Assembly: GCF_050013435.1 (NCBI RefSeq) | Contig: NZ_JBEKFG010000004.1 | Coordinates: forward strand, 12,967-76,966 | Direction of reading: 5' to 3' | DNA: 64,000 nucleotides | Origin: Candidatus Binatus sp. | Lineage (GTDB): Bacteria; Desulfobacterota; Binatia; Binatales; Binataceae | Shown here: positions 1 through 64,000 of the stretch, piece by piece | How the letters are laid out: every line of letters starts with the position of its first letter | How positions within the stretch are numbered: the first letter of the stretch is position 1 | Notes under the pieces: generated by a model | Database searches by the model: none | What the model was told of the DNA's origin: nothing | The model's input: the letters and a program-made list of their open reading frames with translations, nothing else | Position numbers and translations under genes: made by a program

Positions 1-740
1 TCGCATTCGCGCCCAACGCGACCGGCGCGCACAAAGCAACGCTACAGGTCTTCGATAACGCCGCCACGAACCCCCAGACCGTGGCGCTCAGCGGCACCGG
101 CATTGCGGGTCTGACCACCTCGAAGAGCAGCCTGGTATTCGGGAGCGTGAAGTTCGGCGCTAAGCAGGTGAAGTCCTTCAGTGTGACGAATCATCAAACT
201 CAGCCGGTGGCGCTGAGCGAAAGTATCGGCGGGATCAACGCCGCCGATTTCTCGATTACCGGCGGTTCCTGCGCTGCGACTCTGGCCGCCAGGACGGAGT
301 GCGCGATAATCGTGACGTTCACCCCGGGCGCTCTGGGAACGGAATCGGCGACGCTGATGGTCTCTGACAGTCCCGATCCGCTCAGTCCCTACACCGTCAC
401 GCTCAGCACCGGACCGACGATCCCGGCAAGGGTCACGCCGGTCACGCTTGGGTATGGCACGCTGACAAAAAAGAGACTCTCGAAGACCAGGACCGTGACG
501 ATCGGCGACCTGCCGCGATCCCCGCTAGCCTTAGGCGCAACTATCACCGGCGCAAATGGCGACTTCAAAGTGACCGGCGGTACCTGCGGCGCGACGCAAA
601 CGGCAGGCTCATCGTGCACGATCGCGGTGACGTTTAGACCCACGGGCGGCGGATCGGCCGAGAGCGCCAGCATGGCGGTGAACCTCAGCGGTGACCCCAC
701 CAGCCCGCACGCGGTGACCTTGACGGGCACCGGCACGTAG
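1..740 (+). CDS. C-terminal fragment (5' truncated at window edge) of a large secreted protein with repeated Ig-like choice-of-anchor-D/ASPM-type domains
   Basis: Open frame runs to position 1 with no stop. Repeated units of the form 'LSGTG..V.FG.V..G..K...VTN.G..PL.L....G.....F.VTGG.C...LA....C...VTFTP...G...A.L.V.D.P.SP..V.LSGTG', the same domain type as the C-termini of the 1064..4810 and 51484..54132 proteins. Confidence 0.6.
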   Translation, partial: AFAPNATGAHKATLQVFDNAATNPQTVALSGTGIAGLTTSKSSLVFGSVKFGAKQVKSFSVTNHQTQPVALSESIGGINAADFSITGGSCAATLAARTECAIIVTFTPGALGTESATLMVSDSPDPLSPYTVTLSTGPTIPARVTPVTLGYGTLTKKRLSKTRTVTIGDLPRSPLALGATITGANGDFKVTGGTCGATQTAGSSCTIAVTFRPTGGGSAESASMAVNLSGDPTSPHAVTLTGTGT

Positions 741-1063
741 CTCACTCGTCCCCCCCGCCAAATCTCAAAGCTTAGGCCGACACCCTGCTGCGCGGGGCGC
801 ACTGTTGCAGAAATGTGCCATTGCGGATGTATCGGGGCTGCTACGCGGCCATCCGGCGTAGTGATTCTCAGCACAATTTCACGGCATAAGAGTTGCTCCT
901 ACACTGTTTGGCCTAATTTTGCACACTTTCGCCTAAGTCGTTGTATTCAGAAACGTCGGTTTATTTATTGTCTGCTTAGGGATGGATTTGCGATGAACCG
1001 CATGCGTGGCCATGAATGTGGTCAAGTCCCAGCGTTAACCGCCGCTTTCCCAGGGGAATCGTA

Positions 1064-4000
1064 ATGCCTAAATCTGCACTTTGGAAACTCACAGCGCCGT
1101 GCCTGCTGATCATCGCCGCCGCCCTGGCGACTGCGTCCGTCACGGGCGACAACGCCAACATTGTGCTCGGCCAGGGCAACTTCACATATAACACCGCCAA
1201 TCCTCCCGACGCGCACAAACTTTCTTCTCCTCAGGGGGTTGCGGTCGATGCCAGTGGCCACCTTTATATCGCAGACACCGCCAACTCGAGGGTGCTGGGC
1301 TGGAGGGACGAGACGGCTTTCACCAATGGTTCTTCGGCCGACTTGGTTATTGGTCAGCCGGACTTTTTCTCGTTTGCCTCCAACAATGGCGGTGTGAGCG
1401 CGAGCAGCCTCAGCGATCCTTCTGGGGTTGCGGTGGACGGGTCGGGCAACCTCTACGTTGCCGACAAACAGAACAACCGCGTGCTCGAATACAACACGCC
1501 ATTCGGCGGTTCGTTCCCCTCCGCTGGGGGCTCCGCCAGCCTGGTGTTCGGCCAGGCAGACAGCTTTGCTTCGAATACCGCCAATAATGGCGGGCTGAGC
1601 GCGAACAGCCTCAACTATCCCACTGGGGTTGCGGTGGACGCATACGGCCACCTCTACGTCGCCGACTGGATCAACCACCGCGTGCTCGGATACACCTCTC
1701 CGCTTGCCGACACCACCGCCAACCTGGTGTTCGGGCAGGGCGGCAGCTTTACTTCGAATTCCGCGAATAACGGCGGCCTGAGCGCGAACAGCCTGAACTA
1801 TCCCGTTGGGGTTGCGGTGGACTCAAGCGGCGACCTCTACGTCGCGGACAGCCAGAATGACCGCGTCCTCGAATACAACACCCCGGTTATCAGCGGCGCC
1901 ACTGCCGCCAATGCCGTGTTCGGGCAGGGTGGCAGCTTCACTTCGTCGGGCTGCGGCGCGGCGACCGAGAGCAGCCTCTGCCTCCCCTATGGGGTTGCGG
2001 TGGACGGCTCGGGAGACCTCTACGTCGCCGACGAGGACAACAACCGGGTGCTTGAATACAACGCCCCGCTTGCGAACGGTGCCAGCGCTAATTTGGTGTT
2101 TGGGCAGGGCGGCAGCTCCACCTCGCGTGCCTGCAATTACGACACCGGCGTCCTCGTTCCCAGCGCCATCGACCTGTGCGGCCCCTTTGGCATCGCAGTT
2201 GATCCTACCGGCAACCTCTTGGTCGCCGACACCGACAACCACCGCGTGCTCGAATACGATACTCCGCTTGCGCCCAATGCCACTGCCGATGCTGTGCTGG
2301 GGCAGCCTGACTTCTCCCACAAGCAATCAAACTTCGTTGACCTATACTCCCTTTCCAGCCCATACGCGGTCGCGATCGACACAAGCGCAACGCCAAACCA
2401 CCTTTATGTAGCCGACTACTCCAACTCCAGGGTGCTGGCCTGGAACGACGTGGCGACGTTCACCAACGGCACTGCGGCCGACCTGGTCATTGGTCAGCCG
2501 GACCCTTACTCGATTCTCTGCAACGACGGCACCGCACCCGGTGATGTAATTGGACTTGGCGCTGACAGCCTGTGCTACCCATATGGGGTTGCGGTGGACT
2601 CAAGCGGCAACCTCTACGTGGCAGATGGCGGCAACAACCGCGTGCTCGAATACATCACCCCATTCGCCGGTTCGTTCCCCTCCGCTGGAGGGTCCGCCAG
2701 CTTGGTGTTCGGGCAGGGCGGCAGCTTCATCTCGGGTTTGTGCGATTACGACACCACCGATGGCAGCTCCACCGCCAACGACCTGTGTTATCCCTATGGC
2801 GTCGCAGTTGATACTGCCGGCGACCTCTACGTCGCCGACAACGGCAACAGCCGCGTGCTCGAATACAGCGCCCCGCTTACCAATGGCGCCGCCGCCAATC
2901 TGGTGATCGGGCAGGGCGGCAACTTCGCCTCGGATTCGTGCGATTACGACACCGGCGGCGGCACCTCCACCGCCATCGACCTATGCGCCCCCTCTGGGGT
3001 CGCAGTGGACGCAAACGCCGACCTCTACGTCGCCGACAACGGCAACAACCGCGTGCTCGAATACAGCGCCCCGCTTACCAATGGCGCCGCCGCCAATCTG
3101 GTGTTCGGACAGGGCGGCGACTTCGCCTCGGATTCGTGCAATTACGACACCGGCGGCGGCACCTCCACCGCCATCGACCTGTGCGCCCCCTCTGGGGTTA
3201 CGCTGGACTCAACCGGCAACCTCTGGGTCGCCGACCAGTCCAACAGCCGCGTGCTCGAGTACAATACGCCGCTCGCCCCCAACACCACCGCCAATACCGT
3301 CATCGGGCAGGATGCTTTTACTGACAACGACTGCAACCTCGGTGCGGCGAGCGCCAGCGCGGGTAGCCTGTGCTATCCAAGTGGCGCCGCGCTGGGCTCC
3401 GCCGGCCACCTCTACGTCGCCGACACGTCGAACAACCGGGTGCTCGAATACAACGAGCCGCTGAGTACACCATCACCAACCGCCACGCCGACCGCCACGC
3501 CGACGCCGGCGCCGCCTACCATCACGGTAGCTCCTACTTCGCTCTCATTCGGCAAGGTTCCGATAAGCAACTCGGTTACGAAGACTCTGACGGTCCATAA
3601 CACCGGCAAGACCACTTCGCTGGTCATCTCGAGTGCGACCTCGTCCGCCTCTGAATATACCCTAAGCGGCACAGGGACATGCGGTTCGATTCCCGTGACG
3701 GTCGCGCCCAAGTCGTCGTGCACGCTCGCAGTCACATTCACGCCCAACGAGATCGGGGCGCCCGGCGCAACGCTGATGCTCCACGACAACGCCACCGGCA
3801 GCCCACAGACCGTCACGCTCAGCGGCTCAGGCGTGGCCACGATGGCCGTCTCGCCCACCAGCTACGCATTTCCCAGCGAGAAGGACGGCTCCCGCAAGAT
3901 CAAGTCGATCACGGTGCACAACTATCAGAGCACCTCGGTTTCGCTCAGCGAAAGCATGAGCGGGGCCAACGCTGGCGACTTCCAGGTCACAGGCGGCACC

Positions 4001-4810
4001 TGCAGCTCATCGCTGGGCTCCAAGGCGGTCTGTACGCTGATTGTCACTTACTCTCCAACCGCGACGGGTACGGAATCGGCGACCATGACGGTTACCGACA
4101 GCCCCGACCCGCTGGGTCCATACACGGTTTCATTCACCACGGCGGAAACGATTCCGGATTCCATCTCCGCGAAGAAGTTGAACTTCGGCAACGTCGCTCA
4201 GACCGCGTCCAGGACACTGACCATCACGGTGACCAACCTCGCCACCGAGGCGCCGATCACGCTCACCACCCCGACCTTTGGCGGTACCAATCCCTCCGAC
4301 TTCTCGATCTCGAGTAGTAGCGCCACCACCTGCACAGGGTCGCTGGCGGCGGCGTCGAGCTGTACCTACGGGGTGATATTTACACCCAACACCGAAGGCG
4401 CCTTGAGCGGCACGCTTTCAATCGGGGTTGCGCAAGACCCCAATGGCGGTCCGCCCGCGGTCAGCCTGAGCGGAACCGGACTCATACCGATCAAGGTGAA
4501 TCCGTCGAGTCTCTCCTTCGGCACGGTCAAGCAAGGCAAGAAACCGGCCAAGACGGTCACCGTGACCAACAACGGCGGCGCGGCGGTTTCGCTGAGCAAA
4601 AGCATCACCACCGATACCGGTAATCCCGACTTCTCGGTGACGGGCGGGAATTGCGCAGCGTCTCTGGCGGGCGGCGGCACTTCGTGCACCTACACGGTGA
4701 CGTTTGCGCCAAGTCAGACTGGATCGGAAAGTGCCACGCTTGGGGTCAGCGCGGGCGGCGATGGGGCCAGCCCGCATAACGTCAACCTTTCGGGGACTGG
4801 CGGTTCCTGA
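1064..4810 (+). CDS. Giant secreted NHL-repeat beta-propeller protein with Thr/Pro linker and 5 C-terminal Ig-like (choice-of-anchor-D-type) domains
   Basis: Signal peptide MPKSALWKLTAPCLLIIAAALATASVTG with SD AGGGGAA upstream. At least 13 repeats of 'P.GVAVD.SGNLYVAD..NNRVLEY..P' (NHL repeat signature). Linker PSPTATPTATPTPAPPT, then repeated LSGTG-bounded beta-sandwich domains. Confidence 0.75.
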   Translation: MPKSALWKLTAPCLLIIAAALATASVTGDNANIVLGQGNFTYNTANPPDAHKLSSPQGVAVDASGHLYIADTANSRVLGWRDETAFTNGSSADLVIGQPDFFSFASNNGGVSASSLSDPSGVAVDGSGNLYVADKQNNRVLEYNTPFGGSFPSAGGSASLVFGQADSFASNTANNGGLSANSLNYPTGVAVDAYGHLYVADWINHRVLGYTSPLADTTANLVFGQGGSFTSNSANNGGLSANSLNYPVGVAVDSSGDLYVADSQNDRVLEYNTPVISGATAANAVFGQGGSFTSSGCGAATESSLCLPYGVAVDGSGDLYVADEDNNRVLEYNAPLANGASANLVFGQGGSSTSRACNYDTGVLVPSAIDLCGPFGIAVDPTGNLLVADTDNHRVLEYDTPLAPNATADAVLGQPDFSHKQSNFVDLYSLSSPYAVAIDTSATPNHLYVADYSNSRVLAWNDVATFTNGTAADLVIGQPDPYSILCNDGTAPGDVIGLGADSLCYPYGVAVDSSGNLYVADGGNNRVLEYITPFAGSFPSAGGSASLVFGQGGSFISGLCDYDTTDGSSTANDLCYPYGVAVDTAGDLYVADNGNSRVLEYSAPLTNGAAANLVIGQGGNFASDSCDYDTGGGTSTAIDLCAPSGVAVDANADLYVADNGNNRVLEYSAPLTNGAAANLVFGQGGDFASDSCNYDTGGGTSTAIDLCAPSGVTLDSTGNLWVADQSNSRVLEYNTPLAPNTTANTVIGQDAFTDNDCNLGAASASAGSLCYPSGAALGSAGHLYVADTSNNRVLEYNEPLSTPSPTATPTATPTPAPPTITVAPTSLSFGKVPISNSVTKTLTVHNTGKTTSLVISSATSSASEYTLSGTGTCGSIPVTVAPKSSCTLAVTFTPNEIGAPGATLMLHDNATGSPQTVTLSGSGVATMAVSPTSYAFPSEKDGSRKIKSITVHNYQSTSVSLSESMSGANAGDFQVTGGTCSSSLGSKAVCTLIVTYSPTATGTESATMTVTDSPDPLGPYTVSFTTAETIPDSISAKKLNFGNVAQTASRTLTITVTNLATEAPITLTTPTFGGTNPSDFSISSSSATTCTGSLAAASSCTYGVIFTPNTEGALSGTLSIGVAQDPNGGPPAVSLSGTGLIPIKVNPSSLSFGTVKQGKKPAKTVTVTNNGGAAVSLSKSITTDTGNPDFSVTGGNCAASLAGGGTSCTYTVTFAPSQTGSESATLGVSAGGDGASPHNVNLSGTGGS

Positions 4811-4949
4811 GCGCCACGGTGCAGGGGCCCCCGGTCCCTGCACCTGAATGAGGATAAGAATCGGCGCCGCCATGTGATTTGCGCCAGGTGCGGGCGATTC
4901 TCGATTCGGCGTTTATCGCGCGCCCATGGACGAGCGCCCCAAAGGCCTT

Positions 4950-5432
4950 CTACTTCCTGAAATCGATCGGCTGCGGGCAGGCCGAACCGCCGGCGTTGTA
5001 GCCGTAAACCATCTCGCCGCCGAGGTCCGCGCCCGCCGTTATCAAACCCATGACTGCGATCAGACCGGCGAGAAACACGTACCGTCCCCGCGCCGGCATC
5101 GGCCGCGTCAAAAGCGCCCACACCGTCAGCACGCCCGTCACCACCGACGCCGCGACCATCAGATGCTTATGATGCCGCAGCAGGTCGTGGCGGACCGATA
5201 CCGAAACCATCAGGCCGGGCGCCGCATAGAGACCGCTGGCAACCGACGCCGCCGCGCCCAGCGCGCCCAGCACCAGCATCCAGAGCGCGGTCCATTTGAG
5301 CCCTTCGCTCCCGCTAATCGACGCGAGGAAATAAAGCAGCGCCGCGCCATAGAGAAACGCGATCGGAAAATGCACCAGGAGGGGATGGATATTCTGCAGC
5401 TGCGATGCGCCCGGCGCGATGCGCTCTAGCAC
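4950..5432 (-). CDS. DUF2231-family integral membrane protein
   Basis: Four predicted TM helices. The 'HPLLVHFPIAF' motif is typical of DUF2231 proteins. Confidence 0.5.
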   Translation of the reverse strand: MLERIAPGASQLQNIHPLLVHFPIAFLYGAALLYFLASISGSEGLKWTALWMLVLGALGAAASVASGLYAAPGLMVSVSVRHDLLRHHKHLMVAASVVTGVLTVWALLTRPMPARGRYVFLAGLIAVMGLITAGADLGGEMVYGYNAGGSACPQPIDFRK

Positions 5433-5450
5433 GGCGAGGCCTGCCCGCGG

Positions 5451-5831
5451 CTACTTCACTGACTCGACGACGATGTATTCCGTGCCGTTCTTATTGTATT
5501 CCTTGCCGGTCACCGTCACCTCGTCTTCCATATGCTTGATAACGCTGTCGGGAAGCGGCGCCGCATTCTTGTTTGGCAACACGATGTAGGATTTCTCGGT
5601 TCCTTTTTCGATAAGTACCACCGGCGTCCCGCTGGATGCGCATTTGATCGCGCACGCCTTGTGGCCCGCGCCCTTCGCACCCATCGTGCCGTAACAGTAG
5701 GCGTCTTCGAGATTGCCGGTGACCGATTTCTCGCCGCCGTCAGCCGCCAGCACCAGCGGCGCGGTCGCTGCGCCCGCCACTCCGATAGCAACCACGAGTC
5801 CCAGTCCGAATTTCGCGAGTCGATTCATCAT
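5451..5831 (-). CDS. Small secreted hypothetical protein (signal peptide; Cys/Lys-rich core)
   Basis: SD GAGGGGGTG precedes the ATG. N-terminal signal peptide MMNRLAKFGLGLVVAIGVAGAATAPLVLAA. No recognisable family. Confidence 0.45.
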   Translation of the reverse strand: MMNRLAKFGLGLVVAIGVAGAATAPLVLAADGGEKSVTGNLEDAYCYGTMGAKGAGHKACAIKCASSGTPVVLIEKGTEKSYIVLPNKNAAPLPDSVIKHMEDEVTVTGKEYNKNGTEYIVVESVK

Positions 5832-5848
5832 TCACCCCCTCAAAGCGA

Positions 5849-6049
5849 TCAACGCCCGACGATGTGAAGCGAGCAGCGCGCTCCCATCCCGTGGCTGCCG
5901 CCGGAGCAACACGACGCGCTCGGGCAGCATGACTCCTTCTTCTGGCAGCATTCGGGTGTATCCGACGCACGCCTGCCGGTCGTGGAGGACATTCCAAATG
6001 GCGCAACCATCACGGTTGCGAGCAAAGCCATCAGCGCGAGCTTCTTCAT
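5849..6049 (-). CDS. Small secreted cysteine-rich protein (CC/CC/CC motifs), possible metal-binding periplasmic peptide
   Basis: Strong SD AGGAGG 8 nt before ATG (MKKLALMALLATVMVAPF signal peptide). Mature part reads ECCQKKESCCPSASCCSGGSHGMGARCSLH, with 8 Cys, His and Met. Confidence 0.45.
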   Translation of the reverse strand: MKKLALMALLATVMVAPFGMSSTTGRRASDTPECCQKKESCCPSASCCSGGSHGMGARCSLHIVGR

Positions 6050-6112
6050 GATGAAATCCTCCTGAATATTCTGGCCACCGGCAAACCCGGGCTTCACAAT
6101 CGGCGAAATGCA

Positions 6113-6185
6113 ATTCTAGCGGCGATACCAACGTGCTTCAACCGCCGCGCCGCCGTCGCCCCCCGCTGCTGCCGCCGCCACAGGG
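6113..6185. repeat. 75-bp dispersed direct repeat, copy 1 (family B: ..AGCGGCGATACCAACGTGCTTCAACCGCCGCGCCGCCGTCGCCCCC..)
   Basis: Near-identical to 8191..8262 and 10419..10488. Confidence 0.8.
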
Positions 6186-6620
6186 ATAAGGCGCGGCGCA
6201 GAGCGGAGCGGATTTCGGTGATGAGACAGGAGGGAAAGGGCTAAGTGTCTGAAAACTCGCTTGGAAAAGGGTCAGTTTCGGGTGTCTTATGCCAACGCGA
6301 GGCAGAACTGGTCCGTCGCGGCGCGCTGGAAAGCTCTTTGGACTTAAAACCGGGCTCGAACTCTGCGTTTGCGAAGCGCCCGCTGTCGGTGCTAATCCGA
6401 TTCAGGATTGAAGATAGAAATTCCGGATGAATTCCTCGACCGCCATTTCGAGAACGGTCGCGGGTCAAGGCTCATCTCTCATTTCATGCGGGGCTCGCGG
6501 GCTATGCGACCTCAAATTTGAGGCGCATGTAATGCATACGGCAAAAGTCTATCGCGTGGTCGCCGAGGAAATTATCGACAAGTTACTCGCCGAGCGCGCG
6601 CCATTGCAGGAAGAGAAACC

Positions 6621-8048
6621 GTGAGCCGCCGAAAAGCCCTCGTCCTGATCCTCATCTGTTATGTGATCTCGCGCCTGGTTTTCTTCTGGCTGGGCGTCAC
6701 GTTCTGGGGATACTCCATTGGCGATATGCAGGTGCTTGAGCCGATACTGCTCAAACAGCATCTCGTACAAAGTCTATGGTATCTGCATATGCAGCCGCCG
6801 CTTATGAATCTGGCGCTTGGCATATGGATGAAGTTTTTGCCGGACTACGCACCGGCGCTCTGCTTCAAGGTGCTCGGCCTCGGTATCAACCTGTGCATCT
6901 TGTCGGTCATGCTGGACTTGCGCGTGCCGACGCCGTTGGCCCTGTCCGCGACCATCCTTTTCATGCTGAGTCCCGAACAGATCGTCTATGAGAACTGGCT
7001 GTTCAATTCGTGGCCAACTATGTTCCTGCTGACGTTGGCCGCCTGTTGCCTGGCCCGCTTTTTTGTCACGGAGCGCAAGCCATGGGGCGTCGGATGTATC
7101 GTTTCGTTCGGGCTGCTGGTATTCCTCAACACGACGTACCAGATAGTCTGGTTCGGCGCGCTGGTCGGCGCGCTGTATTACTGCGCGCCGGAGTTCAGGC
7201 GGCTGCGCCCCGCGATAGGCTGGACAGGCGGCGCGATCCTGGCGCTCTACCTCAAGAATTTCTTGCTGTTTGGCACATTCGCGACTAGCAGTTGGTTCGG
7301 GATTAACCTGGCGGGCATGACGACCAGTGCGCTGATGGATCAGGATAGGCTCGTGGCGGCTGGCAAGCTACCTGCCTATTCGCTGGGTAGCGAGCTGGAG
7401 CCGCCCAAGGATTACTACGGCGCGGCTGGCCCGGCCACCGGCATACCCGCGCTTGACCGGCGCTTCAAGGAAAACGGCGCTTCTAATTACAACCACCTGG
7501 ACTGGGTCGGCATCGCACGGGAGCGCGCTATCGGCGCGCGGTGGGTATTGCGGCACCGACCTATGGTCTATCTGCGCGAGGTTTGGATGGCGTTTCGCGT
7601 TCAGCTCAGACCCGCGACGTGGTACGGCTATGTGGGAACCATCGCGGATCGCATGCCTTGGTGGCGCGTGTTTTATGAACGACTGATCTTGGCACCCGCC
7701 AGCCGCGAAATTCCGCTAGACCGCGTGCCGGTGCCGTTGGCGTTCGCGGTCGGGTTCCCGCTGATCTGGCTCGTCTCCGGCGTATGGCTATGGAGAGCCA
7801 GCGGGCCGGAGCGTCCGGTGGTGCTGGCTATGTGGCTGACGGTGCTGTACGTCACGGCGACGATTGTGCTTTTCAATGATCGTGAGAATAACCGGCTGCG
7901 CACGCCGATCGATCCCTACTACATCATCCTGGCGGTATTCTTCGCTAATCTGTGCTTCAACGGCATCAAACACACCTGCACTGGTCCCGGCGGTCCCCTT
8001 GCGAAATCTAATTCGCGCGAGCGCGAATGCACCGGAGAATGCCAATAG
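6621..8048 (+). CDS. Polytopic integral membrane protein, possible GT-C-type glycosyltransferase
   Basis: GTG start after GGAAGAG. At least 9 hydrophobic helices plus a C-terminal soluble region. No firm family assignment. Confidence 0.35.
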   Translation: MSRRKALVLILICYVISRLVFFWLGVTFWGYSIGDMQVLEPILLKQHLVQSLWYLHMQPPLMNLALGIWMKFLPDYAPALCFKVLGLGINLCILSVMLDLRVPTPLALSATILFMLSPEQIVYENWLFNSWPTMFLLTLAACCLARFFVTERKPWGVGCIVSFGLLVFLNTTYQIVWFGALVGALYYCAPEFRRLRPAIGWTGGAILALYLKNFLLFGTFATSSWFGINLAGMTTSALMDQDRLVAAGKLPAYSLGSELEPPKDYYGAAGPATGIPALDRRFKENGASNYNHLDWVGIARERAIGARWVLRHRPMVYLREVWMAFRVQLRPATWYGYVGTIADRMPWWRVFYERLILAPASREIPLDRVPVPLAFAVGFPLIWLVSGVWLWRASGPERPVVLAMWLTVLYVTATIVLFNDRENNRLRTPIDPYYIILAVFFANLCFNGIKHTCTGPGGPLAKSNSRERECTGECQ

Positions 8049-8190
8049 CCGCGGCTGACGGCCTGTGGCGATCGCCTCGACGATCCTGGGCGCCAGAAAC
8101 GCCAGTCGCATCTCAACGCCGCTTCATCCGCATCGGGACGAATCGAGCTAGCGCAAGTTCGTTCGGAGTCGCGGCATCACGCCCTTCATC

Positions 8191-8262
8191 AATTAGTGAA
8201 CGCGAGACTGGCGGCGATACCAACGTGCTTCAACCGCCGCGCCGCCGTCGCCCCCGCCGCTG
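8191..8262. repeat. 75-bp dispersed direct repeat, copy 2 (family B)
   Basis: AATTAGTGAACGCGAGACTGGCGGCGATACCAACGTGCTTCAACCGCCGCGCCGCCGTCGCCCCCGCCGC. Matches copies at 6113 and 10419. Confidence 0.8.
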
Positions 8263-8842
8263 ATGCGCTCGCATACGTCGATCGAGTCGATTTCCTTTGG
8301 CTCGATTTGATTTCGTCACATGGCACACGGCCCGACGCATAGGCGCGGTTTCTCCTGTGAGAATAACCGAGCGGCCGTCGCGCTCCCGCGCGTCGAAAAA
8401 TGCGCTGCATGACGTGCGCGCGCGTAATCTGTTTGGTCAGCACCTTCGCCGAACATCAATGATCGACTGACTTTTCGGACTCGATGAGTGGCCTCGGCTA
8501 TGAGCGCGATCCAAAATTCGGCAAAATTATACTTGCCGTAGCAAGAGCAGGGCGCTAGCACGAGTTGCCGCCGAGGGATTCAGCCCGGGAAAGCTTTGGA
8601 GCCTCTGGGATATGATAACCGCAAACGTTGGGGAGCTTTTCGAGTCATTTAATGTCCTGTCTTCGTTCGCGCAAATATTTATCCTATTTTTAATGGCGTC
8701 GACGCCTGATCAATAGCGTGGACGCACGGTCTACCGGCAGTTTGCACTCCCTACTCGGCGACTATCCGGGCCTTCCGCCCGCACCAAAGTGGGGAAGGAT
8801 TGGGCGTGATGCGGTCTCGTGATCCAGGTTATCGATCAGGCT

Positions 8843-10357
8843 CTATCCGTCGACGCCCGGGAGTGGAATCTGCGGCGCTTCGACATGCAGACCATATGAG
8901 AGCCAGGTCCAGAACAGCACCAAACCGTCTTGGCTCGCGGCCGTGCGCGGGTAGGTCAGCAAAAGCGGATTGCCGGCCAAGTCGGTTCCCGCCATCCACA
9001 GATAGGTTAGGACGCTTCTGTCTGGCTGGTTCGGGAAGTTCGGCGGCGCCAGCGGAAATTCTGGTGTCAGCGGGAATTGCGCCGAGTCGCCCTGCTGGGA
9101 ATCGCCGTAGGCGCAGTCATACATCAAGGCGAGCCCGAACGGCGCCAAGGGCAGGACGCCATTGGCCTGAGGCCGCTCCAGGATGAACTCGGCCGTGCGG
9201 CCGGTGAACCCCTGGCTGCTCAGACCGCCCAGGGTCACAGCAGCCGCGGGAAGCGTGAACATCTGCATTTGTCCGGTCGCTTGGTTGCCGAACACGAACC
9301 ACACGAAAGTGTTGCCGTTGCCGAGCCCGCCCCAGGTGCCATCGCCCGGCCCCGCAGCGAAATGGGTCTCGCCGTACTCGTCGGCGACGAAAATATCGAG
9401 GCTGATGGTGTCCTCGGGCGAGACCGGGAAGTTTGGAAGCGACCAAGCCGCGAAGGGCAGGCTCTCGATCCACGTGTAGTAGGTGGAAAAGCTGAACGGT
9501 ACTTCGACGGCGTCGGCGAAGTCGCCCGTGTTTTCATCATTAGGACCCTCGATGATCGTCCAGCTCGACCAGCATTGGGAATTGGTCCCTGCTTGGTAAA
9601 GATCATTGCCGCTGGCGTCCAAGCCCAGCCACATCGCCGCTTCGGCTCGGTTTGGCGCGGTGGGTTGATAAAAGACCATCGGCACGGGCCATTGCGCCTG
9701 GATATAGTAGAACTGCTTTGCCGGATTGGTCAGCTGGGCGCCGCTCCATATGCCGGAGTTTGCGATGCCGAAGTTTGCCGGGCCGCCGTCCGGAAAGACC
9801 GGCTTTTGCTGGACCTCTTCCAGTCGTAGCGTTTGGCCCTCCGGGATTGAGGGGCCTCGCTCGCGCACAACCTTCCGAGGGGGCGCAAGCACGAAATCGC
9901 GGGAGACGGCGCGAAGCCATCGTGCGTGACGTCGCGGAGATCGCGTCGGGTCGGGCCGCGGCGGATAGCCTCGAGCGATCAACTCCGAATTGGGGAGGGC
10001 CAGGTCAGCGCCGGTCAGCGCGGGGATCTTCCGCCCGACCGGCTCCCGCTTGGGCGCCGCGGTGGGCGGCGACGAAGGATCGCACGTGAGAAGCACCGTA
10101 TGAGCTTCCACGGCGCCGTCTTCGTCGATGCAAGTGAGCCCCAGTTTGATCGGCCGCACGCCTGGCGGCAGGCGAGTATGAAACCGCACGATTCCAGCGT
10201 CGTCCGCGTCGAGCCGGAACTCCCGATCAGGCGCCCCTGGTTCATGCAGATAGCAGGTGGATCTGGCGCGCACCTGGAGCGAAACGGTCGTCTCCACGTG
10301 CGGGGAGAGGTTGTAGTCGAAGCGTTTTCCCGGCGAATGAGTTGTGGGCTCTGACAT
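8843..10357 (-). CDS. Peptidase G1 (eqolisin/scytalidoglutamic peptidase-like) family protein with about 200-aa N-terminal extension
   Basis: SD GGGAGGGA before ATG (MSEPTTH). Motifs align to scytalidoglutamic peptidase: SGIWSGAQL ~ SNWAGAVL; AAMWLGLDASGNDLYQAGT ~ ASAWVGIDGDTCETAILQTGV (catalytic Gln); YYTWIESLP ~ YDAWYEWYP; TAEFILERP ~ NAEWIVEDF (catalytic Glu). Confidence 0.6.
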   Translation of the reverse strand: MSEPTTHSPGKRFDYNLSPHVETTVSLQVRARSTCYLHEPGAPDREFRLDADDAGIVRFHTRLPPGVRPIKLGLTCIDEDGAVEAHTVLLTCDPSSPPTAAPKREPVGRKIPALTGADLALPNSELIARGYPPRPDPTRSPRRHARWLRAVSRDFVLAPPRKVVRERGPSIPEGQTLRLEEVQQKPVFPDGGPANFGIANSGIWSGAQLTNPAKQFYYIQAQWPVPMVFYQPTAPNRAEAAMWLGLDASGNDLYQAGTNSQCWSSWTIIEGPNDENTGDFADAVEVPFSFSTYYTWIESLPFAAWSLPNFPVSPEDTISLDIFVADEYGETHFAAGPGDGTWGGLGNGNTFVWFVFGNQATGQMQMFTLPAAAVTLGGLSSQGFTGRTAEFILERPQANGVLPLAPFGLALMYDCAYGDSQQGDSAQFPLTPEFPLAPPNFPNQPDRSVLTYLWMAGTDLAGNPLLLTYPRTAASQDGLVLFWTWLSYGLHVEAPQIPLPGVDG

Positions 10358-10418
10358 GCGGTCCCTCCCTTGTGGTTGCGGAATCGGGGCTAACACCCCC
10401 GGTCGACCCGAACTCCAC

Positions 10419-10488
10419 AATTAGTGAACGCGAGACTAGCGGCGATACGAGCGTGCTTCAACCGTCGAGCCGACGTCGCCCCCGCCGA
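10419..10488. repeat. 75-bp dispersed direct repeat, copy 3 (family B)
   Basis: AATTAGTGAACGCGAGACTAGCGGCGATACGAGCGTGCTTCAACCGTCGAGCCGACGTCGCCCCCGCCG. Contains the stop codon of the LysM gene. Confidence 0.8.
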
Positions 10489-11422
10489 ACAGCTCGCGCC
10501 ATCCCTTGCGCCGCCGCGCCCCGGGCAATCGCGCGCCCAGACGCTGCAGGTGCAGCTCGAGAATTTGCTTGAGTTCGTCGTTGAGCCGCTCGATTTCGAT
10601 TTCCTCGGGCATCTTGGGCCGCGGCTGCCCTTCGGTAATTGCGCCGCGGCGCCGGCCGTAAAGCTGCTGCAAGCGCAACTCCGCCTTCGCGAACATCGCT
10701 TTGTACTTGTAGTCGAGCCGGCTGAGCGCGTCGGTCATCGCCGCCAGCGTCACGAACCTGCGCCGCATCCGCCACCATTCGAACAGCGTCAGCAGCGTCG
10801 CGCCGAGCATGAACAGCGCAAAGAATCCCAGGCTGATGGCGGTTGCACGCCACCACGGCAGCAGCTTGGCGCCAAGCTGCAAGTCCTGGTTGTCGCCGGT
10901 CAGCTCCTGGACCTGCGCCTGCAGCGATTTGACCTGCTCCTGCGCCGAATCGGCCTTCTGCTCCGCGGTTTGCTGCTGCGCGCTCAACGTCTCGATCTGT
11001 GACTTGAGCGTATTGACCTCGGTGGTGAAAGGATGCGGAACCTTCAACACCTCGTCCACCTGCAGTTCCTCGTCAGGATGAATCCGGTTGGCGTGGGCGA
11101 GTTCATCGGCGGTGATCCCGAACATCTGCGCAATTGCGCCGACCGAATCGCCCGGGCGAACCGTGTAAGGAATGATGTTCGCGGGATGACTCGGCTTGAC
11201 GACGGGGCTTGCCGCCGATTGGTCGGCGGGCTGCTGCGTGTCGCGAGCCTCAGACGGTTCGGCCTCGCTCGGCGGACTCACGACTCGCGAGGGCGGCGCA
11301 GAGGGCGGAATCGTGCTCTCGTTGAAATCGGATTGAGCGAACGCAAGTCCACCGCCGGCAACGACAAACGTCGCCGCGAGGGCCAGTCTGGATAAAGTCG
11401 AACTGAACCGTCGCGCGCTCAT
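10436..11422 (-). CDS. LysM domain membrane protein with coiled-coil region
   Basis: Start MSARRFSS with signal/TM. LysM motif YTVRPGDSVGAIAQMFGITADELAHANRI..LQVDEVLKVP. Gln-rich coiled coil, then a TM helix. Confidence 0.6.
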   Translation of the reverse strand: MSARRFSSTLSRLALAATFVVAGGGLAFAQSDFNESTIPPSAPPSRVVSPPSEAEPSEARDTQQPADQSAASPVVKPSHPANIIPYTVRPGDSVGAIAQMFGITADELAHANRIHPDEELQVDEVLKVPHPFTTEVNTLKSQIETLSAQQQTAEQKADSAQEQVKSLQAQVQELTGDNQDLQLGAKLLPWWRATAISLGFFALFMLGATLLTLFEWWRMRRRFVTLAAMTDALSRLDYKYKAMFAKAELRLQQLYGRRRGAITEGQPRPKMPEEIEIERLNDELKQILELHLQRLGARLPGARRRKGWRELFGGGDVGSTVEARSYRR

Positions 11423-11496
11423 GATGGATCCTTTGCCTGCCAACCCATTCCAGTATCCATCAGATCCCGCCAAGGGTCTAGGATGCGCCAAACATG

Positions 11497-12477
11497 CTAC
11501 GATCGCGTCGCTGGATGCAGCGCCGCGTAGGCAGCCCCCCCCACACCGCCTCGCGGACCCAGTGCCGCACGCACGATCTTCGCCTGCGATACGATCGCCG
11601 TGAAGGCCCGCTCGCGCACCTGCGCCATCATGGCTTTGCGCATGTATGGCATCGCGCCGGCGACGCCACCCCCGATCACAACCAGCTCGGGATTGAATAT
11701 GTCAAGAAAAGACGCAATCGCAATTCCGAGGTAATGGCCGGCCGTGGCGAACGCCTCGAGCGCGAGTCTGTCGCCGCCGCGAGCCTGGGCCGACAGTCCG
11801 CGCACCGAGAAATTTCCTTCCGAATCGACGATTTGCGCGGGCAACGGCGCACCCGGCGACAGTCCCAGGCGCTGTTCGACCAGGCCGCGCAGCCCCGACG
11901 CCGATGCGTATGACTCAAGGCATCCGTTCGCTCCGCAGTCGCATCGCGGACCGTCCGGATTGACCGTGACATGCCCCAATTCGCCCGCCATCCCGCTTCG
12001 CCCGTGAACCAGTTTGCCGCCGACGATCAGTCCGCCACCGACTCCGGTGCCGAGCGTCAGCAGCACGACGTCGCGCCGCCCGCGCGCCGCGCCGCGCCAG
12101 CATTCGCCGAGCGCCCACGCGTTGGCGTCGTTCTCGACGACGACGTTGCGGCCGATCAGCGCTTCGAGCTTGCGACGCAGCGGGTATGCGCGCCATGCGG
12201 CGACGTGCGGCGCCTGCATCACGGTTCCCGAGTACACGTTCAGCGGTCCGGGCACCGCGACTCCGATCGCTCGCGGCGATCCAAGTCCGCGCCGGCGCGC
12301 GGTGTCCAATAGATGAGTGAGCTGCGCGGCGATATTTTCAGCGACGGCTGCGGCGTGGCGCGATGCGTGCGAAGGCCCGTGCTCCATCAGGATCACATCG
12401 CCGCCACTGGCAGACACGGCTGCGCACCGGATATTGGTGCCACCCATATCCAACCCGACCGCCCATGCGCGCGTCAT
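11497..12477 (-). CDS. ROK-family sugar kinase (glucokinase-like)
   Basis: N-terminal GLDMGGTNIR. ENDANAWALGE motif. ROK zinc motif CDCGANGCLE. Confidence 0.75.
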   Translation of the reverse strand: MTRAWAVGLDMGGTNIRCAAVSASGGDVILMEHGPSHASRHAAAVAENIAAQLTHLLDTARRRGLGSPRAIGVAVPGPLNVYSGTVMQAPHVAAWRAYPLRRKLEALIGRNVVVENDANAWALGECWRGAARGRRDVVLLTLGTGVGGGLIVGGKLVHGRSGMAGELGHVTVNPDGPRCDCGANGCLESYASASGLRGLVEQRLGLSPGAPLPAQIVDSEGNFSVRGLSAQARGGDRLALEAFATAGHYLGIAIASFLDIFNPELVVIGGGVAGAMPYMRKAMMAQVRERAFTAIVSQAKIVRAALGPRGGVGGAAYAALHPATRS

Positions 12478-13340
12478 TTTCCGGATTGGCCGGGGAATTT
12501 CATCAGCGCGAGATATTCGCGATTTCCGGCCGCGCCTTCAATCGGCGATTCGATTGTGCCGACCACGTCGAGGCCGATACTCTCCGCGAACCCGACGATT
12601 CCCGCGACCGCTTCGCGCCGGAGTTTTTCGTCCCTGACGATGCCGCCCTTGCCGACCTTGCCCTTGCCGACTTCGAACTGCGGCTTGATCAGCGCGACGA
12701 TCTCGGCGCGCGGCGCGACCAGCACCAGTACCGCCGGAATCACCAGCCGCAGTGAGATAAAACTGGTGTCGATCGTCACCAGCTCGGGCGCGTGGGGCAA
12801 GTCGTCGGGCGAAGCGAGCCGGATGTTCATGCGATCGAGCACGGTGACGCGTGGATCCTCGCGCAGCTTCAGCGCCAGCTGCCCGTAGCCGACATCCATC
12901 GCGATCACGGCCTTGGCGCCGCGGCGCAGCAGCACGTCGGTAAAGCCGCCGGTCGATGCGCCCACGTCCATCGTGAGCTTGCCATCGACCGAGATGCCGA
13001 AATGCTCGAGCGCGGCGATCAGCTTGTACGCTCCGCGCGAGGCGAACTGCGGCGCACCGGCCATGAGCGCGATGGGAGTTTCAGAATCGACCTTGAGGTC
13101 GGCTTTGTAGGCGGGCCGCGAGTTGACGCGCACGCGCCCGGCCATTATCAGGCGCTGGGCGAGTTCGCGGCTGTCGGCCAGACCGCGGCGGGCCATTTCG
13201 GCGTCGAGCCTGAAGCGGACCAGCGGCGCCGCAGCGCGCCGCGGCTTGGGCTTGGGCTTGGCGCCGGGACCATTGCTAGAAGGGTGTTTCGTCGTCGTCC
13301 TTTGCGCCGGCGTGGTGCTCGTCCTCAGACGATGCTTCAA
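12474..13340 (-). CDS. tlyA: TlyA-family rRNA 2'-O-methyltransferase (S4 + FtsJ-like MTase)
   Basis: RLDAEMARRGLADSRELAQRLIMAGRVRVN (S4 domain). DVGASTGGFTDVLLRRGAKAV..AMDVGYGQL (SAM-MTase). The true start is probably internal, since the longest ORF overlaps xseB by 64 nt. Confidence 0.7.
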   Translation of the reverse strand: MKHRLRTSTTPAQRTTTKHPSSNGPGAKPKPKPRRAAAPLVRFRLDAEMARRGLADSRELAQRLIMAGRVRVNSRPAYKADLKVDSETPIALMAGAPQFASRGAYKLIAALEHFGISVDGKLTMDVGASTGGFTDVLLRRGAKAVIAMDVGYGQLALKLREDPRVTVLDRMNIRLASPDDLPHAPELVTIDTSFISLRLVIPAVLVLVAPRAEIVALIKPQFEVGKGKVGKGGIVRDEKLRREAVAGIVGFAESIGLDVVGTIESPIEGAAGNREYLALMKFPGQSGK

Positions 13341-13557
13341 AGGGCGCCGTGCGCAGTTCGCCGCCGGCGCTCCGCGTTAGCAGTTCGACCTTGCGCTCGA
13401 CTTCGTCGAGTTTCCCATTGAGCGCCTTCACCAGCATGACGCCGCGTTCGAAGGCTCCGATAGATTCTTCGAGCGTAAGCTCACCCGAATCGACCTGGTT
13501 GACGATCGTTTCAAGATCCTTGAGCTCGTCCTCGAATTTTTTCGTTTTTGCGACCAT
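13276..13557 (-). CDS. xseB: Exodeoxyribonuclease VII small subunit
   Basis: About 90-aa coiled-coil protein with FEDELKDLETIVNQVDSGELTLEESIGAFERG, the typical XseB pattern. Lies immediately downstream of xseA. Confidence 0.8.
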   Translation of the reverse strand: MVAKTKKFEDELKDLETIVNQVDSGELTLEESIGAFERGVMLVKALNGKLDEVERKVELLTRSAGGELRTAPFEASSEDEHHAGAKDDDETPF

Positions 13558-13574
13558 CGTTCAGCAACCAAACT

Positions 13575-14930
13575 CTAAATTGTCCGGCCGGTCGCGCGCG
13601 CGCTCAGCCGTCCCCTGGCCAGCCTGATATCGAGCTCATCGTCCAGCTTTACCGTGGCCGCGTCGAGCACCGCGCGTGAATTGGCCTTATTGATCACCAC
13701 GGCGTAGCCGCGGTCGAGAACTTTCAGCGGCGACAAAGCGTCGAGCCTGCCCGCCATCGCGCCGAGCTGGCGCCGCCGGCCTTCGAGCGCCGACACAGTG
13801 CCATGAACCAGACTGTTGCCGAGCCGGGAAGCCGCAAGGCGCATCTCGCGCACCATCGCATCGGGACTGCGAAGCCGCAGCCGCAATTCGCGGACGGTGC
13901 GCCGGCGCTCCGCGATTCGCGAAGACACCGCGTCCGACAGTTCGCCCTCGATCCCGGCAACGCGTTCGCGCGCCCCGGCGATAGCGACGCCGGGATGACG
14001 TATCCGCGCCGCCAGATCGTCGATCGATTCGCGCCGGCCCGACAGTTCGCGTTGCATCACGCCGGCGAGCGACGCGCCCAGCGATGCGACCCGCTCGGTC
14101 AACTCTGGCTGGCTGGGCACCACCATCTGCGCGGCCGCAGTGGGAGTGGGCGCGCGCAGGTCGGCGACGAAATCGGCGATCGTATAGTCCACTTCGTGGC
14201 CTACGGCGGAAATTACCGGGATCGCCGACTGGAAAATCGCCCGCGCGACGATCTCTTCGTTGAACGCCCACAAATCTTCGAGCGAGCCGCCGCCGCGTCC
14301 AACGATCAGCACCTCGGCGCGGCCGTCGCGATTGAGATCGGCGATCGCATCGGCGATCTCCTGGGCGGCGCCGTCGCCCTGCACCTTGGCGGGCCTGAAA
14401 ATCACCTGCAGGTTCGGGAATCGATCGAACAGGATGCGCAACATGTCGCGCAGTCCCGCGCCGCCGCGCGCCGTCACGATTCCGATCCCGTGCGGCAGGT
14501 ACGGCATCGCGCGTTTGCGCGCCCGATCGAACAGTCCTTCGGCCTCGAGGCGCCGCTTCAACTGCTCGAAGGCGACCTGCAACGCGCCGACGCCGCGCGG
14601 CTCCATTTCCTCGGCATAAAGCTGCAACGCGCCGCGCTGTTCGAAGATTTGCACCCGTCCGCGAACAATCACTTCCATCCCGTCGGCGGCTTTGAACCGC
14701 ATCCGGTTGAACGCCGACTTGAACATCACGACGTTGATCGCGCTGCGGGAGTCCTTGAGCGTGAAGTAAAAATGATTGGACGGGGCCAGCCGCGCGTTCG
14801 AGATCTCGCCGACCACCCAGCGCTCGCCGAGATTGGCGTCAAGCGCGTCGCGCACCATCCGCACCAGGTCCGATACGCTGATCGGGCCCGAGCGGCGGCT
14901 GCGGATCGAAAGATCGAGCTGCCCGTTCAT
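13575..14930 (-). CDS. xseA: Exodeoxyribonuclease VII large subunit
   Basis: N-terminal OB-fold region (VSDLVRMVRDALDANLGERWVVGEISN). Conserved catalytic core GIGIVTARGGAGLRDML..RGGGSLEDLWAFNEE. Confidence 0.85.
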   Translation of the reverse strand: MNGQLDLSIRSRRSGPISVSDLVRMVRDALDANLGERWVVGEISNARLAPSNHFYFTLKDSRSAINVVMFKSAFNRMRFKAADGMEVIVRGRVQIFEQRGALQLYAEEMEPRGVGALQVAFEQLKRRLEAEGLFDRARKRAMPYLPHGIGIVTARGGAGLRDMLRILFDRFPNLQVIFRPAKVQGDGAAQEIADAIADLNRDGRAEVLIVGRGGGSLEDLWAFNEEIVARAIFQSAIPVISAVGHEVDYTIADFVADLRAPTPTAAAQMVVPSQPELTERVASLGASLAGVMQRELSGRRESIDDLAARIRHPGVAIAGARERVAGIEGELSDAVSSRIAERRRTVRELRLRLRSPDAMVREMRLAASRLGNSLVHGTVSALEGRRRQLGAMAGRLDALSPLKVLDRGYAVVINKANSRAVLDAATVKLDDELDIRLARGRLSARATGRTI

Positions 14931-14977
14931 TGCCGTTTAGCTTATCAGAACCAATCGGCAGGCACCTACCTGGCGCA

Positions 14978-15649
14978 TTAGATGAGCTTTTCTACGATTG
15001 CCCGCGCCAGGGGCTCGCGATGGCGCATCCGGCCCAGATAGGGAGCCTTGGCGATTCGCATCAGCGACGCCTCGTTGGCCTCGGTCTCTGATGAGGCGGC
15101 GGGATCGCAATCGCAAAGGATGCAGCCTGCGACTTTGAGTCCCCGGCTCTCGCAGCGCTGAATCGTGAGCATCGTGGCGTCCACGCATCCGGAGCGGTTG
15201 CCTGCCACCACGATAACTTCGAGGCCGAGCATCGCGGCCAGATCGGCGAAATCGCTGTCGCAGGTAATCGGCGCAGTGATTGCGCCCGCGCTTTCGACGA
15301 GCACGACGTCGTTATCCGCGCCGATCTCGCCAAAGCATCGCGCGATATTCTCAAGGTCGGGTGGCGGCAGTCGATCGATGGCGGCCGCATCGGCGGGTGC
15401 AAGCGTCGAGCGATAGCGATACGGGCAAATCAACTCGAGCGGCGCAACGGAACCAACTGCCAGCGCCAACGCATCCGCATCCCTGGGCGCCAGCGCGCCG
15501 TCAATTTCCGCGCATCCGGTTTCTACCGGCTTCATTACGCCCACGCGCATCCCACGCGCTCGCAATGCGAATCCCAGCGCGCATCCGACAGTGATCTTGC
15601 CCACGCCAGCGCCGGTACCAGTGATGAGGAATCGATGTCGGTGTCCCAC
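14978..15649 (-). CDS. bioD: ATP-dependent dethiobiotin synthetase
   Basis: P-loop FLITGTGAGVGKT plus MKPVETGC, diagnostic of BioD. Confidence 0.75.
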   Translation of the reverse strand: MGHRHRFLITGTGAGVGKITVGCALGFALRARGMRVGVMKPVETGCAEIDGALAPRDADALALAVGSVAPLELICPYRYRSTLAPADAAAIDRLPPPDLENIARCFGEIGADNDVVLVESAGAITAPITCDSDFADLAAMLGLEVIVVAGNRSGCVDATMLTIQRCESRGLKVAGCILCDCDPAASSETEANEASLMRIAKAPYLGRMRHREPLARAIVEKLI

Positions 15650-15760
15650 GCGCGATCGCCCAGACCATTGAGGCTACCATCAAACCGATGCCCGCGTGAA
15701 AAAAAACGCGCCGGACATCAAGATGCCCGGCGCGTTGCGATCAATTTTTTTGCCGTCGGG

Positions 15761-17209
15761 CTAGTCGCCCTTGGATTTGGCGGTGTCGCCCTCTGCCGTG
15801 GATACCGCCGGCTGCGACTCGCCCTTGGCAAGCTGGAGCTTGAACGTGTTCCAATGCTTGAGGATGTCGACCGCGCGATCGAGTTGCACGTCCTTTTCCT
15901 CTTTGGCCTTGGCGCCCTTCGCGCCTGGTCCCTTGTCGCCCTTTTCGCTCCCGGGGGCAGGAGCCGCGCTCCCGCCATTGGCCGGATTCTTGTCGTTTTT
16001 CTTCTGCCCGTTCTGGAAATGATGGGGCAGATCAGACTCGTGGATTTCCGGGTTTTCGTCGAACTCGGCGCCCTGCTGGGTTAGCGATGCGATCGTTTCC
16101 TTGGGCAGCTCGACATCGACGTCGGGTGTAATTCCCACTGCCTGAATGGAGCGGCCGGTGGGAGTGTAGTAGCGCGCCGTGGTCAGCCGCAGCGCGGAAT
16201 GGTCGTCGAGCGGCAGAATCGTCTGCACCGAGCCCTTGCCGAAGGTCTGGGTGCCGAGAATGACGGCGCGCTTCTGATCCTGCAAAGCGCCGGCGACGAT
16301 CTCGCTGGCGCTGGCGCTGCCGCCGTTGACCAGCACCACCATCGGATAGTCGGCGAAATCCTTCTTCTTGTGCGAGAAGTATTTCTGCTGCTGATTTTCC
16401 TCGCGCCCCTGCGTGTAAACGATCAGGCCGCCGTCGAGAAAATCGTCCGAAACCTTTACCGCCTGGTTCAGCAATCCGCCCGGATTGTCGCGCAGGTCGA
16501 ACACGATTCCTTTGAGCTTGCCGTGCTCCTTCGCTTCGAACTCGTCAATTGCTTTTTCGACGCCCTCGCCCGTGTTCTCCTGGAAGGTGGTGACGCGGAT
16601 GTATCCGTAGCCGCCGTCAAGCATCTTCGACTTGACCGACTGAATCTTGATGACGTCGCGCGCGAGCGTCACCGTGAACAGCTCGGGCACGTTGTTGCGA
16701 TGCAGCGTCAGCTTGATCTTGCTGCCCTTGGGCCCGCGCATCCGCTTGACCGCCTCGGTCAGCGACATGTCCTTGGTGAAGTCGTCGTCGATCTTGATGA
16801 TCTGGTCGCCGGCCTTGAGTCCGGCGCGATACGCCGGCGTGTCCTCGATCGGCGCAACTACGGTGAGCGCGCCGTTCTTGATGGTTATTTCGATTCCGAG
16901 TCCGCCGAAGCTGCCGCGCGTCTCGACTTCGAGATCGCGGTACAGGTCGGGCGTCAGGTAGGCGCTATGCGGGTCGAGCGACGCCAGCATCCCGCTGATT
17001 GCGCCGTCGATCAGTTTTTTGGTCGATACCGGTTCGACGTAGTTTTTCTGCACGATTGCGAGCACGCTCGCGAACGTGTCGAGCTCCTGGTAGGTGTCGT
17101 TGGAGAGCGCCTGGGCTCGGCGCACGGCGACCTCCTGCAGCACAAGGAAACAGGCAACCAGGGAAACCGCCAGCGTGATGGACCATCGATGTCTTTTGAT
17201 CATGGACAT
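15761..17209 (-). CDS. ctpA: Carboxyl-terminal processing protease (S41 family, PDZ domain)
   Basis: PDZ segment GGLGIEI..GDQIIKIDD. S41 catalytic region VVLVNGGSASASEIVAGALQD..GKGSVQ. N-terminal TM anchor. Confidence 0.85.
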   Translation of the reverse strand: MSMIKRHRWSITLAVSLVACFLVLQEVAVRRAQALSNDTYQELDTFASVLAIVQKNYVEPVSTKKLIDGAISGMLASLDPHSAYLTPDLYRDLEVETRGSFGGLGIEITIKNGALTVVAPIEDTPAYRAGLKAGDQIIKIDDDFTKDMSLTEAVKRMRGPKGSKIKLTLHRNNVPELFTVTLARDVIKIQSVKSKMLDGGYGYIRVTTFQENTGEGVEKAIDEFEAKEHGKLKGIVFDLRDNPGGLLNQAVKVSDDFLDGGLIVYTQGREENQQQKYFSHKKKDFADYPMVVLVNGGSASASEIVAGALQDQKRAVILGTQTFGKGSVQTILPLDDHSALRLTTARYYTPTGRSIQAVGITPDVDVELPKETIASLTQQGAEFDENPEIHESDLPHHFQNGQKKNDKNPANGGSAAPAPGSEKGDKGPGAKGAKAKEEKDVQLDRAVDILKHWNTFKLQLAKGESQPAVSTAEGDTAKSKGD

Positions 17210-17325
17210 TTAATTAGTGTCGCTCGGGACTCGTGATTGTGAGTTTGTACATTTAATTTAAGCAGATGCGCTGCTCTAATGCATACGCCCGCGGCACCCC
17301 CCTCGTTACCGATATAATAGCATCT

Positions 17326-17910
17326 TTACCCCTGCTTTGAGTCGAGGAGTTGCTGCAAGGCGTCCTTGACATCCGGCCGCGACCAGTCGAATCCGCCCAT
17401 ATGGTGCGCGACAATCTGGCCCTTGCGATCGATTATGAAAGTCTCGGGCACCCCGCTCACCTCGTACGTCTCGCTGATCTTATTTTCGGGGTCGAGCAGT
17501 ATTGTGAAATGGTACCCGTTCTTCTTGACATAGGACGCCACCACGTCGCGCCCTCCGGTGTCCTGGCTGGCCGCGAGCATCACGAAGTCCTTGTTGCCCT
17601 TGAAATCGTCGTACAGCGTCTGCATCGAGGGCATTTCTTCCCGGCACGGTCCGCACCACGTCGCCCATACGTTGAGAAATACGACTTTGCCGCGCAGCGA
17701 TTCGAGCGAGACAGTTGTTCCGTCGAGCGTCTCGAGCTTGAAATCGGCCGCTCGACTGCCGGCCGCCACCGTCGTCCTGGACTGCTCGGCCGTTTCGGGC
17801 GAAATCGAATCGATGCGTGCGCCGCGATGCCCGCTCAGCGCGACGAGCGTAATGCCGGTCATCACGACGATGGCGGCGACGACGTAGAGGACTTTGTCCT
17901 TGATCTCCAT
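17326..17910 (-). CDS. TlpA/ResA-family thiol-disulfide oxidoreductase (thioredoxin fold, membrane anchored)
   Basis: WATWCGPCREEMP active site. N-terminal TM helix. Confidence 0.8.
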   Translation of the reverse strand: MEIKDKVLYVVAAIVVMTGITLVALSGHRGARIDSISPETAEQSRTTVAAGSRAADFKLETLDGTTVSLESLRGKVVFLNVWATWCGPCREEMPSMQTLYDDFKGNKDFVMLAASQDTGGRDVVASYVKKNGYHFTILLDPENKISETYEVSGVPETFIIDRKGQIVAHHMGGFDWSRPDVKDALQQLLDSKQG

Positions 17911-17915
17911 CGCGC

Positions 17916-18785
17916 TCAGGCCCGCGCCGCGTTCATGGCAGGAGGCTGGTTTTTTTCGCCGGGCTGCTGGCCGCCTTCCGCCTGGTCTTTTTCCCTGGTG
18001 AGAATCAGCGCGACGCCGCCGAGGACCATCATCGCGAACGCAATCAGCTGCGCCTCACTGAGACCATGGAAGACCCGCGGATTGATTCGCACGAACTCGA
18101 CGAGAAAGCGGGCGGCGCCCGCCAACAGCAGGTACCAATACATCAGCCGGCCAACCGGATGATACGTTTTGCGCATCGACCACAATATCGCGAACACGCC
18201 GAGATACAGAATCGTTTCGTAAACCGGTGCGGGATGCACGCGGACGCCGGGGAAGAAGCCGGAAACGAGACGGTAATGCTCGTCCAGTTTCAGCACGGTC
18301 TCGGAGTTCCAGCCGACGATCGCGCGCGGATAAGCCATCGCCCACGGCATCGTGGACGGCAGCCCCCAGTCGCCGTCGCCCGCAAGCTGGCATCCGATTC
18401 GCCCGATTGCCTGCCCGACGGCCATAGCAAGCGCGCACATGTCCATCGTTACGGCGAATCCGATTCGATACCACCGCGACACGAAGTAAGCGCCGAGGAT
18501 TCCACCGATCAAGCCGCCGTAAAACACGAATCCCGAGCCCGAGAAGATCATCGACTTGGGATCGGCCAGGTAGGTGGGCAGATCGTCGAGGATCGCGTAG
18601 ATGCGCGAACCGACCAGCCCCGCCACGGCTCCGGTGATCACGATCGAGGAGGAATATTCGGGATCGAGGCCGCGGCGGATGCATTCGAGGCGGATAACGA
18701 AGTCGGCCGCCAGGAATCCAAGCGCCATCATCAGCCCGAAGCTGTAAACGGTCAGCGGGCCCAGGTGGAACAAGACAGGAATCAT
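17916..18785 (-). CDS. lgt: Prolipoprotein diacylglyceryl transferase
   Basis: Polytopic membrane protein. Lgt signature GRIGCQLAGDGDWG (compare GRLGNFINGELWG). Confidence 0.8.
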   Translation of the reverse strand: MIPVLFHLGPLTVYSFGLMMALGFLAADFVIRLECIRRGLDPEYSSSIVITGAVAGLVGSRIYAILDDLPTYLADPKSMIFSGSGFVFYGGLIGGILGAYFVSRWYRIGFAVTMDMCALAMAVGQAIGRIGCQLAGDGDWGLPSTMPWAMAYPRAIVGWNSETVLKLDEHYRLVSGFFPGVRVHPAPVYETILYLGVFAILWSMRKTYHPVGRLMYWYLLLAGAARFLVEFVRINPRVFHGLSEAQLIAFAMMVLGGVALILTREKDQAEGGQQPGEKNQPPAMNAARA

Positions 18786-18869
18786 TGTGGCTCGAATTAT
18801 AGTACGCGACCGCCGGCCCAGACCACAAAGGCTTTCGCCTTGCAGCGATCACTATTATATGACGCCAGT

Positions 18870-19316
18870 ATGCGGGCAGTTGTTCAACGCGTCAGCCGCG
18901 CGGAGGTGCGCGCCAACGGGCGCATCCTGGGCAAAATTGCGCGTGGATTCGTCGTGCTGCTGGGAGTCGCCGGCGGCGACAGCGAGGCCGACGCGGCGCA
19001 TCTGGTAGATAGAATCGCCGGCATGCGCGTATTCGCCGACGACGCCGGCAAGATGAACCGCTCGTTGGGCCAAGCCGGTGGCGCAATCCTGGTCGTGTCG
19101 CAATTCACGTTGCTCGCCGACACGAATTCAGGCCGCCGGCCGTCGTTCACTGGAGCAGCCGCGCCCGACGAAGCGCGCCGCCTCTACGAGCACTTTCTCT
19201 CGCTCGCGCGGATGCGCGGTGTTAAGGTTGAGAACGGTGAGTTCGGTGCGACGATGGAAGTGGAAATCATCAATGACGGCCCGGTGACGATCATCCTCGA
19301 CAGTCGTGAAAAGTGA
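18870..19316 (+). CDS. dtd: D-aminoacyl-tRNA deacylase
   Basis: MRAVVQRVSRAEVRANG..GFVVLLGV..SQFTLLADT..GRRPSFT, the Dtd family pattern. The upstream part of the long ORF (18066..) is antisense to lgt and is rejected. Confidence 0.85.
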   Translation: MRAVVQRVSRAEVRANGRILGKIARGFVVLLGVAGGDSEADAAHLVDRIAGMRVFADDAGKMNRSLGQAGGAILVVSQFTLLADTNSGRRPSFTGAAAPDEARRLYEHFLSLARMRGVKVENGEFGATMEVEIINDGPVTIILDSREK

Positions 19317-19345
19317 AGATTGAAGGACTGGAGAAGTAGGTTACG

Positions 19346-19822
19346 ATGCCGCGAGCGGGATTCTATACCGCCGAATCGGGGAAGATCTCGTTTCGGCGCG
19401 ACGGCAACTGGTACAGCGACGACGAGCGGATCGACAACCCGCGTATCTCGCTGCTCTTCAGCCGGAGCATCAAGCGCAATCCCGACGGCAGTTACTATCT
19501 GCAAGTCGCTGAAGAACGCGCGCCGATCACGGTCGAGGACACGCCCTACGTAGTCAAGGCGCTCGAAGACGACGAGCTGGGCGGATTCGTGATCGTGCTG
19601 AACGACGAAAGCTGCGAGCCGCTCGATCCCACCGCGCTGGAGATCGGCGCCGGCCACGTTCTCTACGCGCGCGTCAAGGGCGGCGATGCGCGCGCCCGCT
19701 TCCTTCGCTCCGCCTACTACCATCTCAGTGACCGCTTCGAATCCGACGACGCCGGACGTTTCTACGTCAATCTCAGGGGCTATCGGTATCCCCTCAATAG
19801 CGCGCCAGCGCCGGGCGACTGA
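19346..19822 (+). CDS. DUF1285-family protein
   Basis: FRRDGNWYSDDERIDNPRISLLFSRSIKRNPDGSYYLQV..APITVEDTPYVV resembles the DUF1285 consensus (RDG.W.Y.G..I.R..LV.LF...L....G.YYL....E...I.VED.PF). Confidence 0.5.
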   Translation: MPRAGFYTAESGKISFRRDGNWYSDDERIDNPRISLLFSRSIKRNPDGSYYLQVAEERAPITVEDTPYVVKALEDDELGGFVIVLNDESCEPLDPTALEIGAGHVLYARVKGGDARARFLRSAYYHLSDRFESDDAGRFYVNLRGYRYPLNSAPAPGD

Positions 19823-20313
19823 TGCACCTGGCCGAGCCGAATCTACACATCGTTTTGGTTCGCCCCGAGATCCCGCAGAACACGGGATCGATCGCGCGTC
19901 TGGCCGCTGCGATCAGGGCCCGGCTGCACCTGGTGGGCCCGCTCGGATTCTCGCTCGAGGATCGCTATCTCAAGCGCGCGGGCCTCGATTACTGGCCGCT
20001 GGTGGATTTGCGCACGTATGAAGGATGGGAGCAGTTTGCCGCGACGCATGGCGATTTGCCGGAATCGAAGACGAAATTTTTCTCGACTCACGCCGGCGCG
20101 ACGTATCTCGATGCGCACTATGCGCGCGGCGATTTTCTTTTCTTCGGCTGCGAGACGGCGGGCCTGGGCCGCGATTTCGTGCTTGAAAGAATTGACCGTG
20201 CGTACCGGATTCCAATCTTCGAGGCGGGCGTCCGCAGCCTCAATCTCTCCAACGCGGTGTCGATCGTGGTTTATGAAGCGCTGCGCCAGAGCGGCGCGCT
20301 CAATGCTTCTTGA
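19822..20313 (+). CDS. trmL: tRNA (cytidine/uridine-2'-O-)-methyltransferase TrmL (SpoU family)
   Basis: LHIVLVRPEIPQNTGSIARLAAA..LHLVGPLGF..RAGLDYW, the typical TrmL pattern. About 160 aa. Confidence 0.8.
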   Translation: MHLAEPNLHIVLVRPEIPQNTGSIARLAAAIRARLHLVGPLGFSLEDRYLKRAGLDYWPLVDLRTYEGWEQFAATHGDLPESKTKFFSTHAGATYLDAHYARGDFLFFGCETAGLGRDFVLERIDRAYRIPIFEAGVRSLNLSNAVSIVVYEALRQSGALNAS

Positions 20314-20578
20314 CGGCGCAACTGCCGCAGCCCGTGCTGCAGCCGCCCTTCTCGCCGCCGTCGGCGGGCGGCGCGCCGAAATAATAACCCGCCTGCTCGA
20401 GTTCGCCGGGCGAGACCCACTTGAGATGGTCGGCGACGGCGGTATCGCAATGCACACAGACGCGGCGTTCGGCGCCATCGTCATCGAGCGCGACGTAGGT
20501 CAGCACCGGCTTGCCGCAAACCGCGCAATCCGCCATCGGGAATGACGCATCTCTAAGTGCGAGTAGAGGCGTGGGCAT
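20300..20578 (-). CDS. Small zinc-ribbon protein (CxxC..CxxC plus GCSTGCGSC tail)
   Basis: CAVCGKP...CVHCDTA and a C-terminal Cys cluster. No family assigned. Confidence 0.4.
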   Translation of the reverse strand: MPTPLLALRDASFPMADCAVCGKPVLTYVALDDDGAERRVCVHCDTAVADHLKWVSPGELEQAGYYFGAPPADGGEKGGCSTGCGSCAVKKH

Positions 20579-20719
20579 CGCGAACTAACCTAACATCATC
20601 GCGCGCAGTTGAGAAATCTGCGAGTTCACCCCTTCCACCCTCGCTCCTGAGATCGAGCACATCTCTCTTACCCCCTTACCCCTTCCTAACACGGACGAAG
20701 TCCCGCATCTTTTCTTAGT

Positions 20720-20780
20720 ATCGGGTGCAGGGATCACCCCTGCCCAAGGAAGTGTGAAACCCACGGTGGGTTTCACATTC
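20720..20780. repeat. Mosaic intergenic repeat module (family A) with two hairpins; probable terminator of the ABC operon
   Basis: GGGTGCAGGGATCACCCCTGCCC (20723..20745) and the perfect palindrome GTGAAACCCACGGTGGGTTTCAC (20753..20775). Related modules occur at 37030..37060. Confidence 0.6.
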
Positions 20781-20788
20781 AATTGAGT

Positions 20789-21700
20789 TTATGGTCGGCG
20801 GTACGGCTCCCCCAGCGCGCTCGGCGCGGCCGCCTGTCCGCCAAAGCCTGCCAGTACCACCAGCGTCAGCGCATACGGGAGCGCGAGAAACAGTTGGTAG
20901 GGAACGACGGTGCCGAGCGCCTGCAATCCGAATTGCAACGCCATCGCGGCGCCGAACAGCACCGACGCAGCCGCCAGGCCCCACGAATTCCATCGCCCGA
21001 CGATGACCACGGACAGCGCGACGAAGCCGCGGCCGGCCGAGATATTTTCGACGAACGTGTTGGCGTATGCGAGCGTCAGAAACGCGCCAGCCAGGCCGGT
21101 CAGCGCGCCAGACACGATCAGCGCCTGCCACCGGATGGCGATTACGCCGAGTCCGAGCGCGTCCGCCGCTTCGGGGCGCTCACCGCAAGCGCGAAGTCGC
21201 AGGCCATAGCGCGTGCGCGCGATCACGTACCAGAGCGTCGGCACGAGAATGAAGGTGAAGTAGACCAGTCCGTTGTGATCGAAGAGCACCGGACCGAGGA
21301 GCGGGATTCGCGCCAGCGCACCGAGCGGGATTTTCGCAATCGGCGCCACCATGAACGCCTTGCCGGTCACGCCGAACAGCTTGCGATAGAAGACGCCGGT
21401 CAATCCCAGCGCGAGGATGCTGACCGCGGTTCCAGTCACGACCTGGTTGACGGCGAGATTCACCACCAGCGTCGCAAAGATCGCATTGATCGCGACGCCC
21501 GCCGCGATCGCGCCCGCCAGACCCAGCGCGGTACTGCCGCTGAAATATGCGATCGCCAGCGCGACGAACGCGCCCGCCAGCATCGCGCCTTCGATGCCGA
21601 TATTGATGACGCCACTTTCCTCGACGAGCAGCTCGCCCAGCGCGGCCAGCAGGATGGGCGTCGCCATGGTGATCGCCGAGGTGAGGAACGCTTCAAGCAT
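20789..21700 (-). CDS. ABC transporter permease (CUT2/BMP-type, second permease)
   Basis: Polytopic protein with ILLAALGELLVEESGVINIGIEGAMLAGAFVAL, typical of CUT2 permeases. The start chosen at MLEAFLTS gives an 8-nt overlap with the upstream permease. Confidence 0.75.
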   Translation of the reverse strand: MLEAFLTSAITMATPILLAALGELLVEESGVINIGIEGAMLAGAFVALAIAYFSGSTALGLAGAIAAGVAINAIFATLVVNLAVNQVVTGTAVSILALGLTGVFYRKLFGVTGKAFMVAPIAKIPLGALARIPLLGPVLFDHNGLVYFTFILVPTLWYVIARTRYGLRLRACGERPEAADALGLGVIAIRWQALIVSGALTGLAGAFLTLAYANTFVENISAGRGFVALSVVIVGRWNSWGLAAASVLFGAAMALQFGLQALGTVVPYQLFLALPYALTLVVLAGFGGQAAAPSALGEPYRRP

Positions 21701-22769
21701 CCGGCATCTCCGCAAGCGGCGCCGCCGCGGCCGCATCATGAGGCGCGCCGAAAATATTCTCGCGCAGTCCGCTCCAGGCCGGGGTGTCGAAGGCGAGGAT
21801 GATCAAGATGACGAGGCCCTGGATAACCTGCACCAGCTCCGGCGAGACACCCTGGGTCCGCTGCATCGCCTGCGAGCCGTTGTCGAGCGCGCCGAACAGG
21901 ATCGCGGCGGGAATGATGCCGAGTGGATTGAGGCGCGCCACCAATGCGACCGCGATCGCCTCGAAACCCCATCCGGGCGAGAGCTTCTCGTACAATCGAT
22001 GCGAAATCGCGGAGATCTGCACCGCGCCGCCCAGCCCGGCCAGAGCGCCCGACAGTGCCATCACCCACAACGTGAGCGCCGGGATTCGGATGGCGAAGAA
22101 TGTCGCGGCGCGACGGTTGCGGCCCATCGCGCGCAGCTCGAATCCGGCTCCGGTACGGAACAAAAGCAGGTAGCACGCCGCGGCGAGCGCGACTGCGAGG
22201 ATCATGCCCAGGTTGATGCGGCTCGGCGCGAAGTAGAACTCGAGCTGCGCGGCGCGTGCGATTGGCGAGCTGGTCGGATACGCGCGCGACGGTTCCATCA
22301 GCGGACCATGCACGACCCAACTGAGCGCCTGCACGGCGACGAAGTTGAGCATGATCGTGCTGATAACTTCGTTTACGTCGCGCCGCGCGCGCAGCCATCC
22401 CGCCACGGCGCCCCAAACCGCGCCGCCAAGCGCGCCGGCGGCGAGAATGATCGCAATTGCGATCGCATGCGGAAAATTGCCGAGATGCGGACCGATCGCG
22501 CCGGCCGCGATCGCGCCGATCGTAAGCTGTCCGTCGGCGCCGATATTCCATAGCGCGCCCGAGAAAGCGAGCGAAACCGCAAGCCCGGTGAAGACCAGCG
22601 GTGTGGATTTCACAATGGTATCCGCGCACGCGTACCAGCTGCCGAACGCGCCTTCGCCAAGCGCCGCGAACACGCCGATGGGAGACGCGCCGAGCGCGGC
22701 GAGGACGATCGAGATGAGCGCGGCGGCGAGCGCCAGCGCCGCGAATGGTTTCGCAATCGAGGACAGCAT
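21693..22769 (-). CDS. ABC transporter permease (CUT2/BMP-type, first permease)
   Basis: Start MLSSIAKPF overlaps the ATPase stop (TGATG). The 152-codon N-terminal extension in the ORF track is Arg-rich junk antisense to other frames. Confidence 0.7.
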   Translation of the reverse strand: MLSSIAKPFAALALAAALISIVLAALGASPIGVFAALGEGAFGSWYACADTIVKSTPLVFTGLAVSLAFSGALWNIGADGQLTIGAIAAGAIGPHLGNFPHAIAIAIILAAGALGGAVWGAVAGWLRARRDVNEVISTIMLNFVAVQALSWVVHGPLMEPSRAYPTSSPIARAAQLEFYFAPSRINLGMILAVALAAACYLLLFRTGAGFELRAMGRNRRAATFFAIRIPALTLWVMALSGALAGLGGAVQISAISHRLYEKLSPGWGFEAIAVALVARLNPLGIIPAAILFGALDNGSQAMQRTQGVSPELVQVIQGLVILIILAFDTPAWSGLRENIFGAPHDAAAAAPLAEMPDA

Positions 22770-24247
22770 CAGTCGCGCGCCCCGGCCATCAGCAGGCCCA
22801 GCCGCTCGGGATCGCGCTGGCCAGGGCTGGTCTCGCGGATTTTTCCGCGGCTGATAATCAACAGCCGCCCGCATATCGCGAGCAACTCGTCGAGGTCGCT
22901 CGAAATCAGAACCGCAGCGCCCCCACTGGGGGCGGATGCGAAGTCGAGAATCGCGCGATGGACGTCGGCGGTCGCGGCGAGGTCGAGGCCGCGGCAGATA
23001 TTGTGCGCGACGATTACCCGCGGCCGCGACGCGATCGCGCGCGCCACTTCCAGGCGCTGGCGGTTGCCGCCCGAGAGCGCGCCGGCGAGCGTTTCGGGAC
23101 CGGGCGCGCGAATCCGAAAACGATCGATGAGCTGGCGGCATAGATCGATCGCGCGCGAAACGTTCAACCATCCATGCGAAGTAACCTGCTCCCGGAGCGG
23201 ACGCGCGAGAATCAGGTTTTCCCACAGCCGCATGTCGAGGATGAGTCCGTCGAGGTCGCGATTTTGCGGTATCACCGCCATCGCGCCCGACGAGCCGCCG
23301 TGCAGCGTGACTTTACCACTGCTCGGACGGCGCACGCCCGCGAGCACCTCGACGAGCTCGGTCTGGCCGTTGCCGTCAACGCCGGCAATTCCCACGATCT
23401 CGCCGGCGGCGACGCGAAACGAAAGCCGGTCGAGAATCCGCCGTCCGGTACGATCGTCGAGGGTCAGATTTTCGATTAGGAGCACGGGAGCGCCCGAAGG
23501 CGGCGGCGCCGCGGACGCAGCGGGCTGAGTCACGATTTCGCCAATCATAAGGCCGGCCAGTTGCGCCTCGCTGGTATCGGCCGGAGTGGTGCGGGCGACC
23601 ACGCGGCCGCGGCGCAGCACGGTGATTCGATCGGCGACGGCAATTGCTTCGGCAAGCTTGTGGGTAATCATCACGACGATTCGGCCGTCGGCGCGCAGGC
23701 TGCGCAGCAAGTCCAGGAATGCGGCCAGTTCCGAAGGTGCGAGCACGCTGGTCGGTTCGTCGAGAATCAGGACCCGCGGATTGAAGCTGAGCGCGCGCAG
23801 CACTTCGAGCCGAACGCGCTCGGCAACCGAACGATTCTCGACGGTGGCGCCCGCCGGCGGCATTTCGAATCCGAGTTTCGCGGCGAGCGAGCGCGCACGC
23901 GCCGCGACTGCGTCGAGGTCGAGCGCGCCGGCGCCGGTGTCGAAGCCGCCCAAAGCGAGATTTTCCTCCCAGGTCATCCGCTCGAACAGCATCGGGCTCT
24001 GATGCACCGCCGCAATTCCGGCGGCCAGCGCCGCGCGCGGCGAGCCGGACTGCAGCCGCCGTCCATCGAGGACGGCTTCGCCATGGTCGGCGGCGAGCGA
24101 GCCGGCCAGGACATTCATCAAGGTAGTCTTGCCGGCGCCGTTTTCGCCGACCAGCGCGTGAATCTCGCCGGGGAGCGCTTCGAAATCGACGGCGTCGAGC
24201 GCGAGGGTACGGCCGAAGCGCCTGGTTATGGCATTGGCGCGGAGCAC
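22769..24247 (-). CDS. ABC transporter ATP-binding protein, duplicated NBD (CUT2 type)
   Basis: Two Walker A motifs (GENGAGKTT; second half GVDGNGQTEL). LSGG signature motifs. Confidence 0.85.
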   Translation of the reverse strand: MLRANAITRRFGRTLALDAVDFEALPGEIHALVGENGAGKTTLMNVLAGSLAADHGEAVLDGRRLQSGSPRAALAAGIAAVHQSPMLFERMTWEENLALGGFDTGAGALDLDAVAARARSLAAKLGFEMPPAGATVENRSVAERVRLEVLRALSFNPRVLILDEPTSVLAPSELAAFLDLLRSLRADGRIVVMITHKLAEAIAVADRITVLRRGRVVARTTPADTSEAQLAGLMIGEIVTQPAASAAPPPSGAPVLLIENLTLDDRTGRRILDRLSFRVAAGEIVGIAGVDGNGQTELVEVLAGVRRPSSGKVTLHGGSSGAMAVIPQNRDLDGLILDMRLWENLILARPLREQVTSHGWLNVSRAIDLCRQLIDRFRIRAPGPETLAGALSGGNRQRLEVARAIASRPRVIVAHNICRGLDLAATADVHRAILDFASAPSGGAAVLISSDLDELLAICGRLLIISRGKIRETSPGQRDPERLGLLMAGARD

Positions 24248-25573
24248 CTAGGCGGCGGTTGCGCCGTAATGGACGCGCACATATTCGAGCGCGGCTTCGC
24301 GGGTTTCGAGCGCGCCGTCGAGTTGATGGTCCTCGACGTCCTTCAAAATTTCCTTGAAGCGCGGCCCCGGGGTGAATCCCAGCTGCTTGAGGTCCTCGCC
24401 GCCGATTAAACGCGGCGGACGAATCTCGGCCGGGGTCATCGTCGTCATGGCGTGGCGGCAAAAATGCCAGTAGCCCAGGCAGGAGCTCGACGCCATCGCG
24501 TCCATGAACGCGACTTCCATCAATTCGTCAAACCCGTCTTCCGCGAGCATTCGCTTGAGCGTCGCCGGGCGCATCCGCGGCGCCATGCAGAGCTTGAGAT
24601 GATTCTTCACCAGGTACGCGACCCGCTCCTGCACGGCGCGCGAGCGCTTGAGCCGCGCCATGATATTCGCCGCCACGACGGCGCCATCCTCGGTGTGCCC
24701 GTAGAACGTGACCTTGTCGCCGGCGACCGCACGGGATTGCGGCTTGGCGATGTCGTGCAGCAGGATGCCGAAGGCGACGGTCTCGGTGCATCCGGAGGCA
24801 AGCATCGCGACGCCGATTCGCGTGTGGGTGTACACGTCGCCCTCGGGATGGAAATTTTCGGGCTGCGCGCATCCGCGCATCGGGACGACTTCGGGCAGGA
24901 TCAATTGCATCAGACCGCTGTCCATCATCAGGTCCATCGCGCGCGCGGCGGCGCCCTCGGTCATCATCATGACGATTTCTTCGCCGATTCGTTCGGCCGC
25001 AATTCCAATAATCGTCGGCGCGGCGCGTTTCATCGCGGCCCAGGTCGCGGGATCGATGCTGAAGTTCAGGCGCGCGGCGAAGCGGGCGGCGCGCAGGATG
25101 CGCAAATGATCCTCGTCGAAGCGGTCGTAAGGATTTCCGATCGCGCGGATGATTCCGGCGCGCAAATCGCGCATTCCGCCGACCAAATCGATCAGGCGAT
25201 CGGCGATCGGATCGTAAAACATCCCGCCAATGGTGAAGTCGCGGCGGATTGCGTCTTCCTCGATCGCGCCGAAGCGCACCGAGGAGGGCCGGCGTCCGTC
25301 AGTATATTCGGCATCGGCGCGAAAGGTCGCGACTTCGATCGGCTTGAGGTCGTCGAGCACAACTCCGATCACGCCGAACTTCGCCCCGACCGCCACGGTG
25401 CGGTCGAACAGTTTCTGCACAACATTGGGACGCGCGTCGGTGGCAATGTCGTAATCCTTGGGCTCGACGCCAAGAATTCGATCGCGCACACATCCGCCGG
25501 CGAAAACGGCGCGAAAGCCGGAATCGATGAGACGGCGAACGATGTAGAGCGCCTTTTGTTCTATGTCGCTCAT
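24248..25573 (-). CDS. cca: CCA-adding tRNA nucleotidyltransferase (PolyA-pol head + HD domain)
   Basis: Start MSDIEQKALYIV. GGCVRDRILGVEPKDYDIAT (nucleotidyltransferase head). HD motif ILLHDIAKP. The 80-codon N-terminal extension of the track ORF is a translated intergenic repeat (CHPERSRRI..FAQNDSKK). Confidence 0.8.
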   Translation of the reverse strand: MSDIEQKALYIVRRLIDSGFRAVFAGGCVRDRILGVEPKDYDIATDARPNVVQKLFDRTVAVGAKFGVIGVVLDDLKPIEVATFRADAEYTDGRRPSSVRFGAIEEDAIRRDFTIGGMFYDPIADRLIDLVGGMRDLRAGIIRAIGNPYDRFDEDHLRILRAARFAARLNFSIDPATWAAMKRAAPTIIGIAAERIGEEIVMMMTEGAAARAMDLMMDSGLMQLILPEVVPMRGCAQPENFHPEGDVYTHTRIGVAMLASGCTETVAFGILLHDIAKPQSRAVAGDKVTFYGHTEDGAVVAANIMARLKRSRAVQERVAYLVKNHLKLCMAPRMRPATLKRMLAEDGFDELMEVAFMDAMASSSCLGYWHFCRHAMTTMTPAEIRPPRLIGGEDLKQLGFTPGPRFKEILKDVEDHQLDGALETREAALEYVRVHYGATAA

Positions 25574-25615
25574 GGGCGACTCTCCGGCCGCACATTTTAG
25601 CAGGGGCCGGGCGCG

Positions 25616-25810
25616 GCATGAAGGAAGAATCACCTGCGCGGTGGCAGGGCTCAGCCCTGCACGGTCTGTTGGGACTTTTTTTGAGTCATTCTGAGCGAAG
25701 CGAAGGAACCCGGATCCGGCGTCCGACGTCGGCCAGACACGCGCTGGCGCGCGCGAGATCCTTCGGCTTCGCTCAGGATGACACAAAGAGGAGACGCGGA
25801 GGGGCTTTTG
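25616..25810. repeat. Mosaic intergenic repeat (family A) copy
   Basis: GGCATGAAGGAAGAATCACCTGCGCGGTGG..GGGCTCAGCCCTGCAC..GAGTCATTCTGAGCGAAGCGAAGGAACCCGGATCCGG..TCCTTCGGCTTCGCTCAGGATGAC, a long imperfect inverted repeat. Modules are shared with 26862.., 37017.. and 39040... Confidence 0.8.
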
Positions 25811-25920
25811 CAAATGCCAACGCAGTTCACTATAGATTTGGCCAAGTGCACCGACGTCCGGTCTCGCTTAAATTGCGAAAGCGGGCGCATCAGAAACGGC
25901 AATCGGAAGGAGGCTGGCGC

Positions 25921-26769
25921 ATGAAATCGAAAGTTGCGGGTTGGCTATTGTTGTGTGCCGTAGCTTGCACGCTGATGGCCGCGCCGGCGATGGCTCAGCC
26001 TCGCTTCGGCGCCTACGACGACGGCCACGTTTGGCGCGACCCGGGATGGTGGCATACCAATAATCCCCAGTGGATGTATGCGTATCATCCTGAATGGGTA
26101 GTGGAGCGGCGCGATTGGTGGCAGTACGACCACCAATATCATCCGGACTGGTTCTGGGCGCCGTTCTGGGGATCGTATCCGCTTTGGACCTGGGGCGCTC
26201 CTTACGAAGGCGTCTATCACGACTACTGGTGGTGGCATCGGTACCATCCCGATTGGATGTATGCGAACCATCCTGAATGGGGTGAGCCATATGGCGGGTG
26301 GCTGCGCGCCGATTACGGCGCGCATCCCGGATGGTTCACGTCGAATTATTGGCGCGACCATCCGCGCGACTGGGCCCATCCTGACCGGGAATTCTGGAAT
26401 CGTGAGAACGGCCGCTTCAACAATTATTTAAACGAGCATCCAGAGCGTCGTTCTCAGCTAAGCGCCGGAGCAGGCCGGGGCGGCGCGCGGGGCCAGGAAC
26501 ACGGCGTCGAGGTCCAGCGCGGTACCGAACACCCGGGCGGCGCGCGGGGCGAGGAACACGGCGTCGAGGTCCGGCGCGGTTCCGAACACCCGGGCAACAT
26601 GCGCGGTGCCGAACACGAGGGAGGCGCCGAGCGGGGCGCCCGTCCGGGCGGCGAGCATCCTAATGAAGCCGCTCGCGGGCACACTGAAAATGCCCCTCAT
26701 CCGGAGCATCATGAGGAATCGCACCATGAGGGCGGTGGCGGCTCCGGCGGCGAACGGGAAAGGAAGTGA
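25921..26769 (+). CDS. Secreted Trp/His-rich repeat protein (YHPDW/HPEW repeats, then RGxEHGVEVxRGxEHPG repeats)
   Basis: SD GGAAGGAGG before ATG. Signal peptide MKSKVAGWLLLCAVACTLMAAPAMA. Composition is strongly biased to W, H, Y, P, E and G. Confidence 0.55.
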   Translation: MKSKVAGWLLLCAVACTLMAAPAMAQPRFGAYDDGHVWRDPGWWHTNNPQWMYAYHPEWVVERRDWWQYDHQYHPDWFWAPFWGSYPLWTWGAPYEGVYHDYWWWHRYHPDWMYANHPEWGEPYGGWLRADYGAHPGWFTSNYWRDHPRDWAHPDREFWNRENGRFNNYLNEHPERRSQLSAGAGRGGARGQEHGVEVQRGTEHPGGARGEEHGVEVRRGSEHPGNMRGAEHEGGAERGARPGGEHPNEAARGHTENAPHPEHHEESHHEGGGGSGGERERK

Positions 26770-26861
26770 AGGCGCATCGCGAGCGACTGACCAATCGTCG
26801 CGGACGGCGATGCGTCTGTGCTGTCCGCCCGGCTGTCGAGTGCTAAGGCCGCCCGCCGTTG

Positions 26862-27175
26862 GCGGGCGCGGCATGAAGGAAGAATCACCTGCGCGGTGGG
26901 CGGCGGGGGTGACCCCTGCACCCGGTGTTAAGAAGACGCGAAAATCTGCGCAGGCAGGGCTGAGCCCTGCACCCAGTATTAAGGCCGCCCGCCGTTGGCG
27001 GGCGCGGCCCCTCGCCGTGGCGACGGCAAAGAAGAAGATCCGGGATTCTTCGCTTCGCTCTAGAATGACACGGGCGCCGCTTGCTTTTTTTCCGTCATCC
27101 TGAGCGCAGCGAAGGATCTCGCGCGCCAGCGCGTATCGCTTCAGCACCAGCATCCGGTTATGCACAGCTCTCCTA
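26862..27175. repeat. Mosaic intergenic repeat (family A) copy
   Basis: Shares its 5' module with 25616 (GGCATGAAGGAAGAATCACCTGCGCGGTGG). Shares a 135-nt 3' module (>95% identity) with 39100..39239, including GTCATCCTGAGCGCAGCGAAGGATCTC. Confidence 0.85.
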
Positions 27176-27200
27176 ACAGAGAGAGGAAACCGGCAGCGAG

Positions 27201-27989
27201 CTAGCCCTCGCCCAGGCGCGATTGCCCCAGCAGGATTCCGCCATCGACGGCGATCACCTGGCCGGTCACGTTAAGCGCCTTGTCGGAGCAGAGCCACGCC
27301 ACCGTGCGGCCGATATCCTCGGCGGTCTGTTCGCGGCCGAGCGGAACGAGCTGGCGCACAACAGAGTCGAAGACCATGCGCGCGTTCGCATCGCCGCCGC
27401 CGAGCACTGCGCCCAAATCCTGCCATACCTTGGTGTAGATGAGCCCCGGCGCGACCGCATTGACGCGAATTCCGGCCGGACCAAGCTGGAGTGCGAGGGT
27501 TTTAGTGTACGAGATCACGCCAGCCTTGGCCGCGGCGTATGCGGCTAGCATCGGAGACGCTTGCAGGCCGGCAACCGATGAGGTGTTGCAGATCGCGGCG
27601 CCACTGGTCATCCGCGGCGCAACCTCACGCGAGACTAAATAGACCGAGTTCAGGTTGAGATCGACATAGCGGCGCCAGGTCTCGACGCTGTCCCACCCGG
27701 GTTGATTGCCACTCTCGAACCATGCCCGATCACCGCCGCCGGCGTTGTTGCATAGCACGTCAGGATGAGCGCCGAAGCGGGAGGCAATCTCCTCGACCGC
27801 GCGATTCACCTGCTTCTCGTCAGTGACGTCGGCGGCAAAGCCCTGAACCTGGGCGGCGATCGCGGCGGGGGGCGGCGCCAGATCGCGATCGATGACGGCG
27901 ACCTGCTCGACCACCTTTTCTTCAAGCAGCGCGTTGACGATCCCGAGTCCGAGTCCGCGCGCTCCTCCAGTCACGATTGCGTATTTCAC
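27201..27989 (-). CDS. SDR-family oxidoreductase (short-chain dehydrogenase)
   Basis: N-terminal AIVTGGARGLGLG (TGxxxGxG). NNAG motif. YxxxK region (YAAAKAGV). Confidence 0.8.
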   Translation of the reverse strand: MKYAIVTGGARGLGLGIVNALLEEKVVEQVAVIDRDLAPPPAAIAAQVQGFAADVTDEKQVNRAVEEIASRFGAHPDVLCNNAGGGDRAWFESGNQPGWDSVETWRRYVDLNLNSVYLVSREVAPRMTSGAAICNTSSVAGLQASPMLAAYAAAKAGVISYTKTLALQLGPAGIRVNAVAPGLIYTKVWQDLGAVLGGGDANARMVFDSVVRQLVPLGREQTAEDIGRTVAWLCSDKALNVTGQVIAVDGGILLGQSRLGEG

Positions 27990-28028
27990 TGATTTTTTCT
28001 CCGGACGAGCTGGGTGCGGGCCGGGCGC

Positions 28029-29102
28029 TCAGGCGGCTTCCTTGCGGTTGCCCGAGTATTCCTTTCTATAGACGCGCAGCAGCGACGCAAACACCGACAT
28101 GATCGCGGGGCCCAGGAACAGGCCGAGCGGACCGTACGCTTCGAGTCCGCCGAGAATCCCGAGAAACAGCGCGATAGTGGGCAGGCCGGTGCCGTGCTTC
28201 ATCGCCAGCGGCTTGATGAAATTGTCGATCACCGCGAGCGCGATCGAACACCAGATGACCAGGCCGACCGCCGCCGACCATCCCGAGGCAAGGCCCAGGT
28301 AGAGTGTGGCGGGAATCCATACCAACGCGGTGCCGCCGATGGGCATCAGTCCCGCGGCAGCCGAGGCGATCGCAAGGAACAGCCAGTACGGCACGCCGAA
28401 GATCAGCATGCCCACGCCGATCGTCACGCCCTGCAGCACCGCCGACAGCATCAGCCCGCGCATCACCGACGAAAGCGTGGTGCGCAGGGTGTCGAAAATC
28501 GCTTTCTTGTCGTCTTCATGCAGCGGGGTCAGGTCGCGCAGGCCGCGGTAGTAATAGTCGCCGTCGCGCAGCATGTAGAAGAACGCGAGCAGCGCGATAC
28601 CGAAGTCGATGATGAACGAGAGGATGTTTTTCGCGGCCTGGGTCGCATTCCTGGCGACGAAATTGCTGGTCATCTGCGCCGCTTGCAGCGTGAGCTTGGG
28701 CAGCTCCTCGTCGAGCTTGTAACCGCGTTCGCCCATTTTTTTGGAGACCCATGCACCGAGATCGGTGTGGACCGCCCAGTCGTGCAGCTTCGTCACGCCC
28801 CCGCTATTGACCAATTCCGTGGCCTGCGTGTAAAGCGTCTGCGCCTCGACCACGAGGCGGCCCGAGGCCCAGATTGCCGGCAGAATGACGCCAAGCCCGA
28901 CGATAATGCTGATGATCGCCGTCGACAGCGATCGGCGCTTGACGTACTTTTCGACTTCGATCAGCGCGGGATGCGCCATGAATGCGAGCAGGATTCCCCA
29001 CACCAGCGGGGTCAGGAACGGCAACAGCAGTTCGTACAGCTCGTAGGCCATCACGGCCAGAAAGCCGAAGAAGAAAAGCTGCACTATGCGTTCGCGTTCC
29101 AT
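28029..29102 (-). CDS. AI-2E family transporter (PerM/UPF0118)
   Basis: 8-TM protein with length and pattern typical of the family (LLPFLTPLVWGILLAFMAHP, GGLEAYGPLGLFLGP). Confidence 0.75.
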   Translation of the reverse strand: MERERIVQLFFFGFLAVMAYELYELLLPFLTPLVWGILLAFMAHPALIEVEKYVKRRSLSTAIISIIVGLGVILPAIWASGRLVVEAQTLYTQATELVNSGGVTKLHDWAVHTDLGAWVSKKMGERGYKLDEELPKLTLQAAQMTSNFVARNATQAAKNILSFIIDFGIALLAFFYMLRDGDYYYRGLRDLTPLHEDDKKAIFDTLRTTLSSVMRGLMLSAVLQGVTIGVGMLIFGVPYWLFLAIASAAAGLMPIGGTALVWIPATLYLGLASGWSAAVGLVIWCSIALAVIDNFIKPLAMKHGTGLPTIALFLGILGGLEAYGPLGLFLGPAIMSVFASLLRVYRKEYSGNRKEAA

Positions 29103-29290
29103 TCTCGTGGCCGTGGCGTCGATCCGTCGGGATGCGATACTCGGCGCGAAATGCTAGCAGATGCCGCCGCTATCGTCGCCTGCCGCGGGACGGTGAATCG
29201 GGACGCGCGGTTTTTCGGTTGCCCGCGAGCGCAAGATCGGTTACCGTCAGCGTTTGCTTGATGTATCTACTCAACACGCCTCGCCCGTGA

Positions 29291-29365
29291 AGGCACGTAG
29301 CTCAGTGGGAGAGCGCTTCCTTGACACGGAAGAGGTCGGCGGTTCAATCCCGCCCGTGCCTACCA
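29291..29365 (+). tRNA. tRNA-Val (anticodon GAC)
   Basis: Cloverleaf: acceptor AGGCACG/CGTGCCT. D arm GCTC-AGTGGGA-GAGC. Anticodon arm CTTCC-TTGACAC-GGAAG. T arm GGCGG-TTCAATC-CCGCC. Encoded CCA. Confidence 0.85.
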
Positions 29366-29436
29366 GGTCCGTGCCCACAGCCGCGCGCGCGAATTTCGCC
29401 CCGCCAGTTTCCCGCAATGATTAGAATCTTCGCTTG

Positions 29437-31377
29437 ATGAGTTCCAAAGTAACCGTAACCGTCGGCGGCGAATCCCGCGTCGTGCCGGTTGGCACTATCG
29501 TTCGCGACGTACTGGACGGGATTCCAAGCCGCGAGCTGGTGGCCGCGCGCATCGACGGCAAGGTGGTCGATCTCACGCACAAGCTCGAGCACGACGCGTC
29601 GGTCGAGCCGGTGATTGCGGACTCGCCCGAGGGTCTCGAGACAATCCGTCATTCTACGGCGCATCTGATGGCGATGGCGGTGCAATCGCTGTATCCCGGG
29701 ACGCAGGTGACGATCGGCCCGGTTATCGAGGACGGCTTTTTCTACGACTTCGCGCCCGCCGCGCCGTTCACGGTCGAGGATCTGCCGAAGATCGAAGCCA
29801 GAATGCGCGAGTTGGTGAAGGCCGACCACAAGATTCAGCGAAGTGAAGTGTCGCGCGAGGACGCGATCCGCAAGTTCTCGGCGATGGGCGAGAAATACAA
29901 GGTCGAGATAATCCAGGGCATCCCCGACGATCACGTATCGATCTACAGCCAGGGCGACTGGTTGGATCTGTGCCGCGGACCGCACGTCCCCTCGACCCGC
30001 TATCTCAAGGCGTTCAAGCTCACCAGCGTGGCGGGCGCGTACTGGCGCGGCGACGAGCACAACGCGATGCTCTCGCGCATCTACGGCACCGCGTTCGCCA
30101 GCAAGGAGGCGCTCGAGGAGCATCTGAAACTCGTCGAGCTCGCCCGCCATCGCGACCATCGCAAGCTGGGCCGCGAGATGGGCCTGTACATTTTCGATCC
30201 GATCTCGCCGGGCTCGCCGTTCTACCTGCCCAAGGGCGTCATCATCTTCAACGCGCTCGTCGACTACATGCGCCGCCTGTACCGGCGCTACGGCTACGAC
30301 GAGGTGGTCACGCCGCTGATTTTCAAGAATGAGCTTTTCAATACGTCGGGGCATTGGGAAAATTTCCGCGAGAATATGTTTCTCTCGCCGGATCCCGACA
30401 GCGCGACGAACACTATCGACACCGGCCCCGAAGGATGGCATCACGGCTACGGGCTCAAGCCCATGAATTGCCCCGGCCATACCTTCGTGTACCGCGCCGA
30501 GAAGCGCTCGTACCGCGATCTTCCGCTGCGCATCGCGGAGTTCAGCCGGCTGCATCGCGCCGAACGCTCGGGCACGCTGCACGGCCTGATGCGGGTGCGC
30601 GCGATGTCGCAGGACGACGCGCACATCTTCTGCCGGGAAGATCAGATCGAGGACGAAATCGGGCTGAATCTGCAGATGGTTCGCGAGGTTTACGCCGCGC
30701 TGGGTTTCGAGCGCGTCGAGTTCAAGCTGGCGACGATGCCCGAGCATCATCTCGGCACCGCGGAGCAATGGCAGATGAGCGAGGCCAAGCTCGGCAACGC
30801 GATGAAGCGCAACGAAATCGCGTACGAGATAAATCCGAAGGAGGGCGCCTTCTACGGCCCCAAGATCGAGATTTACGTTTCCGACGCGCTCAAGCGTAAG
30901 TGGCAGGTGGCGACGATACAGCTCGATCCCAACATGCCCGAGCGCTTCGACCTGACCTACACCAACCGCGCCGGCGCCGAAGAGCGTCCGGTGATGATTC
31001 ATCGCGCGATCCTGGGCTCGCTCGAACGCTTTATCGGCGTGCTGATCGAGCATACCGGCGGCGTGCTGCCGTTGTGGCTCGCGCCGGAGCAGGTGCGGGT
31101 GCTGTCGCTTAGCGAAAAGGTCGAGGACTACGCCAAGGAAGTCACCGGGCTGCTCAGGCGCGAGGGACTGCGCGCCCACAGCGACATCCGCAACGAGAAG
31201 CTCGGTTTCAAGGTTCGCGAGGCCGAACTGGCCAAGGTGCCGTATATGATTGTGGTCGGCGAGCGCGAGGCCGCCGATCGATCGGTGTCGGTGCGGCTGC
31301 TGCGCGGCGAGAAGAGCAATGCGATGCCGCTGGCGGCGCTGGTCGAGCTATTGAAGAAGGAGCCGATCCCGGCTTAG
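29437..31377 (+). CDS. thrS: Threonine--tRNA ligase
   Basis: TGS domain N-terminus. Class II motifs (HRDHRKLGREM, FRAE..RSYRDLP, GLMRVRAMSQDDAHIF). Conserved thrS-infC-rpmI-rplT order. Confidence 0.9.
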   Translation: MSSKVTVTVGGESRVVPVGTIVRDVLDGIPSRELVAARIDGKVVDLTHKLEHDASVEPVIADSPEGLETIRHSTAHLMAMAVQSLYPGTQVTIGPVIEDGFFYDFAPAAPFTVEDLPKIEARMRELVKADHKIQRSEVSREDAIRKFSAMGEKYKVEIIQGIPDDHVSIYSQGDWLDLCRGPHVPSTRYLKAFKLTSVAGAYWRGDEHNAMLSRIYGTAFASKEALEEHLKLVELARHRDHRKLGREMGLYIFDPISPGSPFYLPKGVIIFNALVDYMRRLYRRYGYDEVVTPLIFKNELFNTSGHWENFRENMFLSPDPDSATNTIDTGPEGWHHGYGLKPMNCPGHTFVYRAEKRSYRDLPLRIAEFSRLHRAERSGTLHGLMRVRAMSQDDAHIFCREDQIEDEIGLNLQMVREVYAALGFERVEFKLATMPEHHLGTAEQWQMSEAKLGNAMKRNEIAYEINPKEGAFYGPKIEIYVSDALKRKWQVATIQLDPNMPERFDLTYTNRAGAEERPVMIHRAILGSLERFIGVLIEHTGGVLPLWLAPEQVRVLSLSEKVEDYAKEVTGLLRREGLRAHSDIRNEKLGFKVREAELAKVPYMIVVGEREAADRSVSVRLLRGEKSNAMPLAALVELLKKEPIPA

Positions 31378-31456
31378 GAAGTTCATCCGGCCACCAAGCC
31401 GGAGGAGGTGTCATATCCGAAGAGATTTCAGAACCCCGCCCTCAAGGGAGCCCGCG

Positions 31457-31948
31457 ATTCGCGTCAATAACCTGATTCGCGCTCAAGAAGTCCGTGTAAT
31501 CGACGCCGACGGCAGCCAGGTCGGAATCCTGCCGCTGCGCGAGGCGATCAAAGTGGCGGAGAGCCGCGGCCTGGACCTGGTCGAGGTCTCATCGACAGCG
31601 ACGCCGCCGGTGTGCCGGGTCACCGACTTCGACAAGTACCGGTACTCGCAGAAGAAAAAGACGCACGACTCCAAGAAGCACACCATCAGCATGATCAAGG
31701 AAGTGAAGATGGGGTCGGCGACCGGGCAGCATGATGTGGACTTCAAAGTTAATCACATCAAGCGCTTTATCGGTGAAGGTCATCGTGTTAAGCTCACCGT
31801 TTCGTTCCGCGGCCGCGCGATTACCCATCCGGAACTCGGACGGGCGCTGATCGAGAGAATCATCGCGCAGGTTACGGAAATCGCGCAGGCGGAAGGCACG
31901 CCCCGGATGGAAGGACGCAACATGTCCGTGCTGCTGACGCCGCGATAG
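31457..31948 (+). CDS. infC: Translation initiation factor IF-3, with probable non-AUG (ATT) start
   Basis: IRVNNLIRAQEVRVIDADGSQVGILPLREAIKVAE...PPVCRVTDFDKYRY matches the IF-3 N-domain. There is no in-frame ATG upstream of the domain. ATT at 31457 is preceded by SD AAGGGAG at 6-nt spacing (AUU starts infC in E. coli). Confidence 0.75.
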   Translation: MRVNNLIRAQEVRVIDADGSQVGILPLREAIKVAESRGLDLVEVSSTATPPVCRVTDFDKYRYSQKKKTHDSKKHTISMIKEVKMGSATGQHDVDFKVNHIKRFIGEGHRVKLTVSFRGRAITHPELGRALIERIIAQVTEIAQAEGTPRMEGRNMSVLLTPR

Positions 31949-31983
31949 AAAAAAGTTCAGGAAAGAAGCAAAGCGACCATCGT

Positions 31984-32181
31984 ATGCCGAAAATCAGAAC
32001 CAGCCGTACCGCGGCCAAGCGCTTTTCCGTGACCAAGAGCGGCAAGGTCAAGTTCAAACACGCGTATGCCCGCCATATGTTCTCGGCCAAAAATCCGAAA
32101 CAGAAAGCGCGGCTGCGCAGGACCGGTATCCTGGGCAAGGCCGACGCCGAAAAAATTAAGATAATGATGCCGTACGGTTGA
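31984..32181 (+). CDS. rpmI: 50S ribosomal protein L35
   Basis: MPKIRTSRTAAKRFSVTKSGKVKFKHAY... Confidence 0.9.
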   Translation: MPKIRTSRTAAKRFSVTKSGKVKFKHAYARHMFSAKNPKQKARLRRTGILGKADAEKIKIMMPYG

Positions 32182-32241
32182 GCGCGGCCAACTAAGAATT
32201 AACTTACCCGATATCTACCAAGGAAGGATTTCACCACTCCG

Positions 32242-32607
32242 ATGCCTCGCGCCAAAGGCGGACCCAAGACGCGCCGCCGTCATAAGCGTCAACTCAAGCT
32301 CGCCTCCGGCTTCGTCGGCGGGCGCAAACTTTACCGGCAGGCTCGCTCGACCCTCGAGAAGGGCCTCACCTACGCCTATCGCGATCGCAAGCAGAAAAAG
32401 CGCGATTACCGCACGCTATGGATTGCGCGTATCAATGCGCTGGCGCGCGAAAGCGGAATCTCGTACAGCAGCCTGATGAACGGGCTCAAGAAAGCGGGCG
32501 TCGAGGTCGATCGCAAGATGCTCGCGAAGCTGGCGCAGGAGCGCGACGGATTGTTTACCGAGCTGGTGCGCACCGCCAAGAGCGCGCTCGGCTTGCAAGC
32601 AGCATAG
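32242..32607 (+). CDS. rplT: 50S ribosomal protein L20
   Basis: MPRAKGGPKTRRRHKRQLKLASGFVGGRKLYRQA... Confidence 0.9.
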   Translation: MPRAKGGPKTRRRHKRQLKLASGFVGGRKLYRQARSTLEKGLTYAYRDRKQKKRDYRTLWIARINALARESGISYSSLMNGLKKAGVEVDRKMLAKLAQERDGLFTELVRTAKSALGLQAA

Positions 32608-32751
32608 AGCCGCGCCGTTCCAGGGGCCGCGCACCAGGAAACCATGTGGGTCGTTCGCCCACGTGGTTTTTTGTTTTTGGTTTTTCAGTGGGTGCAATAT
32701 GGCACCACGGATGAATGGCGAGACTGAGCTGGACGGCCGGGGAAGAGCACG

Positions 32752-33798
32752 ATGAGAGAACAACTCGAGGAAATCAGGCGCCGTGCGATGGCGGAACTCG
32801 GCGACGACGCCGGCGAGGCGCAGATCGACGCGGTCCGGGTGCGCGTGCTCGGCCGCTCGGGCGAGCTTACGGAAATCATGCGCGGGATGCGCGAAGTCCC
32901 CAATGCGGAGCGTCCCGCCATCGGCCAGCTCATCAATCAGATCAAGGGCGAAGTCGAAGCGCGCATCGAGGCTCTGAGCGAGAAACTCAAAGCCGCGGCG
33001 CTGAGCAAATCGCTCAATGAAAAACGCCTCGACGTGACGCTGCCCGGGATGCGCATCGCGCGCGGCCATCTCCATCCGATCACCGACATTCTCGAAAAAA
33101 TGCTGCAAATTTTCGAGTCGATGGGCTTCGAAGTCGCGATGACCCAGGATATCGAGGACGACTTCCACAACTTCGCGGCGCTCAACTTCACCCCGCATCA
33201 TCCCGCGCGCGACATGCAAGACACCTTCTACCTCGAGGGCGGGATGCTGCTGCGAACGCATACCTCCAACGGCCAGATCCGCGTGATGGAGAAACGGCGG
33301 CCGCCGCTGGCGGTGGTTTGTCCCGGGCGATGCTATCGGCGCGACGACCTGTCGGTGCGCGCCTCGCCGATGTTCACGCAGATCGAGGGCTTCATGGTCG
33401 ATAAACGCGGGCGCATCACGATGGCGCAACTCAAGGGCGTGCTGACCGAATTCGCGCGCGCGTTCTTCGGCACGACGGCGGTGCGCTTTCGCGCCAGTTA
33501 TTTTCCATTCACCGAGCCGAGCGCCGAACTCGACATGCATTGCATCCTGTGCGACGGCGCCGGATGCCCGGTCTGCAAGCATTCGGGATGGACCGAAGTG
33601 CTCGGCTGCGGAATGATCCACCCCAACGTGATGCGCGCGGTGCAGTACGATCCCGACGAGTACCAGGGCTTCGCCTTCGGCATGGGCGTCGAGCGCACGG
33701 GTCTGCTCAAGCTCGGGGTTGACGACATGCGTCTGTTTTTCGAGAACGACCTGCGCTTTTTGAGCCAGTTCCCGGCGCTGAGCGGAGGTGTGCGATGA
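32752..33798 (+). CDS. pheS: Phenylalanine--tRNA ligase alpha subunit
   Basis: Class II core (FTPHHPARDMQDTFY, RTHTS, GMGVERT). Confidence 0.9.
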   Translation: MREQLEEIRRRAMAELGDDAGEAQIDAVRVRVLGRSGELTEIMRGMREVPNAERPAIGQLINQIKGEVEARIEALSEKLKAAALSKSLNEKRLDVTLPGMRIARGHLHPITDILEKMLQIFESMGFEVAMTQDIEDDFHNFAALNFTPHHPARDMQDTFYLEGGMLLRTHTSNGQIRVMEKRRPPLAVVCPGRCYRRDDLSVRASPMFTQIEGFMVDKRGRITMAQLKGVLTEFARAFFGTTAVRFRASYFPFTEPSAELDMHCILCDGAGCPVCKHSGWTEVLGCGMIHPNVMRAVQYDPDEYQGFAFGMGVERTGLLKLGVDDMRLFFENDLRFLSQFPALSGGVR

Positions 33799-36212
33799 AG
33801 CTTCCGCTCAGTTGGATGCGCGACTTCGTCAGCGTGGACGCGCCGGTCGAGGAAATCTCGCGGCGCCTCAGTTACGCGGGGCTGGTGGTCGAGAATGTCG
33901 AAAAACTCACGCCCGGATTCGCGGGCGTGTTCGCCGCCAGGGTGCTCAACGTCGAAAAGCATCCCAACGCGGACCGGCTGAATCTTTGCGACGTGGACGC
34001 GGGCACCAAAGGCCAATTCAAAGTCGTGTGCGGCGCGCCCAACGTGAAGGCGGGCATGATGGCGCCGCTCGCTCTGGTTGGCGCGCAGCTTGGCAAGCAG
34101 CCGCCGCTGGAGGCAGCCGTCATTCGCGGTGTGCGTTCCGAGGGCATGCTCTGCTCGGAGCGCGAGCTTGGCCTGTCGCTGGATCAGGCTGGAATCCTGA
34201 CGCTCGGCGCCGATGCGCCGCTGGGTGGCGACGTGGCCGCGTATTTGCACCTCGACGATACCGTGCTCGATGTCGAAATCACGCCGAATCGGGGCGATTG
34301 CCTGTCGGTGCTGGGCCTGGCGCGCGAGGTCGCGGCCTTGTTCGCCGCCCGGCTGCGCGCACCACGGCTGCGCGCGGCGCATTCGGCCGGCTCGCCCGAC
34401 GGCGCGCGCTTCACGGTTTCGGTTTCGATCGACGCGCCCGATCTATGCCCTCGTTACGCCGCGCTCGCGATGACCGGAATCAAGATCGGTCCTTCGCCGG
34501 CGTGGCTCAAGCGCCGGCTGGAACTATGCGGGATGCGCGCGCTCAACAACGTCGTCGATGCGACCAACTACGTGATGCTCGAACTCGGCCAGCCCTTGCA
34601 CGCGTTCGACTTCGGCAAAATCGCAGACGGAAAGATCATCGTGCGCCGCGCCGGCGACACGCGCGAGTTCGTCACGCTCGACAACGTCGCGCGCACGCTC
34701 GATCCGAACGATCTGCTGATCGCCGACGGCGACAAGCCGCTGGCAATCGCGGGCGTGATGGGCGGTCTCAACTCCGAGGTCGGCGATCCGACCGGGACTA
34801 TTTTGCTCGAGAGCGCATACTTCGAGCCGATGACCATAGCGCGCACGGCGCGGCGCCTGGGTTTGCGCAGCGAGGCGAGTTACCGCTTCGAACGCGGCGT
34901 CGATCGAGCGGGACAAGTCGGCGCGCTGATTCGCGCCGCCGAATTGATCCGCAGGATCGCGCGCGGACGCGAGGCGTCGCCGATAGCCGACTTCGAGCCG
35001 CGCAAAGCCGAGCCGCGCGAGATTGCGCTCGACCTCGGCGCGATGGAATCGTTGCTGGGCGCCGCGATAGCGCCGACTGTGGCCAGGAGCCGGCTCAAAT
35101 CGCTGGGCGCGCAAGTGAGCACGCGCGCCAAGGGTGTGCTGGCGGTGGTGCCGCCGTCGTTCCGCTCCGACCTGGTCGAGCAGACCGACTTGATCGAGGA
35201 AGTCGCGCGGCTCGGCGGCTTCGAGGACATCCCGGCCCTGCTGCCGCAACGCGTCACCGCGCTGGCTCCCGTCAATCGCGAGCGCGAGTTCTTGAAGGGC
35301 ACGCGCGAAGTGATGCTGGGATGCGGCCTGACCGAAGCCGCCACTATCGCGTTCATCGCGCCCGCCGACAACGCGCGCTTTTCGGGGATTGTGGCCGCCG
35401 CCCGGCCCGTCAAAGTAACCAACCCGCTGTCCGCGGAACTCAGCGAACTGCGGGTGAGCCTGATACCGGGGCTGGTCACCGCGCTCAGGTTCAACTTGAA
35501 CCGCGAGGCCCGCGCCTTTCACGCATTTGAAATGGGCAAGACCTTCCGCATGGACGGCGACGCCGCGACCGAGCAACATCATCTCGCCGCCGTCAGCTAC
35601 GGAGCCTACGCGCTCTCCGCGATCGGCGAGCACAGCGTCGCGGCGGGATTTTTTTCGATCAAGGGAATCCTCGAGACGTACCTGGAAGCGATTGGAATTT
35701 CGCCGCGGGTGGCGTTCAAAGCTCTCGAGAGCGCCGATGCGCCATTCCTGCATCCCGGCCGCAGCGCTATCGTTATGCTCGACGACGCGCCGATCGGTTT
35801 GATTGGCGAGTTGCACCCCGCGGAGGCGATGCGGCTGGACCTCGACGATCCATGCGCGGTCTATGAACTTGACTTGAGTGGGCTCATTGCCTATGGTTTC
35901 TCGCCGCGCAAAACTTTCCAGCCGCCGCCAAAATATCCCGCGATCAGGCGCGATTTGGCGTTGGTGCTGGATCGAAATTTCCCGGCGGATATGGTAATCA
36001 AAGCCATTTGGGAATGCGGCGCATCGCTGCTGGAAAGCGTCGAGGTGTTCGACGTGTACGAGGGCACGGCGGTGGCCGCCGGGAAAAAGAGCGTGGCGTT
36101 GGCTTGTCGTTACCGTGCAAAGGATCGCACGCTGACCGATGAGGAGGTTAACCGCATTCACGCCGTGTTGATCGAGCAGGCGCTGATGCGATTAGGGGCG
36201 GAGTTGCGGTAA
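33795..36212 (+). CDS. pheT: Phenylalanine--tRNA ligase beta subunit
   Basis: ATGA overlap with pheS. tRNA-binding domain N-terminus (MKLPLSWMRDFV). B3/4, B5 and FDX-ACB regions. Confidence 0.9.
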   Translation: MKLPLSWMRDFVSVDAPVEEISRRLSYAGLVVENVEKLTPGFAGVFAARVLNVEKHPNADRLNLCDVDAGTKGQFKVVCGAPNVKAGMMAPLALVGAQLGKQPPLEAAVIRGVRSEGMLCSERELGLSLDQAGILTLGADAPLGGDVAAYLHLDDTVLDVEITPNRGDCLSVLGLAREVAALFAARLRAPRLRAAHSAGSPDGARFTVSVSIDAPDLCPRYAALAMTGIKIGPSPAWLKRRLELCGMRALNNVVDATNYVMLELGQPLHAFDFGKIADGKIIVRRAGDTREFVTLDNVARTLDPNDLLIADGDKPLAIAGVMGGLNSEVGDPTGTILLESAYFEPMTIARTARRLGLRSEASYRFERGVDRAGQVGALIRAAELIRRIARGREASPIADFEPRKAEPREIALDLGAMESLLGAAIAPTVARSRLKSLGAQVSTRAKGVLAVVPPSFRSDLVEQTDLIEEVARLGGFEDIPALLPQRVTALAPVNREREFLKGTREVMLGCGLTEAATIAFIAPADNARFSGIVAAARPVKVTNPLSAELSELRVSLIPGLVTALRFNLNREARAFHAFEMGKTFRMDGDAATEQHHLAAVSYGAYALSAIGEHSVAAGFFSIKGILETYLEAIGISPRVAFKALESADAPFLHPGRSAIVMLDDAPIGLIGELHPAEAMRLDLDDPCAVYELDLSGLIAYGFSPRKTFQPPPKYPAIRRDLALVLDRNFPADMVIKAIWECGASLLESVEVFDVYEGTAVAAGKKSVALACRYRAKDRTLTDEEVNRIHAVLIEQALMRLGAELR

Positions 36213-36259
36213 TTAAGCGTGCCTAACGCGAGCGGGTGGGGATCGTTACGCCGCAGGGC

Positions 36260-36553
36260 ATGACTAAAGCCGATCTTGTAGATCTGATCTACGAGCGGGT
36301 AGGCTCCTCGAAGAAGGAAGCCTGTGAAGTGGTCGAAGCGGTATTTGCGATCATCAGGGATTCATTGCGCCACGGTCAGAAAGTGAAAATTTCCGGCTTC
36401 GGCACCTTTCTCGTCAATCAAAAACATGCGCGCCGCGGGCGCAACCCGCAGACCGGCGAGCCGATTACCATCGACTCCCGCCGCGTCCTCTCCTTCAAGC
36501 CCAGCCAGGTATTGAAGGAGCGGGTTAACAACGGCGCCAAGCCGGCGGTATGA
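36260..36553 (+). CDS. ihfA: Integration host factor alpha subunit (HU/IHF family)
   Basis: MTKADLVDLIYERVG..VKISGFGTFLVNQKHARRGRNPQTGEPITIDSRRVLSFKPS. Immediately downstream of pheT, as in the pheST-himA arrangement. Confidence 0.85.
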   Translation: MTKADLVDLIYERVGSSKKEACEVVEAVFAIIRDSLRHGQKVKISGFGTFLVNQKHARRGRNPQTGEPITIDSRRVLSFKPSQVLKERVNNGAKPAV

Positions 36554-37014
36554 CGCCGATGCCACGCCAGCCGTCAGTTCGCCGGCAAAAATCCAAGCCG
36601 GATGCGCGCGCCACGATGTCCTTGTTCCCCGAGCGCGGGCTGAAGATCGGCGAAGCGGCGCGCGCGCTGGGCGTCGAGACCTACGTGCTGCGTTTTTGGG
36701 AAACCCAGTTCCCATTTCTGAAACCCAGGCACACCCGCACCAAGCATCGCTTCTACAATGAAAAGGACCTCGACGTGCTGCGCCTCATCAAGCGCCTGCT
36801 GCACGACGAAGGCTTCACGATCGTAGGCGCCAACAAGCACATCAAGGAATTCGGCATCGACGCGCTGATGACCGGCAAGCCGATCGCGAAGCCGTCCCCG
36901 GCGTCATCGGAGCGCGCGCCGGCGCGATCTCCCGGAATCGACGGTCAAGCCCGCCGCGTGCTCAATGAGGTCCGCCGCGACCTCGAATCGATCCACAAGA
37001 TTCTGGAAGACTGA
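36550..37014 (+). CDS. MerR-family transcriptional regulator
   Basis: HTH LKIGEAARALGVETYVLRFWETQFPFLKP...FYNEKDLDVLRLIKRLL. 4-nt overlap with ihfA. Confidence 0.75.
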   Translation: MTPMPRQPSVRRQKSKPDARATMSLFPERGLKIGEAARALGVETYVLRFWETQFPFLKPRHTRTKHRFYNEKDLDVLRLIKRLLHDEGFTIVGANKHIKEFGIDALMTGKPIAKPSPASSERAPARSPGIDGQARRVLNEVRRDLESIHKILED

Positions 37015-37016
37015 GT

Positions 37017-37325
37017 CGCGCACTCACCAAGCTAAGGGAGAGCGAAACCCACCGTGGGTTCCGGCAGGGGTGACCCCTGCACCCAATGTTAAGGCCGCGC
37101 TCCGTTGTCGCGCGCGGCCCCTGCACCCGCAGTGAGAAGTCGTGAAAATCTGCGCAGCGCATCTTTTCACGACTACGCACTGGCAGGGGTGAGCAGGGCT
37201 GAGCCCTGCACCCAGTGTTAAGGAGAAGATGCGGCCTGACGGCCTGCTAGGACTTTTTTTGAGTCATCCTGAGCGAAGCGAAGGAACCCGGATCCGGGCT
37301 TCGCCCTGTTAGAAGTGGTTAAGGG
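37017..37325. repeat. Mosaic intergenic repeat (family A) copy, multi-module
   Basis: GAAACCCACCGTGGGTTCC hairpin. GGCAGGGGTGACCCCTGCACCC. GGCTGAGCCCTGCACCCAGTGTTAAGG (shared with 26930..). GAGTCATCCTGAGCGAAGCGAAGGAACCCGGATCCGG (shared with 25690..). Confidence 0.85.
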
Positions 37326-37456
37326 GGAAAAAATAGTCGTCGTTGGCCGTAGTGTTTTCTGTCATCGCGAGCGAAGTCTGCGTAATCGAGGGACCCCGGA
37401 TCTTACCCCGCCCGTTACTTCATGGGAGAGGCGGCCGGCCGTCCGGTAGTCGGCTT

Positions 37457-37528
37457 GATTCCGTGGGAACCTGCCTCCTTCGTTCTCTCACGTCGGGAAC
37501 GCGGGTTCGACTCCGGCTGGGATCACCA
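37457..37528 (+). pseudogene. Degenerate tRNA-like element (possible decayed tRNA-Arg(ACG) or integration-site remnant)
   Basis: Acceptor GATTCCG/TGGGATC (two G-U pairs). T arm GCGGG-TTCGACT-CCGGC (one G-G mismatch). CCA end. Anticodon-like loop TCACGTC. The D loop lacks GG, there is no variable loop, and position 33 is C, so it is not a functional canonical tRNA. Confidence 0.3.
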
Positions 37529-37598
37529 CTAGAATGAATAACTCTCAAAAGAATGTACGTGCAGTAAGTGTTCGATAGCCACGGAGGCTGCGCAGGTA

Positions 37599-38873
37599 GT
37601 GGAGGAGGACATGGGCACCAAAACAGCGATCGAATTAATGCAAGAGGAGTTGTTCAGAAAATCGCAAATGTTCGAGCGATATTCGGGATTCTGGTACGAG
37701 CAGCAGTCGTTCCTAGAAATGACCCGGATTGCAGGCTCAAGTCAGCTGGAATTCCTTTCCAAGGCAACCGAAGCGGCGCGTCTGTCGTTTAGCGCGGCTG
37801 ATCTAGTGGGTAGTTCGCTTTTGAAAACCCCTCTCGCTGCCCTTACGAAATCTTTTGCTGAACAGGCGACAGCCTTTCAGCAGATCAATAGATCGATAGC
37901 TAGCGATATGGGACGATTTGCACTGATTTCTGAGCAAATCGCGGCTCGGTTCCGTATGCCAGCGATCGAAGAAATGGCCGCGCTTAGAAATATGCTCGAA
38001 GCTGCTCACGAGGCCACAAGGTTCGTTGCGGAAAAAATGAATTTCCTTCGGGCGGCGGAGTCTTTTCAGGTCGCTTGGATCAATATCGAATCTCCGTTGA
38101 ATTCGCTTAAAGCCTTGTCTGATCTGAACGGGATTGGAAACGCCCTCAAGACTTTCCAACCCTTCGAATCTGAGTTAACGGGTATCCTACGATCGTCTCT
38201 AGGTGACTGGCGGAACGTGACAATTCCACAACCAGTCTATGAAGACGCTCTCGAAAGAGTTGATTTCTACGCGGGACAAGGCTTTGACCTCGAACTCACA
38301 AATTTCCCACAGCCCGCATTCGACCTGATTCTTGATGCGGCAGAGATCCGGCCCAGGTCGCCCTCGCTGGCGGTACGCAAGCTTGAAGGCGCGGTCACGA
38401 TAGAGCTTCTCACGGATCACGAATCTATGATGGGATTCGCCTACGATCTGTTGTTTGAACTCGAGAGCCGATTTAGAGCTTTCATCCACCGGCAGATGGT
38501 CAGCAGGTTCGGAGAGCAGTGGTTACAGCGTCAGGTTCCGGGTCCGATGCGGAAAGCGTGGGAAAGTAAACGAGCGGTGGCCCTTGAGCGAGGCGAACCC
38601 ATACAGGATTTGATTTTCTACGCAGACTTTACAGACTATGTAACAATCATATGCAGACGCGATAACTGGAATAGTGCTTTTCGAGAAGTGTTTCTCCGAA
38701 AGGAGGGCGTCCAGGAGGCATTTTATCGTCTCTTCCCGATCCGGATTTGCACAATGCACGCGCGACCGATCACACAGGCAGACCTGCTGCTGCTCTTCGT
38801 AGAGTCGGACCGCCTGCTCAAAGCCATCGACGCTAAATCGCGAAGAGCCACCAGAGAGGTCACGGCCCGATAA
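37599..38873 (+). CDS. HEPN-domain protein (C-terminal Swt1/Abi-like HEPN with Rx4H motif) in low-GC islet
   Basis: The C-terminal 140 aa read ..DLIFYADFTDYVTIICRRDNWNSAFREVFLRKEGVQEAFYRLFPIRICTMHARPIT.. (R-x4-H HEPN signature). The N-terminal 280 aa are helical and unassigned. Local GC is about 48-50% against about 66% in the flanks. Confidence 0.5.
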   Translation: MEEDMGTKTAIELMQEELFRKSQMFERYSGFWYEQQSFLEMTRIAGSSQLEFLSKATEAARLSFSAADLVGSSLLKTPLAALTKSFAEQATAFQQINRSIASDMGRFALISEQIAARFRMPAIEEMAALRNMLEAAHEATRFVAEKMNFLRAAESFQVAWINIESPLNSLKALSDLNGIGNALKTFQPFESELTGILRSSLGDWRNVTIPQPVYEDALERVDFYAGQGFDLELTNFPQPAFDLILDAAEIRPRSPSLAVRKLEGAVTIELLTDHESMMGFAYDLLFELESRFRAFIHRQMVSRFGEQWLQRQVPGPMRKAWESKRAVALERGEPIQDLIFYADFTDYVTIICRRDNWNSAFREVFLRKEGVQEAFYRLFPIRICTMHARPITQADLLLLFVESDRLLKAIDAKSRRATREVTAR

Positions 38874-39039
38874 TCGGATTAGTCTGCGGCCCCGCGCATC
38901 GTGGATCAAAACCGGCAAAACCTTGCAGAGCGAGGCAATCCGGAGCCAAGCGGCGGTCGGGATGACGGAGTGAGACGGAATGGGGCGCGAGAGGAACTTG
39001 GAATTTGGACCCGCTCCCGACGCTCGATGACTCGCGTCG

Positions 39040-39240
39040 GCCTCGCCCTGTCAGGGCGAGGCACGACTAACGCCGGACACCGGAGTTTCCGGCGAGATTC
39101 TTCGCTACAGCAGCTTTCGCTCAGAATGACACGGGCGCCGCTTGCTTTTTTTCCGTCATCCTGAGCGCAGCGAAGGATCTCGCGCGCCAGCGCGTATCGC
39201 TTCAGCACCAACATCCGGTTACGCACAGCTCTCCTGTCGG
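39040..39240. repeat. Mosaic intergenic repeat (family A) copy
   Basis: Palindrome GGCCTCGCCCTGTCAGGGCGAGGC, then a 135-nt module nearly identical to 27046..27174. Confidence 0.85.
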
Positions 39241-39271
39241 AGTGGTGCCGAGGGATGGAGGCTGGAGAAAA

Positions 39272-41821
39272 CTATTCCGCGATGCGGTCGCGCGAGGCTA
39301 GTTGGGCGCGGGCGGGCTTGCGTGCAGAGGCCGTCGCTTCCGCAGTCGAAGGCTGACGTATCAGCACGCCGAGCGGCGCGAGATTCAGTTCGGTGGCGCA
39401 TTGCTCGGTCGCGCGATGCGCGACGCGTCCGGCCTCGACCATCTCGGCAATTATGCACACCGCGCCGGCCATCGTGAGCGCCCCCAGGCCAAGCGCGATC
39501 TCAGGCAGTCCCGCGATCGCGGCGACGGCCGCGCTGATCACGCCCGCCGCCAGAGCCAGCTTGGTGATTCGAGTGGACTTTATCCGCACCAGTACGCGGT
39601 TGGTGACCTTGCCCGCCTCGTGCTCTTCGTCGGCGGTCTTGAGTTCGATTCGGGTCCACGGATTGGGGCGCACTTCGAGGTCGTAGTCGTTCCATCCCGC
39701 ATCGACGACGGCGCCATGGCCGCTGCGCGCGAACAGCTTCAGCATCCGGTCCATCAGGCGGTCACGCGTGATGCTTTCGTCGTTCCAATAGTCCAGCCGG
39801 ATCGAACGCCTGAGCCAGTTGATGGTTGGGCGTTGGCGCACGCCGTCGGCGCCCGCGAGTCCGGTCAGGGCTTTCGCCCGCGTCTTGTAGCGCGTCATCG
39901 TTCGCACCATCGGTCCCGTGTAAGCGAGATACGCGATCAGAAGTCGCGCGGTAAAACTTTGGTGAGATTTTTCCAGCGGCGCATGCCACGCATAGTAGAG
40001 CGCCCAAATCGGCCCGAGCGCGAGCATCGCAGCCGCGGGAATGATCGACACCCCAAGCACGATCGACGCGGCAATCGCGATCGCCGAGAGCACGGTCCAT
40101 TCGAGCGTCTGCGGGAGAACCCTGGCCAGGGTAAGTGCGGGATCGAAAATCGTCTGCGCGCCTGCGGTTGCATTCCAGAGCACGCGTTTGCGGCTGCCGC
40201 CCGGAATAGTGCGCGCGAGGCCGGGAATCGTGCCGCGCCACGCGATTTGGCCCATCACGTTGAAGCGCTCGGGATAGCGCGGATACAGCATCGCCTCGGC
40301 GCGTCCATAGCCGCGCTGCTGTCCGTAGTAAGCCTTGACCGTGTTGCGCCGGAAGTGCCAGACGAAGGCGGCCGGCGAGAAGCCGAGCTTGAAGCCCGCG
40401 TCGAGCAATCGCCAGCAAATGTCAACGTCGTCGCCCGCCGACGTGAACTGCGGATCGAATCCGCCAATCTTCGCGAGCGCCGCCTTGGAGAAGAGCATGT
40501 TGCAGCCTGCCAGATGCTCGGCGCGATCCTCGGCGACCAGCACGTGGCACGGGGCGCCCGGCGATGCGGCGCAACTGGCTTCGATCCAGCCGTCTTCGTG
40601 CGGCGCGTAGTTCGGTCCGCCGCATCCGTCGAAGTTGTTTTCGATCATCAAGCGGACCATCAGCGTCAGCCAATGCGGATCGACGACGCAGTCCGAATCG
40701 GTGTAGGCGATTATTTCGCCGCGCGCCGCATGCATCCCGACGTTGCGCGCGACGCCGAGGCCCTTGTTGGGCTGGCGAATGAGACGGAACTCCGGAAAGT
40801 CCATCGAGATGTCAGCGGTGCGATCGCGCGAGCCGTCATCGACGATGACCACCTCGAAATTGGGGTAGTCGAGGCGGCGCAGCGACTCCAGGCAATCGCG
40901 CATGGTGCGCTCGGCGTCGTACGCGCAAATCACCACCGACACCATCGGCGTCTTCGGCGGCCGCGGCGGGCAGGTGCCATTGAGCGTCACGAACGGCATC
41001 ACATCCGACGCGCGCATCATGCGCACGCCAAGCCAGTCTTGAGAAACCGGAGCAGGAACGGGAGGAGCAACCACGCCAGCCGCACCCGTGCCAAACGCCA
41101 CTGCTACCGCCTCGTCCTGCCCCGGCGATGCCTGTCTGAATTCGATCACCACCGGCCGCGCCTCCGCGAGGTTGTGCAAGGCGACGACGAAATCGCGAAT
41201 CTCGAGCGGCTCGAGCGCCGGGATTTCCGCGTAAAGAAAATCTTCTTCGAGGATTGAAAGGGCGCGCGTTTCCGGCCGCACCTTTATCCCGACCATCGCG
41301 TCAGGCGCGCGTCCCTTGATCGTCTTTACCACGCCGCGCAGGCGCCGCCGCGCGTTTTCGAGTCCGCCCGCGCGCAGCGCGTCCGGGGCGATTTCGCAAT
41401 TGAGGATGTAACCGGCCAGGGCCGGATGCGTGGCGAAAATGTTTGTTGTATGCGCGATCCGCGAGACCACGGATTTCCATCCGCGGCGGCTGGTCAGCTC
41501 GTCGGCCGTGATTCTCAACTCGACCATCGCGACCAGTCCCGACTGGGCCGCGATGTCCAGGCAGGGCTGCGCATTCGCCTCGGTCAGCACCAGGCCGGTG
41601 GTGTGCGAGGCTCTGAGGTCGTCGAGTCGCTTTCTTAGTTTGAGCTTGTGAGCAAACTCGAGTGTCGCGCTGACGTCGGCGAGGCGCATCGCCTTGAAAA
41701 AGAACTTCTGTCCGGCACGGGCAAGGAACTTACCGTGCGGGGTGACGCGTTGGACCGGACCGGAATTGGTAAGCATCTGATGTAGGCGCCCTCTCGATAA
41801 GGACCCAAGTGCCAAAGCCAT
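39272..41821 (-). CDS. Multidomain processive family-2 glycosyltransferase (N-terminal GH-like/unknown domain + GT2 + C-terminal multi-TM domain)
   Basis: GT2 core MVSVVICAYDAERTMRDCL..VVIVDDGS..YTDSDCVVDPHWL (DxD). GQQRGYGRAEA occupies the QxxRW position of cellulose/chitin/PNAG synthase-type GT2 enzymes. At least 6 TM helices follow. Confidence 0.6.
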   Translation of the reverse strand: MALALGSLSRGRLHQMLTNSGPVQRVTPHGKFLARAGQKFFFKAMRLADVSATLEFAHKLKLRKRLDDLRASHTTGLVLTEANAQPCLDIAAQSGLVAMVELRITADELTSRRGWKSVVSRIAHTTNIFATHPALAGYILNCEIAPDALRAGGLENARRRLRGVVKTIKGRAPDAMVGIKVRPETRALSILEEDFLYAEIPALEPLEIRDFVVALHNLAEARPVVIEFRQASPGQDEAVAVAFGTGAAGVVAPPVPAPVSQDWLGVRMMRASDVMPFVTLNGTCPPRPPKTPMVSVVICAYDAERTMRDCLESLRRLDYPNFEVVIVDDGSRDRTADISMDFPEFRLIRQPNKGLGVARNVGMHAARGEIIAYTDSDCVVDPHWLTLMVRLMIENNFDGCGGPNYAPHEDGWIEASCAASPGAPCHVLVAEDRAEHLAGCNMLFSKAALAKIGGFDPQFTSAGDDVDICWRLLDAGFKLGFSPAAFVWHFRRNTVKAYYGQQRGYGRAEAMLYPRYPERFNVMGQIAWRGTIPGLARTIPGGSRKRVLWNATAGAQTIFDPALTLARVLPQTLEWTVLSAIAIAASIVLGVSIIPAAAMLALGPIWALYYAWHAPLEKSHQSFTARLLIAYLAYTGPMVRTMTRYKTRAKALTGLAGADGVRQRPTINWLRRSIRLDYWNDESITRDRLMDRMLKLFARSGHGAVVDAGWNDYDLEVRPNPWTRIELKTADEEHEAGKVTNRVLVRIKSTRITKLALAAGVISAAVAAIAGLPEIALGLGALTMAGAVCIIAEMVEAGRVAHRATEQCATELNLAPLGVLIRQPSTAEATASARKPARAQLASRDRIAE

Positions 41822-42088
41822 GCCACCGGGAAACCCCAGCGATTATGCGGCTTTTTCGGCAAACGCCCACCTCGCGCCAACCAATTGGGATGAGCCCTGT
41901 ACGATTTGCGCCTCGGGCACGGACTCGGAGCGAACGATTCGCAGGGTGCAAAATCAGGCAGGGTGCCTCCTTTGCAAAATCAGGCAGGATTCCTCGTAAT
42001 CGACACGCTAGATTGGTTATTTTGCGAATGTTATACGTCATTTGGTTGACACATCAACGTTGGAATCCTCCGACCGGGTTTTACCGCA

Positions 42089-43834
42089 ATGAAACTACTG
42101 CTTGCTTGTGGATGCTGCAGGCCATCAAAGTTCAAACGACACCGTGATACGACCGACGCGCCAATTGAGGCCACCCCCGAAGAACTGCAGGCGATAAGGC
42201 TGCAGCTGGCTGAGATCGAGCAATCGCTCTCGCGCCTATGGGGTCCGACAATTTGGAGCCGCACGCCCGAGTGCATCCAGGTACGCGCCGAGGCGGCGGA
42301 CCTGATCGACCGGCACTTCGACGGCATCGTCGACCAGTGGGTAGAGGCGATCGCCGCCATCACCGACAGCCGCGCTGAATACGATGAAAAGGCGCGCAGA
42401 GCCAGTTTGATCAATGCGCTGATCCGGCTGGGCGATCATCTGCGCGATCCCGACGACATTTGCACCTACGTTTATCTGCGCAAGCATTGCCAGGAGGGGA
42501 TGCTGGCGCGGGCCAAACCCTCTCAGTTCAACACTATCCACATCGCGCTCAAGCAAATAATTCTCAATCACGTAAAATCCTCAATGACCGGTCCCGCGAT
42601 GGAATTGGTGCGCGACCTGGTGGTCGCGGCAATCGACGAGCGGCGCCTGATGGTCTCGCAGTTCTACATCGAATCGCGCGAACGGTTGCTGCGCGAATCC
42701 GAAGAGAAGTACCGCAACACGATCGACCACGCGCCCGATCCAATGTATGAGATCGAAGCGGATACCTGGATCGTGACCGGGCTGAATGCGGCTGCCCTGC
42801 GGCTCCATCAAACGGAGGTGCCAGCAGCCGCCAGAGGTTGGTATGACCACGGCCATGACAAGATGCAGATTATTGGATATCCGATCACAGATTTCGTACC
42901 GCCGGAGCTAAGGGGAAGGGTGATCGACAGCCTGGAGACGGTTTTGCGCCAGGGATCGGCACAGAGCTCGGAATTTCCGATCGGGCCGCTCTTCTTCGAC
43001 GTAAACATCGCGCTGATCACCTATGGCAAGAAGGAATTCATCCAGATGATCTTGCGCGACGTGACGCAACGGCGCGACATGCTCGACTCGCTGATCAAGG
43101 CCGAGCGATTGGCGGCGGCGGGCACCTTCGCGGCGGGCGTGGCGCATGAGGTGAACAACCCGTTGGCGTCGATTTCATCGCTGGTTCAATCGATCCTGAC
43201 CGGCGAGAACGACCCCCAGCGGCGCACCACGCTGCACACCATCCTGTCCCAGATCACGCGCATCTCGAGCACGCTCAAGGACCTGGTGAATTTCGCGCGA
43301 CCGACCACGGCGCAACGCAAGCCGGTGGACGTCAACGGGCTGATCGGCGAGACGCTGCGGCTGATCAGCTACAACACCCGCTTCAGCGGCATCCAGGTTG
43401 AACCCATCCTTGATCCCGATCTGCGCCGCGCGTTTGCCGACGACAACGAAATTCAGCAGGTGCTGCTCAATCTGCTGTTCAACGCCGCCGACGCCTCCCC
43501 TGCCCAGGGCGGCGTGATCAAGGTGATCACCGAGAACCAGCGCGCCGGACAGGGCGCGGACAAATCGCGCCGGGTGGTTATCAAGGTGGTGGACAACGGG
43601 ATCGGAATCCCGCGCGAATATCTGGAACGCGTGTTCGATCCATTCTTCACCACCAAGCCCGCGGGCGCCGGCGTCGGACTGGGGCTGTCGCTATGCCAGC
43701 GCATGATCCTGTCCAACCAGGGCACCATTCGGGTTGACAGCGAGGTCGGCCACGGCACCACCATCACCATCACGCTGGCGGCCGCGGAGGATTCGGTCCG
43801 CGCGGAGCAGGCAGCGAGCATGGCCGCGTCTTGA
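42089..43834 (+). CDS. Sensor histidine kinase (PAS + HisKA + HATPase)
   Basis: H-box HEVNNPLASISS. N/G boxes NLLFNAADAS, VVDNGIGIPREYLERVFDPFFTTK, GVGLGLS. PAS region around residues 200-320. Confidence 0.8.
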   Translation: MKLLLACGCCRPSKFKRHRDTTDAPIEATPEELQAIRLQLAEIEQSLSRLWGPTIWSRTPECIQVRAEAADLIDRHFDGIVDQWVEAIAAITDSRAEYDEKARRASLINALIRLGDHLRDPDDICTYVYLRKHCQEGMLARAKPSQFNTIHIALKQIILNHVKSSMTGPAMELVRDLVVAAIDERRLMVSQFYIESRERLLRESEEKYRNTIDHAPDPMYEIEADTWIVTGLNAAALRLHQTEVPAAARGWYDHGHDKMQIIGYPITDFVPPELRGRVIDSLETVLRQGSAQSSEFPIGPLFFDVNIALITYGKKEFIQMILRDVTQRRDMLDSLIKAERLAAAGTFAAGVAHEVNNPLASISSLVQSILTGENDPQRRTTLHTILSQITRISSTLKDLVNFARPTTAQRKPVDVNGLIGETLRLISYNTRFSGIQVEPILDPDLRRAFADDNEIQQVLLNLLFNAADASPAQGGVIKVITENQRAGQGADKSRRVVIKVVDNGIGIPREYLERVFDPFFTTKPAGAGVGLGLSLCQRMILSNQGTIRVDSEVGHGTTITITLAAAEDSVRAEQAASMAAS

Positions 43835-43853
43835 GAATCGAAATGCGATGAAC

Positions 43854-45272
43854 AACGACGCTTCATGGACCGCACAGGAGCGCGGACCGTACCGGCTGCT
43901 GATCGTCGAGGACGAACCCTTGATGCGCTCGATCATCGTTCAGCTGGCGCGCAGCGAAGGCTACGAGGTGACGGAGGCGCCGGCCGCCGCGGTCGCGCTG
44001 CACATCTTCGAAAAAGAAAAAATCGATCTCGCGATTCTCGACCTTAACCTGACCAGCGGCGGCAGCGGACTCGATCTGCTGCGCAAGATGCGCGAACTCG
44101 ACCCCGAGGTGATGGGAATAATCGTCACCGCCTACGCCAGCGTCGAGTCAGCCGTCGAGGCGCTGCACCAGGGCGCTTACGATTACATCACCAAGCCGTT
44201 TGCCAACGATCACCTGAAGAAGGTGATGCGCAACGCGCTCGAGGGCAAGGCGCTGTTCAGGGAGAACCGTTTTCTGCGCCAGGAACTGCGCGAGAAGTAT
44301 CGCTTCGAGAGCATCATCGGCAAAAGCGACGCTATCGAAAGCGTGTTCCGCGTCATGGAAAAAGTCGCGCGCACCGACACCAGCGTGTTGATCACCGGTG
44401 AGTCCGGCACCGGCAAGGAACTGGTCGCCCGCGCGATTCATTTCAGCTCCGACCGGGCCAGCAACCGCTTCCTGCCGATCAATTGCGGCGCGCTGCCCGA
44501 GAACCTGCTCGAGAGCGAACTGTTCGGCTACAAACGCGGGGCATTCACGGGCGCCGGGGCGGACAAGGTGGGCCTGCTCAAGGCCGCCGACAAGGGCACC
44601 GTCCTGCTCGACGAGATTGGCGAGTTGCCGCTCGCGCTGCAGGTCAAACTGCTGCGCGCGCTCCAGGAGCGCGAGGTCTACCCGCTGGGCGCCAACGATC
44701 CGGTGGCGTTCGACGTGCGCGTGCTGTGCGCCACCAATCGCAACCTCGAATCCGAGGTCAAGGCCGGCCGCTTCCGCGAGGAACTGCTCTACCGAATCAA
44801 CGTCATCAACATCAACCTGCCCGGTTTGCGCGAGCGTCAGGACGATATTCCCCTGCTCGCCAACCATTTCCTGCGCAAGTACGAGAAGTCGTTGCCGCGA
44901 ACTGCGATGCGCTTTTCCAAAGGCGCGATGCGCCTGCTGATCAACTACGCGTGGCCGGGCAACGTCCGCGAACTCGAAAACGCCGTCGAGCGCGCCGCGA
45001 TTCTGGCCGAGACCGACGTCATCCATTCGCACGATTTGCCCGACAAGCTGCGCAGCACGTCGCCGGTGATGGCGAGTATCGAGAACTCGGGCCTCACGCT
45101 CGAGGAGCTCGAGCGCGAGCATATCAAACGCGTGCTCGACAAGGTCGAAAACGACAAGGTGAGGGCCGCGCAGGTGCTCGGCATTCACCTCTCGACGCTC
45201 TATCGCAAGGTTCAGCGCTACCACCTCGACGGCGACCTCCCGGTGAATCAGGAGCCTGCGCGCTCGGCATGA
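43854..45272 (+). CDS. Sigma-54-dependent response regulator (NtrC family: REC + AAA+ sigma54-activator + Fis HTH)
   Basis: [22 protein letters not shown]+ GESGTGKEL with GAFTGA motif and ESELFGY. C-terminal [17 protein letters not shown]. Confidence 0.85.
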
Positions 45273-45360
45273 GGGGATGGCAACAGGCGTGGCAATCCGG
45301 CAGTCAAGGATATAGACTTTTCGCTAGACCGACTGGACGGCAGCCGGCGCGGAGAAAAAT

Positions 45361-45576
45361 ATGGATCTGTTTGCGCCAACTCACCTGCTGATCATTCTGC
45401 TGATCATTCTGGTCATCTTCGGGCCCAGCAAGCTCGGCGATGTCGGCGGCGCGATGGGCAAAGCGATTCGCGATTTCAAACGCGCGATGAACGAGCCCGA
45501 CGATACGGCCAAGACGGTAGCCAAGCCCGACGAGGCGAAGGCCGCCGATGTTGTAAAGCCCGACAAGATTTCCTGA
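45361..45576 (+). CDS. tatA: Twin-arginine translocase subunit TatA/E
   Basis: MDLFAPTHLLIILLIILVIFGPSKLGDVGGAMGKAIRDFKRAM, the canonical TatA TM plus amphipathic helix. Confidence 0.85.
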   Translation: MDLFAPTHLLIILLIILVIFGPSKLGDVGGAMGKAIRDFKRAMNEPDDTAKTVAKPDEAKAADVVKPDKIS

Positions 45577-45983
45577 TCCGCCGCGCTCCGCCAACTTTCC
45601 CGGACATTCACTTAATGCGCCTGCGATAACGCGCGTCCGTAACACGCGTCATCGATCCTTTCGATCCGTCCGCAGCGTGGGCCCAGCCTGATTGGATGCG
45701 CCATGCGCCCGACATCAAGACGGTCCCGGCGCGCCGCACAAGCGAGTGCGGCAGACTGCCCGAGCGCGCACGCGATCAAATCCAATTTTGTTCGCGCTGA
45801 TCGCACTGACCGCCATCAGCGTATTCGCCGCGAGGAGGATCGGTGTACCTGATGGAGCTGAAGGTGCTCTGCAGAACCAAATTGGTCTGGAAAATCTTGC
45901 AGAGGGAGGCTGTCTGGATTAAAAACAATTTGTAATCAGGAAGTTAAAATCAAAGAGCAAATTGTGATCGCGCGGATTGCGTT

Positions 45984-45999
45984 CGGCATAAAAATTGCT
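45984..45999 (+). promoter_or_regulatory. Candidate sigma-54 (-24/-12) promoter for the upstream cytochrome operon
   Basis: cGGCAT-AAAAA-TTGCT, with GG and GC 12 nt apart as in the TGGCAC-N5-TTGC consensus. Same element ahead of the second cytochrome operon. An NtrC-type activator is encoded 700 nt upstream. Confidence 0.45.
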
Positions 46000-46017
46000 T
46001 AAATAACAGAGCAATGA

Positions 46018-46328
46018 TTTTAGAAATATTAATGAGCGGGCATTTTCCCAAGGTTTACAAGGCGGTCGCCGAAGCGCCCAAAACCATGCTGACTCTTTCG
46101 GATACGACCACATCGCCTTTTGGATACAGTTGTGCCGCTCGGGACAATGTGCGACCGCCGGCATTGAGCCGCTGAACGAACGTTTTTAACGACGGCAGGC
46201 GCCTGAAACGGAGACGGCAAGATGGACAGGGTTACCGCCGATCAGTCCAAAGAGTTGATGGGTTTGCCGCTCAGGAGCCACCTAATGGTACTGGCTAGCC
46301 ACACGAACCGACGGCAGATGGTGAGCGA
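46018..46328 (+). promoter_or_regulatory. Long conserved 5' leader (about 210 nt shared with 54657..54863), candidate cis-regulatory RNA / upstream-ORF region
   Basis: About 75% identity over 210 nt with blocks of exact identity (TTTAGAAATATTAATGAG, GGGCATTTTCCCAAGG, CGGATACGA, CTTTTGGA-ACAGTTGT, CGACGGC, GGAGACGGCAA-ATGGA). In this copy the conserved block ends at an ATG opening a 36-codon upstream ORF (46221..46331), directly ahead of the cytochrome start. Confidence 0.5.
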
Positions 46329-47513
46329 ATGCGCTCGTTGATGTCAGGTACACTAGTAGTGTTGCTGCTCGCGGCGCCGGCGTGGGTGCTGGGCGGCAGT
46401 TCGGAGGCGTCGGCGGCGTCGCCCGAGTTAGCGGCGGTCGCGCCCGGCATAACCTATCCTGTGCTCCCCACCGAGCTGACGCCGCCGACCTACGACTATG
46501 CGGCGCCCGAGACGTGCGCCGGTTGTCATTTTATAGAGGAAGGGAACTTACCTGGCCTCGACCACACTTCGCGTGTATTGGGCGTTTGGTTTGAGAGCGC
46601 TGCCGCTGTCAACGCTTCGTGTACGGCCGGTCCTACGACTTCGGGCGGGGTTACGACCCCCGGCGCTCCATTTGCGTGCTGTACAGGGAAAGGAGCAGGC
46701 ACTTGCTCGAGCATGTGGCAATTGACGGGCAGCGGATGGTTCGCCTCGCGGCACGCGCAGTCCGATTATGCCACGACCGAGAACGGGTTTTGCGCGAAGT
46801 GTCATTCGCCCCTTCAAGCTTACGCTCCCGCAAGCTTCAGCAATGGAGCCGTTGCCAATGCTCCCTCTGTTCCGCAGCAGCGATTCCAAGCTGTGACCTG
46901 TGCAACGTGTCATCCTCCGGATAACATCACCGCGCAGATCGGCGCGTTGAATCCAAGTGCTATGGACGGCGGGGCGGTCTCCATCTATCTCTGGAAGGGC
47001 TACAACAATCCCGCCTCCTATCAGACTCTGAGCACCGGAGTGAACTCCGACGGCACTTCGCAGGAAGACCTGCTATGCCTCAACTGCCATGAGCAGCGTC
47101 ACAACACCGACGATTCGGCCATGTGGGCTATGATGACGACCACCTACGGTCCTAACGGTGGTCCGGTCAGGTGCATCGATTGCCACATGTCGGAGTACCA
47201 GTTCATCGGTGGCGGCAGCACCGGCCTGCCGCTGCTCGAGGAAAGGTTTCACGACTGGAACGTTGGCGCGGACCTTCCTTACTCCTGCGGCGCGGTAGGA
47301 TCAGTGTCGGGATGTCATAACAGCACATATTCCACGTTCACTGTAGCCGACGCGCAGAACCTTATCCCGTTCATTAAAGAGCAGCACACCGATTGGTGGA
47401 CCCTGCCGCCGTTCAATGGAGTGGTACAGGCCGCAGTGCCGGCACACGGGGCGCCTACGCTCATTGAGTACAAGACACTAGAGCGAGAGATATCGAAAAT
47501 TGACGCCATGTGA
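46329..47513 (+). CDS. Secreted multiheme c-type cytochrome (5 CxxCH + one CX8CH)
   Basis: Signal peptide. CAGCH, CAKCH, CATCH, CLNCH, CIDCH, plus LPYSCGAVGSVSGCH (Cys-8 residues-Cys-His). Confidence 0.75.
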   Translation: MRSLMSGTLVVLLLAAPAWVLGGSSEASAASPELAAVAPGITYPVLPTELTPPTYDYAAPETCAGCHFIEEGNLPGLDHTSRVLGVWFESAAAVNASCTAGPTTSGGVTTPGAPFACCTGKGAGTCSSMWQLTGSGWFASRHAQSDYATTENGFCAKCHSPLQAYAPASFSNGAVANAPSVPQQRFQAVTCATCHPPDNITAQIGALNPSAMDGGAVSIYLWKGYNNPASYQTLSTGVNSDGTSQEDLLCLNCHEQRHNTDDSAMWAMMTTTYGPNGGPVRCIDCHMSEYQFIGGGSTGLPLLEERFHDWNVGADLPYSCGAVGSVSGCHNSTYSTFTVADAQNLIPFIKEQHTDWWTLPPFNGVVQAAVPAHGAPTLIEYKTLEREISKIDAM

Positions 47514-47526
47514 GCGCAGTAGGAAG

Positions 47527-49086
47527 ATGATGAATATCAACCCCGCCACATCGAGGCGACCGACGCAGCTACCCCCGGAGGCTTTTGTTCGTCCGGCTGG
47601 GCTCTACGGGCAGTTGCCAATCCCGAGACTGGCTCGGATCGCTGCGATTCTATGTGCGTTGATCCTCGCGTGGAATGCTCAGGGTTGGTGCGCCGGTCCC
47701 CTTCCCCTGAACCTGGACCGTCCCGACTATAATTACTCCGGCCTTACGTGTATGAGCTGCCACTTTAATGCTGCTGAGGGAAATCCCCTCCACACGTCGC
47801 GCGCCGCCGGTGTTACGTATAGCACCACCACGGGCATGTGGGAGCGAACCGGCCATGGCTGGTGGGATTCGCGGCACGCCCAGTCGCAGAACGGCTGGTC
47901 GAATCCGACGTCTACACTTGGCTGGGAACAGCCCAGCGGGACCTACGGCGAGAACGACAATACTTTCTGCGCCAACTGCCACTCGCCGCTTCAGGCCAGC
48001 GTGTACGGGGTCGCATCAATTTCGGAATCGGGCACCACGGCGACAGTGACGCTCTCGGCGCCAGGAATTCCGCTTGCGGACATCGCAGTCGGTGACACCA
48101 TATTCATCGCTGGCAACACCGTTGCTGGCTACAACAACGTTGAAACCACGGCGCCAGCCCCGGCCATAGGTGGATGGACGGTGACCGGTATCACGGATGA
48201 CCCCACCGACACCTTAGCGGCGACAATTACGTTCACAGGGCTTAGCCCTGGTGGTCTTGCGACCGGCACAGGCGGCACTCTCGGAGATACTACCAGGACG
48301 AGCGTGGTGTTCAGCGGCCAGGTGCAAAACCCGGTCACAGTTGTGAGCACTGCTACAGGTACGATCGCTGCAAGTGCTGTAGGCTTTACAGGCGTGTGGT
48401 GCAGTTCGTGCCATCCGAGCAGCAGCCTCGGCGCAGCGATTATTGCGCGATATCCCGGTGTTACTCTGGTATCGGGTGGCGTAACGGCTACGCTCGTCCG
48501 CGGCGCGAATCCGGCCCTGGCAGCCTCGTGGGTTCCGATACTCCCGGGTTTCGACCCTAATGGTGTTTCGTATGAAAGCGACTTCTGCCTGACCTGCCAC
48601 GAACAGGATCCGCATAACGCGGCGTCGAATTCGGTCTTTCAGGTAATGTACGCTTCGGGGGTCTCTTGTATCGATTGTCACATGGCACCATTTGCCATTA
48701 ATACCGGCACCACGGTCGATTCGTTCGGAACTCCGGCGGGGCTTACGGAGCGGTTCCATGACTGGAAGGTCGCCGAAAACTTACCGTACTCGTGCGGCGC
48801 ACAGGGTTCCCTAACTCAATACACCTGCCACTCGGGGTTCAACGCCGCCTCCGCTTTGGCTTATATCCCTTTCATGACCGGCCAACACAGCGCATGGTGG
48901 AGCCTGCCGCCGTTTTCGTCCTCCTCGGAAGCGGTATCAGCACATGAACTGAACGCGACCTCGGACCAGCTCGCGCTGTGGCGCGAGATACAGGCGGTTT
49001 ACGGAGCGAGCGGTAAAGATACCAACTATAAAGAAGCCAGCTATGAGGAAGGGGCCCGGCTGAAGGCCGTGGTCGCAAGGCCATGA
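47527..49086 (+). CDS. Secreted multiheme c-type cytochrome, paralog of 46329..47513 with about 130-aa insertion (5 CxxCH + one CX10CH)
   Basis: CMSCH, CANCH, CSSCH, CLTCH, CIDCH, plus LPYSCGAQGSLTQYTCH. Shares an ERFHDW.V...LPYSCGA block and a C-terminal 'HTDWWTLPPF'/'HSAWWSLPPF' block with its neighbour. Confidence 0.75.
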   Translation: MMNINPATSRRPTQLPPEAFVRPAGLYGQLPIPRLARIAAILCALILAWNAQGWCAGPLPLNLDRPDYNYSGLTCMSCHFNAAEGNPLHTSRAAGVTYSTTTGMWERTGHGWWDSRHAQSQNGWSNPTSTLGWEQPSGTYGENDNTFCANCHSPLQASVYGVASISESGTTATVTLSAPGIPLADIAVGDTIFIAGNTVAGYNNVETTAPAPAIGGWTVTGITDDPTDTLAATITFTGLSPGGLATGTGGTLGDTTRTSVVFSGQVQNPVTVVSTATGTIAASAVGFTGVWCSSCHPSSSLGAAIIARYPGVTLVSGGVTATLVRGANPALAASWVPILPGFDPNGVSYESDFCLTCHEQDPHNAASNSVFQVMYASGVSCIDCHMAPFAINTGTTVDSFGTPAGLTERFHDWKVAENLPYSCGAQGSLTQYTCHSGFNAASALAYIPFMTGQHSAWWSLPPFSSSSEAVSAHELNATSDQLALWREIQAVYGASGKDTNYKEASYEEGARLKAVVARP

Positions 49087-50336
49087 TGACTGGAGCATCG
49101 AAGCGAAGTAAGCGCAATCGGGCACCTGCCATGTGGTCGTTGTCGCTGTTGTTCTTTGGGCTGCTTGCGGTGCTGCCTGCGGCAGGCGCGCAAGCTGCCT
49201 CGAGCGACGAAGGCATGCTGCTTGCGGGAGGCCTGGATCAGCTCAATGGCCCGATGACCACCGCGGAGTATTACAACTTTAAGACGGCAGCCTTCTCCTG
49301 CAAGTTTTTAGGAGGAGTAAATGCTGCTGCCGGAGCGTGCAAGAACACTTTAGCGACGGGCCGTTTCTACGCGTCGGTGGCGCCGCTATCAAGCGGCGGG
49401 GTGTTGATTGCGGGCGGCAACAGCACCGGCGTGACCTGCCTCAACTCCGCGGAGATTTACAATCCGTCAACCGGCAGGTTTACTCCAACCGCTACCAGCA
49501 TGACTGACGCCCATTGTTTCGCGCATACCACCACCGTGCTGACGAATGGCTGGGTTCTAATCACCGGCGGAGAGGACACAACCGGAAACATCGTCAACAC
49601 CGCGGATATGTACAATCCGGCGACTGGGTTCACTTGCTCAACGCTTGGAGGAGTCTCGGCTACTACCGGCTACTGCACAAACACGATGACCGATGTCCGC
49701 TTCCTCGACACCGCAACGCTGTTAAAGAATGGCAGCGTGCTGATCGCGGGCGGTAACGATGGTTCGATCGTTAACACGGCGGAGCTTTTCAACCCCGTCG
49801 CGGGAACCTTCACTGCGACAGGGACGATGACCGACAGCCGCGAAAACCACACCGCCGCCCTGATCGTAACCGGGTCTAATTCAGGCGACGTGCTCATCGC
49901 CGGCGGTATCGACGCTGCGGGCAACGTGCTGCAAACTGCCGAGCTCTACAGTCCGACGGCCGGCACTTTTGCAGCAACCGGCACGATGACCCATCCCCGC
50001 TATCTGCATACCGCGACCCAGCTTAACACCGGGAAAATCCTGATCACCGGTGGCGAAGACGGAGCCGGTGCCGTGCTGGCGAGCGCCGAGGTATACGATC
50101 CTGTTTCCGCAACCTTCGCGTCGGTTAGCTCCATGACCACCGCTCGCGCGCTTCATACGGCTGTGCTGATTACCTCGGGACCCAAGAAGGGTTCTGTCCT
50201 GATCGCCGGCGGGATCGACAACAACGGCAATACACTCGGCACGGCTGAGTTGTACAATCCCAAAACCGGCAAGTTTACCGCGGCCGGTAGCATGGAACTG
50301 GGGCGCTCGTCGCAGGATGGTACGGCGCTGCCATAG
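49083..50336 (+). CDS. Secreted Kelch-repeat beta-propeller protein
   Basis: Signal peptide. Six or seven repeats of 'G.VLIAGG.D..G..L.TAELYNP.TG.FT..G.M...R..HTA.LL..G'. ATGA overlap with the upstream cytochrome. Confidence 0.7.
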   Translation: MMTGASKRSKRNRAPAMWSLSLLFFGLLAVLPAAGAQAASSDEGMLLAGGLDQLNGPMTTAEYYNFKTAAFSCKFLGGVNAAAGACKNTLATGRFYASVAPLSSGGVLIAGGNSTGVTCLNSAEIYNPSTGRFTPTATSMTDAHCFAHTTTVLTNGWVLITGGEDTTGNIVNTADMYNPATGFTCSTLGGVSATTGYCTNTMTDVRFLDTATLLKNGSVLIAGGNDGSIVNTAELFNPVAGTFTATGTMTDSRENHTAALIVTGSNSGDVLIAGGIDAAGNVLQTAELYSPTAGTFAATGTMTHPRYLHTATQLNTGKILITGGEDGAGAVLASAEVYDPVSATFASVSSMTTARALHTAVLITSGPKKGSVLIAGGIDNNGNTLGTAELYNPKTGKFTAAGSMELGRSSQDGTALP

Positions 50337-50351
50337 GGCGACGAGTGACCG

Positions 50352-51281
50352 ATGGCCGATTGTTCGCAATGTGAGACACCGTTCCCGATAGGCGCGAAGT
50401 TCTGCGCTGCGTGCGGCAATCGCGTCGATGCGGCTGGCGTGGACGAACTCCGGCGGCCAAGCGACAGCTGGCCTGGCCGTGGTGGCTTATCAGCTTCATG
50501 GATTGTCGCAGTCAGTGGCGCATTTTTGCTCGGCGGAGTCCTGACGTGGATGTTTATGCCTGCCGGGAAACACGACCGCTCGCAAGTCGCCATGCAGCCA
50601 ACTACCCAGGGACGTGCATCGACTTTGAACGGCCAGGTATCTGGCGTCATGCCGCCCGGACATTCGACGCCCTCCTTACCTTCTGGGCATCCGATGGCTG
50701 GTGGTCCGGCCCACGCCGCCGGCACGCTTATCGCCAAGGCGGAGAAACAGGCCAAGGCCAGTCCCAACGACATCGCAGCCTGGAACCGCCTCGGCGACGT
50801 GGCCTTCCGATCCGCGGTGTTCGACCCCGCGAATTATGACCACGCGCGTGAAGCGTTCACGCACGTGCTGGAACTCGACCCCGACAATCTCGACGCTCTG
50901 CGCGGGCTCGGAAACGTATGCTTCGATCAAAGACAACTCGACAAAGCGATCGCGGCGTACCAGCACTACCTGCGGCTTAAACCGAAAGACGCGCAGGTAC
51001 TAACCGATCTCGGCACGATGTATATGGCCCAGCAAAACTCGCACGAGGCGATCGCGCGCTACTCCGCGGCGCTCGCGCTGGCGCCGAGGTCCTTTCCAGC
51101 TCAGTTTAACCTTGGGGTGGCCTATCTGATGCTCAATGATAACCCCAATGCACGTGAGGCTTTGTCGCGCGCGCGCTCGCTTGCACCTGGAGACGCTGCT
51201 CGCACCAGGATCGATATGCTGTTGGCGCGAATAGATTCAAATGAAATGGCGAAGGGCACTGCTGCCAGCAAGTCGCGATGA
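50352..51281 (+). CDS. Zinc-ribbon / TM / TPR-repeat protein (CcmI/NrfG-like architecture)
   Basis: N-terminal CSQC..CAAC zinc ribbon. One TM helix. A periplasmic region with 4-5 TPR motifs (AWNRLGDVAF.., ALRGLGNVCF.., VLTDLGTMYM.., AQFNLGVAYL..). Confidence 0.6.
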   Translation: MADCSQCETPFPIGAKFCAACGNRVDAAGVDELRRPSDSWPGRGGLSASWIVAVSGAFLLGGVLTWMFMPAGKHDRSQVAMQPTTQGRASTLNGQVSGVMPPGHSTPSLPSGHPMAGGPAHAAGTLIAKAEKQAKASPNDIAAWNRLGDVAFRSAVFDPANYDHAREAFTHVLELDPDNLDALRGLGNVCFDQRQLDKAIAAYQHYLRLKPKDAQVLTDLGTMYMAQQNSHEAIARYSAALALAPRSFPAQFNLGVAYLMLNDNPNAREALSRARSLAPGDAARTRIDMLLARIDSNEMAKGTAASKSR

Positions 51282-51483
51282 AATTTCCCTCACGCTTCAG
51301 TGTGCCGAGTCAAAAGTGGCATCGCTGAACATTGGACCAGTTAAGAGAGCAATCAGGTTAACTTAGAGTAGCTAGAGGCGCCGATATAATTGTTGCCTAA
51401 TCCTCCCAACGGGATCATTAGGCTCGCTTAAGCCGTGTTCCAGTGGTCCGGTTGTTTTCCCCGTCAACACGGGGGAGAAGCAA

Positions 51484-54132
51484 ATGAACAAGTACGCAGG
51501 AAAAGTACGGATCGGCGTGATCGCGATCTTTTGTGGGCTCGCGTTTGCGATTGTCGGCCTTCATCGTTCTTCAGGCCGCGCCTATAGCGGGGTTCCCACC
51601 CCGACCCTACTGGTTTCGGACGTTTGCTCCTACGCCGTCACGGCTTACTCTGCCGCGAGCAACGGCGACGTCTCCCCGCTGATCCCCGTCCCTACCGGAC
51701 TTTCCGCACCGCAATTTGTGACCATTGACCCGAGTGGAAACATTTACGCCACCAACGCCTGCACCAACACCATCACCATTTACGCCGCGGGGAGCAAAGG
51801 CGACACCGGTCCCATCGCCATCATCGGCGGGCCCATGACCGGCCTGAGCGACCCAGCAGGCATCGCGCTGGATTCCAACCTCAACATCTATGTGGCGAAT
51901 GCAGGCGCCCCAGGCGTGTCTGTCTATCAGCCACTGGGAAGCAGCACCGGGCTGCTCAACGAGACCCCCATCGCCACCATCAGCGGGAGCAACACCGGCC
52001 TGCTCTACCCACAAGGCATCGCGGTGGATTCCAGTGGCAACATCTATGTGGCGGATGAAAGCGCCGCCAGCGTGTTTGTCTATCCGCCGCTGGCAAGCAG
52101 CACCGGGCTGCCCAACGAGAGCCCCATCGCCACCATCAGCGGGCTCGACACCGGCCTGAGCAGCCCCGAAGGCATCGCGCTGGATTCCAGCCTCAACATC
52201 TATGTGGCGGATGAAAGCGCCTCGAGTGTGTTTGTCTATCCGCCGCTGGCAAGCAGCAGCGGGCTGCCCAACGAGGCCCCCATCGCCACCATCAGCGGGA
52301 TCGATACCGGCCTGATCAGCCCATACGGCATCGCGTTGGATTCCACCACCGGCAAGATCTATGTGGCGGACGCGCTCGCCACCGGCGTGTTTGTCTATCC
52401 GGCGCTGGGAAAGAGCGTCGGACTGCCCGACGAGGTCCCCCTCGTCACCATCACCGGGAGCAAGACCGGCCTGAGCTACCCACAAGGCATCGCGCTGGAT
52501 TCCAGCGACGACATTTATGTGGCGGACACCAGCAGCGTGTTTGTCTATTCGGCGGGGAGTAAGGGCAATGCCGCTCCCAGTTCGGCCACCATCAGCACGA
52601 CCATGACCACCGGCCTGGGATGGCCACAAGGCATCGCGCTGGATTCCAGCGGCAAAATCTATATGGCGGATGACGGACCTGGAGCCAATGGCCCCGGCAG
52701 CGTGTTTGTCTATCCGGCCGGGAGCAAGGCCAATGCCGCTCCCACCGCCACCATCAGCGGGACCAACACCGGCCTGAGCTACCCACAAGGCGTCGCGCTG
52801 GATTCCAGCAAAAATATATATGTGGCGGACGAAGGCGCCGTCAGCGTGTTTGTCTATTCGGCGGGGAGCAATGGCAACGTCGCCCCCACCACCATCATTA
52901 GCGGGAGCAACACCGAGTTGGACACCCCGGAAGGCATCGTGGTGGATCCCAGCCTCAACATCTACGTGGCCGACGACGGTGACGGATCTTGCGATGGCAC
53001 CGAGAGTTTGTATGTCTATACGGCCGGGAGCATCGGCAATGCCGCCCCTGGCGCCACCATCAGTGGTGGCAACACCGGTCTGTGCTACCCGTACGGCATC
53101 GCGCTGGATTCCAACCTCAACATCTATGTGGCGGACGAGGGCGCCGCCAGCGTGTTTGTCTATCCTCCCTTGGCCAGCCTCCCCAGCCAGCCCAATTATC
53201 CCAACGTGACTCCCATCGCCACCATCAGCGGGAACAACACCGGCCTGAGCGGTCCGTACGGCATCGCGTTGGATTCCAGCGGCAACATCTATGTGTCGGA
53301 CTATTCCGCCAACGGCGTGCTTACCTATCCGGCGCTGGGAAGCAGCACCGGGCTGCTCAACGAGCCCCCCACCGCCACCATAAGCGGTCCGCTCACAGAA
53401 CTGGGGGAGCCTCAGTTCATCGCCGTCCAGCCGGCTGCCGCGCCGACACCGACGGCAACGGCGACTACCACGCCGACTGTGACGGCCACTCCAACCGCGG
53501 TGGCGACGACCTCGATATCGGTACCGAAGAAGCTGGACGTGGGCAAATCGACGCTGGGCAACACGGTGTCCAAGAACCTCGACGTGAAGAACACGGGGAA
53601 GGCGGACTTGTTCATCAACAGCGTATCCTCATCCGACCCTGAGTTCGTCCCCGGCGCCTCGACCTGTCCGGCGGGCGGGCTTGCGCCCAAGGGCAAGTGC
53701 ACGATCGCGATCGGATTCACGCCGACCGTGCTTGGCGCGGGTAGCGCGACGCTCACGCTCGACGATAACGCGGGCACGGGCACGCAGAACGTGGCGCTGT
53801 CGGGGACGGGGGAGCCCGATGTGACGGTATCGCCCGACAGCATCGCTTACGGCAAGGTGAAGTTGAGCGCAAAGAAAAGCAAGACGGTGAAGGTGAAGAA
53901 CGAGCAGCCGGTGGCGGTGACGCTGAGCCAGATCATCACCGGGACCGACGCGAGCTACTTCACGGTGACGGGCGGGACGTGCAGCGGCACGCTGGCGGCC
54001 AAGGCGAAATGCACCTACATCGTGACGTTCACGCCGGTGCTCGGCGTCGAGCGCACGGCGACGCTCAGTGTCACGGCGAGCCCCGACCTGCTAAGCCCGC
54101 ACAATGTGAGTCTAGCCGGCACCGGCTCATAG
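51484..54132 (+). CDS. Secreted NHL-repeat beta-propeller protein with Thr/Pro linker and C-terminal Ig-like (choice-of-anchor-D-type) domains
   Basis: SD GGGGAGAAG. TM/signal anchor. At least 12 repeats of 'P.GIALDSS.NIYVADE.A.SVFVYP' and an AAAPTPTATATTTPTVTATPTAVATT linker. Three LSGTG-bounded domains as in 1064..4810. Confidence 0.75.
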   Translation: MNKYAGKVRIGVIAIFCGLAFAIVGLHRSSGRAYSGVPTPTLLVSDVCSYAVTAYSAASNGDVSPLIPVPTGLSAPQFVTIDPSGNIYATNACTNTITIYAAGSKGDTGPIAIIGGPMTGLSDPAGIALDSNLNIYVANAGAPGVSVYQPLGSSTGLLNETPIATISGSNTGLLYPQGIAVDSSGNIYVADESAASVFVYPPLASSTGLPNESPIATISGLDTGLSSPEGIALDSSLNIYVADESASSVFVYPPLASSSGLPNEAPIATISGIDTGLISPYGIALDSTTGKIYVADALATGVFVYPALGKSVGLPDEVPLVTITGSKTGLSYPQGIALDSSDDIYVADTSSVFVYSAGSKGNAAPSSATISTTMTTGLGWPQGIALDSSGKIYMADDGPGANGPGSVFVYPAGSKANAAPTATISGTNTGLSYPQGVALDSSKNIYVADEGAVSVFVYSAGSNGNVAPTTIISGSNTELDTPEGIVVDPSLNIYVADDGDGSCDGTESLYVYTAGSIGNAAPGATISGGNTGLCYPYGIALDSNLNIYVADEGAASVFVYPPLASLPSQPNYPNVTPIATISGNNTGLSGPYGIALDSSGNIYVSDYSANGVLTYPALGSSTGLLNEPPTATISGPLTELGEPQFIAVQPAAAPTPTATATTTPTVTATPTAVATTSISVPKKLDVGKSTLGNTVSKNLDVKNTGKADLFINSVSSSDPEFVPGASTCPAGGLAPKGKCTIAIGFTPTVLGAGSATLTLDDNAGTGTQNVALSGTGEPDVTVSPDSIAYGKVKLSAKKSKTVKVKNEQPVAVTLSQIITGTDASYFTVTGGTCSGTLAAKAKCTYIVTFTPVLGVERTATLSVTASPDLLSPHNVSLAGTGS

Positions 54133-54621
54133 GCGGTGCGATCGGGCGCGAACGATCCCGCCGCAATAGAACGAAACGCCCGTCCGGCCATCGTGGCATG
54201 GCATTGGCGAGAACGATATTGGCGATGATCAGCTCGCGCCATGGTCGGCGGCGTCGGCGAATCATGGTATCGTCGCCTAATCAATGTCCCTCGGCAACGC
54301 CGCCCGGACTTCATTCAGAGGAATGGCGCCGACATGACGAGGGATATCGACGGGTGTCCCTCCTCAAAACCTCATCGGGGGCGATGATGCTGTCGTGGAC
54401 ATTGTCCGCGCCAAAAGTTCCATCCGAACACGAGACGGCCGGAAAGCGCTATCGACGATTGCTCACGGCGCCGGAAGTTCGAATCTTGCCCTTTACACTC
54501 GCCTTTGAAGGTGCCGCGCGGAACAGAGCCGCGGCTGGAAAAATCTTGCAACGGGGGGGGCGGTTTGGACTACAAAGCGACTTAAAATGCGAGCGTAAAA
54601 TGCGGCCGGGAGAATTGGGGC

Positions 54622-54637
54622 CGGTATAAAAATTGCT
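54622..54637 (+). promoter_or_regulatory. Candidate sigma-54 (-24/-12) promoter for the mtrAB-like operon
   Basis: cGGTAT-AAAAA-TTGCT. Identical architecture and flanking ATAAAAATTGCTTA as at 45984. Confidence 0.4.
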
Positions 54638-54656
54638 TACTTGGCAGGCTGACGTC

Positions 54657-54860
54657 TTTAGAAATATTAATGAGAGGGCATTTTCCCAAGGGTCACAAGG
54701 CCGCCACGGAAGGGTCCTAAAGCTGAATGGTTCTTCCGGATACGATCGCGTTGTCTTTTGGACACAGTTGTCCTGTCTTGGGGGCGATGTGTAACCGACG
54801 GCGGTAAGCCGCTAGAGGGCGCGTTTGCCGACGGCGGACGCCCGAAATGGAGACGGCAAT
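54657..54860 (+). promoter_or_regulatory. Conserved 5' leader, second copy (see 46018..46328)
   Basis: Aligns to 46018..46223. Here the conserved GGAGACGGCAATATGGA ends exactly at the decaheme cytochrome start codon. Confidence 0.5.
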
Positions 54861-55883
54861 ATGGAGGAGGAACGCAGCTCGCGAAAGTTTTGGGCAGGTC
54901 TTTTGGTGGCACTGGTCGCGGTTGGAATCGCCTTCGTGTTTTCATCGCCCCCCGCAATCGGCGCGGAAGGCACCCTGCTTTCCCAAGCCGCGGGATCGGG
55001 GACGACGCTGCCGCCCGGCTACGTCCATAATGACACCTGCGTCAGTTGCCATGATGTGCAGGTCAAGGCCTTCCGCAACACGATGATGGGCCATCTTATG
55101 CTGGGCCGGCCGCGCGACGACCGAGAAAGCCTCGCGTGCCAGGCCTGTCATGGTCCCGGCCGCGAGCACTTACGCCATCCGAGCAAGCCGTCGCCGGGAT
55201 TTGTGAGCTTTCGCGAGACCTCCTTCAAGGACATCAAGGTTGAGAACGAGCGGTGCCTCGAATGCCATCAAAACGGCGAGCGCGGCTTCTGGCGGGCCAG
55301 CACCCACGCCGAGCGCGGCATTCGATGCGTCGATTGTCACGCCGTGATGTGTCCGGTGACGGCGAGCGCGCTGCCGCAGGCGCAACTCAAGAAGTCGCCG
55401 CTTGGCACGGAGTTCGTCAATCCATTCATCGTGACGCGCCCCGAAACCCAGGTTTGCCTGCGCTGCCATCTCGACAAAAAGATGGAGATCAATCTGCCGT
55501 CGCACATGCCGCTGCGCGAGGGATTGATGACGTGCACCGACTGCCACAACCCACATGGCGGGCCGTATCAGAAGCAATTGCGGGCGGCGATGGTCAATGA
55601 GGTCTGCTACCGCTGCCATGCCGAGAAGCGCGGGCCGTTCCTGTGGATGCATGCGCCGGTGGCGATGAACTGCATCAATTGCCATGTCCCGCACGGCAGC
55701 GTGAATCAGCACATGCTGGTGATCAACATGCCGGTGCTGTGCCAGCGCTGCCACATCGGAACTAGTCATACGAGTCAACCTCATAGGAGAGGTCAAATTT
55801 TCGTGATCAACCAGCAATGCGCCAATTGCCATTCACAGATACACGGCTCGAACTCGCCGGGCGGGAGATATTTCACGCGTTGA
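54861..55883 (+). CDS. Periplasmic decaheme c-type cytochrome, MtrA/PioA/MtoA/DmsE family
   Basis: Start MEEERSSRKFWAGLLVALVAV (signal anchor). Ten CxxCH motifs in about 340 aa, several as CxxCHxPHG. Directly followed by an MtrB/PioB-type barrel gene. Confidence 0.75.
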   Translation: MEEERSSRKFWAGLLVALVAVGIAFVFSSPPAIGAEGTLLSQAAGSGTTLPPGYVHNDTCVSCHDVQVKAFRNTMMGHLMLGRPRDDRESLACQACHGPGREHLRHPSKPSPGFVSFRETSFKDIKVENERCLECHQNGERGFWRASTHAERGIRCVDCHAVMCPVTASALPQAQLKKSPLGTEFVNPFIVTRPETQVCLRCHLDKKMEINLPSHMPLREGLMTCTDCHNPHGGPYQKQLRAAMVNEVCYRCHAEKRGPFLWMHAPVAMNCINCHVPHGSVNQHMLVINMPVLCQRCHIGTSHTSQPHRRGQIFVINQQCANCHSQIHGSNSPGGRYFTR

Positions 55884-55954
55884 AGCGGGAGGCACAGGAA
55901 AGCACGGCATCGCTGGGCCGCACCGCGTTTTGCAACCGGCCCGGGAGGAAAGTC

Positions 55955-58210
55955 ATGAACCTCAAGCGGTTGTTAGCCGGATGTGGAACGATGGCGCTCG
56001 TGTTGTCGATGGTCTCGCCGGCACTGGCACAGGTCGATGTCGGGAAATACACGGTGCAGGGATCGGTCGAGGCGGGCGCCATCCCCCAGCCCGTCCCCTA
56101 TGACGACTCCGCGGCGAAGTATCAGGAGTACCGCGATCTGGCGCAGCAGTTCATCGTGCCGAAACTCCAGTTGATCCTGGGCGACAAGGCGGAGAACTAC
56201 TACGTGCAGTTCGACGCGGTTAACGTCGCACAAAAGAACCAGATGTATTCGCTGCGCTTCGGCGAGTACGGCCTGCTCGATGTTCAGGCAAAATTCTTCG
56301 AGATTCCACACGCCTTCAGCGACGGCGTCGCGAGCACGCCATACGACGAAAACGGCGGCAGCTTCACGCTATCCTCGAAGCCCACTGGTACCGGCACCGC
56401 CCTCCAATCCTGGCTGGCAGCGAACGACAAACCGTTCGACATGAGCCTGCTCGAAGGTGTCGCGGACATCAACGTGCGCTATACGCCCACGCCGTCGCTG
56501 AGCTTCAGCGCGAACCTGGATTATCAGAACCCCACCGGCCAACAGCCATTCGGTGGCAGCTTCATGTTTGGCGCCAATCCGGGCAGTTACAAAGTGAACG
56601 AACTCTGGGCGCCAATTCAGTACTACATCTATAACTTCGGCACCGGCATGGAATACGCGAAAAACGGATGGCTGGTGGGGTTCCAGTACCAGGGATCCTT
56701 CTTCGTCGACGACTACAGCACCCTGACCTGGGACAACCCGCTCAATACCAGCGGAGTAGGCGGCAATTGCGTGGATTCCACCGTCTTCAGTTCCACGTCG
56801 CTTACCGGCCCATGCGAGGGACGGGCAGCGATGTATCCGAACAACCAGGCTCACAACTTCATCGTGAATGGAGCGGGTCAGCTTCCATTCAACACGCACG
56901 TGATGGGCAGCCTCGAGTACGGATTCTGGCTCCAGAACTCTCCCTTCATCCCGCTTACGAGCAACAGCACGCTGAAGCAGTCATTAAGTTCGGTCGGGGC
57001 GCCCAATAGCCTCGGCGGCGACGTGCAACCTTTCTTCGCCAACTTCACGATCGACAGCAATCCGATCGAGCCGCTGGACATCAAGGCGGTCTATACCTAT
57101 TTCGATTACGACAACCTGACGCCGGGGGTCACCTTCAAAGGCGTTAAGTCGCTCAATGACATCTCGGACCCGCAGATGCCTTTCAGCGCTTATCCCTTTT
57201 CATTTTCGGAGCAGGACGTCAGCCTCGAGCCAACCTACCACGTGACTGATACTATAGCCGCGCACTTTACTATGAAGTGGCAGACCAACCACAACGAGGG
57301 GCTGGAGGTGCTGCAGCAGGATCAGCTCAGCTATGGGCCTGCGCTCGATTGGAACCCATATCCGTGGCTGACTTTCCGGGCGGATTACCAGCACGCGCAC
57401 CGCGACTCGCCGGGATACAACAACAACCGCGCCGACCTAGTCGAGATCCTTGGCGGGATCCCGGGAGGGATCGCGGAGGTTCAGGACCTGCGGCGGTTCG
57501 ACGAGGCCACGGTCGATGTGAACCAGACTTCGCTCTATGCCTCCGTGCAGCCGATCGAAAACGTCAGCCTGTTCAGCTCCTTCAGCTACGACGACTATAA
57601 CTACCCCTCGACCGACTTCGGCCTGCAGCATACGTCGAGCTACACGCCGTCGGTGGGGGGCAGTTACGATCCGCTTCCGACCCTGCATTTTTTCGGCGAC
57701 TACGCATGGCAAGCGTACGATTGGAACCTAAGGTCGCTTTACGGGGGTACCGGCGTAAAGCCGGGTGTGCCGGGAAAATCGTGGGTTTGGACGGCGGATG
57801 GCCGCAACCAGGGCAACAATTTCGATCTCGGGATGGACGTCGCGATACCGCAGAATCATATCCTGAAGCGGCCGTCGCACCTGAAAATCCAGTACACCTA
57901 TACGGTTGGCAGCAACCTCACCCACCAATCGGGCGCTACGGCGGCCGGTTCGGCGTCGGAGGCGATCGACTATCCAAATGCCGGCACCCAGATGGAAGAG
58001 TTGATGGTTCAGTACGAGTACGATTTGCGCGACAACCTCGCGATCAACATCGGGTACTACTTCAACAATTTCGGCGAACACAATTACATGGTGGACCAGA
58101 TGGCGAACTACATGCCCGGCGCCAGCAAAAACTCGACATTTCTCGGCAACTCCGACATGTCCCCCTACAACGCCAATGTCGGATTCATAACTCTTAAATA
58201 CAAATTTTAA
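55955..58210 (+). CDS. MtrB/PioB-family outer-membrane beta-barrel (porin component of porin-cytochrome conduit)
   Basis: SD GGAGGA. Signal peptide MNLKRLLAGCGTMALVLSMVSPALA. About 750 aa, rich in alternating aromatic beta-strand pattern. C-terminal ..GFITLKYKF ends in the aromatic residue typical of OMPs. Position after the decaheme gene. Confidence 0.7.
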   Translation: MNLKRLLAGCGTMALVLSMVSPALAQVDVGKYTVQGSVEAGAIPQPVPYDDSAAKYQEYRDLAQQFIVPKLQLILGDKAENYYVQFDAVNVAQKNQMYSLRFGEYGLLDVQAKFFEIPHAFSDGVASTPYDENGGSFTLSSKPTGTGTALQSWLAANDKPFDMSLLEGVADINVRYTPTPSLSFSANLDYQNPTGQQPFGGSFMFGANPGSYKVNELWAPIQYYIYNFGTGMEYAKNGWLVGFQYQGSFFVDDYSTLTWDNPLNTSGVGGNCVDSTVFSSTSLTGPCEGRAAMYPNNQAHNFIVNGAGQLPFNTHVMGSLEYGFWLQNSPFIPLTSNSTLKQSLSSVGAPNSLGGDVQPFFANFTIDSNPIEPLDIKAVYTYFDYDNLTPGVTFKGVKSLNDISDPQMPFSAYPFSFSEQDVSLEPTYHVTDTIAAHFTMKWQTNHNEGLEVLQQDQLSYGPALDWNPYPWLTFRADYQHAHRDSPGYNNNRADLVEILGGIPGGIAEVQDLRRFDEATVDVNQTSLYASVQPIENVSLFSSFSYDDYNYPSTDFGLQHTSSYTPSVGGSYDPLPTLHFFGDYAWQAYDWNLRSLYGGTGVKPGVPGKSWVWTADGRNQGNNFDLGMDVAIPQNHILKRPSHLKIQYTYTVGSNLTHQSGATAAGSASEAIDYPNAGTQMEELMVQYEYDLRDNLAINIGYYFNNFGEHNYMVDQMANYMPGASKNSTFLGNSDMSPYNANVGFITLKYKF

Positions 58211-58331
58211 GCCGAGGCTATTGGAGTACGAGCAGCAAGAGTCCGGGACAAACAACGAATGACCTATCTTCCGCCGCGGCCCGGCCCGCAAATCAAACGG
58301 CGGAAAAGGAATGGAAGGAAGGAGAGAAGAC

Positions 58332-58745
58332 ATGACCGAGAGTTTGACAACCAAGGGTCGATCGAGAGTGTGGATTTGGACCGCGACGGTTATACCGGCG
58401 GTTGCAGCGCTGGCGTTGATCTCAACCGCCGCCCGCGCAGCCGATCTCACGTCCGCGGCCAGCAGCTACACGGATACGTGCGCCAAGTGCCACGGCCCGG
58501 CCGGCAAGGGCGACGGTCCCAAAGCGGCCGAGCTGAAAGACAAGGACGGCAAACCGGTCGCCATCGGAGATTTGTCCGATTGCGCCAAGATGAGCAAGGT
58601 TACCGATGACGACTTGTTCAAGGAGCTGAAAGAGGGCGGCGCGTCGGTGGGCAAGAGCAAGTTCATGACGCCCTATGGCGATGCGATGGAGGATGACGAG
58701 ATCAAGGCGATGGTTGCGTACGTCAGAACCTTGTGCAAGAAGTAG
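58332..58745 (+). CDS. Periplasmic monoheme class-I cytochrome c (MtoD-like position)
   Basis: SD GGAAGGAAGGAG. Signal peptide. Single CAKCHG heme site. Met-containing C-terminal half (KFMTPYGDAMEDDEIKAMVAYV). Confidence 0.75.
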   Translation: MTESLTTKGRSRVWIWTATVIPAVAALALISTAARAADLTSAASSYTDTCAKCHGPAGKGDGPKAAELKDKDGKPVAIGDLSDCAKMSKVTDDDLFKELKEGGASVGKSKFMTPYGDAMEDDEIKAMVAYVRTLCKK

Positions 58746-58774
58746 CGGCGCGCACCACGTCGGCAATCGGCCAT

Positions 58775-58880
58775 CCCAATACGGGCACTCAGTTCCATGG
58801 GTTGATGTTTTAGTATGTGTACGATTTTGCGCGATAACGTCGCGATCAACGTCGGCTACTACTTCAGCAAGTTTAGATAA
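58775..58880 (+). pseudogene. Remnant of a second mtrB-like gene 3' end
   Basis: Aligns to mtrB 57966..58210 with internal deletions (..ACGATTTTGCGCGATAACGTCGCGATCAACGTCGGCTACTACTTCAGCAAGTTTAGATAA against ..ACGATTTGCGCGACAACCTCGCGATCAACATCGGGTACTACTTC..AAATACAAATTTTAA). Confidence 0.55.
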
Positions 58881-58910
58881 CCCGCTTTCACCGAAGGAAG
58901 GAGATAAGCC

Positions 58911-59324
58911 ATGTCGAAGAGTTTGAGCAGTAAAATTCGATCGAGTCTGTGGATTTGCACCGCGTCGGCCATACCGGCGGTTGCAGCACTGGCGTTGTTC
59001 TCAACCACCGCCCGCGCAGCCGATCTCACGTCCGCGGCCAGCAGTTATACGGATACGTGCGCCAAGTGCCACGGTGCGGCCGGCAAGGGCGACGGCCCTA
59101 AAGCGGCCGAACTGAAAGACGCGGCCGGCAAGCTGGTCGCCATCGGAGATTTGTCCGATTGCGCCACGATGGCCAAGGTTACTGACGACGACATGTTCAA
59201 GGAGCTGAAAGAGGGCGGCGTGTCGGTGGGCAAGAGCAAGTTCATGACGCCCTATGGCGATGCGATGGAGGACGACGAGATCAAGGCGATGGTTGCGTAC
59301 GTCAGAACCTTGTGCAAGAAGTAG
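58911..59324 (+). CDS. Periplasmic monoheme class-I cytochrome c, tandem duplicate of 58332..58745
   Basis: About 90% identical protein with the same CAKCHG site and its own strong SD (GAAGGAAGGAG). Confidence 0.75.
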   Translation: MSKSLSSKIRSSLWICTASAIPAVAALALFSTTARAADLTSAASSYTDTCAKCHGAAGKGDGPKAAELKDAAGKLVAIGDLSDCATMAKVTDDDMFKELKEGGVSVGKSKFMTPYGDAMEDDEIKAMVAYVRTLCKK

Positions 59325-59612
59325 CGACGCGCGTCAAGCTCGAGTATGAGTCCAGGCGCGCGGGATTGAGGGCGAGCAGACTTAGGCAGCCGCCGGCTTG
59401 TAGTTGGCCGGCGGCCTTGCGCAGCAGTTGTACTGGCATTCCCTCTGACCACCCAAAGCAGCCGAGTGAATGCCCTCGCACGGGTAACCGACTAGATCTC
59501 ACCAGAGAGCGACTCACGGCAAGCGGGTCCGATCCCAGGGATCGGACCGCTTGCCGCTCGGAAACCGGGCGTCGCTTCCCTATATTCAAAAAAGAAGCAA
59601 CGCAGGTGGAAT

Positions 59613-61145
59613 ATGCAAACGAGCGGAGATGAGCCGGGCGCGCCGGAAGTGGAGCGCCCGGAGGGGCAAAATGGCGGCGCAGCCGAACGCCAATTGCCAA
59701 GTTTGGCTCGCAATCGGCTGAGTATCGCTGGTCTGATCATTGCCGTCATCATCCTGGCGGACATGCTTTCCCTGGCCGGCATGACGATGCTGGGGGTGCA
59801 GCTGAACCCCTACGTCGGCATTTTTGCCTACCTGATCGGTCCGGCCGTCATGATAGTAGGCCTGTTGCTCATTCCGGCCGGCATGCTGATCGAACGTCGA
59901 CGGCGCCGGAGATTTTTGCCCGGTGAGCTGCCGCCCTTTCCCAAGCTCGATCTCAACCAGCCTTCGGTTCGGCGCGGCTTTCTCGGCGCGGTCGGCTTTG
60001 CGTTCTTTTTCGTGGCTCTCAGCATGGTGGCGAGCTACCAGGGCTACCAGTTCACGGACTCGGTGATGTTCTGCGGGCAGACCTGTCACGTCCCGATGAA
60101 GCCGGAATTCGACGCCTACCAGGATTCGCCGCACGCGCGGGTCGCATGCGCGGGCTGCCACGTGGGACCCGGCGCCACCTGGTTTGTTCGCTCCAAGCTG
60201 TCGGGCGCCTATCAGGTCTATGCGGTAATGTTCAACAAGTACCCCAGACCTATCGAAACTCCGATCAAGGAGTTGCGCCCGATTCGCGCTGCCTGCGAGC
60301 AATGCCATTGGCCACAGAAGTTCTACGGCGCGCAACTCAAGGTCTTCCCGCATTATGGATACGACGAGAAGAACACTCCCATGCGTATCCAGATGCTGAT
60401 CAAGACCGGAGGAGGAACTGCCGAATTCGGCCACGCCACCGGAATTCACTGGCACATGAACATCGCCAACGAAGTATGGTTCGCGGCTACTGACAAGCAG
60501 TCCCAGGTGATTCCGTGGGTAAAAGTGAGGACGCCTGACGGAAGGACCACGGAATACCTTGCCAAGGGCAGTACGCTGACCCCAAAGCAGATCGAAGCGA
60601 TGCCCATCCAGCAGATGGACTGCGTGAGCTGCCATGCCCGCCCGTCGCATAAGTTCCTTCCGCCCGATCAGGCGGTCGATGCGTCGTTCGAGGCGGGTCA
60701 GCTAGACCCTTCGCTGCCCTTCCTGAAGAGGCAGGCGGTCAAGGCCCTGATTAAGCACTACAGCACGTCGGAGGAGGCGGCCGAGGGAATCGCAACCTCC
60801 CTCGATACCTTTTACCGCAATCGCTATTCCGAGATTTATACCGTGAAGTGGCCGCAAATCCGCGCTGCCATCGCCGCCGTGCAGCAGATCTACAAAAAGA
60901 ACATGTTTCCTTTCATGCACGTTGACTGGCGCACTCATCCCGACAACATCGGCCACCTCTATTACCCGGGATGTTTCCGCTGTCACGATGGGCAGCACGT
61001 CAGCTCTGATGGCCGGGTGATACCGCAGGATTGCGATACCTGTCACTCGGTCCTTGCAACTCCTACAAGTGTCGCCCAGTTCAAGCATCCAGTTGATGTG
61101 GGCGACACGACTTGCAGCGCCTGTCATACAGGAGGCGTGCTGTAA
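59613..61145 (+). CDS. Inner-membrane heptaheme c-type cytochrome, ImcH-like (NapC/NirT-related quinol dehydrogenase)
   Basis: Two or three N-terminal TM helices. Seven CxxCH (CGQTCH, CAGCH, CEQCH, CVSCH, CFRCH, CDTCH, CSACH). Length (510 aa) and layout match Geobacter ImcH-type proteins. Confidence 0.5.
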   Translation: MQTSGDEPGAPEVERPEGQNGGAAERQLPSLARNRLSIAGLIIAVIILADMLSLAGMTMLGVQLNPYVGIFAYLIGPAVMIVGLLLIPAGMLIERRRRRRFLPGELPPFPKLDLNQPSVRRGFLGAVGFAFFFVALSMVASYQGYQFTDSVMFCGQTCHVPMKPEFDAYQDSPHARVACAGCHVGPGATWFVRSKLSGAYQVYAVMFNKYPRPIETPIKELRPIRAACEQCHWPQKFYGAQLKVFPHYGYDEKNTPMRIQMLIKTGGGTAEFGHATGIHWHMNIANEVWFAATDKQSQVIPWVKVRTPDGRTTEYLAKGSTLTPKQIEAMPIQQMDCVSCHARPSHKFLPPDQAVDASFEAGQLDPSLPFLKRQAVKALIKHYSTSEEAAEGIATSLDTFYRNRYSEIYTVKWPQIRAAIAAVQQIYKKNMFPFMHVDWRTHPDNIGHLYYPGCFRCHDGQHVSSDGRVIPQDCDTCHSVLATPTSVAQFKHPVDVGDTTCSACHTGGVL

Positions 61146-61172
61146 GCGAATCGGCGCGGACGAGAGAGACAA

Positions 61173-62474
61173 ATGGCGCACGGATCAAGACGGATGGTTA
61201 GCGGCTTTGGGCGCATCGCGTGCGCTGTTGCGGCAATGCTGCTGTGTGCGGTCGCGATGGGCCATGCCGCAGCGACGACCAAGGCCGCTGCGACCGAGGG
61301 CGCTGCGACGACCAAGGCCGCTGCGGCCAAGGTGCTCACCGATAAGGATTGCCTGGGATGCCATAATCTGAAGGCCAGCGCCAAGTTGCAGGCGCGGGTG
61401 GTTAGCGTCTACGTCAATGCGGAGATTTACCAGCCCTCGGTCCATTCGAAGGTAGGTTGTGTCGCCTGCCATTCTGACATCCATGCCTTTCCACATCCCG
61501 ATTCGGTCAAGCCGGTTTCATGCGCCGGCTGCCACGCGAGCGAGACTTCGGGGTATGCGGGCAGCGTTCATGCAATCGCCGAGCGGGAGAAGAAGAGCCG
61601 CTTTCCGGCCTGTCTCAACTGTCACGGCAACCCCCACGGCATCCTGGCCAAGACTGACCCGAAGTCGCGAGTCTATCCGCTCAACCTGCCGCGCACCTGT
61701 GGCACCTGCCACGGAAATCCCGAGCTTGCCAAGAAATATGGCTTTCCGGATGTGTACGCGTTGTACATGGATTCGATTCACGGCTTCGCCCTGACCTCCG
61801 ACGGGCTGTTGGTGGCGGCAACCTGCGCCAGTTGCCATGGGGCGCACGATATCCTGAGCAGAAAGGACCCGAAGAGCCGGACCTTCCCTAAAAATGTGCC
61901 CGCCACCTGTGGCGGGTGCCATGCCGGCGTCCAAGTCGACTACCTTGCCGGAGCGCACGGCCAGGCGATGACCGCCGGGCGCGCGAATGCTCCGGTATGC
62001 ACCAATTGCCATACCGCGCATCAGATTGCCCAGGTGGACGTCGTGAACTGGCAACTCAAAACCGTCGCCACCTGCGGCAACTGTCACAAGACGAGGCTTA
62101 AGAGCTACCGCGATACTTTCCACGGCCAGGTGACCGAACTCGGTTTCGTCGCCACGGCACGATGCTGGAGTTGCCATGGCTCTCACCTGATTCTGAAGGC
62201 TTCCGATCCGAAGTCCAAGGTCGCGCCGGCCAACCTCCCAACCACGTGCGGCAAGTGCCACGCCGGCGCAACCGCGAGTTTTGTCAGCTACGAGCCACAT
62301 CCCAATGTGCACGACCGGCGGCAGAACCCGGCTTTATATTACGCGGCCCTCTTCATGAACCTGCTGCTGGTGGGGGTTTTCCTCTTCTTCGGCCTGCACA
62401 CAGCGCTATGGCTTGCGCGGTCGCTGGGGAACGGGTCGCGGGGGAAGGGCAATGGAGTGAGCGGTGAACAGTAA
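61173..62474 (+). CDS. 11-heme c-type cytochrome with C-terminal TM anchor (Cbc/CbcL-type periplasmic subunit)
   Basis: Signal peptide. Eleven CxxCH, many as CxxCHxxH/CxxCHGxPHG. C-terminal hydrophobic helix LYYAALFMNLLLVGVFLFFGL. Overlaps the downstream b-type cytochrome gene by 11 nt. Confidence 0.7.
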   Translation: MAHGSRRMVSGFGRIACAVAAMLLCAVAMGHAAATTKAAATEGAATTKAAAAKVLTDKDCLGCHNLKASAKLQARVVSVYVNAEIYQPSVHSKVGCVACHSDIHAFPHPDSVKPVSCAGCHASETSGYAGSVHAIAEREKKSRFPACLNCHGNPHGILAKTDPKSRVYPLNLPRTCGTCHGNPELAKKYGFPDVYALYMDSIHGFALTSDGLLVAATCASCHGAHDILSRKDPKSRTFPKNVPATCGGCHAGVQVDYLAGAHGQAMTAGRANAPVCTNCHTAHQIAQVDVVNWQLKTVATCGNCHKTRLKSYRDTFHGQVTELGFVATARCWSCHGSHLILKASDPKSKVAPANLPTTCGKCHAGATASFVSYEPHPNVHDRRQNPALYYAALFMNLLLVGVFLFFGLHTALWLARSLGNGSRGKGNGVSGEQ

Positions 62475-63294
62475 CGATTCAGAACAATATTATTTTCGCT
62501 TCTCGCTGGGGCAGCGCTACCTGCACGGCTTGGTGATCACAACCTTTTTGGGTCTTGCCGCCACCGGAATGACCCTGCGGTTCAGCGAACGGGGTTGGGC
62601 AAAGTCACTGGCGGAAATCGCCGGCGGATTCACTGCGATCCTATCTCTGCATAAGTTCTGCGCGGTGCTTATATCAGCCGGCTTTCTCTACCATATTGGA
62701 GAGCTCTTCTATCGGGCGATGATAAAGAAGGAGCGGGGCCTTTTTTTGGGGCCATACTCGATGACTCCGCAGCCCAAGGATGCCGTGGACCTCTTTGAGA
62801 TGCTGCGCTGGTTCCTTTGGATGGGTCCGCAGCCCAAATTCGACCATTTTGCCTACTGGGAGAAGTTCGACTATTGGGCGGTGTTCTGGGGAATGGCGAT
62901 TATCGGCGCCACCGGCTACATGATGTGGTTCGGACCTTTCTTTGCCCGCTTCGTGCCCGGCTACCTACTCAATATCGCGCTCCTGATTCACGGTGAGGAA
63001 GCTCTGCTGGCCGTCTGGTTCATCTTCATTATCCACTTTTTTAATTCCCACCTGCGCCCTGAGAAGTTTCCGCTCGACCCTGTGATATTTACCGGCCGCG
63101 TCAGCGGTGGAGACTACCAGCACGAGCGCCCGCTGGATTATTCGCGGCTTGGCGAGTCCGGCGCCCTGGAAGCGTTGCGCAGTGACCCGCCTCCCCTTTG
63201 GCTCAAGAATTTCTCCCGCTTGATCGCGATTGTTGCGGTCGGCATCGGCTTTGCGTTGCTCGCGCTTACCTGGATCGCCTTTTGGACCGAGTAG
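62464..63294 (+). CDS. Membrane di-heme b-type cytochrome (HydC/FdnI/cytochrome b561-like) partner of the 11-heme cytochrome
   Basis: Five TM helices. RYLHG motif in helix 1 and conserved His in later helices (LIHGEE, IHFFNSH), consistent with the PF01292-type fold. Confidence 0.55.
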
Positions 63295-63445
63295 CCGCAT
63301 GCCCGCCAATTATAATTTTTCTGTCACGGCCCGCAGGCTTGTTTTTGTTGCCTGCTCGCCGTATGTTCACGCGCATTAAACTACAGACTCCTATTGAACT
63401 GGAGCACCAGAACATGAACGCCGCTATCGCACAAGGAGAATCGCA

Positions 63446-64000
63446 ATGGTATCCGGTGTAATTATACTCATCGCCGCAATCTTCATTTTGAGCGGCGTCA
63501 AAATCCTTAACGAATACCAGCGCGCCGTAGTCTTCCGCCTTGGGCGGCTCATGCGGTACCGCGGCCCAGGCATAATTTACGTGATCCCCTTCATTGAGCG
63601 GATGGTCCGGATCGATCTGCGTACGGTCGTGCTCGATGTCCCACCGCAGGACGTAATCACCAAGGACAACGTGACCGTCAAGGTGAGCGCGGTGCTCTAC
63701 TTCCGGGTGAGCGATCCATCGCGCGCGGTTACCGAGGTGGCAAATTACCTGTTCGCGACCATGCAGCTCGCGCAGACCACGCTGCGCTCCGTCGGCGGAC
63801 AGACCGAACTCGACGAACTCTTAAGCCAGCGCGACAAAGTCAACGCGCGCATCCAGTCGATCGTCGATGCCCATACTGAGCCGTGGGGAATCAAGGTCAT
63901 TCTCGTCGAGTTGAAGAACATTGACCTGCCGCAGGACATGCAGCGCGCGATCGCCGCGCAGGCCGAGGCCGAGCGCGAACGGCGCGCCAAGGTTATCGCG
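63446..64000 (+). CDS. SPFH/band-7 (stomatin/HflC-like) protein, 3' end beyond window
   Basis: SD AAGGAG. N-terminal [23 protein letters not shown] core ([35 protein letters not shown]..). Reading frame open to 64000. Confidence 0.75.

Follow-up and report, generated by a model that had tools for sequence, protein, structure and literature searches.

Within a window of 64,000 nucleotides (the whole stretch of DNA that was analysed, from Candidatus Binatus sp.), two consecutive genes encode multihaem cytochromes that carry, besides five CxxCH motifs, a further Cys-Cys-His motif with a much longer spacer. This raises the question of what these proteins are and whether the stretched motif binds a haem. 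The two genes, hereafter A and B, and their stretched motifs are as follows.

46329..47513, + strand: cytochrome A, 394 aa, with a Sec signal peptide, five CxxCH motifs and one CX8CH; predicted hexahaem NrfA/OcwA-like protein
47286..47318, + strand: stretched motif of A, CX8CH (CGAVGSVSGCH, residues 320-330), where the sixth and terminal haem is predicted to be attached
47500..49086, + strand: cytochrome B, 528 aa as called, a paralog of A, with five CxxCH motifs and one CX10CH
48793..48831, + strand: CX10CH of B (CGAQGSLTQYTCH, residues 432-444)

Both reading frames are intact at these coordinates; the start called for B is a TTG, with an ATG nine codons further in. The CxxCH motifs of A are located at residues 63, 155, 191, 250 and 282 and are followed by C320-GAVGSVSG-C329-H330, and those of B are at residues 84, 157, 301, 363 and 390, followed by C432-GAQGSLTQYT-C443-H444. 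In B, an insert of about 130 residues rich in Thr and Gly separates haems 2 and 3. As an earlier note on this DNA had proposed, A and B are paralogs (38% identity across the C-terminal 214 residues, E 1e-34), and both the set of haem motifs that it had described and the block ERFHDW.V...LPYSCGA that it had found common to the two proteins were confirmed at the residue level. Sec signal peptides were found in members of the family, and a lipobox-like pattern in only 4 of 111. The missing lipid anchor would be equally compatible with a periplasmic location of A and B.

Across 84 homologs, aligned with a mean column identity of 26%, C320, G321, C329 and H330 are invariant, as are the five CxxCH motifs, and C320 is preceded by a conserved LPYS. 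Judged from these sequences, the conservation of the long-spacer motif is far beyond chance. The earlier note had singled out the absence of the motif from homologs outside this genome as the result that would count against it; the motif is present in about 108 of 120 database homologs, and those that lack it include six truncated or frameshifted sequences, three in which the site is contracted to CSCH and one (P0091) with CP in place of CH. When about 170 relatives were aligned with an HMM, eleven spacer lengths between the two Cys were counted, ranging from 1 to 14 residues: 10 (60 sequences), 8 (50), 6 (27), 9 (16), 2 (5), 11 (4) and 5 (2), and lengths of 1, 3, 12 and 14 in one sequence each. 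Both Cys and the His stay in register across these lengths, and in MAFFT alignments all insertions and deletions at the site fall between the two Cys. The site thus has the features of an extended CXnCH motif (Cys more than four residues apart, a His after the second, conservation), with a spacer of mostly 8 or 10 residues. Some distant relatives, connected with the A/B family at profile E-values between 1e-40 and 1e-24, have a plain CxxCH at the same place.

We then turned to the family itself, which the earlier note had found unrecognisable. When A, B and ten relatives were scanned singly against Pfam and NCBIfam, all matches were below threshold or of a generic multihaem kind, a single-sequence search of the PDB returned nothing, and a full-length family profile gave marginal matches only. 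Membership of the MtrC/OmcA/UndA family was considered and rejected: A and B score 27.8 and 22.9 bits with PF22113 (cutoff 30), TIGR03507 gave no match for A and 8.5 bits for B (cutoff 209.3), and the proteins have six haem motifs and are devoid of a lipobox. A profile that included the short-spacer relatives was the only kind to reach NrfA and OcwA. The superfamily profile (A6) matched OcwA (3.7e-18), OmhA (5e-15), TvNiR (2.4e-12), E. coli NrfA (6e-11) and MccA (3.5e-5), and a C-terminal profile matched G. lovleyi NrfA (2.9e-8), OcwA (3.8e-8), TvNiR (3.4e-7) and E. coli NrfA (1e-6). In each match of the C-terminal profile the stretched motif lies on the last CxxCH, with the gap between the Cys. 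The alignment with residues 94-308 of E. coli NrfA covers CWSCK, CADCH, CGQCH, CIDCHM and C..NCH in this order, so that NrfA haems 1-5 correspond, in sequence order, to family haems 1, 2, 3, 5 and 6. A and B can therefore be placed, by sequence similarity over the haem core and by colinear motifs that include a penultimate CxxCHM and the terminal haem, in a branch of the NrfA/ONR/OcwA superfamily.

Family haem 4 (CLNCH in A) is without NrfA counterpart; it lies where NrfA and OcwA are free of haem motifs (HHPH in OcwA), presumably in the active-site distal pocket. As aligned, the additional haem is the one predicted at this fourth CxxCH and not at the long-spacer site, which the earlier note had regarded as extra; the latter appears instead to be the ancestral terminal haem of the NrfA family. 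The note's claim that the motif binds haem fares better: since the site coincides in alignments with a canonical CxxCH in distant relatives and, in the solved NrfA, OcwA and TvNiR structures, with the last haem, it is very probably a haem c site. When models of A and of the 285-aa homolog P0097 were compared with the PDB using Foldseek, no significant match was obtained, and the homology thus rests on sequence profiles. The AlphaFold2 model of A, built without haem, was poor (pLDDT 66; about 57-67 at the motif), and that of P0097, also without haem, was better (pLDDT 80.3; about 69-77 at the motif).

The distal ligands were sought in the 84-homolog alignment. H142, H308, H353 and M268 are invariant, and H79 and H258 are shared by 90% or more of the sequences, giving six conserved candidates for six haems; no CXXCK is present. 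The Met of the family aligns with a Met of OcwA, seven residues ahead of the penultimate haem motif, and haem 9 of that protein has His/Met ligation. These proteins might alternatively bind five haems only, a disulfide between C320 and C329 closing a surface loop and H330 being the distal ligand of another haem or a structural residue. The export of A and B to an oxidising compartment, the four further Cys that A has outside the motifs (residues 98-126) and the moderate confidence of the models at the motif are in keeping with this idea, and the five conserved non-motif His would be enough for five bis-His haems. We nevertheless consider it quite improbable, for the site aligns with haem sites of distant relatives and of solved structures, the His after the second Cys is invariant whatever the length of the spacer, and the invariant Met aligned to that of OcwA would be left without a role.

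The A-B pair is surrounded by the following genes.

42089..45272, + strand: upstream pair of a sensor histidine kinase and a sigma-54-dependent response regulator; in L008, the one related locus examined for it, the cluster has such a pair as neighbour too
49083..50336, + strand: Kelch-repeat beta-propeller with a signal/anchor sequence; it comes after A and B in every related locus of the MtrB type
50352..51281, + strand: protein with a Zn-ribbon, one transmembrane segment and generic TPR (PF23914 TPR_CcmH_CycH, 44.8 vs 42 bits)
51484..54132, + strand: NHL-repeat propeller with Ig-like (ASH/DUF1573-type) domains
54825..55883, + strand: MtrA/DmsE-family decahaem cytochrome, 10 CxxCH (TIGR03508, 229 bits, cutoff 192)
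55817..58210, + strand: MtrB/PioB-family outer-membrane porin (PF11854, E 3.5e-68)
58311-58745 and 58911-59324, + strand: two monohaem class I cytochrome c ORFs, candidate periplasmic carriers
59613..61145, + strand: NapC/NirT-type membrane multihaem cytochrome, 6 CxxCH and one CX3CH
61173-62474, + strand: 11-haem cytochrome
62464-63294, + strand: cytochrome b subunit

A scan for sigma-54 promoters gave no enrichment over chance. Of 46 loci with A/B-type genes, 31 also contain a decahaem cytochrome and a porin; of the 25 that have at least 5 kb on both sides, 23 do, the acidobacterial porin being counted by inference. This acidobacterial partner, a protein of about 690 aa, is a presumed porin; it had no Pfam match, and a relationship to MtrB was not detectable (hhalign probability 7.7%). 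In the acidobacterial loci the 11-haem cytochrome and the cytochrome b subunit are one fused protein. All hosts of the family are uncultured. This context suggests that A and B are an accessory component of a porin-cytochrome conduit cluster, with a predicted role in electron transfer.

One could also imagine that A and B are NrfA-type enzymes (nitrite, hydroxylamine or sulfur-oxyanion reductases) with haem 1 as the active site. Their homology to NrfA/ONR/OcwA is clear, family haem 1 is aligned on the CXXCK haem of NrfA, and OcwA, the best match, has low nitrite and hydroxylamine activity. In contrast, haem 1 of the family is bound by a CxxCH and not by the CXXCK typical of NrfA catalysis, a fourth haem motif occupies the stretch that is free of haem motifs in NrfA and OcwA, and the neighbours form a porin-decahaem conduit and not an nrfH or nrfBCD set. 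Since there are moreover six conserved distal candidates for six haems, an electron carrier is the better reading, and an enzymatic function seems distinctly unlikely.

Taken together, these data make it probable that A and B are Sec-exported, hexahaem electron carriers of the NrfA/ONR/OcwA type, with a stretched terminal haem, partnered with a conduit made of an MtrA-type decahaem cytochrome and a porin. The sequences argue for a covalent haem at the stretched site. It would be held by two thioether bonds from Cys that flank a Gly-rich loop, 8 residues long in A and 10 in B, with the His after the second Cys as proximal ligand and, probably, the invariant Met268 as distal ligand, as for the His/Met haem 9 of OcwA; the loop would bulge from the haem pocket, its length being free to change in evolution. 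Single-Cys attachment of haem c occurs naturally. A single thioether bond from C329 (xxxCH-type), with C320 serving otherwise, for instance as a redox-active thiol or in a cross-link, might be thought of for a site whose spacer ranges from 1 to 14, across which two-point attachment might seem hard to keep, but it is extremely unlikely given that C320 is as invariant as C329, lies between a conserved LPYS and an invariant Gly, and that the CX15CH of MccA and the CX14CH of OmcZ are treated in the literature as two-Cys haem-binding motifs. As hexahaem carriers, A and B would cooperate with the MtrA-type decahaem, the MtrB/PioB porin and the inner-membrane NapC/NirT-type and cytochrome b-linked multihaem proteins in electron transfer between the quinone pool and an extracellular partner, presumably at the cell surface rather than in the periplasm. 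We infer the direction of electron flow, as we do the Met ligation of the terminal haem.

How such a site would be matured was also considered, as the earlier note had suggested that extended motifs usually need a dedicated maturation factor. For MccA, maturation of the long CXnCH is known to need dedicated lyases, either CcsA1 or SirEFG with TPR chaperones. We found no ResB, CcsA or CcmF gene among the scanned ORFs of the window, a point that counts against the hexahaem reading. ResB-CcsA genes are present in 10 of 25 loci of the acidobacterial type and in none of 8 of the MtrB type, and the CcsA of the Terriglobia clusters form a tight clade of 494-aa proteins that are at most 44% identical to other CcsA. 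It is conceivable, albeit doubtful, that this haem position, for which the family has a natural series of spacers of 1 to 14 residues, owes its maturation in Acidobacteriota to divergent System II synthases encoded in the cluster, namely ResB/CcsA lineages found only beside these genes. Were this so, such synthases would represent a novel class of haem lyase, spacer-tolerant or spacer-specific, and their substrate would be a surface cytochrome of Binatota and Acidobacteriota from soil and peat that had so far gone unrecognised. The TPR protein (50352..51281) is a weak candidate for an apocytochrome chaperone of the NrfG/CcmI type; its similarity is that of TPR proteins in general (PF23914 44.8 bits, NrfG 18.8 bits), and we retain it as a weak lead.

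Very few proteins (MccA, OmcZ) are known to attach haem c through a long Cys-Cys spacer, which in them complicates maturation and heterologous expression, and no description of haem sites of the CX5-CX13CH kind turned up in our literature searches. The A/B family offers, at the same haem position, eleven spacer lengths from CXCH via CxxCH to CX14CH, and lends itself to comparisons of how cytochrome c synthases gauge, or cope with, the Cys-Cys distance. Motif counts based on CxxCH only would give one haem too few for these proteins. Searches of the literature on Binatota conduits or OcwA-like hexahaems found no description of the family. It was unannotated and is now assigned to porin-cytochrome electron-transfer clusters of uncultured Binataceae and Acidobacteriota of soils and peat, groups in which extracellular electron transfer is currently proposed from metagenomes.

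Among known systems, the best solved matches of A and B are OcwA, the nonahaem surface cytochrome of Thermincola potens (PDB 6I5B), and OmhA (6QVM). Residues 185-435 of OcwA, including its last two haem motifs, are colinear with the family, and haems 5-9 of OcwA were described in the OcwA paper as an NrfA core. Both have a Met before the penultimate haem and helices after the last one (in predicted models for A/B), and extracellular electron transfer is proposed for both. The differences are that OcwA has nine haems whereas A and B have six and no c554-like N-terminal module, that a haem motif stands at the place of the HH distal-pocket residues of OcwA, that the last haem has a CX8 or CX10 spacer instead of the CxxCH of OcwA, and that, unlike OcwA, the A/B family occurs in diderm hosts that possess a porin-decahaem conduit. 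With NrfA (E. coli, 1GU6) the family shares the penultimate CxDCHM and a His between the last two haems, but it is without CXXCK and nrf partner genes, its last haem motif is stretched and it has an extra haem between NrfA haems 3 and 4.

The comparison with MccA drawn in the earlier note proved apt. Published structural alignments equate NrfA haem 5, OcwA haem 9 and MccA haem 8 (CX15CH; position 11 of Soares et al.), which puts the stretched site of A and B at the haem position that the octahaem sulfite reductase MccA/SirA binds by CX15CH or CX17CH. MccA belongs to the same superfamily, although its direct match to the superfamily profile is weak (E 3.5e-5); its spacer is of 15-17 residues vs 8-10 in A and B (1-14 in the family), and it is an enzyme with a Cu site, unlike our reading of A and B. 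OmcZ, the nanowire cytochrome of Geobacter, has a long-spacer haem site (CX14CH) in an extracellular electron-transfer cytochrome, as is proposed for A and B. When its loop was deleted to CxxCH, the engineered protein was expressed and formed nanowires, a deletion that parallels the natural spacer series of the A/B family; OmcZ is, however, a polymerising octahaem with no detectable sequence relationship to A and B.

Finally, as in conduits of the MtrCAB/MtoAB type, A and B are encoded next to a decahaem of the DmsE/MtrA family and a porin of the MtrB/PioB type. A similar gene order (decahaem, porin, monohaem c, NapC/NirT cytochrome) is found in the mto clusters of iron oxidisers. The locus differs from MtrCAB/MtoAB in that A and B are neither MtrC/OmcA-family proteins nor lipoproteins, and in its additional Kelch, TPR and NHL genes.

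ORFs A and B, which the earlier note had described as a pair of pentahaem cytochromes with an additional long-spacer motif, were both found intact:

46329-47513, + strand: ORF A, 394 aa
47500-49086, + strand: ORF B, 528 aa, adjoining A

The nucleotide coordinates of the additional motif were confirmed in each. ORF A carries CxxCH at residues 63, 155, 191, 250 and 282, followed by C320-X8-C329-H330, and B carries five CxxCH followed by C432-X10-C443-H444. By sequence comparison the two are paralogs, with 38% identity across the C-terminal 214 residues (E 1e-34) and a weaker N-terminal similarity. B contains a Thr/Gly-rich insert of about 130 aa between haems 2 and 3 (about window 48010-48400), and A a low-confidence insert with four additional Cys (residues 98-126, window 46620-46706); neither matched a Pfam family.

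We then looked at the conservation of the motif. The database search returned 171 homologs, every one from metagenomes or MAGs; the labels on the few named ones are Candidatus Binatus, Terriglobia or Blastocatellia. The pattern C-G-[AV]-x-G-[SA]-...-CH was present in about 108 of the 120 homologs listed, so that the proposal that the motif is functional withstood comparison outside the source genome. The listed homologs lacking it comprise six truncated or frameshifted sequences, three with a contracted LPYSCSCH and one with CP replacing CH. The contracted form (CXCH) occurs in homologs P0020, P0031 and P0046, 60-69% identical to A, among which are at least two different sequences belonging to separate clusters. 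When 84 full-length members were aligned (mean column identity 26%), the invariant columns were the five CxxCH motifs, C320, G321, C329 and H330, and also H142, H308, H353 and M268 (A numbering), while H79 and H258 were kept in at least 90% of the sequences. The conservation of these last six residues provides six candidate distal ligands for six haems.

Searched exhaustively with a profile, 1.84 billion representative proteins yielded a small family: 192 matches reached E<=1e-3 and 27 reached E<=1e-30. Shorter relatives, 225-290 aa in length, were matched at E 1e-40 to 1e-24. In the HMM alignment of all sequences, both Cys and the His hold register despite the variable number of residues between the Cys.

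Table. Residues between the two Cys of the terminal motif (HMM alignment)
Spacer 10: 60 sequences
Spacer 8: 50 sequences
Spacer 6: 27 sequences
Spacer 9: 16 sequences
Spacer 2: 5 sequences
Spacer 11: 4 sequences
Spacer 5: 2 sequences
Spacers 1, 3, 12 and 14: 1 sequence each

Independent MAFFT alignments confined all length differences to the interval between the two Cys and retained the flanks across spacer lengths (H-[DN]-[FWM]-x-V...P-x-S-C upstream, W/helix downstream), meaning that this is one site, ranging from a canonical CxxCH (homologs P0137 and P0146) up to a 14-residue loop. The literature searched contained no description of CX5-CX13CH haem sites or of this cytochrome family.

The pair lies in a cytochrome gene cluster. 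Upstream are genes for a histidine kinase, a sigma-54-dependent response regulator and a TatA-like protein. The downstream order begins with a Kelch propeller, a Zn-ribbon/TM/TPR protein and an NHL propeller that also has Ig-like domains. Then come a decahaem of the DmsE/MtrA family, an MtrB/PioB porin, two class I cytochromes with one haem each, a NapC/NirT-type cytochrome (seven motifs) and an 11-haem cytochrome together with a cytochrome b subunit. Features of the window include:

1016-4810, + strand: second and larger NHL-repeat protein, 1264 aa, 45 kb upstream, sharing its Ig-like domain types with the NHL protein of the cluster
37599-38873, + strand: ORF carrying a Swt1-like HEPN domain (PF18731, E 1.4e-6), with no relation to the cytochrome cluster
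45361-45576, + strand: TatA/E-family ORF, 71 aa (PF02416, E 6e-17), between the sigma-54 response regulator and A
45984-45998, + strand: GG-N10-GC element (cGGCAtaaaaaTTGCt), similar to a -24/-12 promoter of the sigma-54 type
58311-58745 and 58911-59324, + strand: two ORFs in tandem for monohaem class I cytochromes c, after the MtrB porin and before the NapC/NirT-type cytochrome
59613-61145, + strand: NapC/NirT-type multihaem protein, six CxxCH plus CX3CH (CGQTCH, residue 154)

About 330 nt separate the GG-N10-GC element from A; it stands in AT-rich spacer DNA downstream of the sigma-54 activator gene. Across the window the pattern shows no enrichment (67 matches observed, 73 expected). The NapC/NirT-type protein has close homologs in several acidobacterial loci, scoring about 550 bits by tblastn. 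Iron oxidisers have the gene order mtoA-mtoB-mtoD-cymA, and by analogy with this order, which the cluster resembles, electron flow could be inward. An NHL protein has likewise been reported in a porin-cytochrome cluster of Tenderiales.

Scanning one genome per species gave 54 loci, all MAG-derived, with strong matches in Binataceae (many of them entered as 'Deltaproteobacteria'), Terriglobia and Blastocatellia and a few weak ones in Thermoleophilia and Chloroflexota. By tblastn on the 46 non-duplicate loci, a decahaem and a porin-sized neighbour were found in 31, and in 23 of the 25 that have 5 kb or more on each side. All eight Binataceae-type loci combine A-B-Kelch-TPR with MtrA and MtrB. 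The acidobacterial-type loci contain, in this order, a decahaem, a protein of about 690 aa and one to three family genes; this protein, which matched no Pfam family and showed no detectable relationship with MtrB, is by its size and position a putative porin. A recent preprint reports divergent conduits of similar general kind in peat Acidobacteriota and does not address the family or the motif. In L006, a locus labelled Terriglobales (JBEKZP010000054.1), the A-B-Kelch-TPR-NHL block is 87% identical to the window, which points to mis-binning or a recent transfer, as the other close relatives belong to Binataceae.

The signal peptides of family members are of Sec type I and almost never include a lipobox, and one member carries a C-terminal Big_1 Ig-like domain. 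Given these features, the monohaem carriers already encoded in the window and the distant relatives in Thermoleophilia/Chloroflexota, we lean towards a surface location, a periplasmic one being a less favoured alternative.

Maturation of such a motif may be demanding: MccA-type CX15CH needs dedicated lyases, which are CcsA1 in Wolinella and, together with TPR chaperones, SirEFG in Shewanella, and in Shewanella the nanowire cytochrome OmcZ could be expressed in a loop-deleted CxxCH form but not in its native CX14CH form. No ResB, CcsA or CcmF homolog was detected among the window ORFs scanned with Pfam, and the cluster TPR protein has only a generic likeness to CcmI/NrfG. ResB-CcsA pairs lie within 10 kb in 10/25 acidobacterial-type loci and 0/8 MtrB-type loci. 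The Terriglobia cluster CcsA, 494 aa long and 70-100% identical to one another, form a tight clade set off by a gap, all other CcsA being at most 44% identical, and two more members of the clade share the cluster context; the Blastocatellia cluster copies form a separate clade. These divergent clades could be dedicated synthases or reflect mere lineage divergence. In the Terriglobia loci (L004 14117-18576; L060; L061), the genes that come after ResB-CcsA are a conserved ORF of 68-70 aa, a CDF cation-efflux gene and one for a multihaem::cytochrome b fusion.

Searches of the PDB with single sequences or with the profile of the long-spacer family yielded nothing useful. A C-terminal-module profile built from all spacer classes matched G. 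lovleyi NrfA (E 2.9e-8), OcwA, the Thermincola potens nonahaem cytochrome (3.8e-8), TvNiR (3.4e-7) and E. coli NrfA (1e-6), and in each alignment the fifth family motif fell on the penultimate CxxCHM, H308 on a conserved His and the variable motif on the last CxxCH, its two Cys enclosing the gap. The full-length superfamily profile matched OcwA best (3.7e-18), then OmhA (5e-15), TvNiR (2.4e-12), E. coli NrfA (6e-11) and the sulfite reductase MccA (3.5e-5). The E. coli NrfA alignment is colinear across all five NrfA haems, which correspond to family haems 1, 2, 3, 5 and 6; family haem 4 aligns with a part of NrfA that has no haem motif and, in OcwA, with the HHPH segment. AlphaFold2 gave a poor model of A (pLDDT 66; about 57-67 near the stretched motif) and a better one of the 285-aa homolog P0097 (pLDDT 80.3, pTM 0.74); both place two long helices past the last motif, as expected of the NrfA family.

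In published structural work, NrfA haem 5 is equivalent to OcwA haem 9, which has His/Met ligation, and to MccA haem 8, which is bound by CX15CH or CX17CH. The invariant family Met lies 7 residues ahead of the penultimate haem motif; OcwA has a Met at exactly the same position, whereas NrfA and TvNiR have a His, and we infer that the sixth haem has this Met as its distal ligand. Altogether, A and B are most likely a hexahaem, non-catalytic NrfA/OcwA-like cytochrome pair that serves a porin-decahaem electron conduit and carries its terminal haem on the stretched CXnCH.

What the first reader, a model, noticed from the sequence alone, without database searches (positions are those of the whole stretch)
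54600..63300. Full outer-to-inner-membrane extracellular electron transfer gene set in one operon
Genes in order: decaheme MtrA/PioA-like cytochrome, MtrB/PioB-like barrel, 2x monoheme cyt c, ImcH-like 7-heme inner-membrane cytochrome, 11-heme cytochrome plus b-type cytochrome. Known systems usually separate the porin-cytochrome conduit (Mtr/Pio/Mto) from the inner-membrane quinol oxidoreductases (CymA, ImcH, CbcL). Here an Mto/Pio-like module sits contiguous with Geobacter-type ImcH- and Cbc-like modules. The sequence alone cannot tell whether the cluster oxidises or reduces iron.
Basis: partly seen in the sequence, partly recalled or inferred. Interest (0 to 1): 0.8.

Follow-up and report, generated by a model that had tools for sequence, protein, structure and literature searches.

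The report
Binatia electron-conduit gene island with ImcH
An uncultured peat-soil bacterium (Candidatus Binatus) keeps, side by side, genes for an outer-membrane electron conduit, small periplasmic cytochromes and two inner-membrane quinone-linked cytochromes. This is a real and recurrent variant of known iron-cycling gene clusters, but the sequence does not show which way the electrons flow.

Summary
Seven co-directional genes at 54.8-63.3 kb encode:
- a 10-heme MtrA/DmsE-family cytochrome
- an MtrB/PioB barrel (predicted fold best matches MtrB 6R2Q_B)
- two 85%-identical monoheme cytochromes c
- an ImcH-type 7-heme protein with three membrane helices
- an 11-heme cytochrome plus a separate b-type cytochrome

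The last two genes together are a split form of the fused CbcL/MtoC/MtrH type.

Conduits next to inner-membrane quinone oxidoreductases are already known: mtoAB-cymA, mtoAB-mtoC, and Rhodoferax cymA/mtrH-mtrABC. What is unusual is ImcH beside mtrAB, which a 2018 survey never saw, and having both module types together.

The set is part of a larger island (about 42-64+ kb). The island also holds:
- a histidine kinase and a sigma-54-dependent regulator
- duplicated sigma-54-like promoter and leader copies
- two paralogous cytochromes with 5 CXXCH and a CX8-10CH motif
- Kelch, TPR and NHL proteins
- just past the window, a Rieske/cytochrome b complex

The combination recurs in Binatia, Acidobacteriota and Verrucomicrobiota genomes.

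The direction of electron flow is unresolved. I lean slightly towards uptake. Verdict: new variant of a known kind, moderate interest.

The parts
42089..43834 (+). Sensor histidine kinase (HisKA + HATPase_c)
   Evidence: Pfam match. It lies directly upstream of mtrA in L003, L005, L010 and L012.
43848..45272 (+). Sigma-54-dependent response regulator (REC + sigma-54 interaction AAA+ + Fis-type HTH). The ORF opens at 43734; the likely start is Met at 43848.
   Evidence: Pfam Sigma54_activat E=4e-68, plus Response_reg and HTH_8. This is the same domain architecture as Geobacter BccR.
45984..45999 (+). Sigma-54-like -24/-12 element CGGCATAAAAATTGCT upstream of P5a. It opens a roughly 250-nt promoter and leader copy (45976-46226) that is homologous to the one upstream of mtrA.
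   Evidence: Conserved in L001 and L002.
46329..47513 (+). P5a: secreted cytochrome with 5 CXXCH and an invariant PYSCG..GS..CH (CX8CH) motif
   Evidence: The family is found immediately after decaheme-porin gene pairs in Acidobacteriota.
47527..49086 (+). P5b: paralogue of P5a (about 40% identity), with 5 CXXCH and a CX10CH motif
49083..50336 (+). Secreted Kelch beta-propeller protein
   Evidence: Pfam Kelch_1 E=6e-34 and a signal peptide. It travels with P5a/P5b in L001, L002, L014, L016, L017, L019, L024 and L061-L063.
50352..51281 (+). Zinc-ribbon / one membrane helix / TPR protein with a CcmH/CycH-type TPR domain
   Evidence: Pfam TPR families, and PF23914 at 44.8 bits against a cut-off of 42. 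Syntenic with P5a/P5b and the Kelch protein.
51484..54132 (+). NHL beta-propeller protein with ASH/Ig-like domains and an N-terminal signal or anchor
   Evidence: Pfam NHL E=2.5e-56 and ASH. Present in L001, L014 and L063.
54622..54637 (+). Sigma-54-like -24/-12 element CGGTATAAAAATTGCT, followed by a conserved leader of about 225 nt upstream of mtrA
   Evidence: Conserved in L001, L003, L005, L010 and L012. Homologous to the copy at 45984.
54861..55883 (+). MtrA/MtoA-like periplasmic decaheme cytochrome c (the ORF opens at 54825)
   Evidence: 10 CXXCH. TIGR03508 scores 229 bits, above its cut-off. Match to 6R2Q_A at E=2.3e-54.
55955..58210 (+). MtrB/PioB-family outer-membrane beta-barrel
   Evidence: PF11854 E=3.5e-68. 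The AF2 model has about 26-28 strands. Foldseek top hit is 6R2Q_B, E=5.6e-26.
58311..58745 (+). Monoheme class I cytochrome c, copy 1. It has a single His, so ligation is probably His/Met.
58911..59324 (+). Monoheme class I cytochrome c, copy 2, 85% identical to copy 1
   Evidence: Weak match to MtoD 4XXL, E=0.0065.
59613..61145 (+). ImcH-type inner-membrane cytochrome: three membrane helices, one CX3CH and six CXXCH
   Evidence: The NrfH-like region (residues 128-238) matches 2J7A_C.
61173..62474 (+). 11-heme periplasmic cytochrome with a C-terminal membrane helix that carries a His. This is the c-type half of a split CbcL/MtoC-type protein.
62464..63294 (+). b-type cytochrome with about five membrane helices (FdnI/HydC-like). 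This is the b-type half of the split protein.
63446..64000 (+). SPFH/Band-7 protein, cut off by the window end. In the collinear relative L001 it is followed by a third monoheme c, a Rieske protein and a cytochrome b fused to a diheme c.

Best explanation
The region is the core of a trans-envelope extracellular-electron-transfer island in a Candidatus Binatus (Binatia) genome.

**Proposed wiring**
- An MtrA-like decaheme sits inside an MtrB-like barrel and carries electrons across the outer membrane.
- Two His/Met-type monoheme cytochromes c act as periplasmic shuttles.
- Two inner-membrane modules connect to the quinone pool. One is an ImcH-type NapC/NirT-like 7-heme protein. The other is a split CbcL/MtoC-type bc cytochrome.
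- Expression is probably driven by sigma-54 promoters under the adjacent kinase and NtrC-type regulator.
- The upstream P5a/P5b cytochromes are the most likely outer-surface partners, with their Kelch, TPR and NHL companions.

**Kind of system**
It is an Mto-type cluster (mtoA-mtoB-mtoD-mtoC) with ImcH added.

**What is shown and what is inferred**
- Shown: the gene families, the topology and the conserved synteny.
- Inferred: the wiring, the regulation, where P5a/P5b are located, and the direction of flow.

**Direction**
I lean slightly towards electron uptake, meaning oxidation of Fe(II) or reduced humic material. I put this at about 0.45, against about 0.40 for outward reduction. My reasons:
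- The best-conserved partner of the conduit is a class I monoheme c.
- There is no MtrC.
- Relatives add a cupredoxin and a Rieske/cytochrome b complex.
For: - **Families and heme counts:**
- **MtrA:** homologous to 6R2Q_A.
- **MtrB:** fold supported by the model and by Foldseek.
- **ImcH:** motif and topology signature matches the published GSU3259 and Koribacter entries. The Koribacter-MAG homologue P0111 is 55% identical.
- **Split bc cytochrome:** H11 and Cb align collinearly with a fused 616-aa c+b protein, at E=4e-64 and 8e-24. The heme spacing matches published MtoC-family members.
- **Synteny across 60 genome loci found through MtrB:**
  - A-B-monoheme c is nearly universal in Binatia.
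  - The full set is present in L001, L005, L007, L010, L012 and L014.
  - The same set is rearranged at 43-51% MtrB identity in L061-L063.
  - It also occurs in an acidobacterial MAG (L065), in a Blastocatellia MAG (L069, where the porin is unverified) and in a Verrucomicrobiia MAG (L032).
- **Regulation:** duplicated sigma-54-like promoter and leader copies lie upstream of both operons, next to a sigma-54 regulator.
- **No MtrC:** the 64-kb window holds no other multiheme ORF.
- **Monoheme c ligation:** C1 and C2 each have only one His.
- **High-potential companions:** L063 has a cupredoxin. Rieske/cytochrome b genes are adjacent in L001, L004, L005, L012, L025, L028, L039, L063 and L065.
Against: - There is no experimental or expression evidence of any kind.
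- ImcH and CbcL are so far known functionally only as quinol oxidases of metal reducers.
- Geobacter ImcH hemes titrate at -350 to -150 mV. That suits outward flow and is a poor fit for reducing quinone with Fe(II) electrons.
- If P5a/P5b are surface cytochromes, the system resembles a complete MtrCAB/Pcc-type reducing conduit.
- Only 8 of the 60 MtrB-anchored loci carry ImcH within 10 kb, so ImcH is an optional module.
- I could not align directly against GSU3259, GSU0274 or Galf_2006, because no reference sequences were available. Membership therefore rests on motif positions and on intermediaries.
- The sigma-54 elements deviate from the consensus at three positions, and the simple consensus scan was not enriched over chance.
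Confidence: 0.6

Rival explanations
1. The hardware is the same, but it runs outwards as a dissimilatory pathway that reduces extracellular Fe(III), Mn(IV) or humic substances. Quinol is oxidised by ImcH or by the split CbcL-type module, possibly at different potentials as in Geobacter. Electrons then pass through the periplasmic cytochromes and MtrAB to P5a/P5b on the cell surface. This would give an oxygen-limited methylotroph or alkane degrader an alternative electron sink.
For: - ImcH, CbcL and CbcBA are quinol oxidases of metal reducers, and ImcH homologues had been found only in reducers.
- Control by a sigma-54 regulator parallels BccR-cbcBA.
- P5-family cytochromes occupy the position of the outer cytochrome after decaheme-porin gene pairs in Acidobacteriota.
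- P5 shows weak profile similarity to multiheme chains 9yuq_N (deposited as 16 chains) and 7tfs_A.
- At acidic pH, Fe(III) couples are high-potential, so a route through a class I cytochrome c and a bc complex could run outwards. This last point is my inference.
Against: - There is no MtrC/OmcA homologue.
- The best-conserved periplasmic partner is a His/Met-type monoheme c, which no characterised reducing pathway uses.
- H11 resembles MtoC-clade heme spacing more than Geobacter CbcL.
- Binatota are described as having an aerobic respiratory chain.
Confidence: 0.4
2. The conduit serves an extracellular non-heme enzyme rather than minerals, by analogy with DmsEF feeding the surface DMSO reductase. 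The secreted Kelch and NHL beta-propeller proteins would be the catalytic or substrate-binding partners outside the cell.
For: - The decaheme passes the DmsE-family model.
- Kelch and NHL proteins with signal peptides are syntenic with the conduit across lineages.
- There are faint resemblances to glyoxal/galactose oxidase and to SMP-30/arylesterase.
Against: - No cofactor-binding or catalytic motifs were identified.
- Kelch and NHL are generic scaffolds.
- These genes are absent from many loci that keep MtrAB-c.
- The P5 cytochromes are a simpler candidate for the surface partner.
Confidence: 0.1
3. The adjacency is incidental. The ImcH/H11/Cb genes form an independent respiratory module that merely lies next to mtrAB in this genome.
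For: - ImcH is missing from most MtrAB loci of Binatia.
- ImcH occurs without a conduit in an NC10 contig (L066).
- A 288-nt gap precedes imcH.
Against: - The combination recurs with rearranged gene order at 43-51% MtrB identity.
- It also recurs in Acidobacteriota and Verrucomicrobiota MAGs. Neutral drift would be expected to break such a linkage.
Confidence: 0.08

Closest known systems
mtoAB-mtoC clusters of Gallionella capsiferriformans ES-2 and Dechloromonas aromatica RCB, and mtoD-mtoA-mtoB-cymA of Sideroxydans lithotrophicus ES-1
   Same: - A decaheme plus an MtrB-type barrel, with no MtrC.
- A small class I cytochrome c.
- An inner-membrane quinone-linked cytochrome encoded alongside the conduit.
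- H11's first and last heme spacings (36, 21 ... 25, 30, 28) match MtoC Galf_2006 (37, 23 ... 25, 30, 28).
   Different: - The MtoC-type protein is split into an 11-heme c gene and a b gene.
- An ImcH gene is added.
- The monoheme c is duplicated and has only one His. From memory, MtoD is bis-His.
- The host is Binatia, not Betaproteobacteria.
- There are extra P5/Kelch/TPR/NHL genes and sigma-54 control.
Geobacter sulfurreducens ImcH (GSU3259)
   Same: - Three membrane helices.
- One CX3CH plus six CXXCH, at nearly identical spacings.
- A NapC/NirT/NrfH-like quinol site region.
   Different: - The last heme motif lies 27 rather than 38 residues after the sixth.
- In Geobacter, imcH is not next to a porin-cytochrome conduit. 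The 2018 survey found none adjacent to mtrAB.
Geobacter CbcL (fused 9-heme c plus six-helix b) and CbcBA with BccR
   Same: - A multiheme c domain coupled to an FdnI/HydC-like b-type membrane domain.
- Six membrane helices in total, as in CbcL.
- As in CbcBA, c and b are separate genes in the order c then b, and the c subunit has a C-terminal helix carrying a His.
- A REC/sigma-54/HTH regulator lies nearby.
   Different: - 11 hemes rather than 9 or 7.
- Heme spacing differs from CbcL.
- Homology to CbcB was not tested.
Shewanella MtrCAB with CymA
   Same: - MtrA homologue, E=2e-54 to 6R2Q_A.
- Predicted barrel superposes on 6R2Q_B.
   Different: - No MtrC/OmcA.
- No CymA tetraheme.
- No direct sequence match of the barrel to MtrB by phmmer.
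- Below the NCBIfam MtrB/PioB cut-off.
Rhodopseudomonas palustris PioABC
   Same: A conduit without an outer decaheme, encoded next to a small soluble periplasmic carrier.
   Different: - The carrier here is a cytochrome c, not a HiPIP.
- The decaheme lacks the long PioA N-terminal extension (340 aa here).
- Inner-membrane modules are present.

Membership tests
MtrA/DmsE decaheme cytochrome family | Ten CXXCH motifs in a periplasmic protein of about 320-350 aa that passes the family model | tested here: met
   10 CXXCH. TIGR03508 scores 229 bits against a cut-off of 192.2. Match to 6R2Q_A at E=2.3e-54 over residues 60-350. Signal peptide present.
MtrB/PioB outer-membrane barrel | Passes the family profile | tested here: inconclusive
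   Pfam PF11854 scores 231 bits against a cut-off of 23, over the full length. NCBIfam TIGR03509 scores 186.5 bits, below its cut-off of 240. No phmmer match to the 6R2Q_B sequence.
MtrB/PioB outer-membrane barrel | Large (about 26-strand) barrel fold, encoded directly after the decaheme gene | tested here: met
   The AF2 model has mean pLDDT 66.6, with the strands above 90, and about 26-28 long strands. Foldseek top hit is 6R2Q_B at E=5.6e-26 and TM 0.65/0.74; the next hits have TM about 0.34. The gene starts 72 nt after mtrA ends.
ImcH | Three N-terminal membrane helices, then one CX3CH and about six CXXCH at conserved spacing, with a NapC/NirT-like region | tested here: met
   Hydropathy gives helices at about 31-49, 64-82 and 122-140. 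Motifs lie at 154, 179, 228, 337, 454, 474 and 501, against 132, 156, 205, 311, 428, 448 and 486 published for GSU3259. PF03264 scores 37.9 bits against a cut-off of 24.1.
ImcH | Full-length sequence homology and clade membership with GSU3259 | not tested
   No Geobacter reference sequence was obtainable. The only link is indirect: 55% identity to a Koribacter-MAG protein (P0111), and the Koribacter Ellin345 protein Acid345_2712 is in the published ImcH list.
CbcL/MtoC/MtrH | A single polypeptide with an N-terminal multiheme c domain fused to a C-terminal six-helix b-type domain | tested here: not met
   There are two genes overlapping by 11 nt (61173-62474 and 62464-63294). The split is kept in L001, L007, L010, L012, L014, L017, L062 and L063, so it is not a sequencing frameshift.
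CbcL/MtoC/MtrH | Homology of both halves to a fused c+b protein, and family-like heme and helix spacing | tested here: met
   H11 aligns to residues 13-329 and Cb to residues 378-602 of the fused 616-aa protein in L065. Heme spacings are 36, 21, 30, 29, 42, 28, 30, 25, 30, 28, against 38, 23, 36, 28, 43, 28, 30, 25, 34, 28 in the listed Verrucomicrobia homologue. There are 1+5 membrane helices. PF01292 scores only 27.5 bits against a cut-off of 30.1.
MtoD (Sideroxydans periplasmic shuttle) | Class I monoheme c encoded beside mtoAB, with sequence similarity to 4XXL | tested here: inconclusive
   Position and class are met. Similarity to 4XXL_A is weak, E=0.0065. C1 and C2 each have only one His, so bis-His ligation, which I recall for MtoD, is impossible.
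MtrC/OmcA outer decaheme | An extracellular decaheme lipoprotein encoded with mtrAB | tested here: not met
   No other ORF with at least 2 CXXCH in the 64 kb apart from P5a and P5b. The P5 profile does not hit MtrC, OmcA or MtrF structures.
Fe(II)-oxidising Mto pathway (system level) | The host oxidises Fe(II) and the cluster is needed or induced for it | not testable with these tools
   The lineage is uncultured and no expression data were examined.

The most novel reading that the evidence does not exclude
This island represents an undescribed, widely shared soil EET 'supercluster' found in Binatia, Acidobacteriota and Verrucomicrobiota. It would combine:
- a porin-cytochrome conduit
- a new family of surface cytochromes carrying an unconventional CX8-10CH heme site, with their own maturation helper
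- class I cytochromes c
- ImcH
- a CbcL/MtoC-type module
- a Rieske/cytochrome b complex

Together these would form a high-potential, energy-conserving and possibly reversible link between the quinone pool and extracellular Fe or humics in acidic soils.
Probability: 0.25. Interest if true: 0.8.

Novelty: new variant of a known kind. Interest (0 to 1): 0.55.

Why it matters
- **Habitat and host.** Binatales are abundant in acidic peat and forest soils. They have been described only as aerobic methylotrophs and alkane degraders. The founding genomic survey does not mention multiheme cytochromes or EET.
- **Carbon cycling.** A conserved, regulated conduit wired to the quinone pool would make these bacteria candidate players in Fe and humic redox cycling. 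That cycling controls carbon loss from thawing peat.
- **ImcH as a marker.** The cluster contradicts the 2018 generalisation that imcH is never found beside mtrAB. It also shows ImcH together with an MtoC-type module, which bears on whether ImcH is strictly a marker of reducers.
- **A testable cytochrome family.** The P5 family, with its extra CXnCH motif, is a concrete candidate for a new outer-surface cytochrome.

Tried and rejected
- **Exact-sequence look-up of the MtrB protein:** not on record.
- **phmmer of the barrel against PDB:** found nothing, so I used structure prediction instead.
- **AF2 model of P5a from a 40-sequence alignment:** too poor to search with (mean pLDDT 53.7). The idea that P5a/P5b are 'half-MtrC' or nanowire-like proteins therefore stays untested. 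The profile search gave only weak hits.
- **Sigma-54 consensus scan with up to 2 mismatches:** not enriched over chance (25 matches found, 28.8 expected). The promoter proposal rests on conservation and duplication, not on that scan.
- **Structured RNA in the conserved leader:** no Rfam match, and only 1 of 50 predicted pairs covaries. Not supported.
- **hhalign of the MtrB profile against the acidobacterial 709-aa protein next to a decaheme:** no relationship detected (probability 4.8%). Those porins remain unverified.
- **Residue-level matching to the ImcH residues E127, K173 and Y188:** abandoned, because the numbering offset could not be fixed without the reference sequence.
- **Decaheme phylogeny against MtoA, PioA and MtrA:** not done, because no reference sequences were obtainable.
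- **Literature searches for Binatia or Binatota together with EET or MtrB:** nothing relevant found.

Full report
**Observation.** The + strand between 54.8 and 63.3 kb carries seven consecutive ORFs. Motif counting gives 10, 0, 1, 1, 6 (+1 CX3CH), 11 and 0 CXXCH.
- The first ORF passes the DmsE/MtrA decaheme model: TIGR03508 scores 229 bits against a cut-off of 192. It matches MtrA of the solved Mtr complex, 6R2Q_A, at E=2.3e-54.
- The second matches Pfam MtrB_PioB over its whole length at E=3.5e-68. It falls below the stricter NCBIfam cut-off and has no direct sequence match in the PDB.
- Upstream conservation and a GGAGA ribosome-binding site place the mtrA start at 54861. A signal peptide and 751-aa homologues place the mtrB start at 55955.

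- An AlphaFold model of the barrel, built from a 17-sequence alignment, has low-confidence loops. Its strands are confident (pLDDT above 90) and number about 26-28.
- Foldseek against the PDB ranks MtrB 6R2Q_B first at E=5.6e-26 and TM 0.65/0.74. The next hits are 22-strand TonB-dependent transporters at TM about 0.34.
- The 510-aa protein has three N-terminal membrane helices and a NapC/NirT-like region that matches NrfH only over residues 128-238.
- Its heme motifs lie at 154 (CX3CH), 179, 228, 337, 454, 474 and 501. The published table of ImcH homologues gives GSU3259 motifs at 132, 156, 205, 311, 428, 448 and 486, with helices at 13-35, 45-67 and 100-122. The spacings agree except for the last.
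- Its family is very large (more than 7,400 hits). It includes a Koribacter-MAG protein at 55% identity, and Koribacter Acid345_2712 is in the published ImcH list.
A direct alignment to GSU3259 was not possible.

**The 11-heme and b-type pair.**
- H11 has a signal peptide and a C-terminal helix containing a His. Cb has about five helices and conserved histidines.
- In an acidobacterial MAG (L065), one 616-aa protein carries 10 hemes and a Ni_hydr_CYTB domain. H11 aligns to its residues 13-329 (37% identity, E=4e-64) and Cb to residues 378-602 (E=8e-24).
- H11's heme spacing closely follows an 11-heme, 723-aa Verrucomicrobia entry in the published CbcL/MtoC/MtrH list. At both ends it also follows MtoC of Gallionella ES-2.
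- The pair is therefore a split member of that type. The split is conserved in relatives. It resembles the CbcA/CbcB arrangement, where the c subunit's C-terminal helix supplies a b-heme ligand.

**Origin and conservation.**
- The best homologues are from Candidatus Binatus and Binataceae. L001, from a palsa peat MAG, is collinear with the window at 93-99% protein identity.
- A genome scan with an MtrB alignment returned 60 loci.
- MtrA-MtrB followed by a monoheme c is nearly universal in Binatia.
- The full order A-B-c-c-ImcH-H11-Cb occurs in six close relatives (L014 has one c copy), and partly in L015.
- Other Binatia put a monoheme c, a Rieske protein and a cytochrome b directly after mtrB (L004), or a multiheme c plus Rieske/cytochrome b (L025, L028, L039).
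- Contigs with only 43-51% MtrB identity carry the same set in different orders (L061-L063). In L063 the set also includes a cupredoxin and a Rieske/cytochrome b complex.
- Further loci show the same combination:
  - a Koribacter-like MAG: MtrA, MtrB, c, Rieske, cytochrome b, multiheme c, fused CbcL-type, ImcH
  - a Blastocatellia MAG: decaheme, unverified porin, P5, then c, fused CbcL-type, ImcH
  - a Verrucomicrobiia MAG, L032
- Repeated reassembly of these modules across phyla argues for functional linkage.

**The island is larger than the flagged region.**
- Upstream lie a histidine kinase and a REC/sigma-54/HTH regulator, followed by two paralogous cytochromes (P5a and P5b). After them come a secreted Kelch propeller, a zinc-ribbon/TPR protein with a CcmH/CycH-type TPR domain, and an NHL/Ig-like protein.
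- The P5-Kelch-TPR block is found either upstream or downstream of mtrAB in other Binatia.
- About 250 nt upstream of P5a (45976-46226) is homologous to the region upstream of mtrA.
  - Each copy begins with CGG(C/T)ATAAAAATTGCT. This has the GG-N10-GC spacing of sigma-54 promoters.
  - Each then contains the identical stretch TTTAGAAATATTAATGAG.
- The mtrA copy is conserved in five relatives.
- Downstream, the window ends inside an SPFH gene. In L001 this is followed by a third monoheme c, a Rieske protein and a cytochrome b fused to a diheme c.

**Mechanism.**
- *Shown:* gene families, heme counts, topology, fold, synteny.
- *Inferred:* an MtrAB conduit, soluble monoheme c shuttles, two quinone-linked inner-membrane modules, sigma-54 control, and P5a/P5b as surface partners. 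The P5 inference rests on this family sitting directly after decaheme-porin gene pairs in Acidobacteriota.
- *Direction:* cannot be settled from sequence.
  - For uptake: the composition is Mto-like. There is no MtrC. The best-conserved partner is a class I c with a single His, hence His/Met ligation. Relatives carry a cupredoxin and a Rieske/cytochrome b complex. The lineage is described as aerobic.
  - For reduction: ImcH and Cbc modules are known only as quinol oxidases of reducers, and ImcH hemes are low-potential. The candidate surface cytochromes also point this way.
  - I put uptake at about 0.45, reduction at about 0.40, and service of an extracellular enzyme at about 0.1.

**Comparison with what is known.**
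- The same paper states that no mtrAB/mtoAB was adjacent to imcH and that ImcH occurred only in reducers.
- I found no later paper describing this adjacency, or describing EET in Binatia.
- I therefore class it as a new variant of a known kind, of moderate interest.

Noticed in passing
window 46329-47513 and 47527-49086; alignments A2/A3; L068, L069: P5a and P5b define a cytochrome family with 5 CXXCH plus an invariant PYSCG-x2-G(S/A)-x4-6-CH motif (CX8CH or CX10CH). The motif is conserved in all 40 aligned homologues from Binatia and Acidobacteriota, which suggests an unconventional sixth heme site. In L068 the family sits beside ResB/CcsA genes. In Binatia it sits beside a CcmH/CycH-type TPR protein, so it may need dedicated maturation.
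   Followed up: partly
window 45976-46226 versus 54614-54866: A direct repeat of about 250 nt (74% identity). It comprises a sigma-54-like -24/-12 element, a conserved leader, the ribosome-binding site and the ATG. It lies upstream of both P5a and mtrA. There is no Rfam match and too little covariation to call an RNA structure. It looks like promoter and leader duplication accompanying module insertion.
   Followed up: partly
window 882-897 and 1016-4810: A third similar sigma-54-like element (CGGCATAAGAGTTGCT) lies about 130 nt upstream of a 1264-aa NHL/ASH-domain paralogue of the cluster's NHL protein, 50 kb away. It may belong to the same regulon.
   Followed up: no
window 58311-58745 and 58911-59324: The two monoheme cytochromes c are tandem paralogues, 85% identical. 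Each has a single His and a conserved extra Cys pair. Most close relatives keep two copies; L014 has one.
   Followed up: partly
window 63446-64000; L001 17515-21323: Past the flagged region lies an SPFH/Band-7 gene. In the collinear relative L001 it is followed by a third monoheme c, a Rieske protein and a cytochrome b fused to a diheme c. In L004 the latter three genes directly follow mtrB.
   Followed up: partly
L004 and L017 (same 3.24-Mb contig CAWJET010000001.1): One Binatia genome carries two paralogous mtrAB loci (82% and 47% MtrB identity to the window). They have different companion modules: c-Rieske-cytochrome b in one, and P5-Kelch-TPR-c-H11-Cb in the other.
   Followed up: no
L014 about 14500-17550: In this relative, roughly 3 kb is inserted between imcH (which appears truncated) and the 11-heme gene. 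The content was not examined.
   Followed up: no
L043, L048, L052, L053, L060: Sigma-54-type response regulators (36-45% identical to the window's) also lie next to distant MtrAB-like pairs in MAGs of Gemmatimonas, Geobacter and Acidobacteriota.
   Followed up: no
L067 4741-9509: A metagenome contig has a 10-heme cytochrome, a 733-aa protein with no Pfam match (possibly a porin) and an ImcH homologue as consecutive genes.
   Followed up: no
window 37599-38873: A 424-aa ORF with a Swt1-like HEPN domain. It is unrelated to the finding.
   Followed up: no

Follow-up and report, generated by a model that had tools for sequence, protein, structure and literature searches.

A duplicated promoter module that probably places two Binataceae cytochrome operons under one sigma-54 switch

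Introduction

In Geobacter sulfurreducens, induction of the cbcBA operon requires the regulator BccR (bioRxiv 10.1101/2021.04.15.440034). The Binataceae locus analyzed here resembles the BccR-cbcBA system in that a regulator combining REC, sigma-54 interaction and HTH domains is encoded beside a cytochrome operon, and in having a predicted -24/-12 promoter, a feature of cbcBA, which serves extracellular electron transfer (bioRxiv 10.1101/2021.04.15.440034). It departs from that system in several respects. The Binataceae regulator is co-oriented and has a kinase alongside, whereas BccR is divergent; its presumed targets are not an inner-membrane bc cytochrome but a porin-cytochrome pair of the outer membrane, along with other multihaem cytochromes; the promoter is present twice and a long leader follows it; and the Binataceae case is known from sequence alone. 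Control of cytochrome operons by sigma-54 and a two-component system is a known kind of regulation that is new for Binataceae, and it will not surprise specialists because Geobacter uses the same type for cbcBA.

Three further groups of systems frame the comparison. The RpoN consensus is mrNrYTGGCACG-N4-TTGCWNNw, and the Geobacter consensus is TTGGCACGGTTTTTGCT (PMC2725144). The elements described below share with RpoN promoters generally the canonical GG/GC spacing and TTGCT at -12, whereas their -24 half reads GGYAT where the consensus has GGCAC. Second, a DmsE-family decahaem cytochrome gene and an MtrB/PioB porin gene lie side by side here as in MtrAB, PioAB and MtoAB, but no MtrC-type outer cytochrome gene is immediately adjacent. 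The known MtrAB, PioAB and MtoAB examples are under CRP- or FixK-type control and are not known to depend on sigma-54. Third, GEMM-I riboswitches, which sense cyclic dinucleotides, lie ahead of Geobacter cytochrome genes. The Binataceae leader is likewise a long conserved 5' leader before extracellular-electron-transfer genes, but unlike GEMM-I it has neither an Rfam match nor a thermodynamic or covariation signal of folding.

One promoter module occurs twice in the window (the whole stretch of 64,000 nucleotides of DNA, from an uncultured peat bacterium of the Binataceae, that was analyzed), and positions 54499-54865 are its second copy. We argue, with a probability that we put at about 0.65, that the module forms part of a shared sigma-54/two-component switch for both cytochrome operons.

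Two copies of one module

Each copy consists of an upstream element of ~120 nt, a -24/-12 motif and a long untranslated leader, ~375 bases in all. The copies and the operons that follow them are laid out as follows.

45854..45981, + strand: upstream element of copy A, a candidate enhancer region whose own GG..GC spacing of 10 is non-canonical
45985..45999, + strand: -24/-12 element of copy A, GGCATAAAAATTGCT, matching 10 of the 13 positions of YTGGCACG-N4-TTGCW
46010..46328, + strand: leader of copy A, comprising M1 (46010-46146), a decayed M2 (46147-46226) and native cytochrome-gene upstream sequence (~46275-46328)
46329..54132, + strand: operon A, two multihaem cytochromes followed by Kelch, TPR and NHL-repeat proteins
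54499..54620, + strand: upstream element of copy B, with the motif CTGGAAAAATCTTGCA (GG..GC spacing 11, non-canonical) and the conserved blocks ATCTTGCA and GTTTGGACTACA
54623..54637, + strand: -24/-12 element of copy B, GGTATAAAAATTGCT, matching 9 of the 13 positions of YTGGCACG-N4-TTGCW, with a predicted start near 54648
54648..54786, + strand: M1 of leader B, with an AT-rich box (54657-54691), direct repeats at 22-nt spacing and the dyad GGACAcagtTGTCC (54760-54773)
54787..54860, + strand: M2 of leader B, with hairpin P5 (54800-54813), P6 and its inner stem (54817-54843) and the SD GGAGA (54849-54853)
54861..55883, + strand: DmsE/MtrA-family decahaem cytochrome gene (TIGR03508, 229 bits against a cut-off of 192; Pfam)
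55817..58210, + strand: MtrB/PioB-family outer-membrane porin gene (PF11854, 231 bits against a cut-off of 23)
58259..63294, + strand: remainder of operon B, namely two tandem small c-type cytochromes, 510-aa and 433-aa multihaem cytochromes and a cytochrome b561-like protein

The repeat is genuine and lies well past chance expectation. Positions 54499-54865 are a paralogue of 45854-46226, 77% identical and 8,638 nt away; alignment of 45860-46226 with 54506-54865 by MAFFT gives 77% column identity, a repeat search of the window returns a two-copy direct repeat at the same spacing of 8638 nt (45944-46133 and 54582-54771), and a two-copy profile recovers each copy at E = 1e-123. The 17-mer TTAGAAATATTAATGAG occurs in the window at 46020 and 54658 only (expected 0.01). 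The module does not look like a mobile repeat of the MITE or REP kind, with just two copies in the 64 kb, both within the cytochrome cluster, and a search for terminal inverted repeats of the module found none.

An earlier note on this DNA had described 54610-54870 as a second copy, 8.6 kb distant, of a promoter and leader at 45980..46330, and repeat search, alignment and profile all bear it out as to location; its start is too late, since homology reaches ~54499, about 110-125 nt farther upstream. Its reading of two copies heading different operons also holds, copy B preceding mtrA-mtrB and further cytochrome genes and copy A the multihaem cytochrome/Kelch/TPR/NHL operon, as does its placement of the -24/-12 motif, found at 54623-54637 and 45985-45999, and of a leader ahead of the mtrAB-like operon. 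The copy B leader, ~213 nt long, ends at the SD and ATG (54861) of the decahaem gene.

The decahaem gene, whose call is identical on 9 public contigs, adjoins the porin gene in the manner of an MtrAB/PioAB porin-cytochrome pair; against TIGR03509 the porin scores 186 bits, under the cut-off of 240. The stretch from the NHL gene to copy B yielded no terminator, and read-through from copy A is therefore possible.

A two-component system upstream

Three genes precede copy A.

42089..43834, + strand: sensor histidine kinase with HisKA and HATPase_c (Pfam) and an AtoS/ZraS-like core (NCBIfam)
43848..45272, + strand: NtrC-family sigma-54 enhancer-binding response regulator with REC, AAA+ carrying GAFTGA, and HTH_8
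45361..45576, + strand: tatA/E-family gene (PF02416, 61 bits), between the activator and copy A

The adjoining kinase (HisKA and HATPase_c) and regulator (REC, AAA+ and HTH_8) make up an NtrC-type two-component system, which reaches no NCBIfam equivalog cut-off and is therefore left without a subfamily. The kinase translation contains no CXXCH motifs and no obvious membrane segment. The activator matches PF00158 at 229 bits, and GAFTGA can be read in its translation; its best NCBIfam matches are AtoC, NtrC and ZraR, every one under the equivalog cut-off. Its ATG lies at 43848, which corrects the start of 43854 given previously. The 71-aa gene beside the activator, considered as a possible CsrA, is TatA (PF02416).

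Wherever the contig is long enough to show it, in the window and in 12 other loci from different samples, kinase, activator and tatA immediately precede the first module. Other genomes encode, ahead of the module, kinase orthologues that are 83-95% identical; those of the activator are 95-99% identical, and the tatA/E-family gene is 90-98% identical in 12 loci. The module itself was found in 23 distinct Binataceae sequences, made up of 18 distinct full-length copies and 5 partial or distant ones (L052, L039, L038, L018a and L011); a pattern scan of metagenomes returned 19 loci, 13 of them true copies and 6 chance matches in AT-rich DNA.

The -24/-12 element and its sigma factor

Both copies have the canonical GG-N10-GC arrangement, with GG at 54623-54624 and GC at 54635-54636 in copy B, and GG at 45985-45986 and GC at 45997-45998 in copy A. 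A match of 9-10 of 13 consensus positions is not significant by itself, because in the studied loci each 500 nt of a single strand yields on average 0.36 matches of at least 9/13 with GG and GC; nor does the window show enrichment of the general sigma-54 consensus when up to 3 mismatches are allowed. The more specific pattern GGYAT-N5-TTGCW occurs there 4 times against 0.35 expected, a count of at least 4 being reached in 0/100 shuffles. The scores of 10/13 and 9/13 fall within the range of 9-11/13 consensus positions seen in Geobacter RpoN promoters verified by primer extension (PMC2725144).

The GG-N10-GC spacing, the GG and the TGC are invariant in all 23 distinct module copies while the spacer between varies, and the distant sequences L011, L052 and L018a, with diverged flanks, still keep GG and TGC; in L011 the 15-mer is identical at 14 of 15 positions between flanks that cannot be aligned. 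Locus L053, which has no leader, carries TGGCACGCGTAATGCT 69 nt upstream of mtrA, a 12/13 match to the consensus for which the background is 0.0009 per 500 nt and the expectation for the whole locus 0.09 matches.

The same stretch could in principle hold sigma-70-type promoters, the GG-N10-GC being coincidental, and we regard this as improbable. The candidates are TTGGCA-16-AATATT in copy B, predicted at 54641-54668 with 9/12 matches and echoed by TTGGCA or TTGACA at the same place in B-type relatives, and TTGCAN-17-TACAAN in the upstream element, where CTTGCA and TACAA, the best-kept blocks, lie 17 nt apart in most copies. Yet copy A has no sigma-70-like site, the -35 candidate is not preserved in A-type copies or in L011, where GG and TGC persist, and in the -10 candidates either the key T (position 6) or the A (position 2) is absent. 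Every genome with a sufficiently long contig, moreover, encodes next door an activator of a type that works with sigma-54 only, and L053 has its independent near-consensus sigma-54 promoter.

All the computational evidence gathered agrees on a predicted sigma-54 promoter ahead of each operon, with the neighboring NtrC-type protein as its putative activator. The model put forward earlier, in which one sigma-54 activator co-regulates both cytochrome sets, gains support from the invariance of GG and TGC, the GAFTGA-bearing activator, the conserved synteny and the L053 promoter. A search for an rpoN gene (RpoN box) that covered the window and the loci of relatives returned none.

Conservation and history of the module

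Genomes with a single module carry it between tatA and mtrA. Across the relatives, promoter and M1 are kept before three different genes and in three truncated forms, and M1 is never parted from the promoter in any context: four junction variants keep the promoter and the first ~135 nt, and all truncations end 3' of that stretch.

How far this conservation speaks for function depends on the control. Across 7 genomes, 65% of leader columns are invariant against 69% of four-fold degenerate sites of mtrA; because the leader is no better kept than such sites, these relatives are too close for conservation to prove function. In the closest relative set the spacer, at 88%, is as well conserved as the leader, at 85%. 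In L053, L008 and L056/L018b, moreover, the leader has disappeared, been interrupted by the remains of an IS110 element or been inverted in part; it is dispensable in L053 and L055, and M2 has decayed in copy A. Such observations would fit a reading, possible but in our view unlikely, in which only the -24/-12 element matters and the rest of the ~375 nt is a passive by-product of recent rearrangement that looks conserved through close kinship. Against it, invariant columns in L016, L017 and L043 amount to 82% in the promoter and 74% in the leader but 31% in the adjoining spacer; the promoter and ~135 nt survive the four junction variants and three downstream genes; and blocks of L011 can still be aligned, even though it shares just 0.63 four-fold identity with the window. 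The argument from conservation to function is weakened by the four-fold-site control and restored in part by the spacer control. Within the leader, M2 has 83% invariant columns in the 7 genomes against 69% for four-fold sites (p = 0.03).

The ancestral order would have been kinase-activator-tatA-module-mtrAB. In the lineage of the window, the other cytochrome operon would then have been inserted between module and mtrAB and the module duplicated, with copy A retaining the mtrA SD and ATG as a probable vestige of the former arrangement. The decayed M2 of copy A does contain a vestigial mtrA SD and ATG (46222), and the native upstream sequence at ~46275-46328 belongs to a 394-aa cytochrome gene.

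The leader

The leader is non-coding. Its reading frame ATGAGAGGG... loses the ATG in L043 and L045, is closed in copy B by a stop at its 17th codon and is frameshifted in L020, L016 and L017. The frame ATGATGG... (29 codons) has indels that are not multiples of 3, and its changes are no rarer at the first and second codon positions than at the third. A 39-codon frame at 46222-46341 has no Pfam match and does not occur in other copy-A variants.

It is conceivable, if improbable, that the leader acts as RNA. It would then be a novel cis-regulatory 5' UTR, either resembling a riboswitch or bound by a protein or a small RNA, and would adjust how well the cytochrome mRNAs are translated or how stable they are, promoter type being secondary. 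About 213 nt of non-coding sequence are kept between paralogues and across species, better than the neighboring spacer in L016, L017 and L043, and GEMM-I offers a precedent before Geobacter cytochrome genes. Near the SD, P5/P6 is 87.5% paired, against 30-44% with slid partners, with 4 pairs altered on both sides, and some copies carry a variable additional hairpin insertion. Against an RNA function, Rfam 15 gave 0 matches for either copy even at E <= 10 (the sole match in the window at the gathering threshold is the tRNA at 29291), folding-energy z-scores of -0.67 and +0.41 show no excess over shuffles, and the RNAalifold consensus is weak, at -8.8 kcal/mol with a covariation term of -0.58. 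Covariation in the hand-built M1 helices is below that of shuffles (about 495/500 shuffles as high), and in P5/P6 it is marginal (27/500). GGA motifs, by a hand count that is a rough estimate, are apparently no commoner than expected, and L053 and L055 do without a leader.

The constant company of promoter and first ~135 nt hints at sites acting at the DNA level. Repeated boxes lie downstream of the promoter, in the leader; Tandem Repeats Finder reported nothing there, and comparison of the AT-rich box by eye with the Fur, FNR and ArcA consensus gave no convincing match. Our guess, a tentative one, is that the first ~135 nt hold a bending site together with boxes for an activator or a repressor, and would thus amount to an enhancer or operator placed downstream. 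In Pseudomonas aeruginosa, FleQ has enhancer sites downstream of the RpoN site. A FleQ-like downstream enhancer would explain why the promoter is constantly accompanied by the ~135 bp behind it rather than by the upstream element, but, unlike the FleQ sites, it is here a lead with no definable motif. It is possible, at similarly modest odds, that 54648-54786 and 46010-46146 are a new regulatory unit for Binataceae electron-transfer operons, either a mirror-image sigma-54 layout, with bending site and activator boxes downstream, or a sequence-specific RNA leader recognized by a protein.

The upstream element and the proposed mechanism

The upstream element lies at a suitable enhancer distance from the promoter. 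It is poorly conserved: 25% of its copy B columns are invariant across 7 genomes (25-40% over the comparisons made), and three modules, those of L052, L038 and L011, do without it. No binding motif in the upstream element or the repeated downstream boxes could be tied to the activator. The motif CTGGAAAAATCTTGCA (54536) was considered as a sigma-54 site and rejected as a promoter in this lineage, its GG..GC spacing varying from 11 (copy B) through 10 (copy A) to 9 (L020). An IHF-like site, AATCAGGAAGTTA at 45934, falls inside an insertion peculiar to copy A, and the IHF consensus was set aside as a common feature of the module.

The shared switch that we favor would work as follows. Sigma-54 RNA polymerase would form a closed complex on GG (54623) and GC (54635). 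The kinase (42089-43834) would phosphorylate the NtrC-type activator (43848-45272), whose AAA+ ring would open both promoters, so that both cytochrome sets would be switched on jointly from predicted transcription starts near 54648 (B) and 46010 (A). The last ~75 nt of the leader would form two small hairpins just ahead of the SD.

Implications for Binataceae

Binataceae, a group without cultured members, are common in peat and soil, and the presence of MtrAB-type genes points to redox chemistry with iron or humic substances. A two-component/sigma-54 switch that acts on two promoters would give a concrete regulon that takes in both cytochrome operons. Positions 46010 and 54648 may thereby offer a readable handle on when extracellular electron transfer is switched on, for example in peat metatranscriptomes.

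A duplicated promoter and leader ahead of two cytochrome operons

The window comes from a JGI metagenome contig from peat, and MAGs of Candidatus Binataceae are its nearest named relatives. It carries two copies, A and B, of a module composed of an upstream element, a -24/-12 motif and a long untranslated leader, in the following setting:

42089-43834: histidine kinase, upstream of copy A
43848-45272: NtrC-family activator, upstream of copy A, with REC, a sigma-54 AAA+ domain bearing GAFTGA, and HTH_8
45361-45576: tatA (TatA/E family), between activator and copy A, 90-98% identical in all related loci
~45854-46226: copy A
46329-54132: operon A behind copy A (two multihaem cytochromes, Kelch, TPR and NHL-repeat proteins)
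~54499-54865: copy B
54861-55883: mtrA (DmsE/MtrA-family decahaem cytochrome), first gene after copy B
after mtrA, in order: MtrB/PioB porin, two small c-type cytochromes, two more multihaem cytochromes, cytochrome b

The earlier note had described a second sigma-54 promoter and leader at 54610-54870, and the sequence there is as it described, with GGTATAAAAATTGCT at 54623-54637 and its partner GGCATAAAAATTGCT at 45985-45999. The paralogy holds, the copies forming a two-copy family 8,638 nt apart in a repeat search of the window, and the left border is revised, as similarity begins ~110-125 nt farther upstream. Aligned over ~375 nt (45860-46226 versus 54506-54865), the copies are 77% identical, and a profile built from both recovers each at E = 1e-123. 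The pattern GGYAT-N5-TTGCW occurs four times in the window versus 0.35 expected, and the 17-mer TTAGAAATATTAATGAG is restricted to the two leaders. Elsewhere in the window, the small c-type cytochrome gene is duplicated in tandem (58314-58613 and 58893-59192; 87% identical), and dispersed short repeats (e.g., GTCATCCTGAGCGAAGCGAAGGA) with palindromic GCAGGGCTGAGCCCTGC units form two clusters ~10-12 kb apart (25661-25719, 27070-27128, 37239-37297, 39131-39189 and neighbours).

Related upstream regions were collected by exact-protein look-ups, one protein-based scan of species-representative genomes and one metagenome DNA-pattern scan, in which 13 of 19 loci were true copies and six were chance matches in AT-rich DNA. 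Of the distinct modules obtained, 18 are full-length and five are partial or distant (L052, L039, L038, L018a, L011; L numbers denote loci from other genomes or metagenome contigs).

The -24/-12 promoter and its probable regulator

GG[CT]AT-N6-TGCT is present in 23/23 modules, with GG and TGC invariant and the spacer variable. Even in L011, whose mtrA product is 72% identical to that of the window (0.63 identity at four-fold sites), 14/15 positions of the 15-mer are retained and the flanks are beyond alignment. Copies A and B match YTGGCACG-N4-TTGCW at 10/13 and 9/13 positions, within the range of primer-extension-verified Geobacter promoters (PMC2725144), but the score proves nothing by itself because the loci contain 0.36 such matches per 500 nt. 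L053 lacks the leader, yet has TGGCACGCGTAATGCT 69 nt before mtrA, a 12/13 match (background 0.0009 per 500 nt; 0.09 expected over the whole locus), and weaker, canonically spaced sites occur in L055 and L013; together these sites argue that sigma-54 control of mtrAB probably recurs within the clade, leader present or absent.

Other candidate sites were noted. CTGGAAAAATCTTGCA, 87 nt upstream of the -24/-12 motif, was rejected as a canonical site in this lineage, its GG..GC spacing being 9-11. The upstream element's own GG..GC has canonical sigma-54 spacing in three of four L022 copies and in L056 (CCGGCTGGAACCTTGCA, 10/13), unlike in the window. A third sigma-54-like motif of canonical spacing, GGCATAAGAGTTGCT, lies in an intergenic gap at 883-897 (+), ahead of an NHL-repeat ORF of 1264 aa (1016-4810) and ~130-180 nt away from it. 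At 45934-45946, between the upstream and -24 elements, an IHF-consensus match (AATCAGGAAGTTA) falls inside an insertion of 14 nt that is specific to A-type copies. L053 has short leader-like pieces, ACACAGTTG and GCATCCAAAG (the reverse complement of CTTTGGATGC), at 2300-2345, ~140-190 nt upstream of its own promoter; they are a mere lead for a candidate activator site, because such lengths match by chance.

Wherever the contig extends far enough (the window, L015, L016, L017, L020, L025, L036, L040, L043, L044, L045 and L050), the genes for kinase, activator and TatA immediately precede the first module, and these loci share 95-99% identity in the activator; on the short contig L034, tatA alone precedes the module. 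Single-module genomes have it between tatA and mtrA, other cytochrome genes following mtrB in L049-L051 lack it, and in L052 the promoter and first leader part precede a small cytochrome c gene. Most likely, at a probability of roughly 65%, sigma-54 polymerase would occupy both -24/-12 elements and the neighbouring two-component system would open both promoters, co-inducing the two cytochrome operons.

Origin of copy A

The similarity between the copies ends five bases inside the mtrA reading frame. Copy A closes with the Shine-Dalgarno sequence and ATGGA of mtrA. Next come, in turn, a 39-codon ORF that matches no family and the stretch natively upstream of the cytochrome gene; other copy-A variants are cut at differing points. 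We therefore infer that the module before mtrA is the original junction and that copy A arose through operon rearrangement. The promoter and first ~135 nt of leader (54648-54786 in B; 46010-46146 in A) are retained in every context, all truncations ending 3' of that part; the hairpin part (54787-54860 in B) is decayed or lost away from mtrA, and the upstream element is absent from L052, L038 and L011. The whole leader is replaced in L053, and in L008 (9560-9740) an IS110-family-like transposase remnant, identified by eye, replaces the promoter and first leader half ahead of an mtrA 82% identical to that of the window. In L056 (550-650) and L018b (L018 9790-9900) the leader part TCGCATTGCCTTTTGGATACAG is inverted and the -12 element gone, which looks like a fixed rearrangement with no obvious invertible switch. 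The upstream element (~115 nt) also occurs without leader in four places around the L022 mtr genes, all within 12 kb (1826-1933, 3711-3800, 7831-7935, 13457-13563), and at L056 435-550.

Nature of the leader

The leader is non-coding. One ORF (ATGAGAGGG) loses its start in L043/L045, its codon 17 in copy B is a stop, and L020, L016 and L017 carry frameshifts in it; another (ATGATGG...) is open throughout, but contains 2-nt and 19-nt indels, and changes at its codon positions 1 and 2 are as frequent as at 3.

An Rfam search returned no described RNA family, and folding energies are not unusual (z-scores -0.67 for B, +0.41 for A). The RNAalifold consensus (-8.8 kcal/mol) consists chiefly of invariant CCAAAA/UUUUGG, and in the first 135 nt the candidate helices reach 84% pairing, yet their covariation falls below that of shuffles. 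The last ~75 nt hold two hairpins (54800-54813 and 54817-54843, the latter with an inner stem) that are 87.5% paired versus 30-44% with slid partners; four pairs are altered on both sides, with marginal covariation (27/500 shuffles). We judge action of the leader at the RNA level unlikely. Separately, L016 (13895-13977) and L017 (13885-13964) have an extra copy of the two-hairpin segment between the two tandem small cytochrome c genes, with two compensatory changes (GAGUGC...GCACUC).

For the first ~135 nt, DNA-level sites are a better reading than an RNA fold, because the sequence is well retained, an RNA-structure signal is absent, and there are direct repeats at 22-nt spacing (AAGGGTC..., CTTYYGGAYAC; window 54686-54795 and 46095-46127; L020 9806-9882) and GGACA/TGTCC dyads; in leader B the dyad GGACAcagtTGTCC lies at 54760-54773. 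Tandem Repeats Finder reported nothing in this part. Tentatively, it may contain a putative bending site and activator or repressor boxes 3' of the promoter. In L018 (1500-1600), an AT-rich box, AGAAATATTNATGA, stands in three local copies just 3' of the -24/-12 element.

Across seven genomes, invariant columns make up 65% of the leader versus 69% of mtrA four-fold degenerate sites, a control which means that the relatives are too closely related for conservation to prove function; the hairpin part alone exceeds the four-fold level (83%, p = 0.03), and the upstream element has 25%. Between tatA and the module, the spacer is 23-31% invariant in three genomes versus 82% for the promoter and 74% for the leader, but the 288-nt gap at 59325-59612, which separates the second small cytochrome c gene from a 510-aa cytochrome gene, is as conserved as the leader (68%, seven genomes). 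These last two controls disagree on leader constraint, and a leader without function is about as probable as the DNA-level sites suggested above.

Relation to known systems

The closest studied case is Geobacter sulfurreducens, in which the sigma-54-dependent response regulator BccR adjoins the cytochrome operon cbcBA and is needed for its induction (bioRxiv 10.1101/2021.04.15.440034). The present locus likewise has a sigma-54-type response regulator beside a cytochrome operon, but it encodes a porin-cytochrome system of an uncultured phylum. Our literature search found nothing on regulation of porin-cytochrome genes in Binatia. Should the promoter-linked leader turn out to act as an enhancer downstream of the promoter, or as an RNA element of a new type, the locus would be of greater interest.
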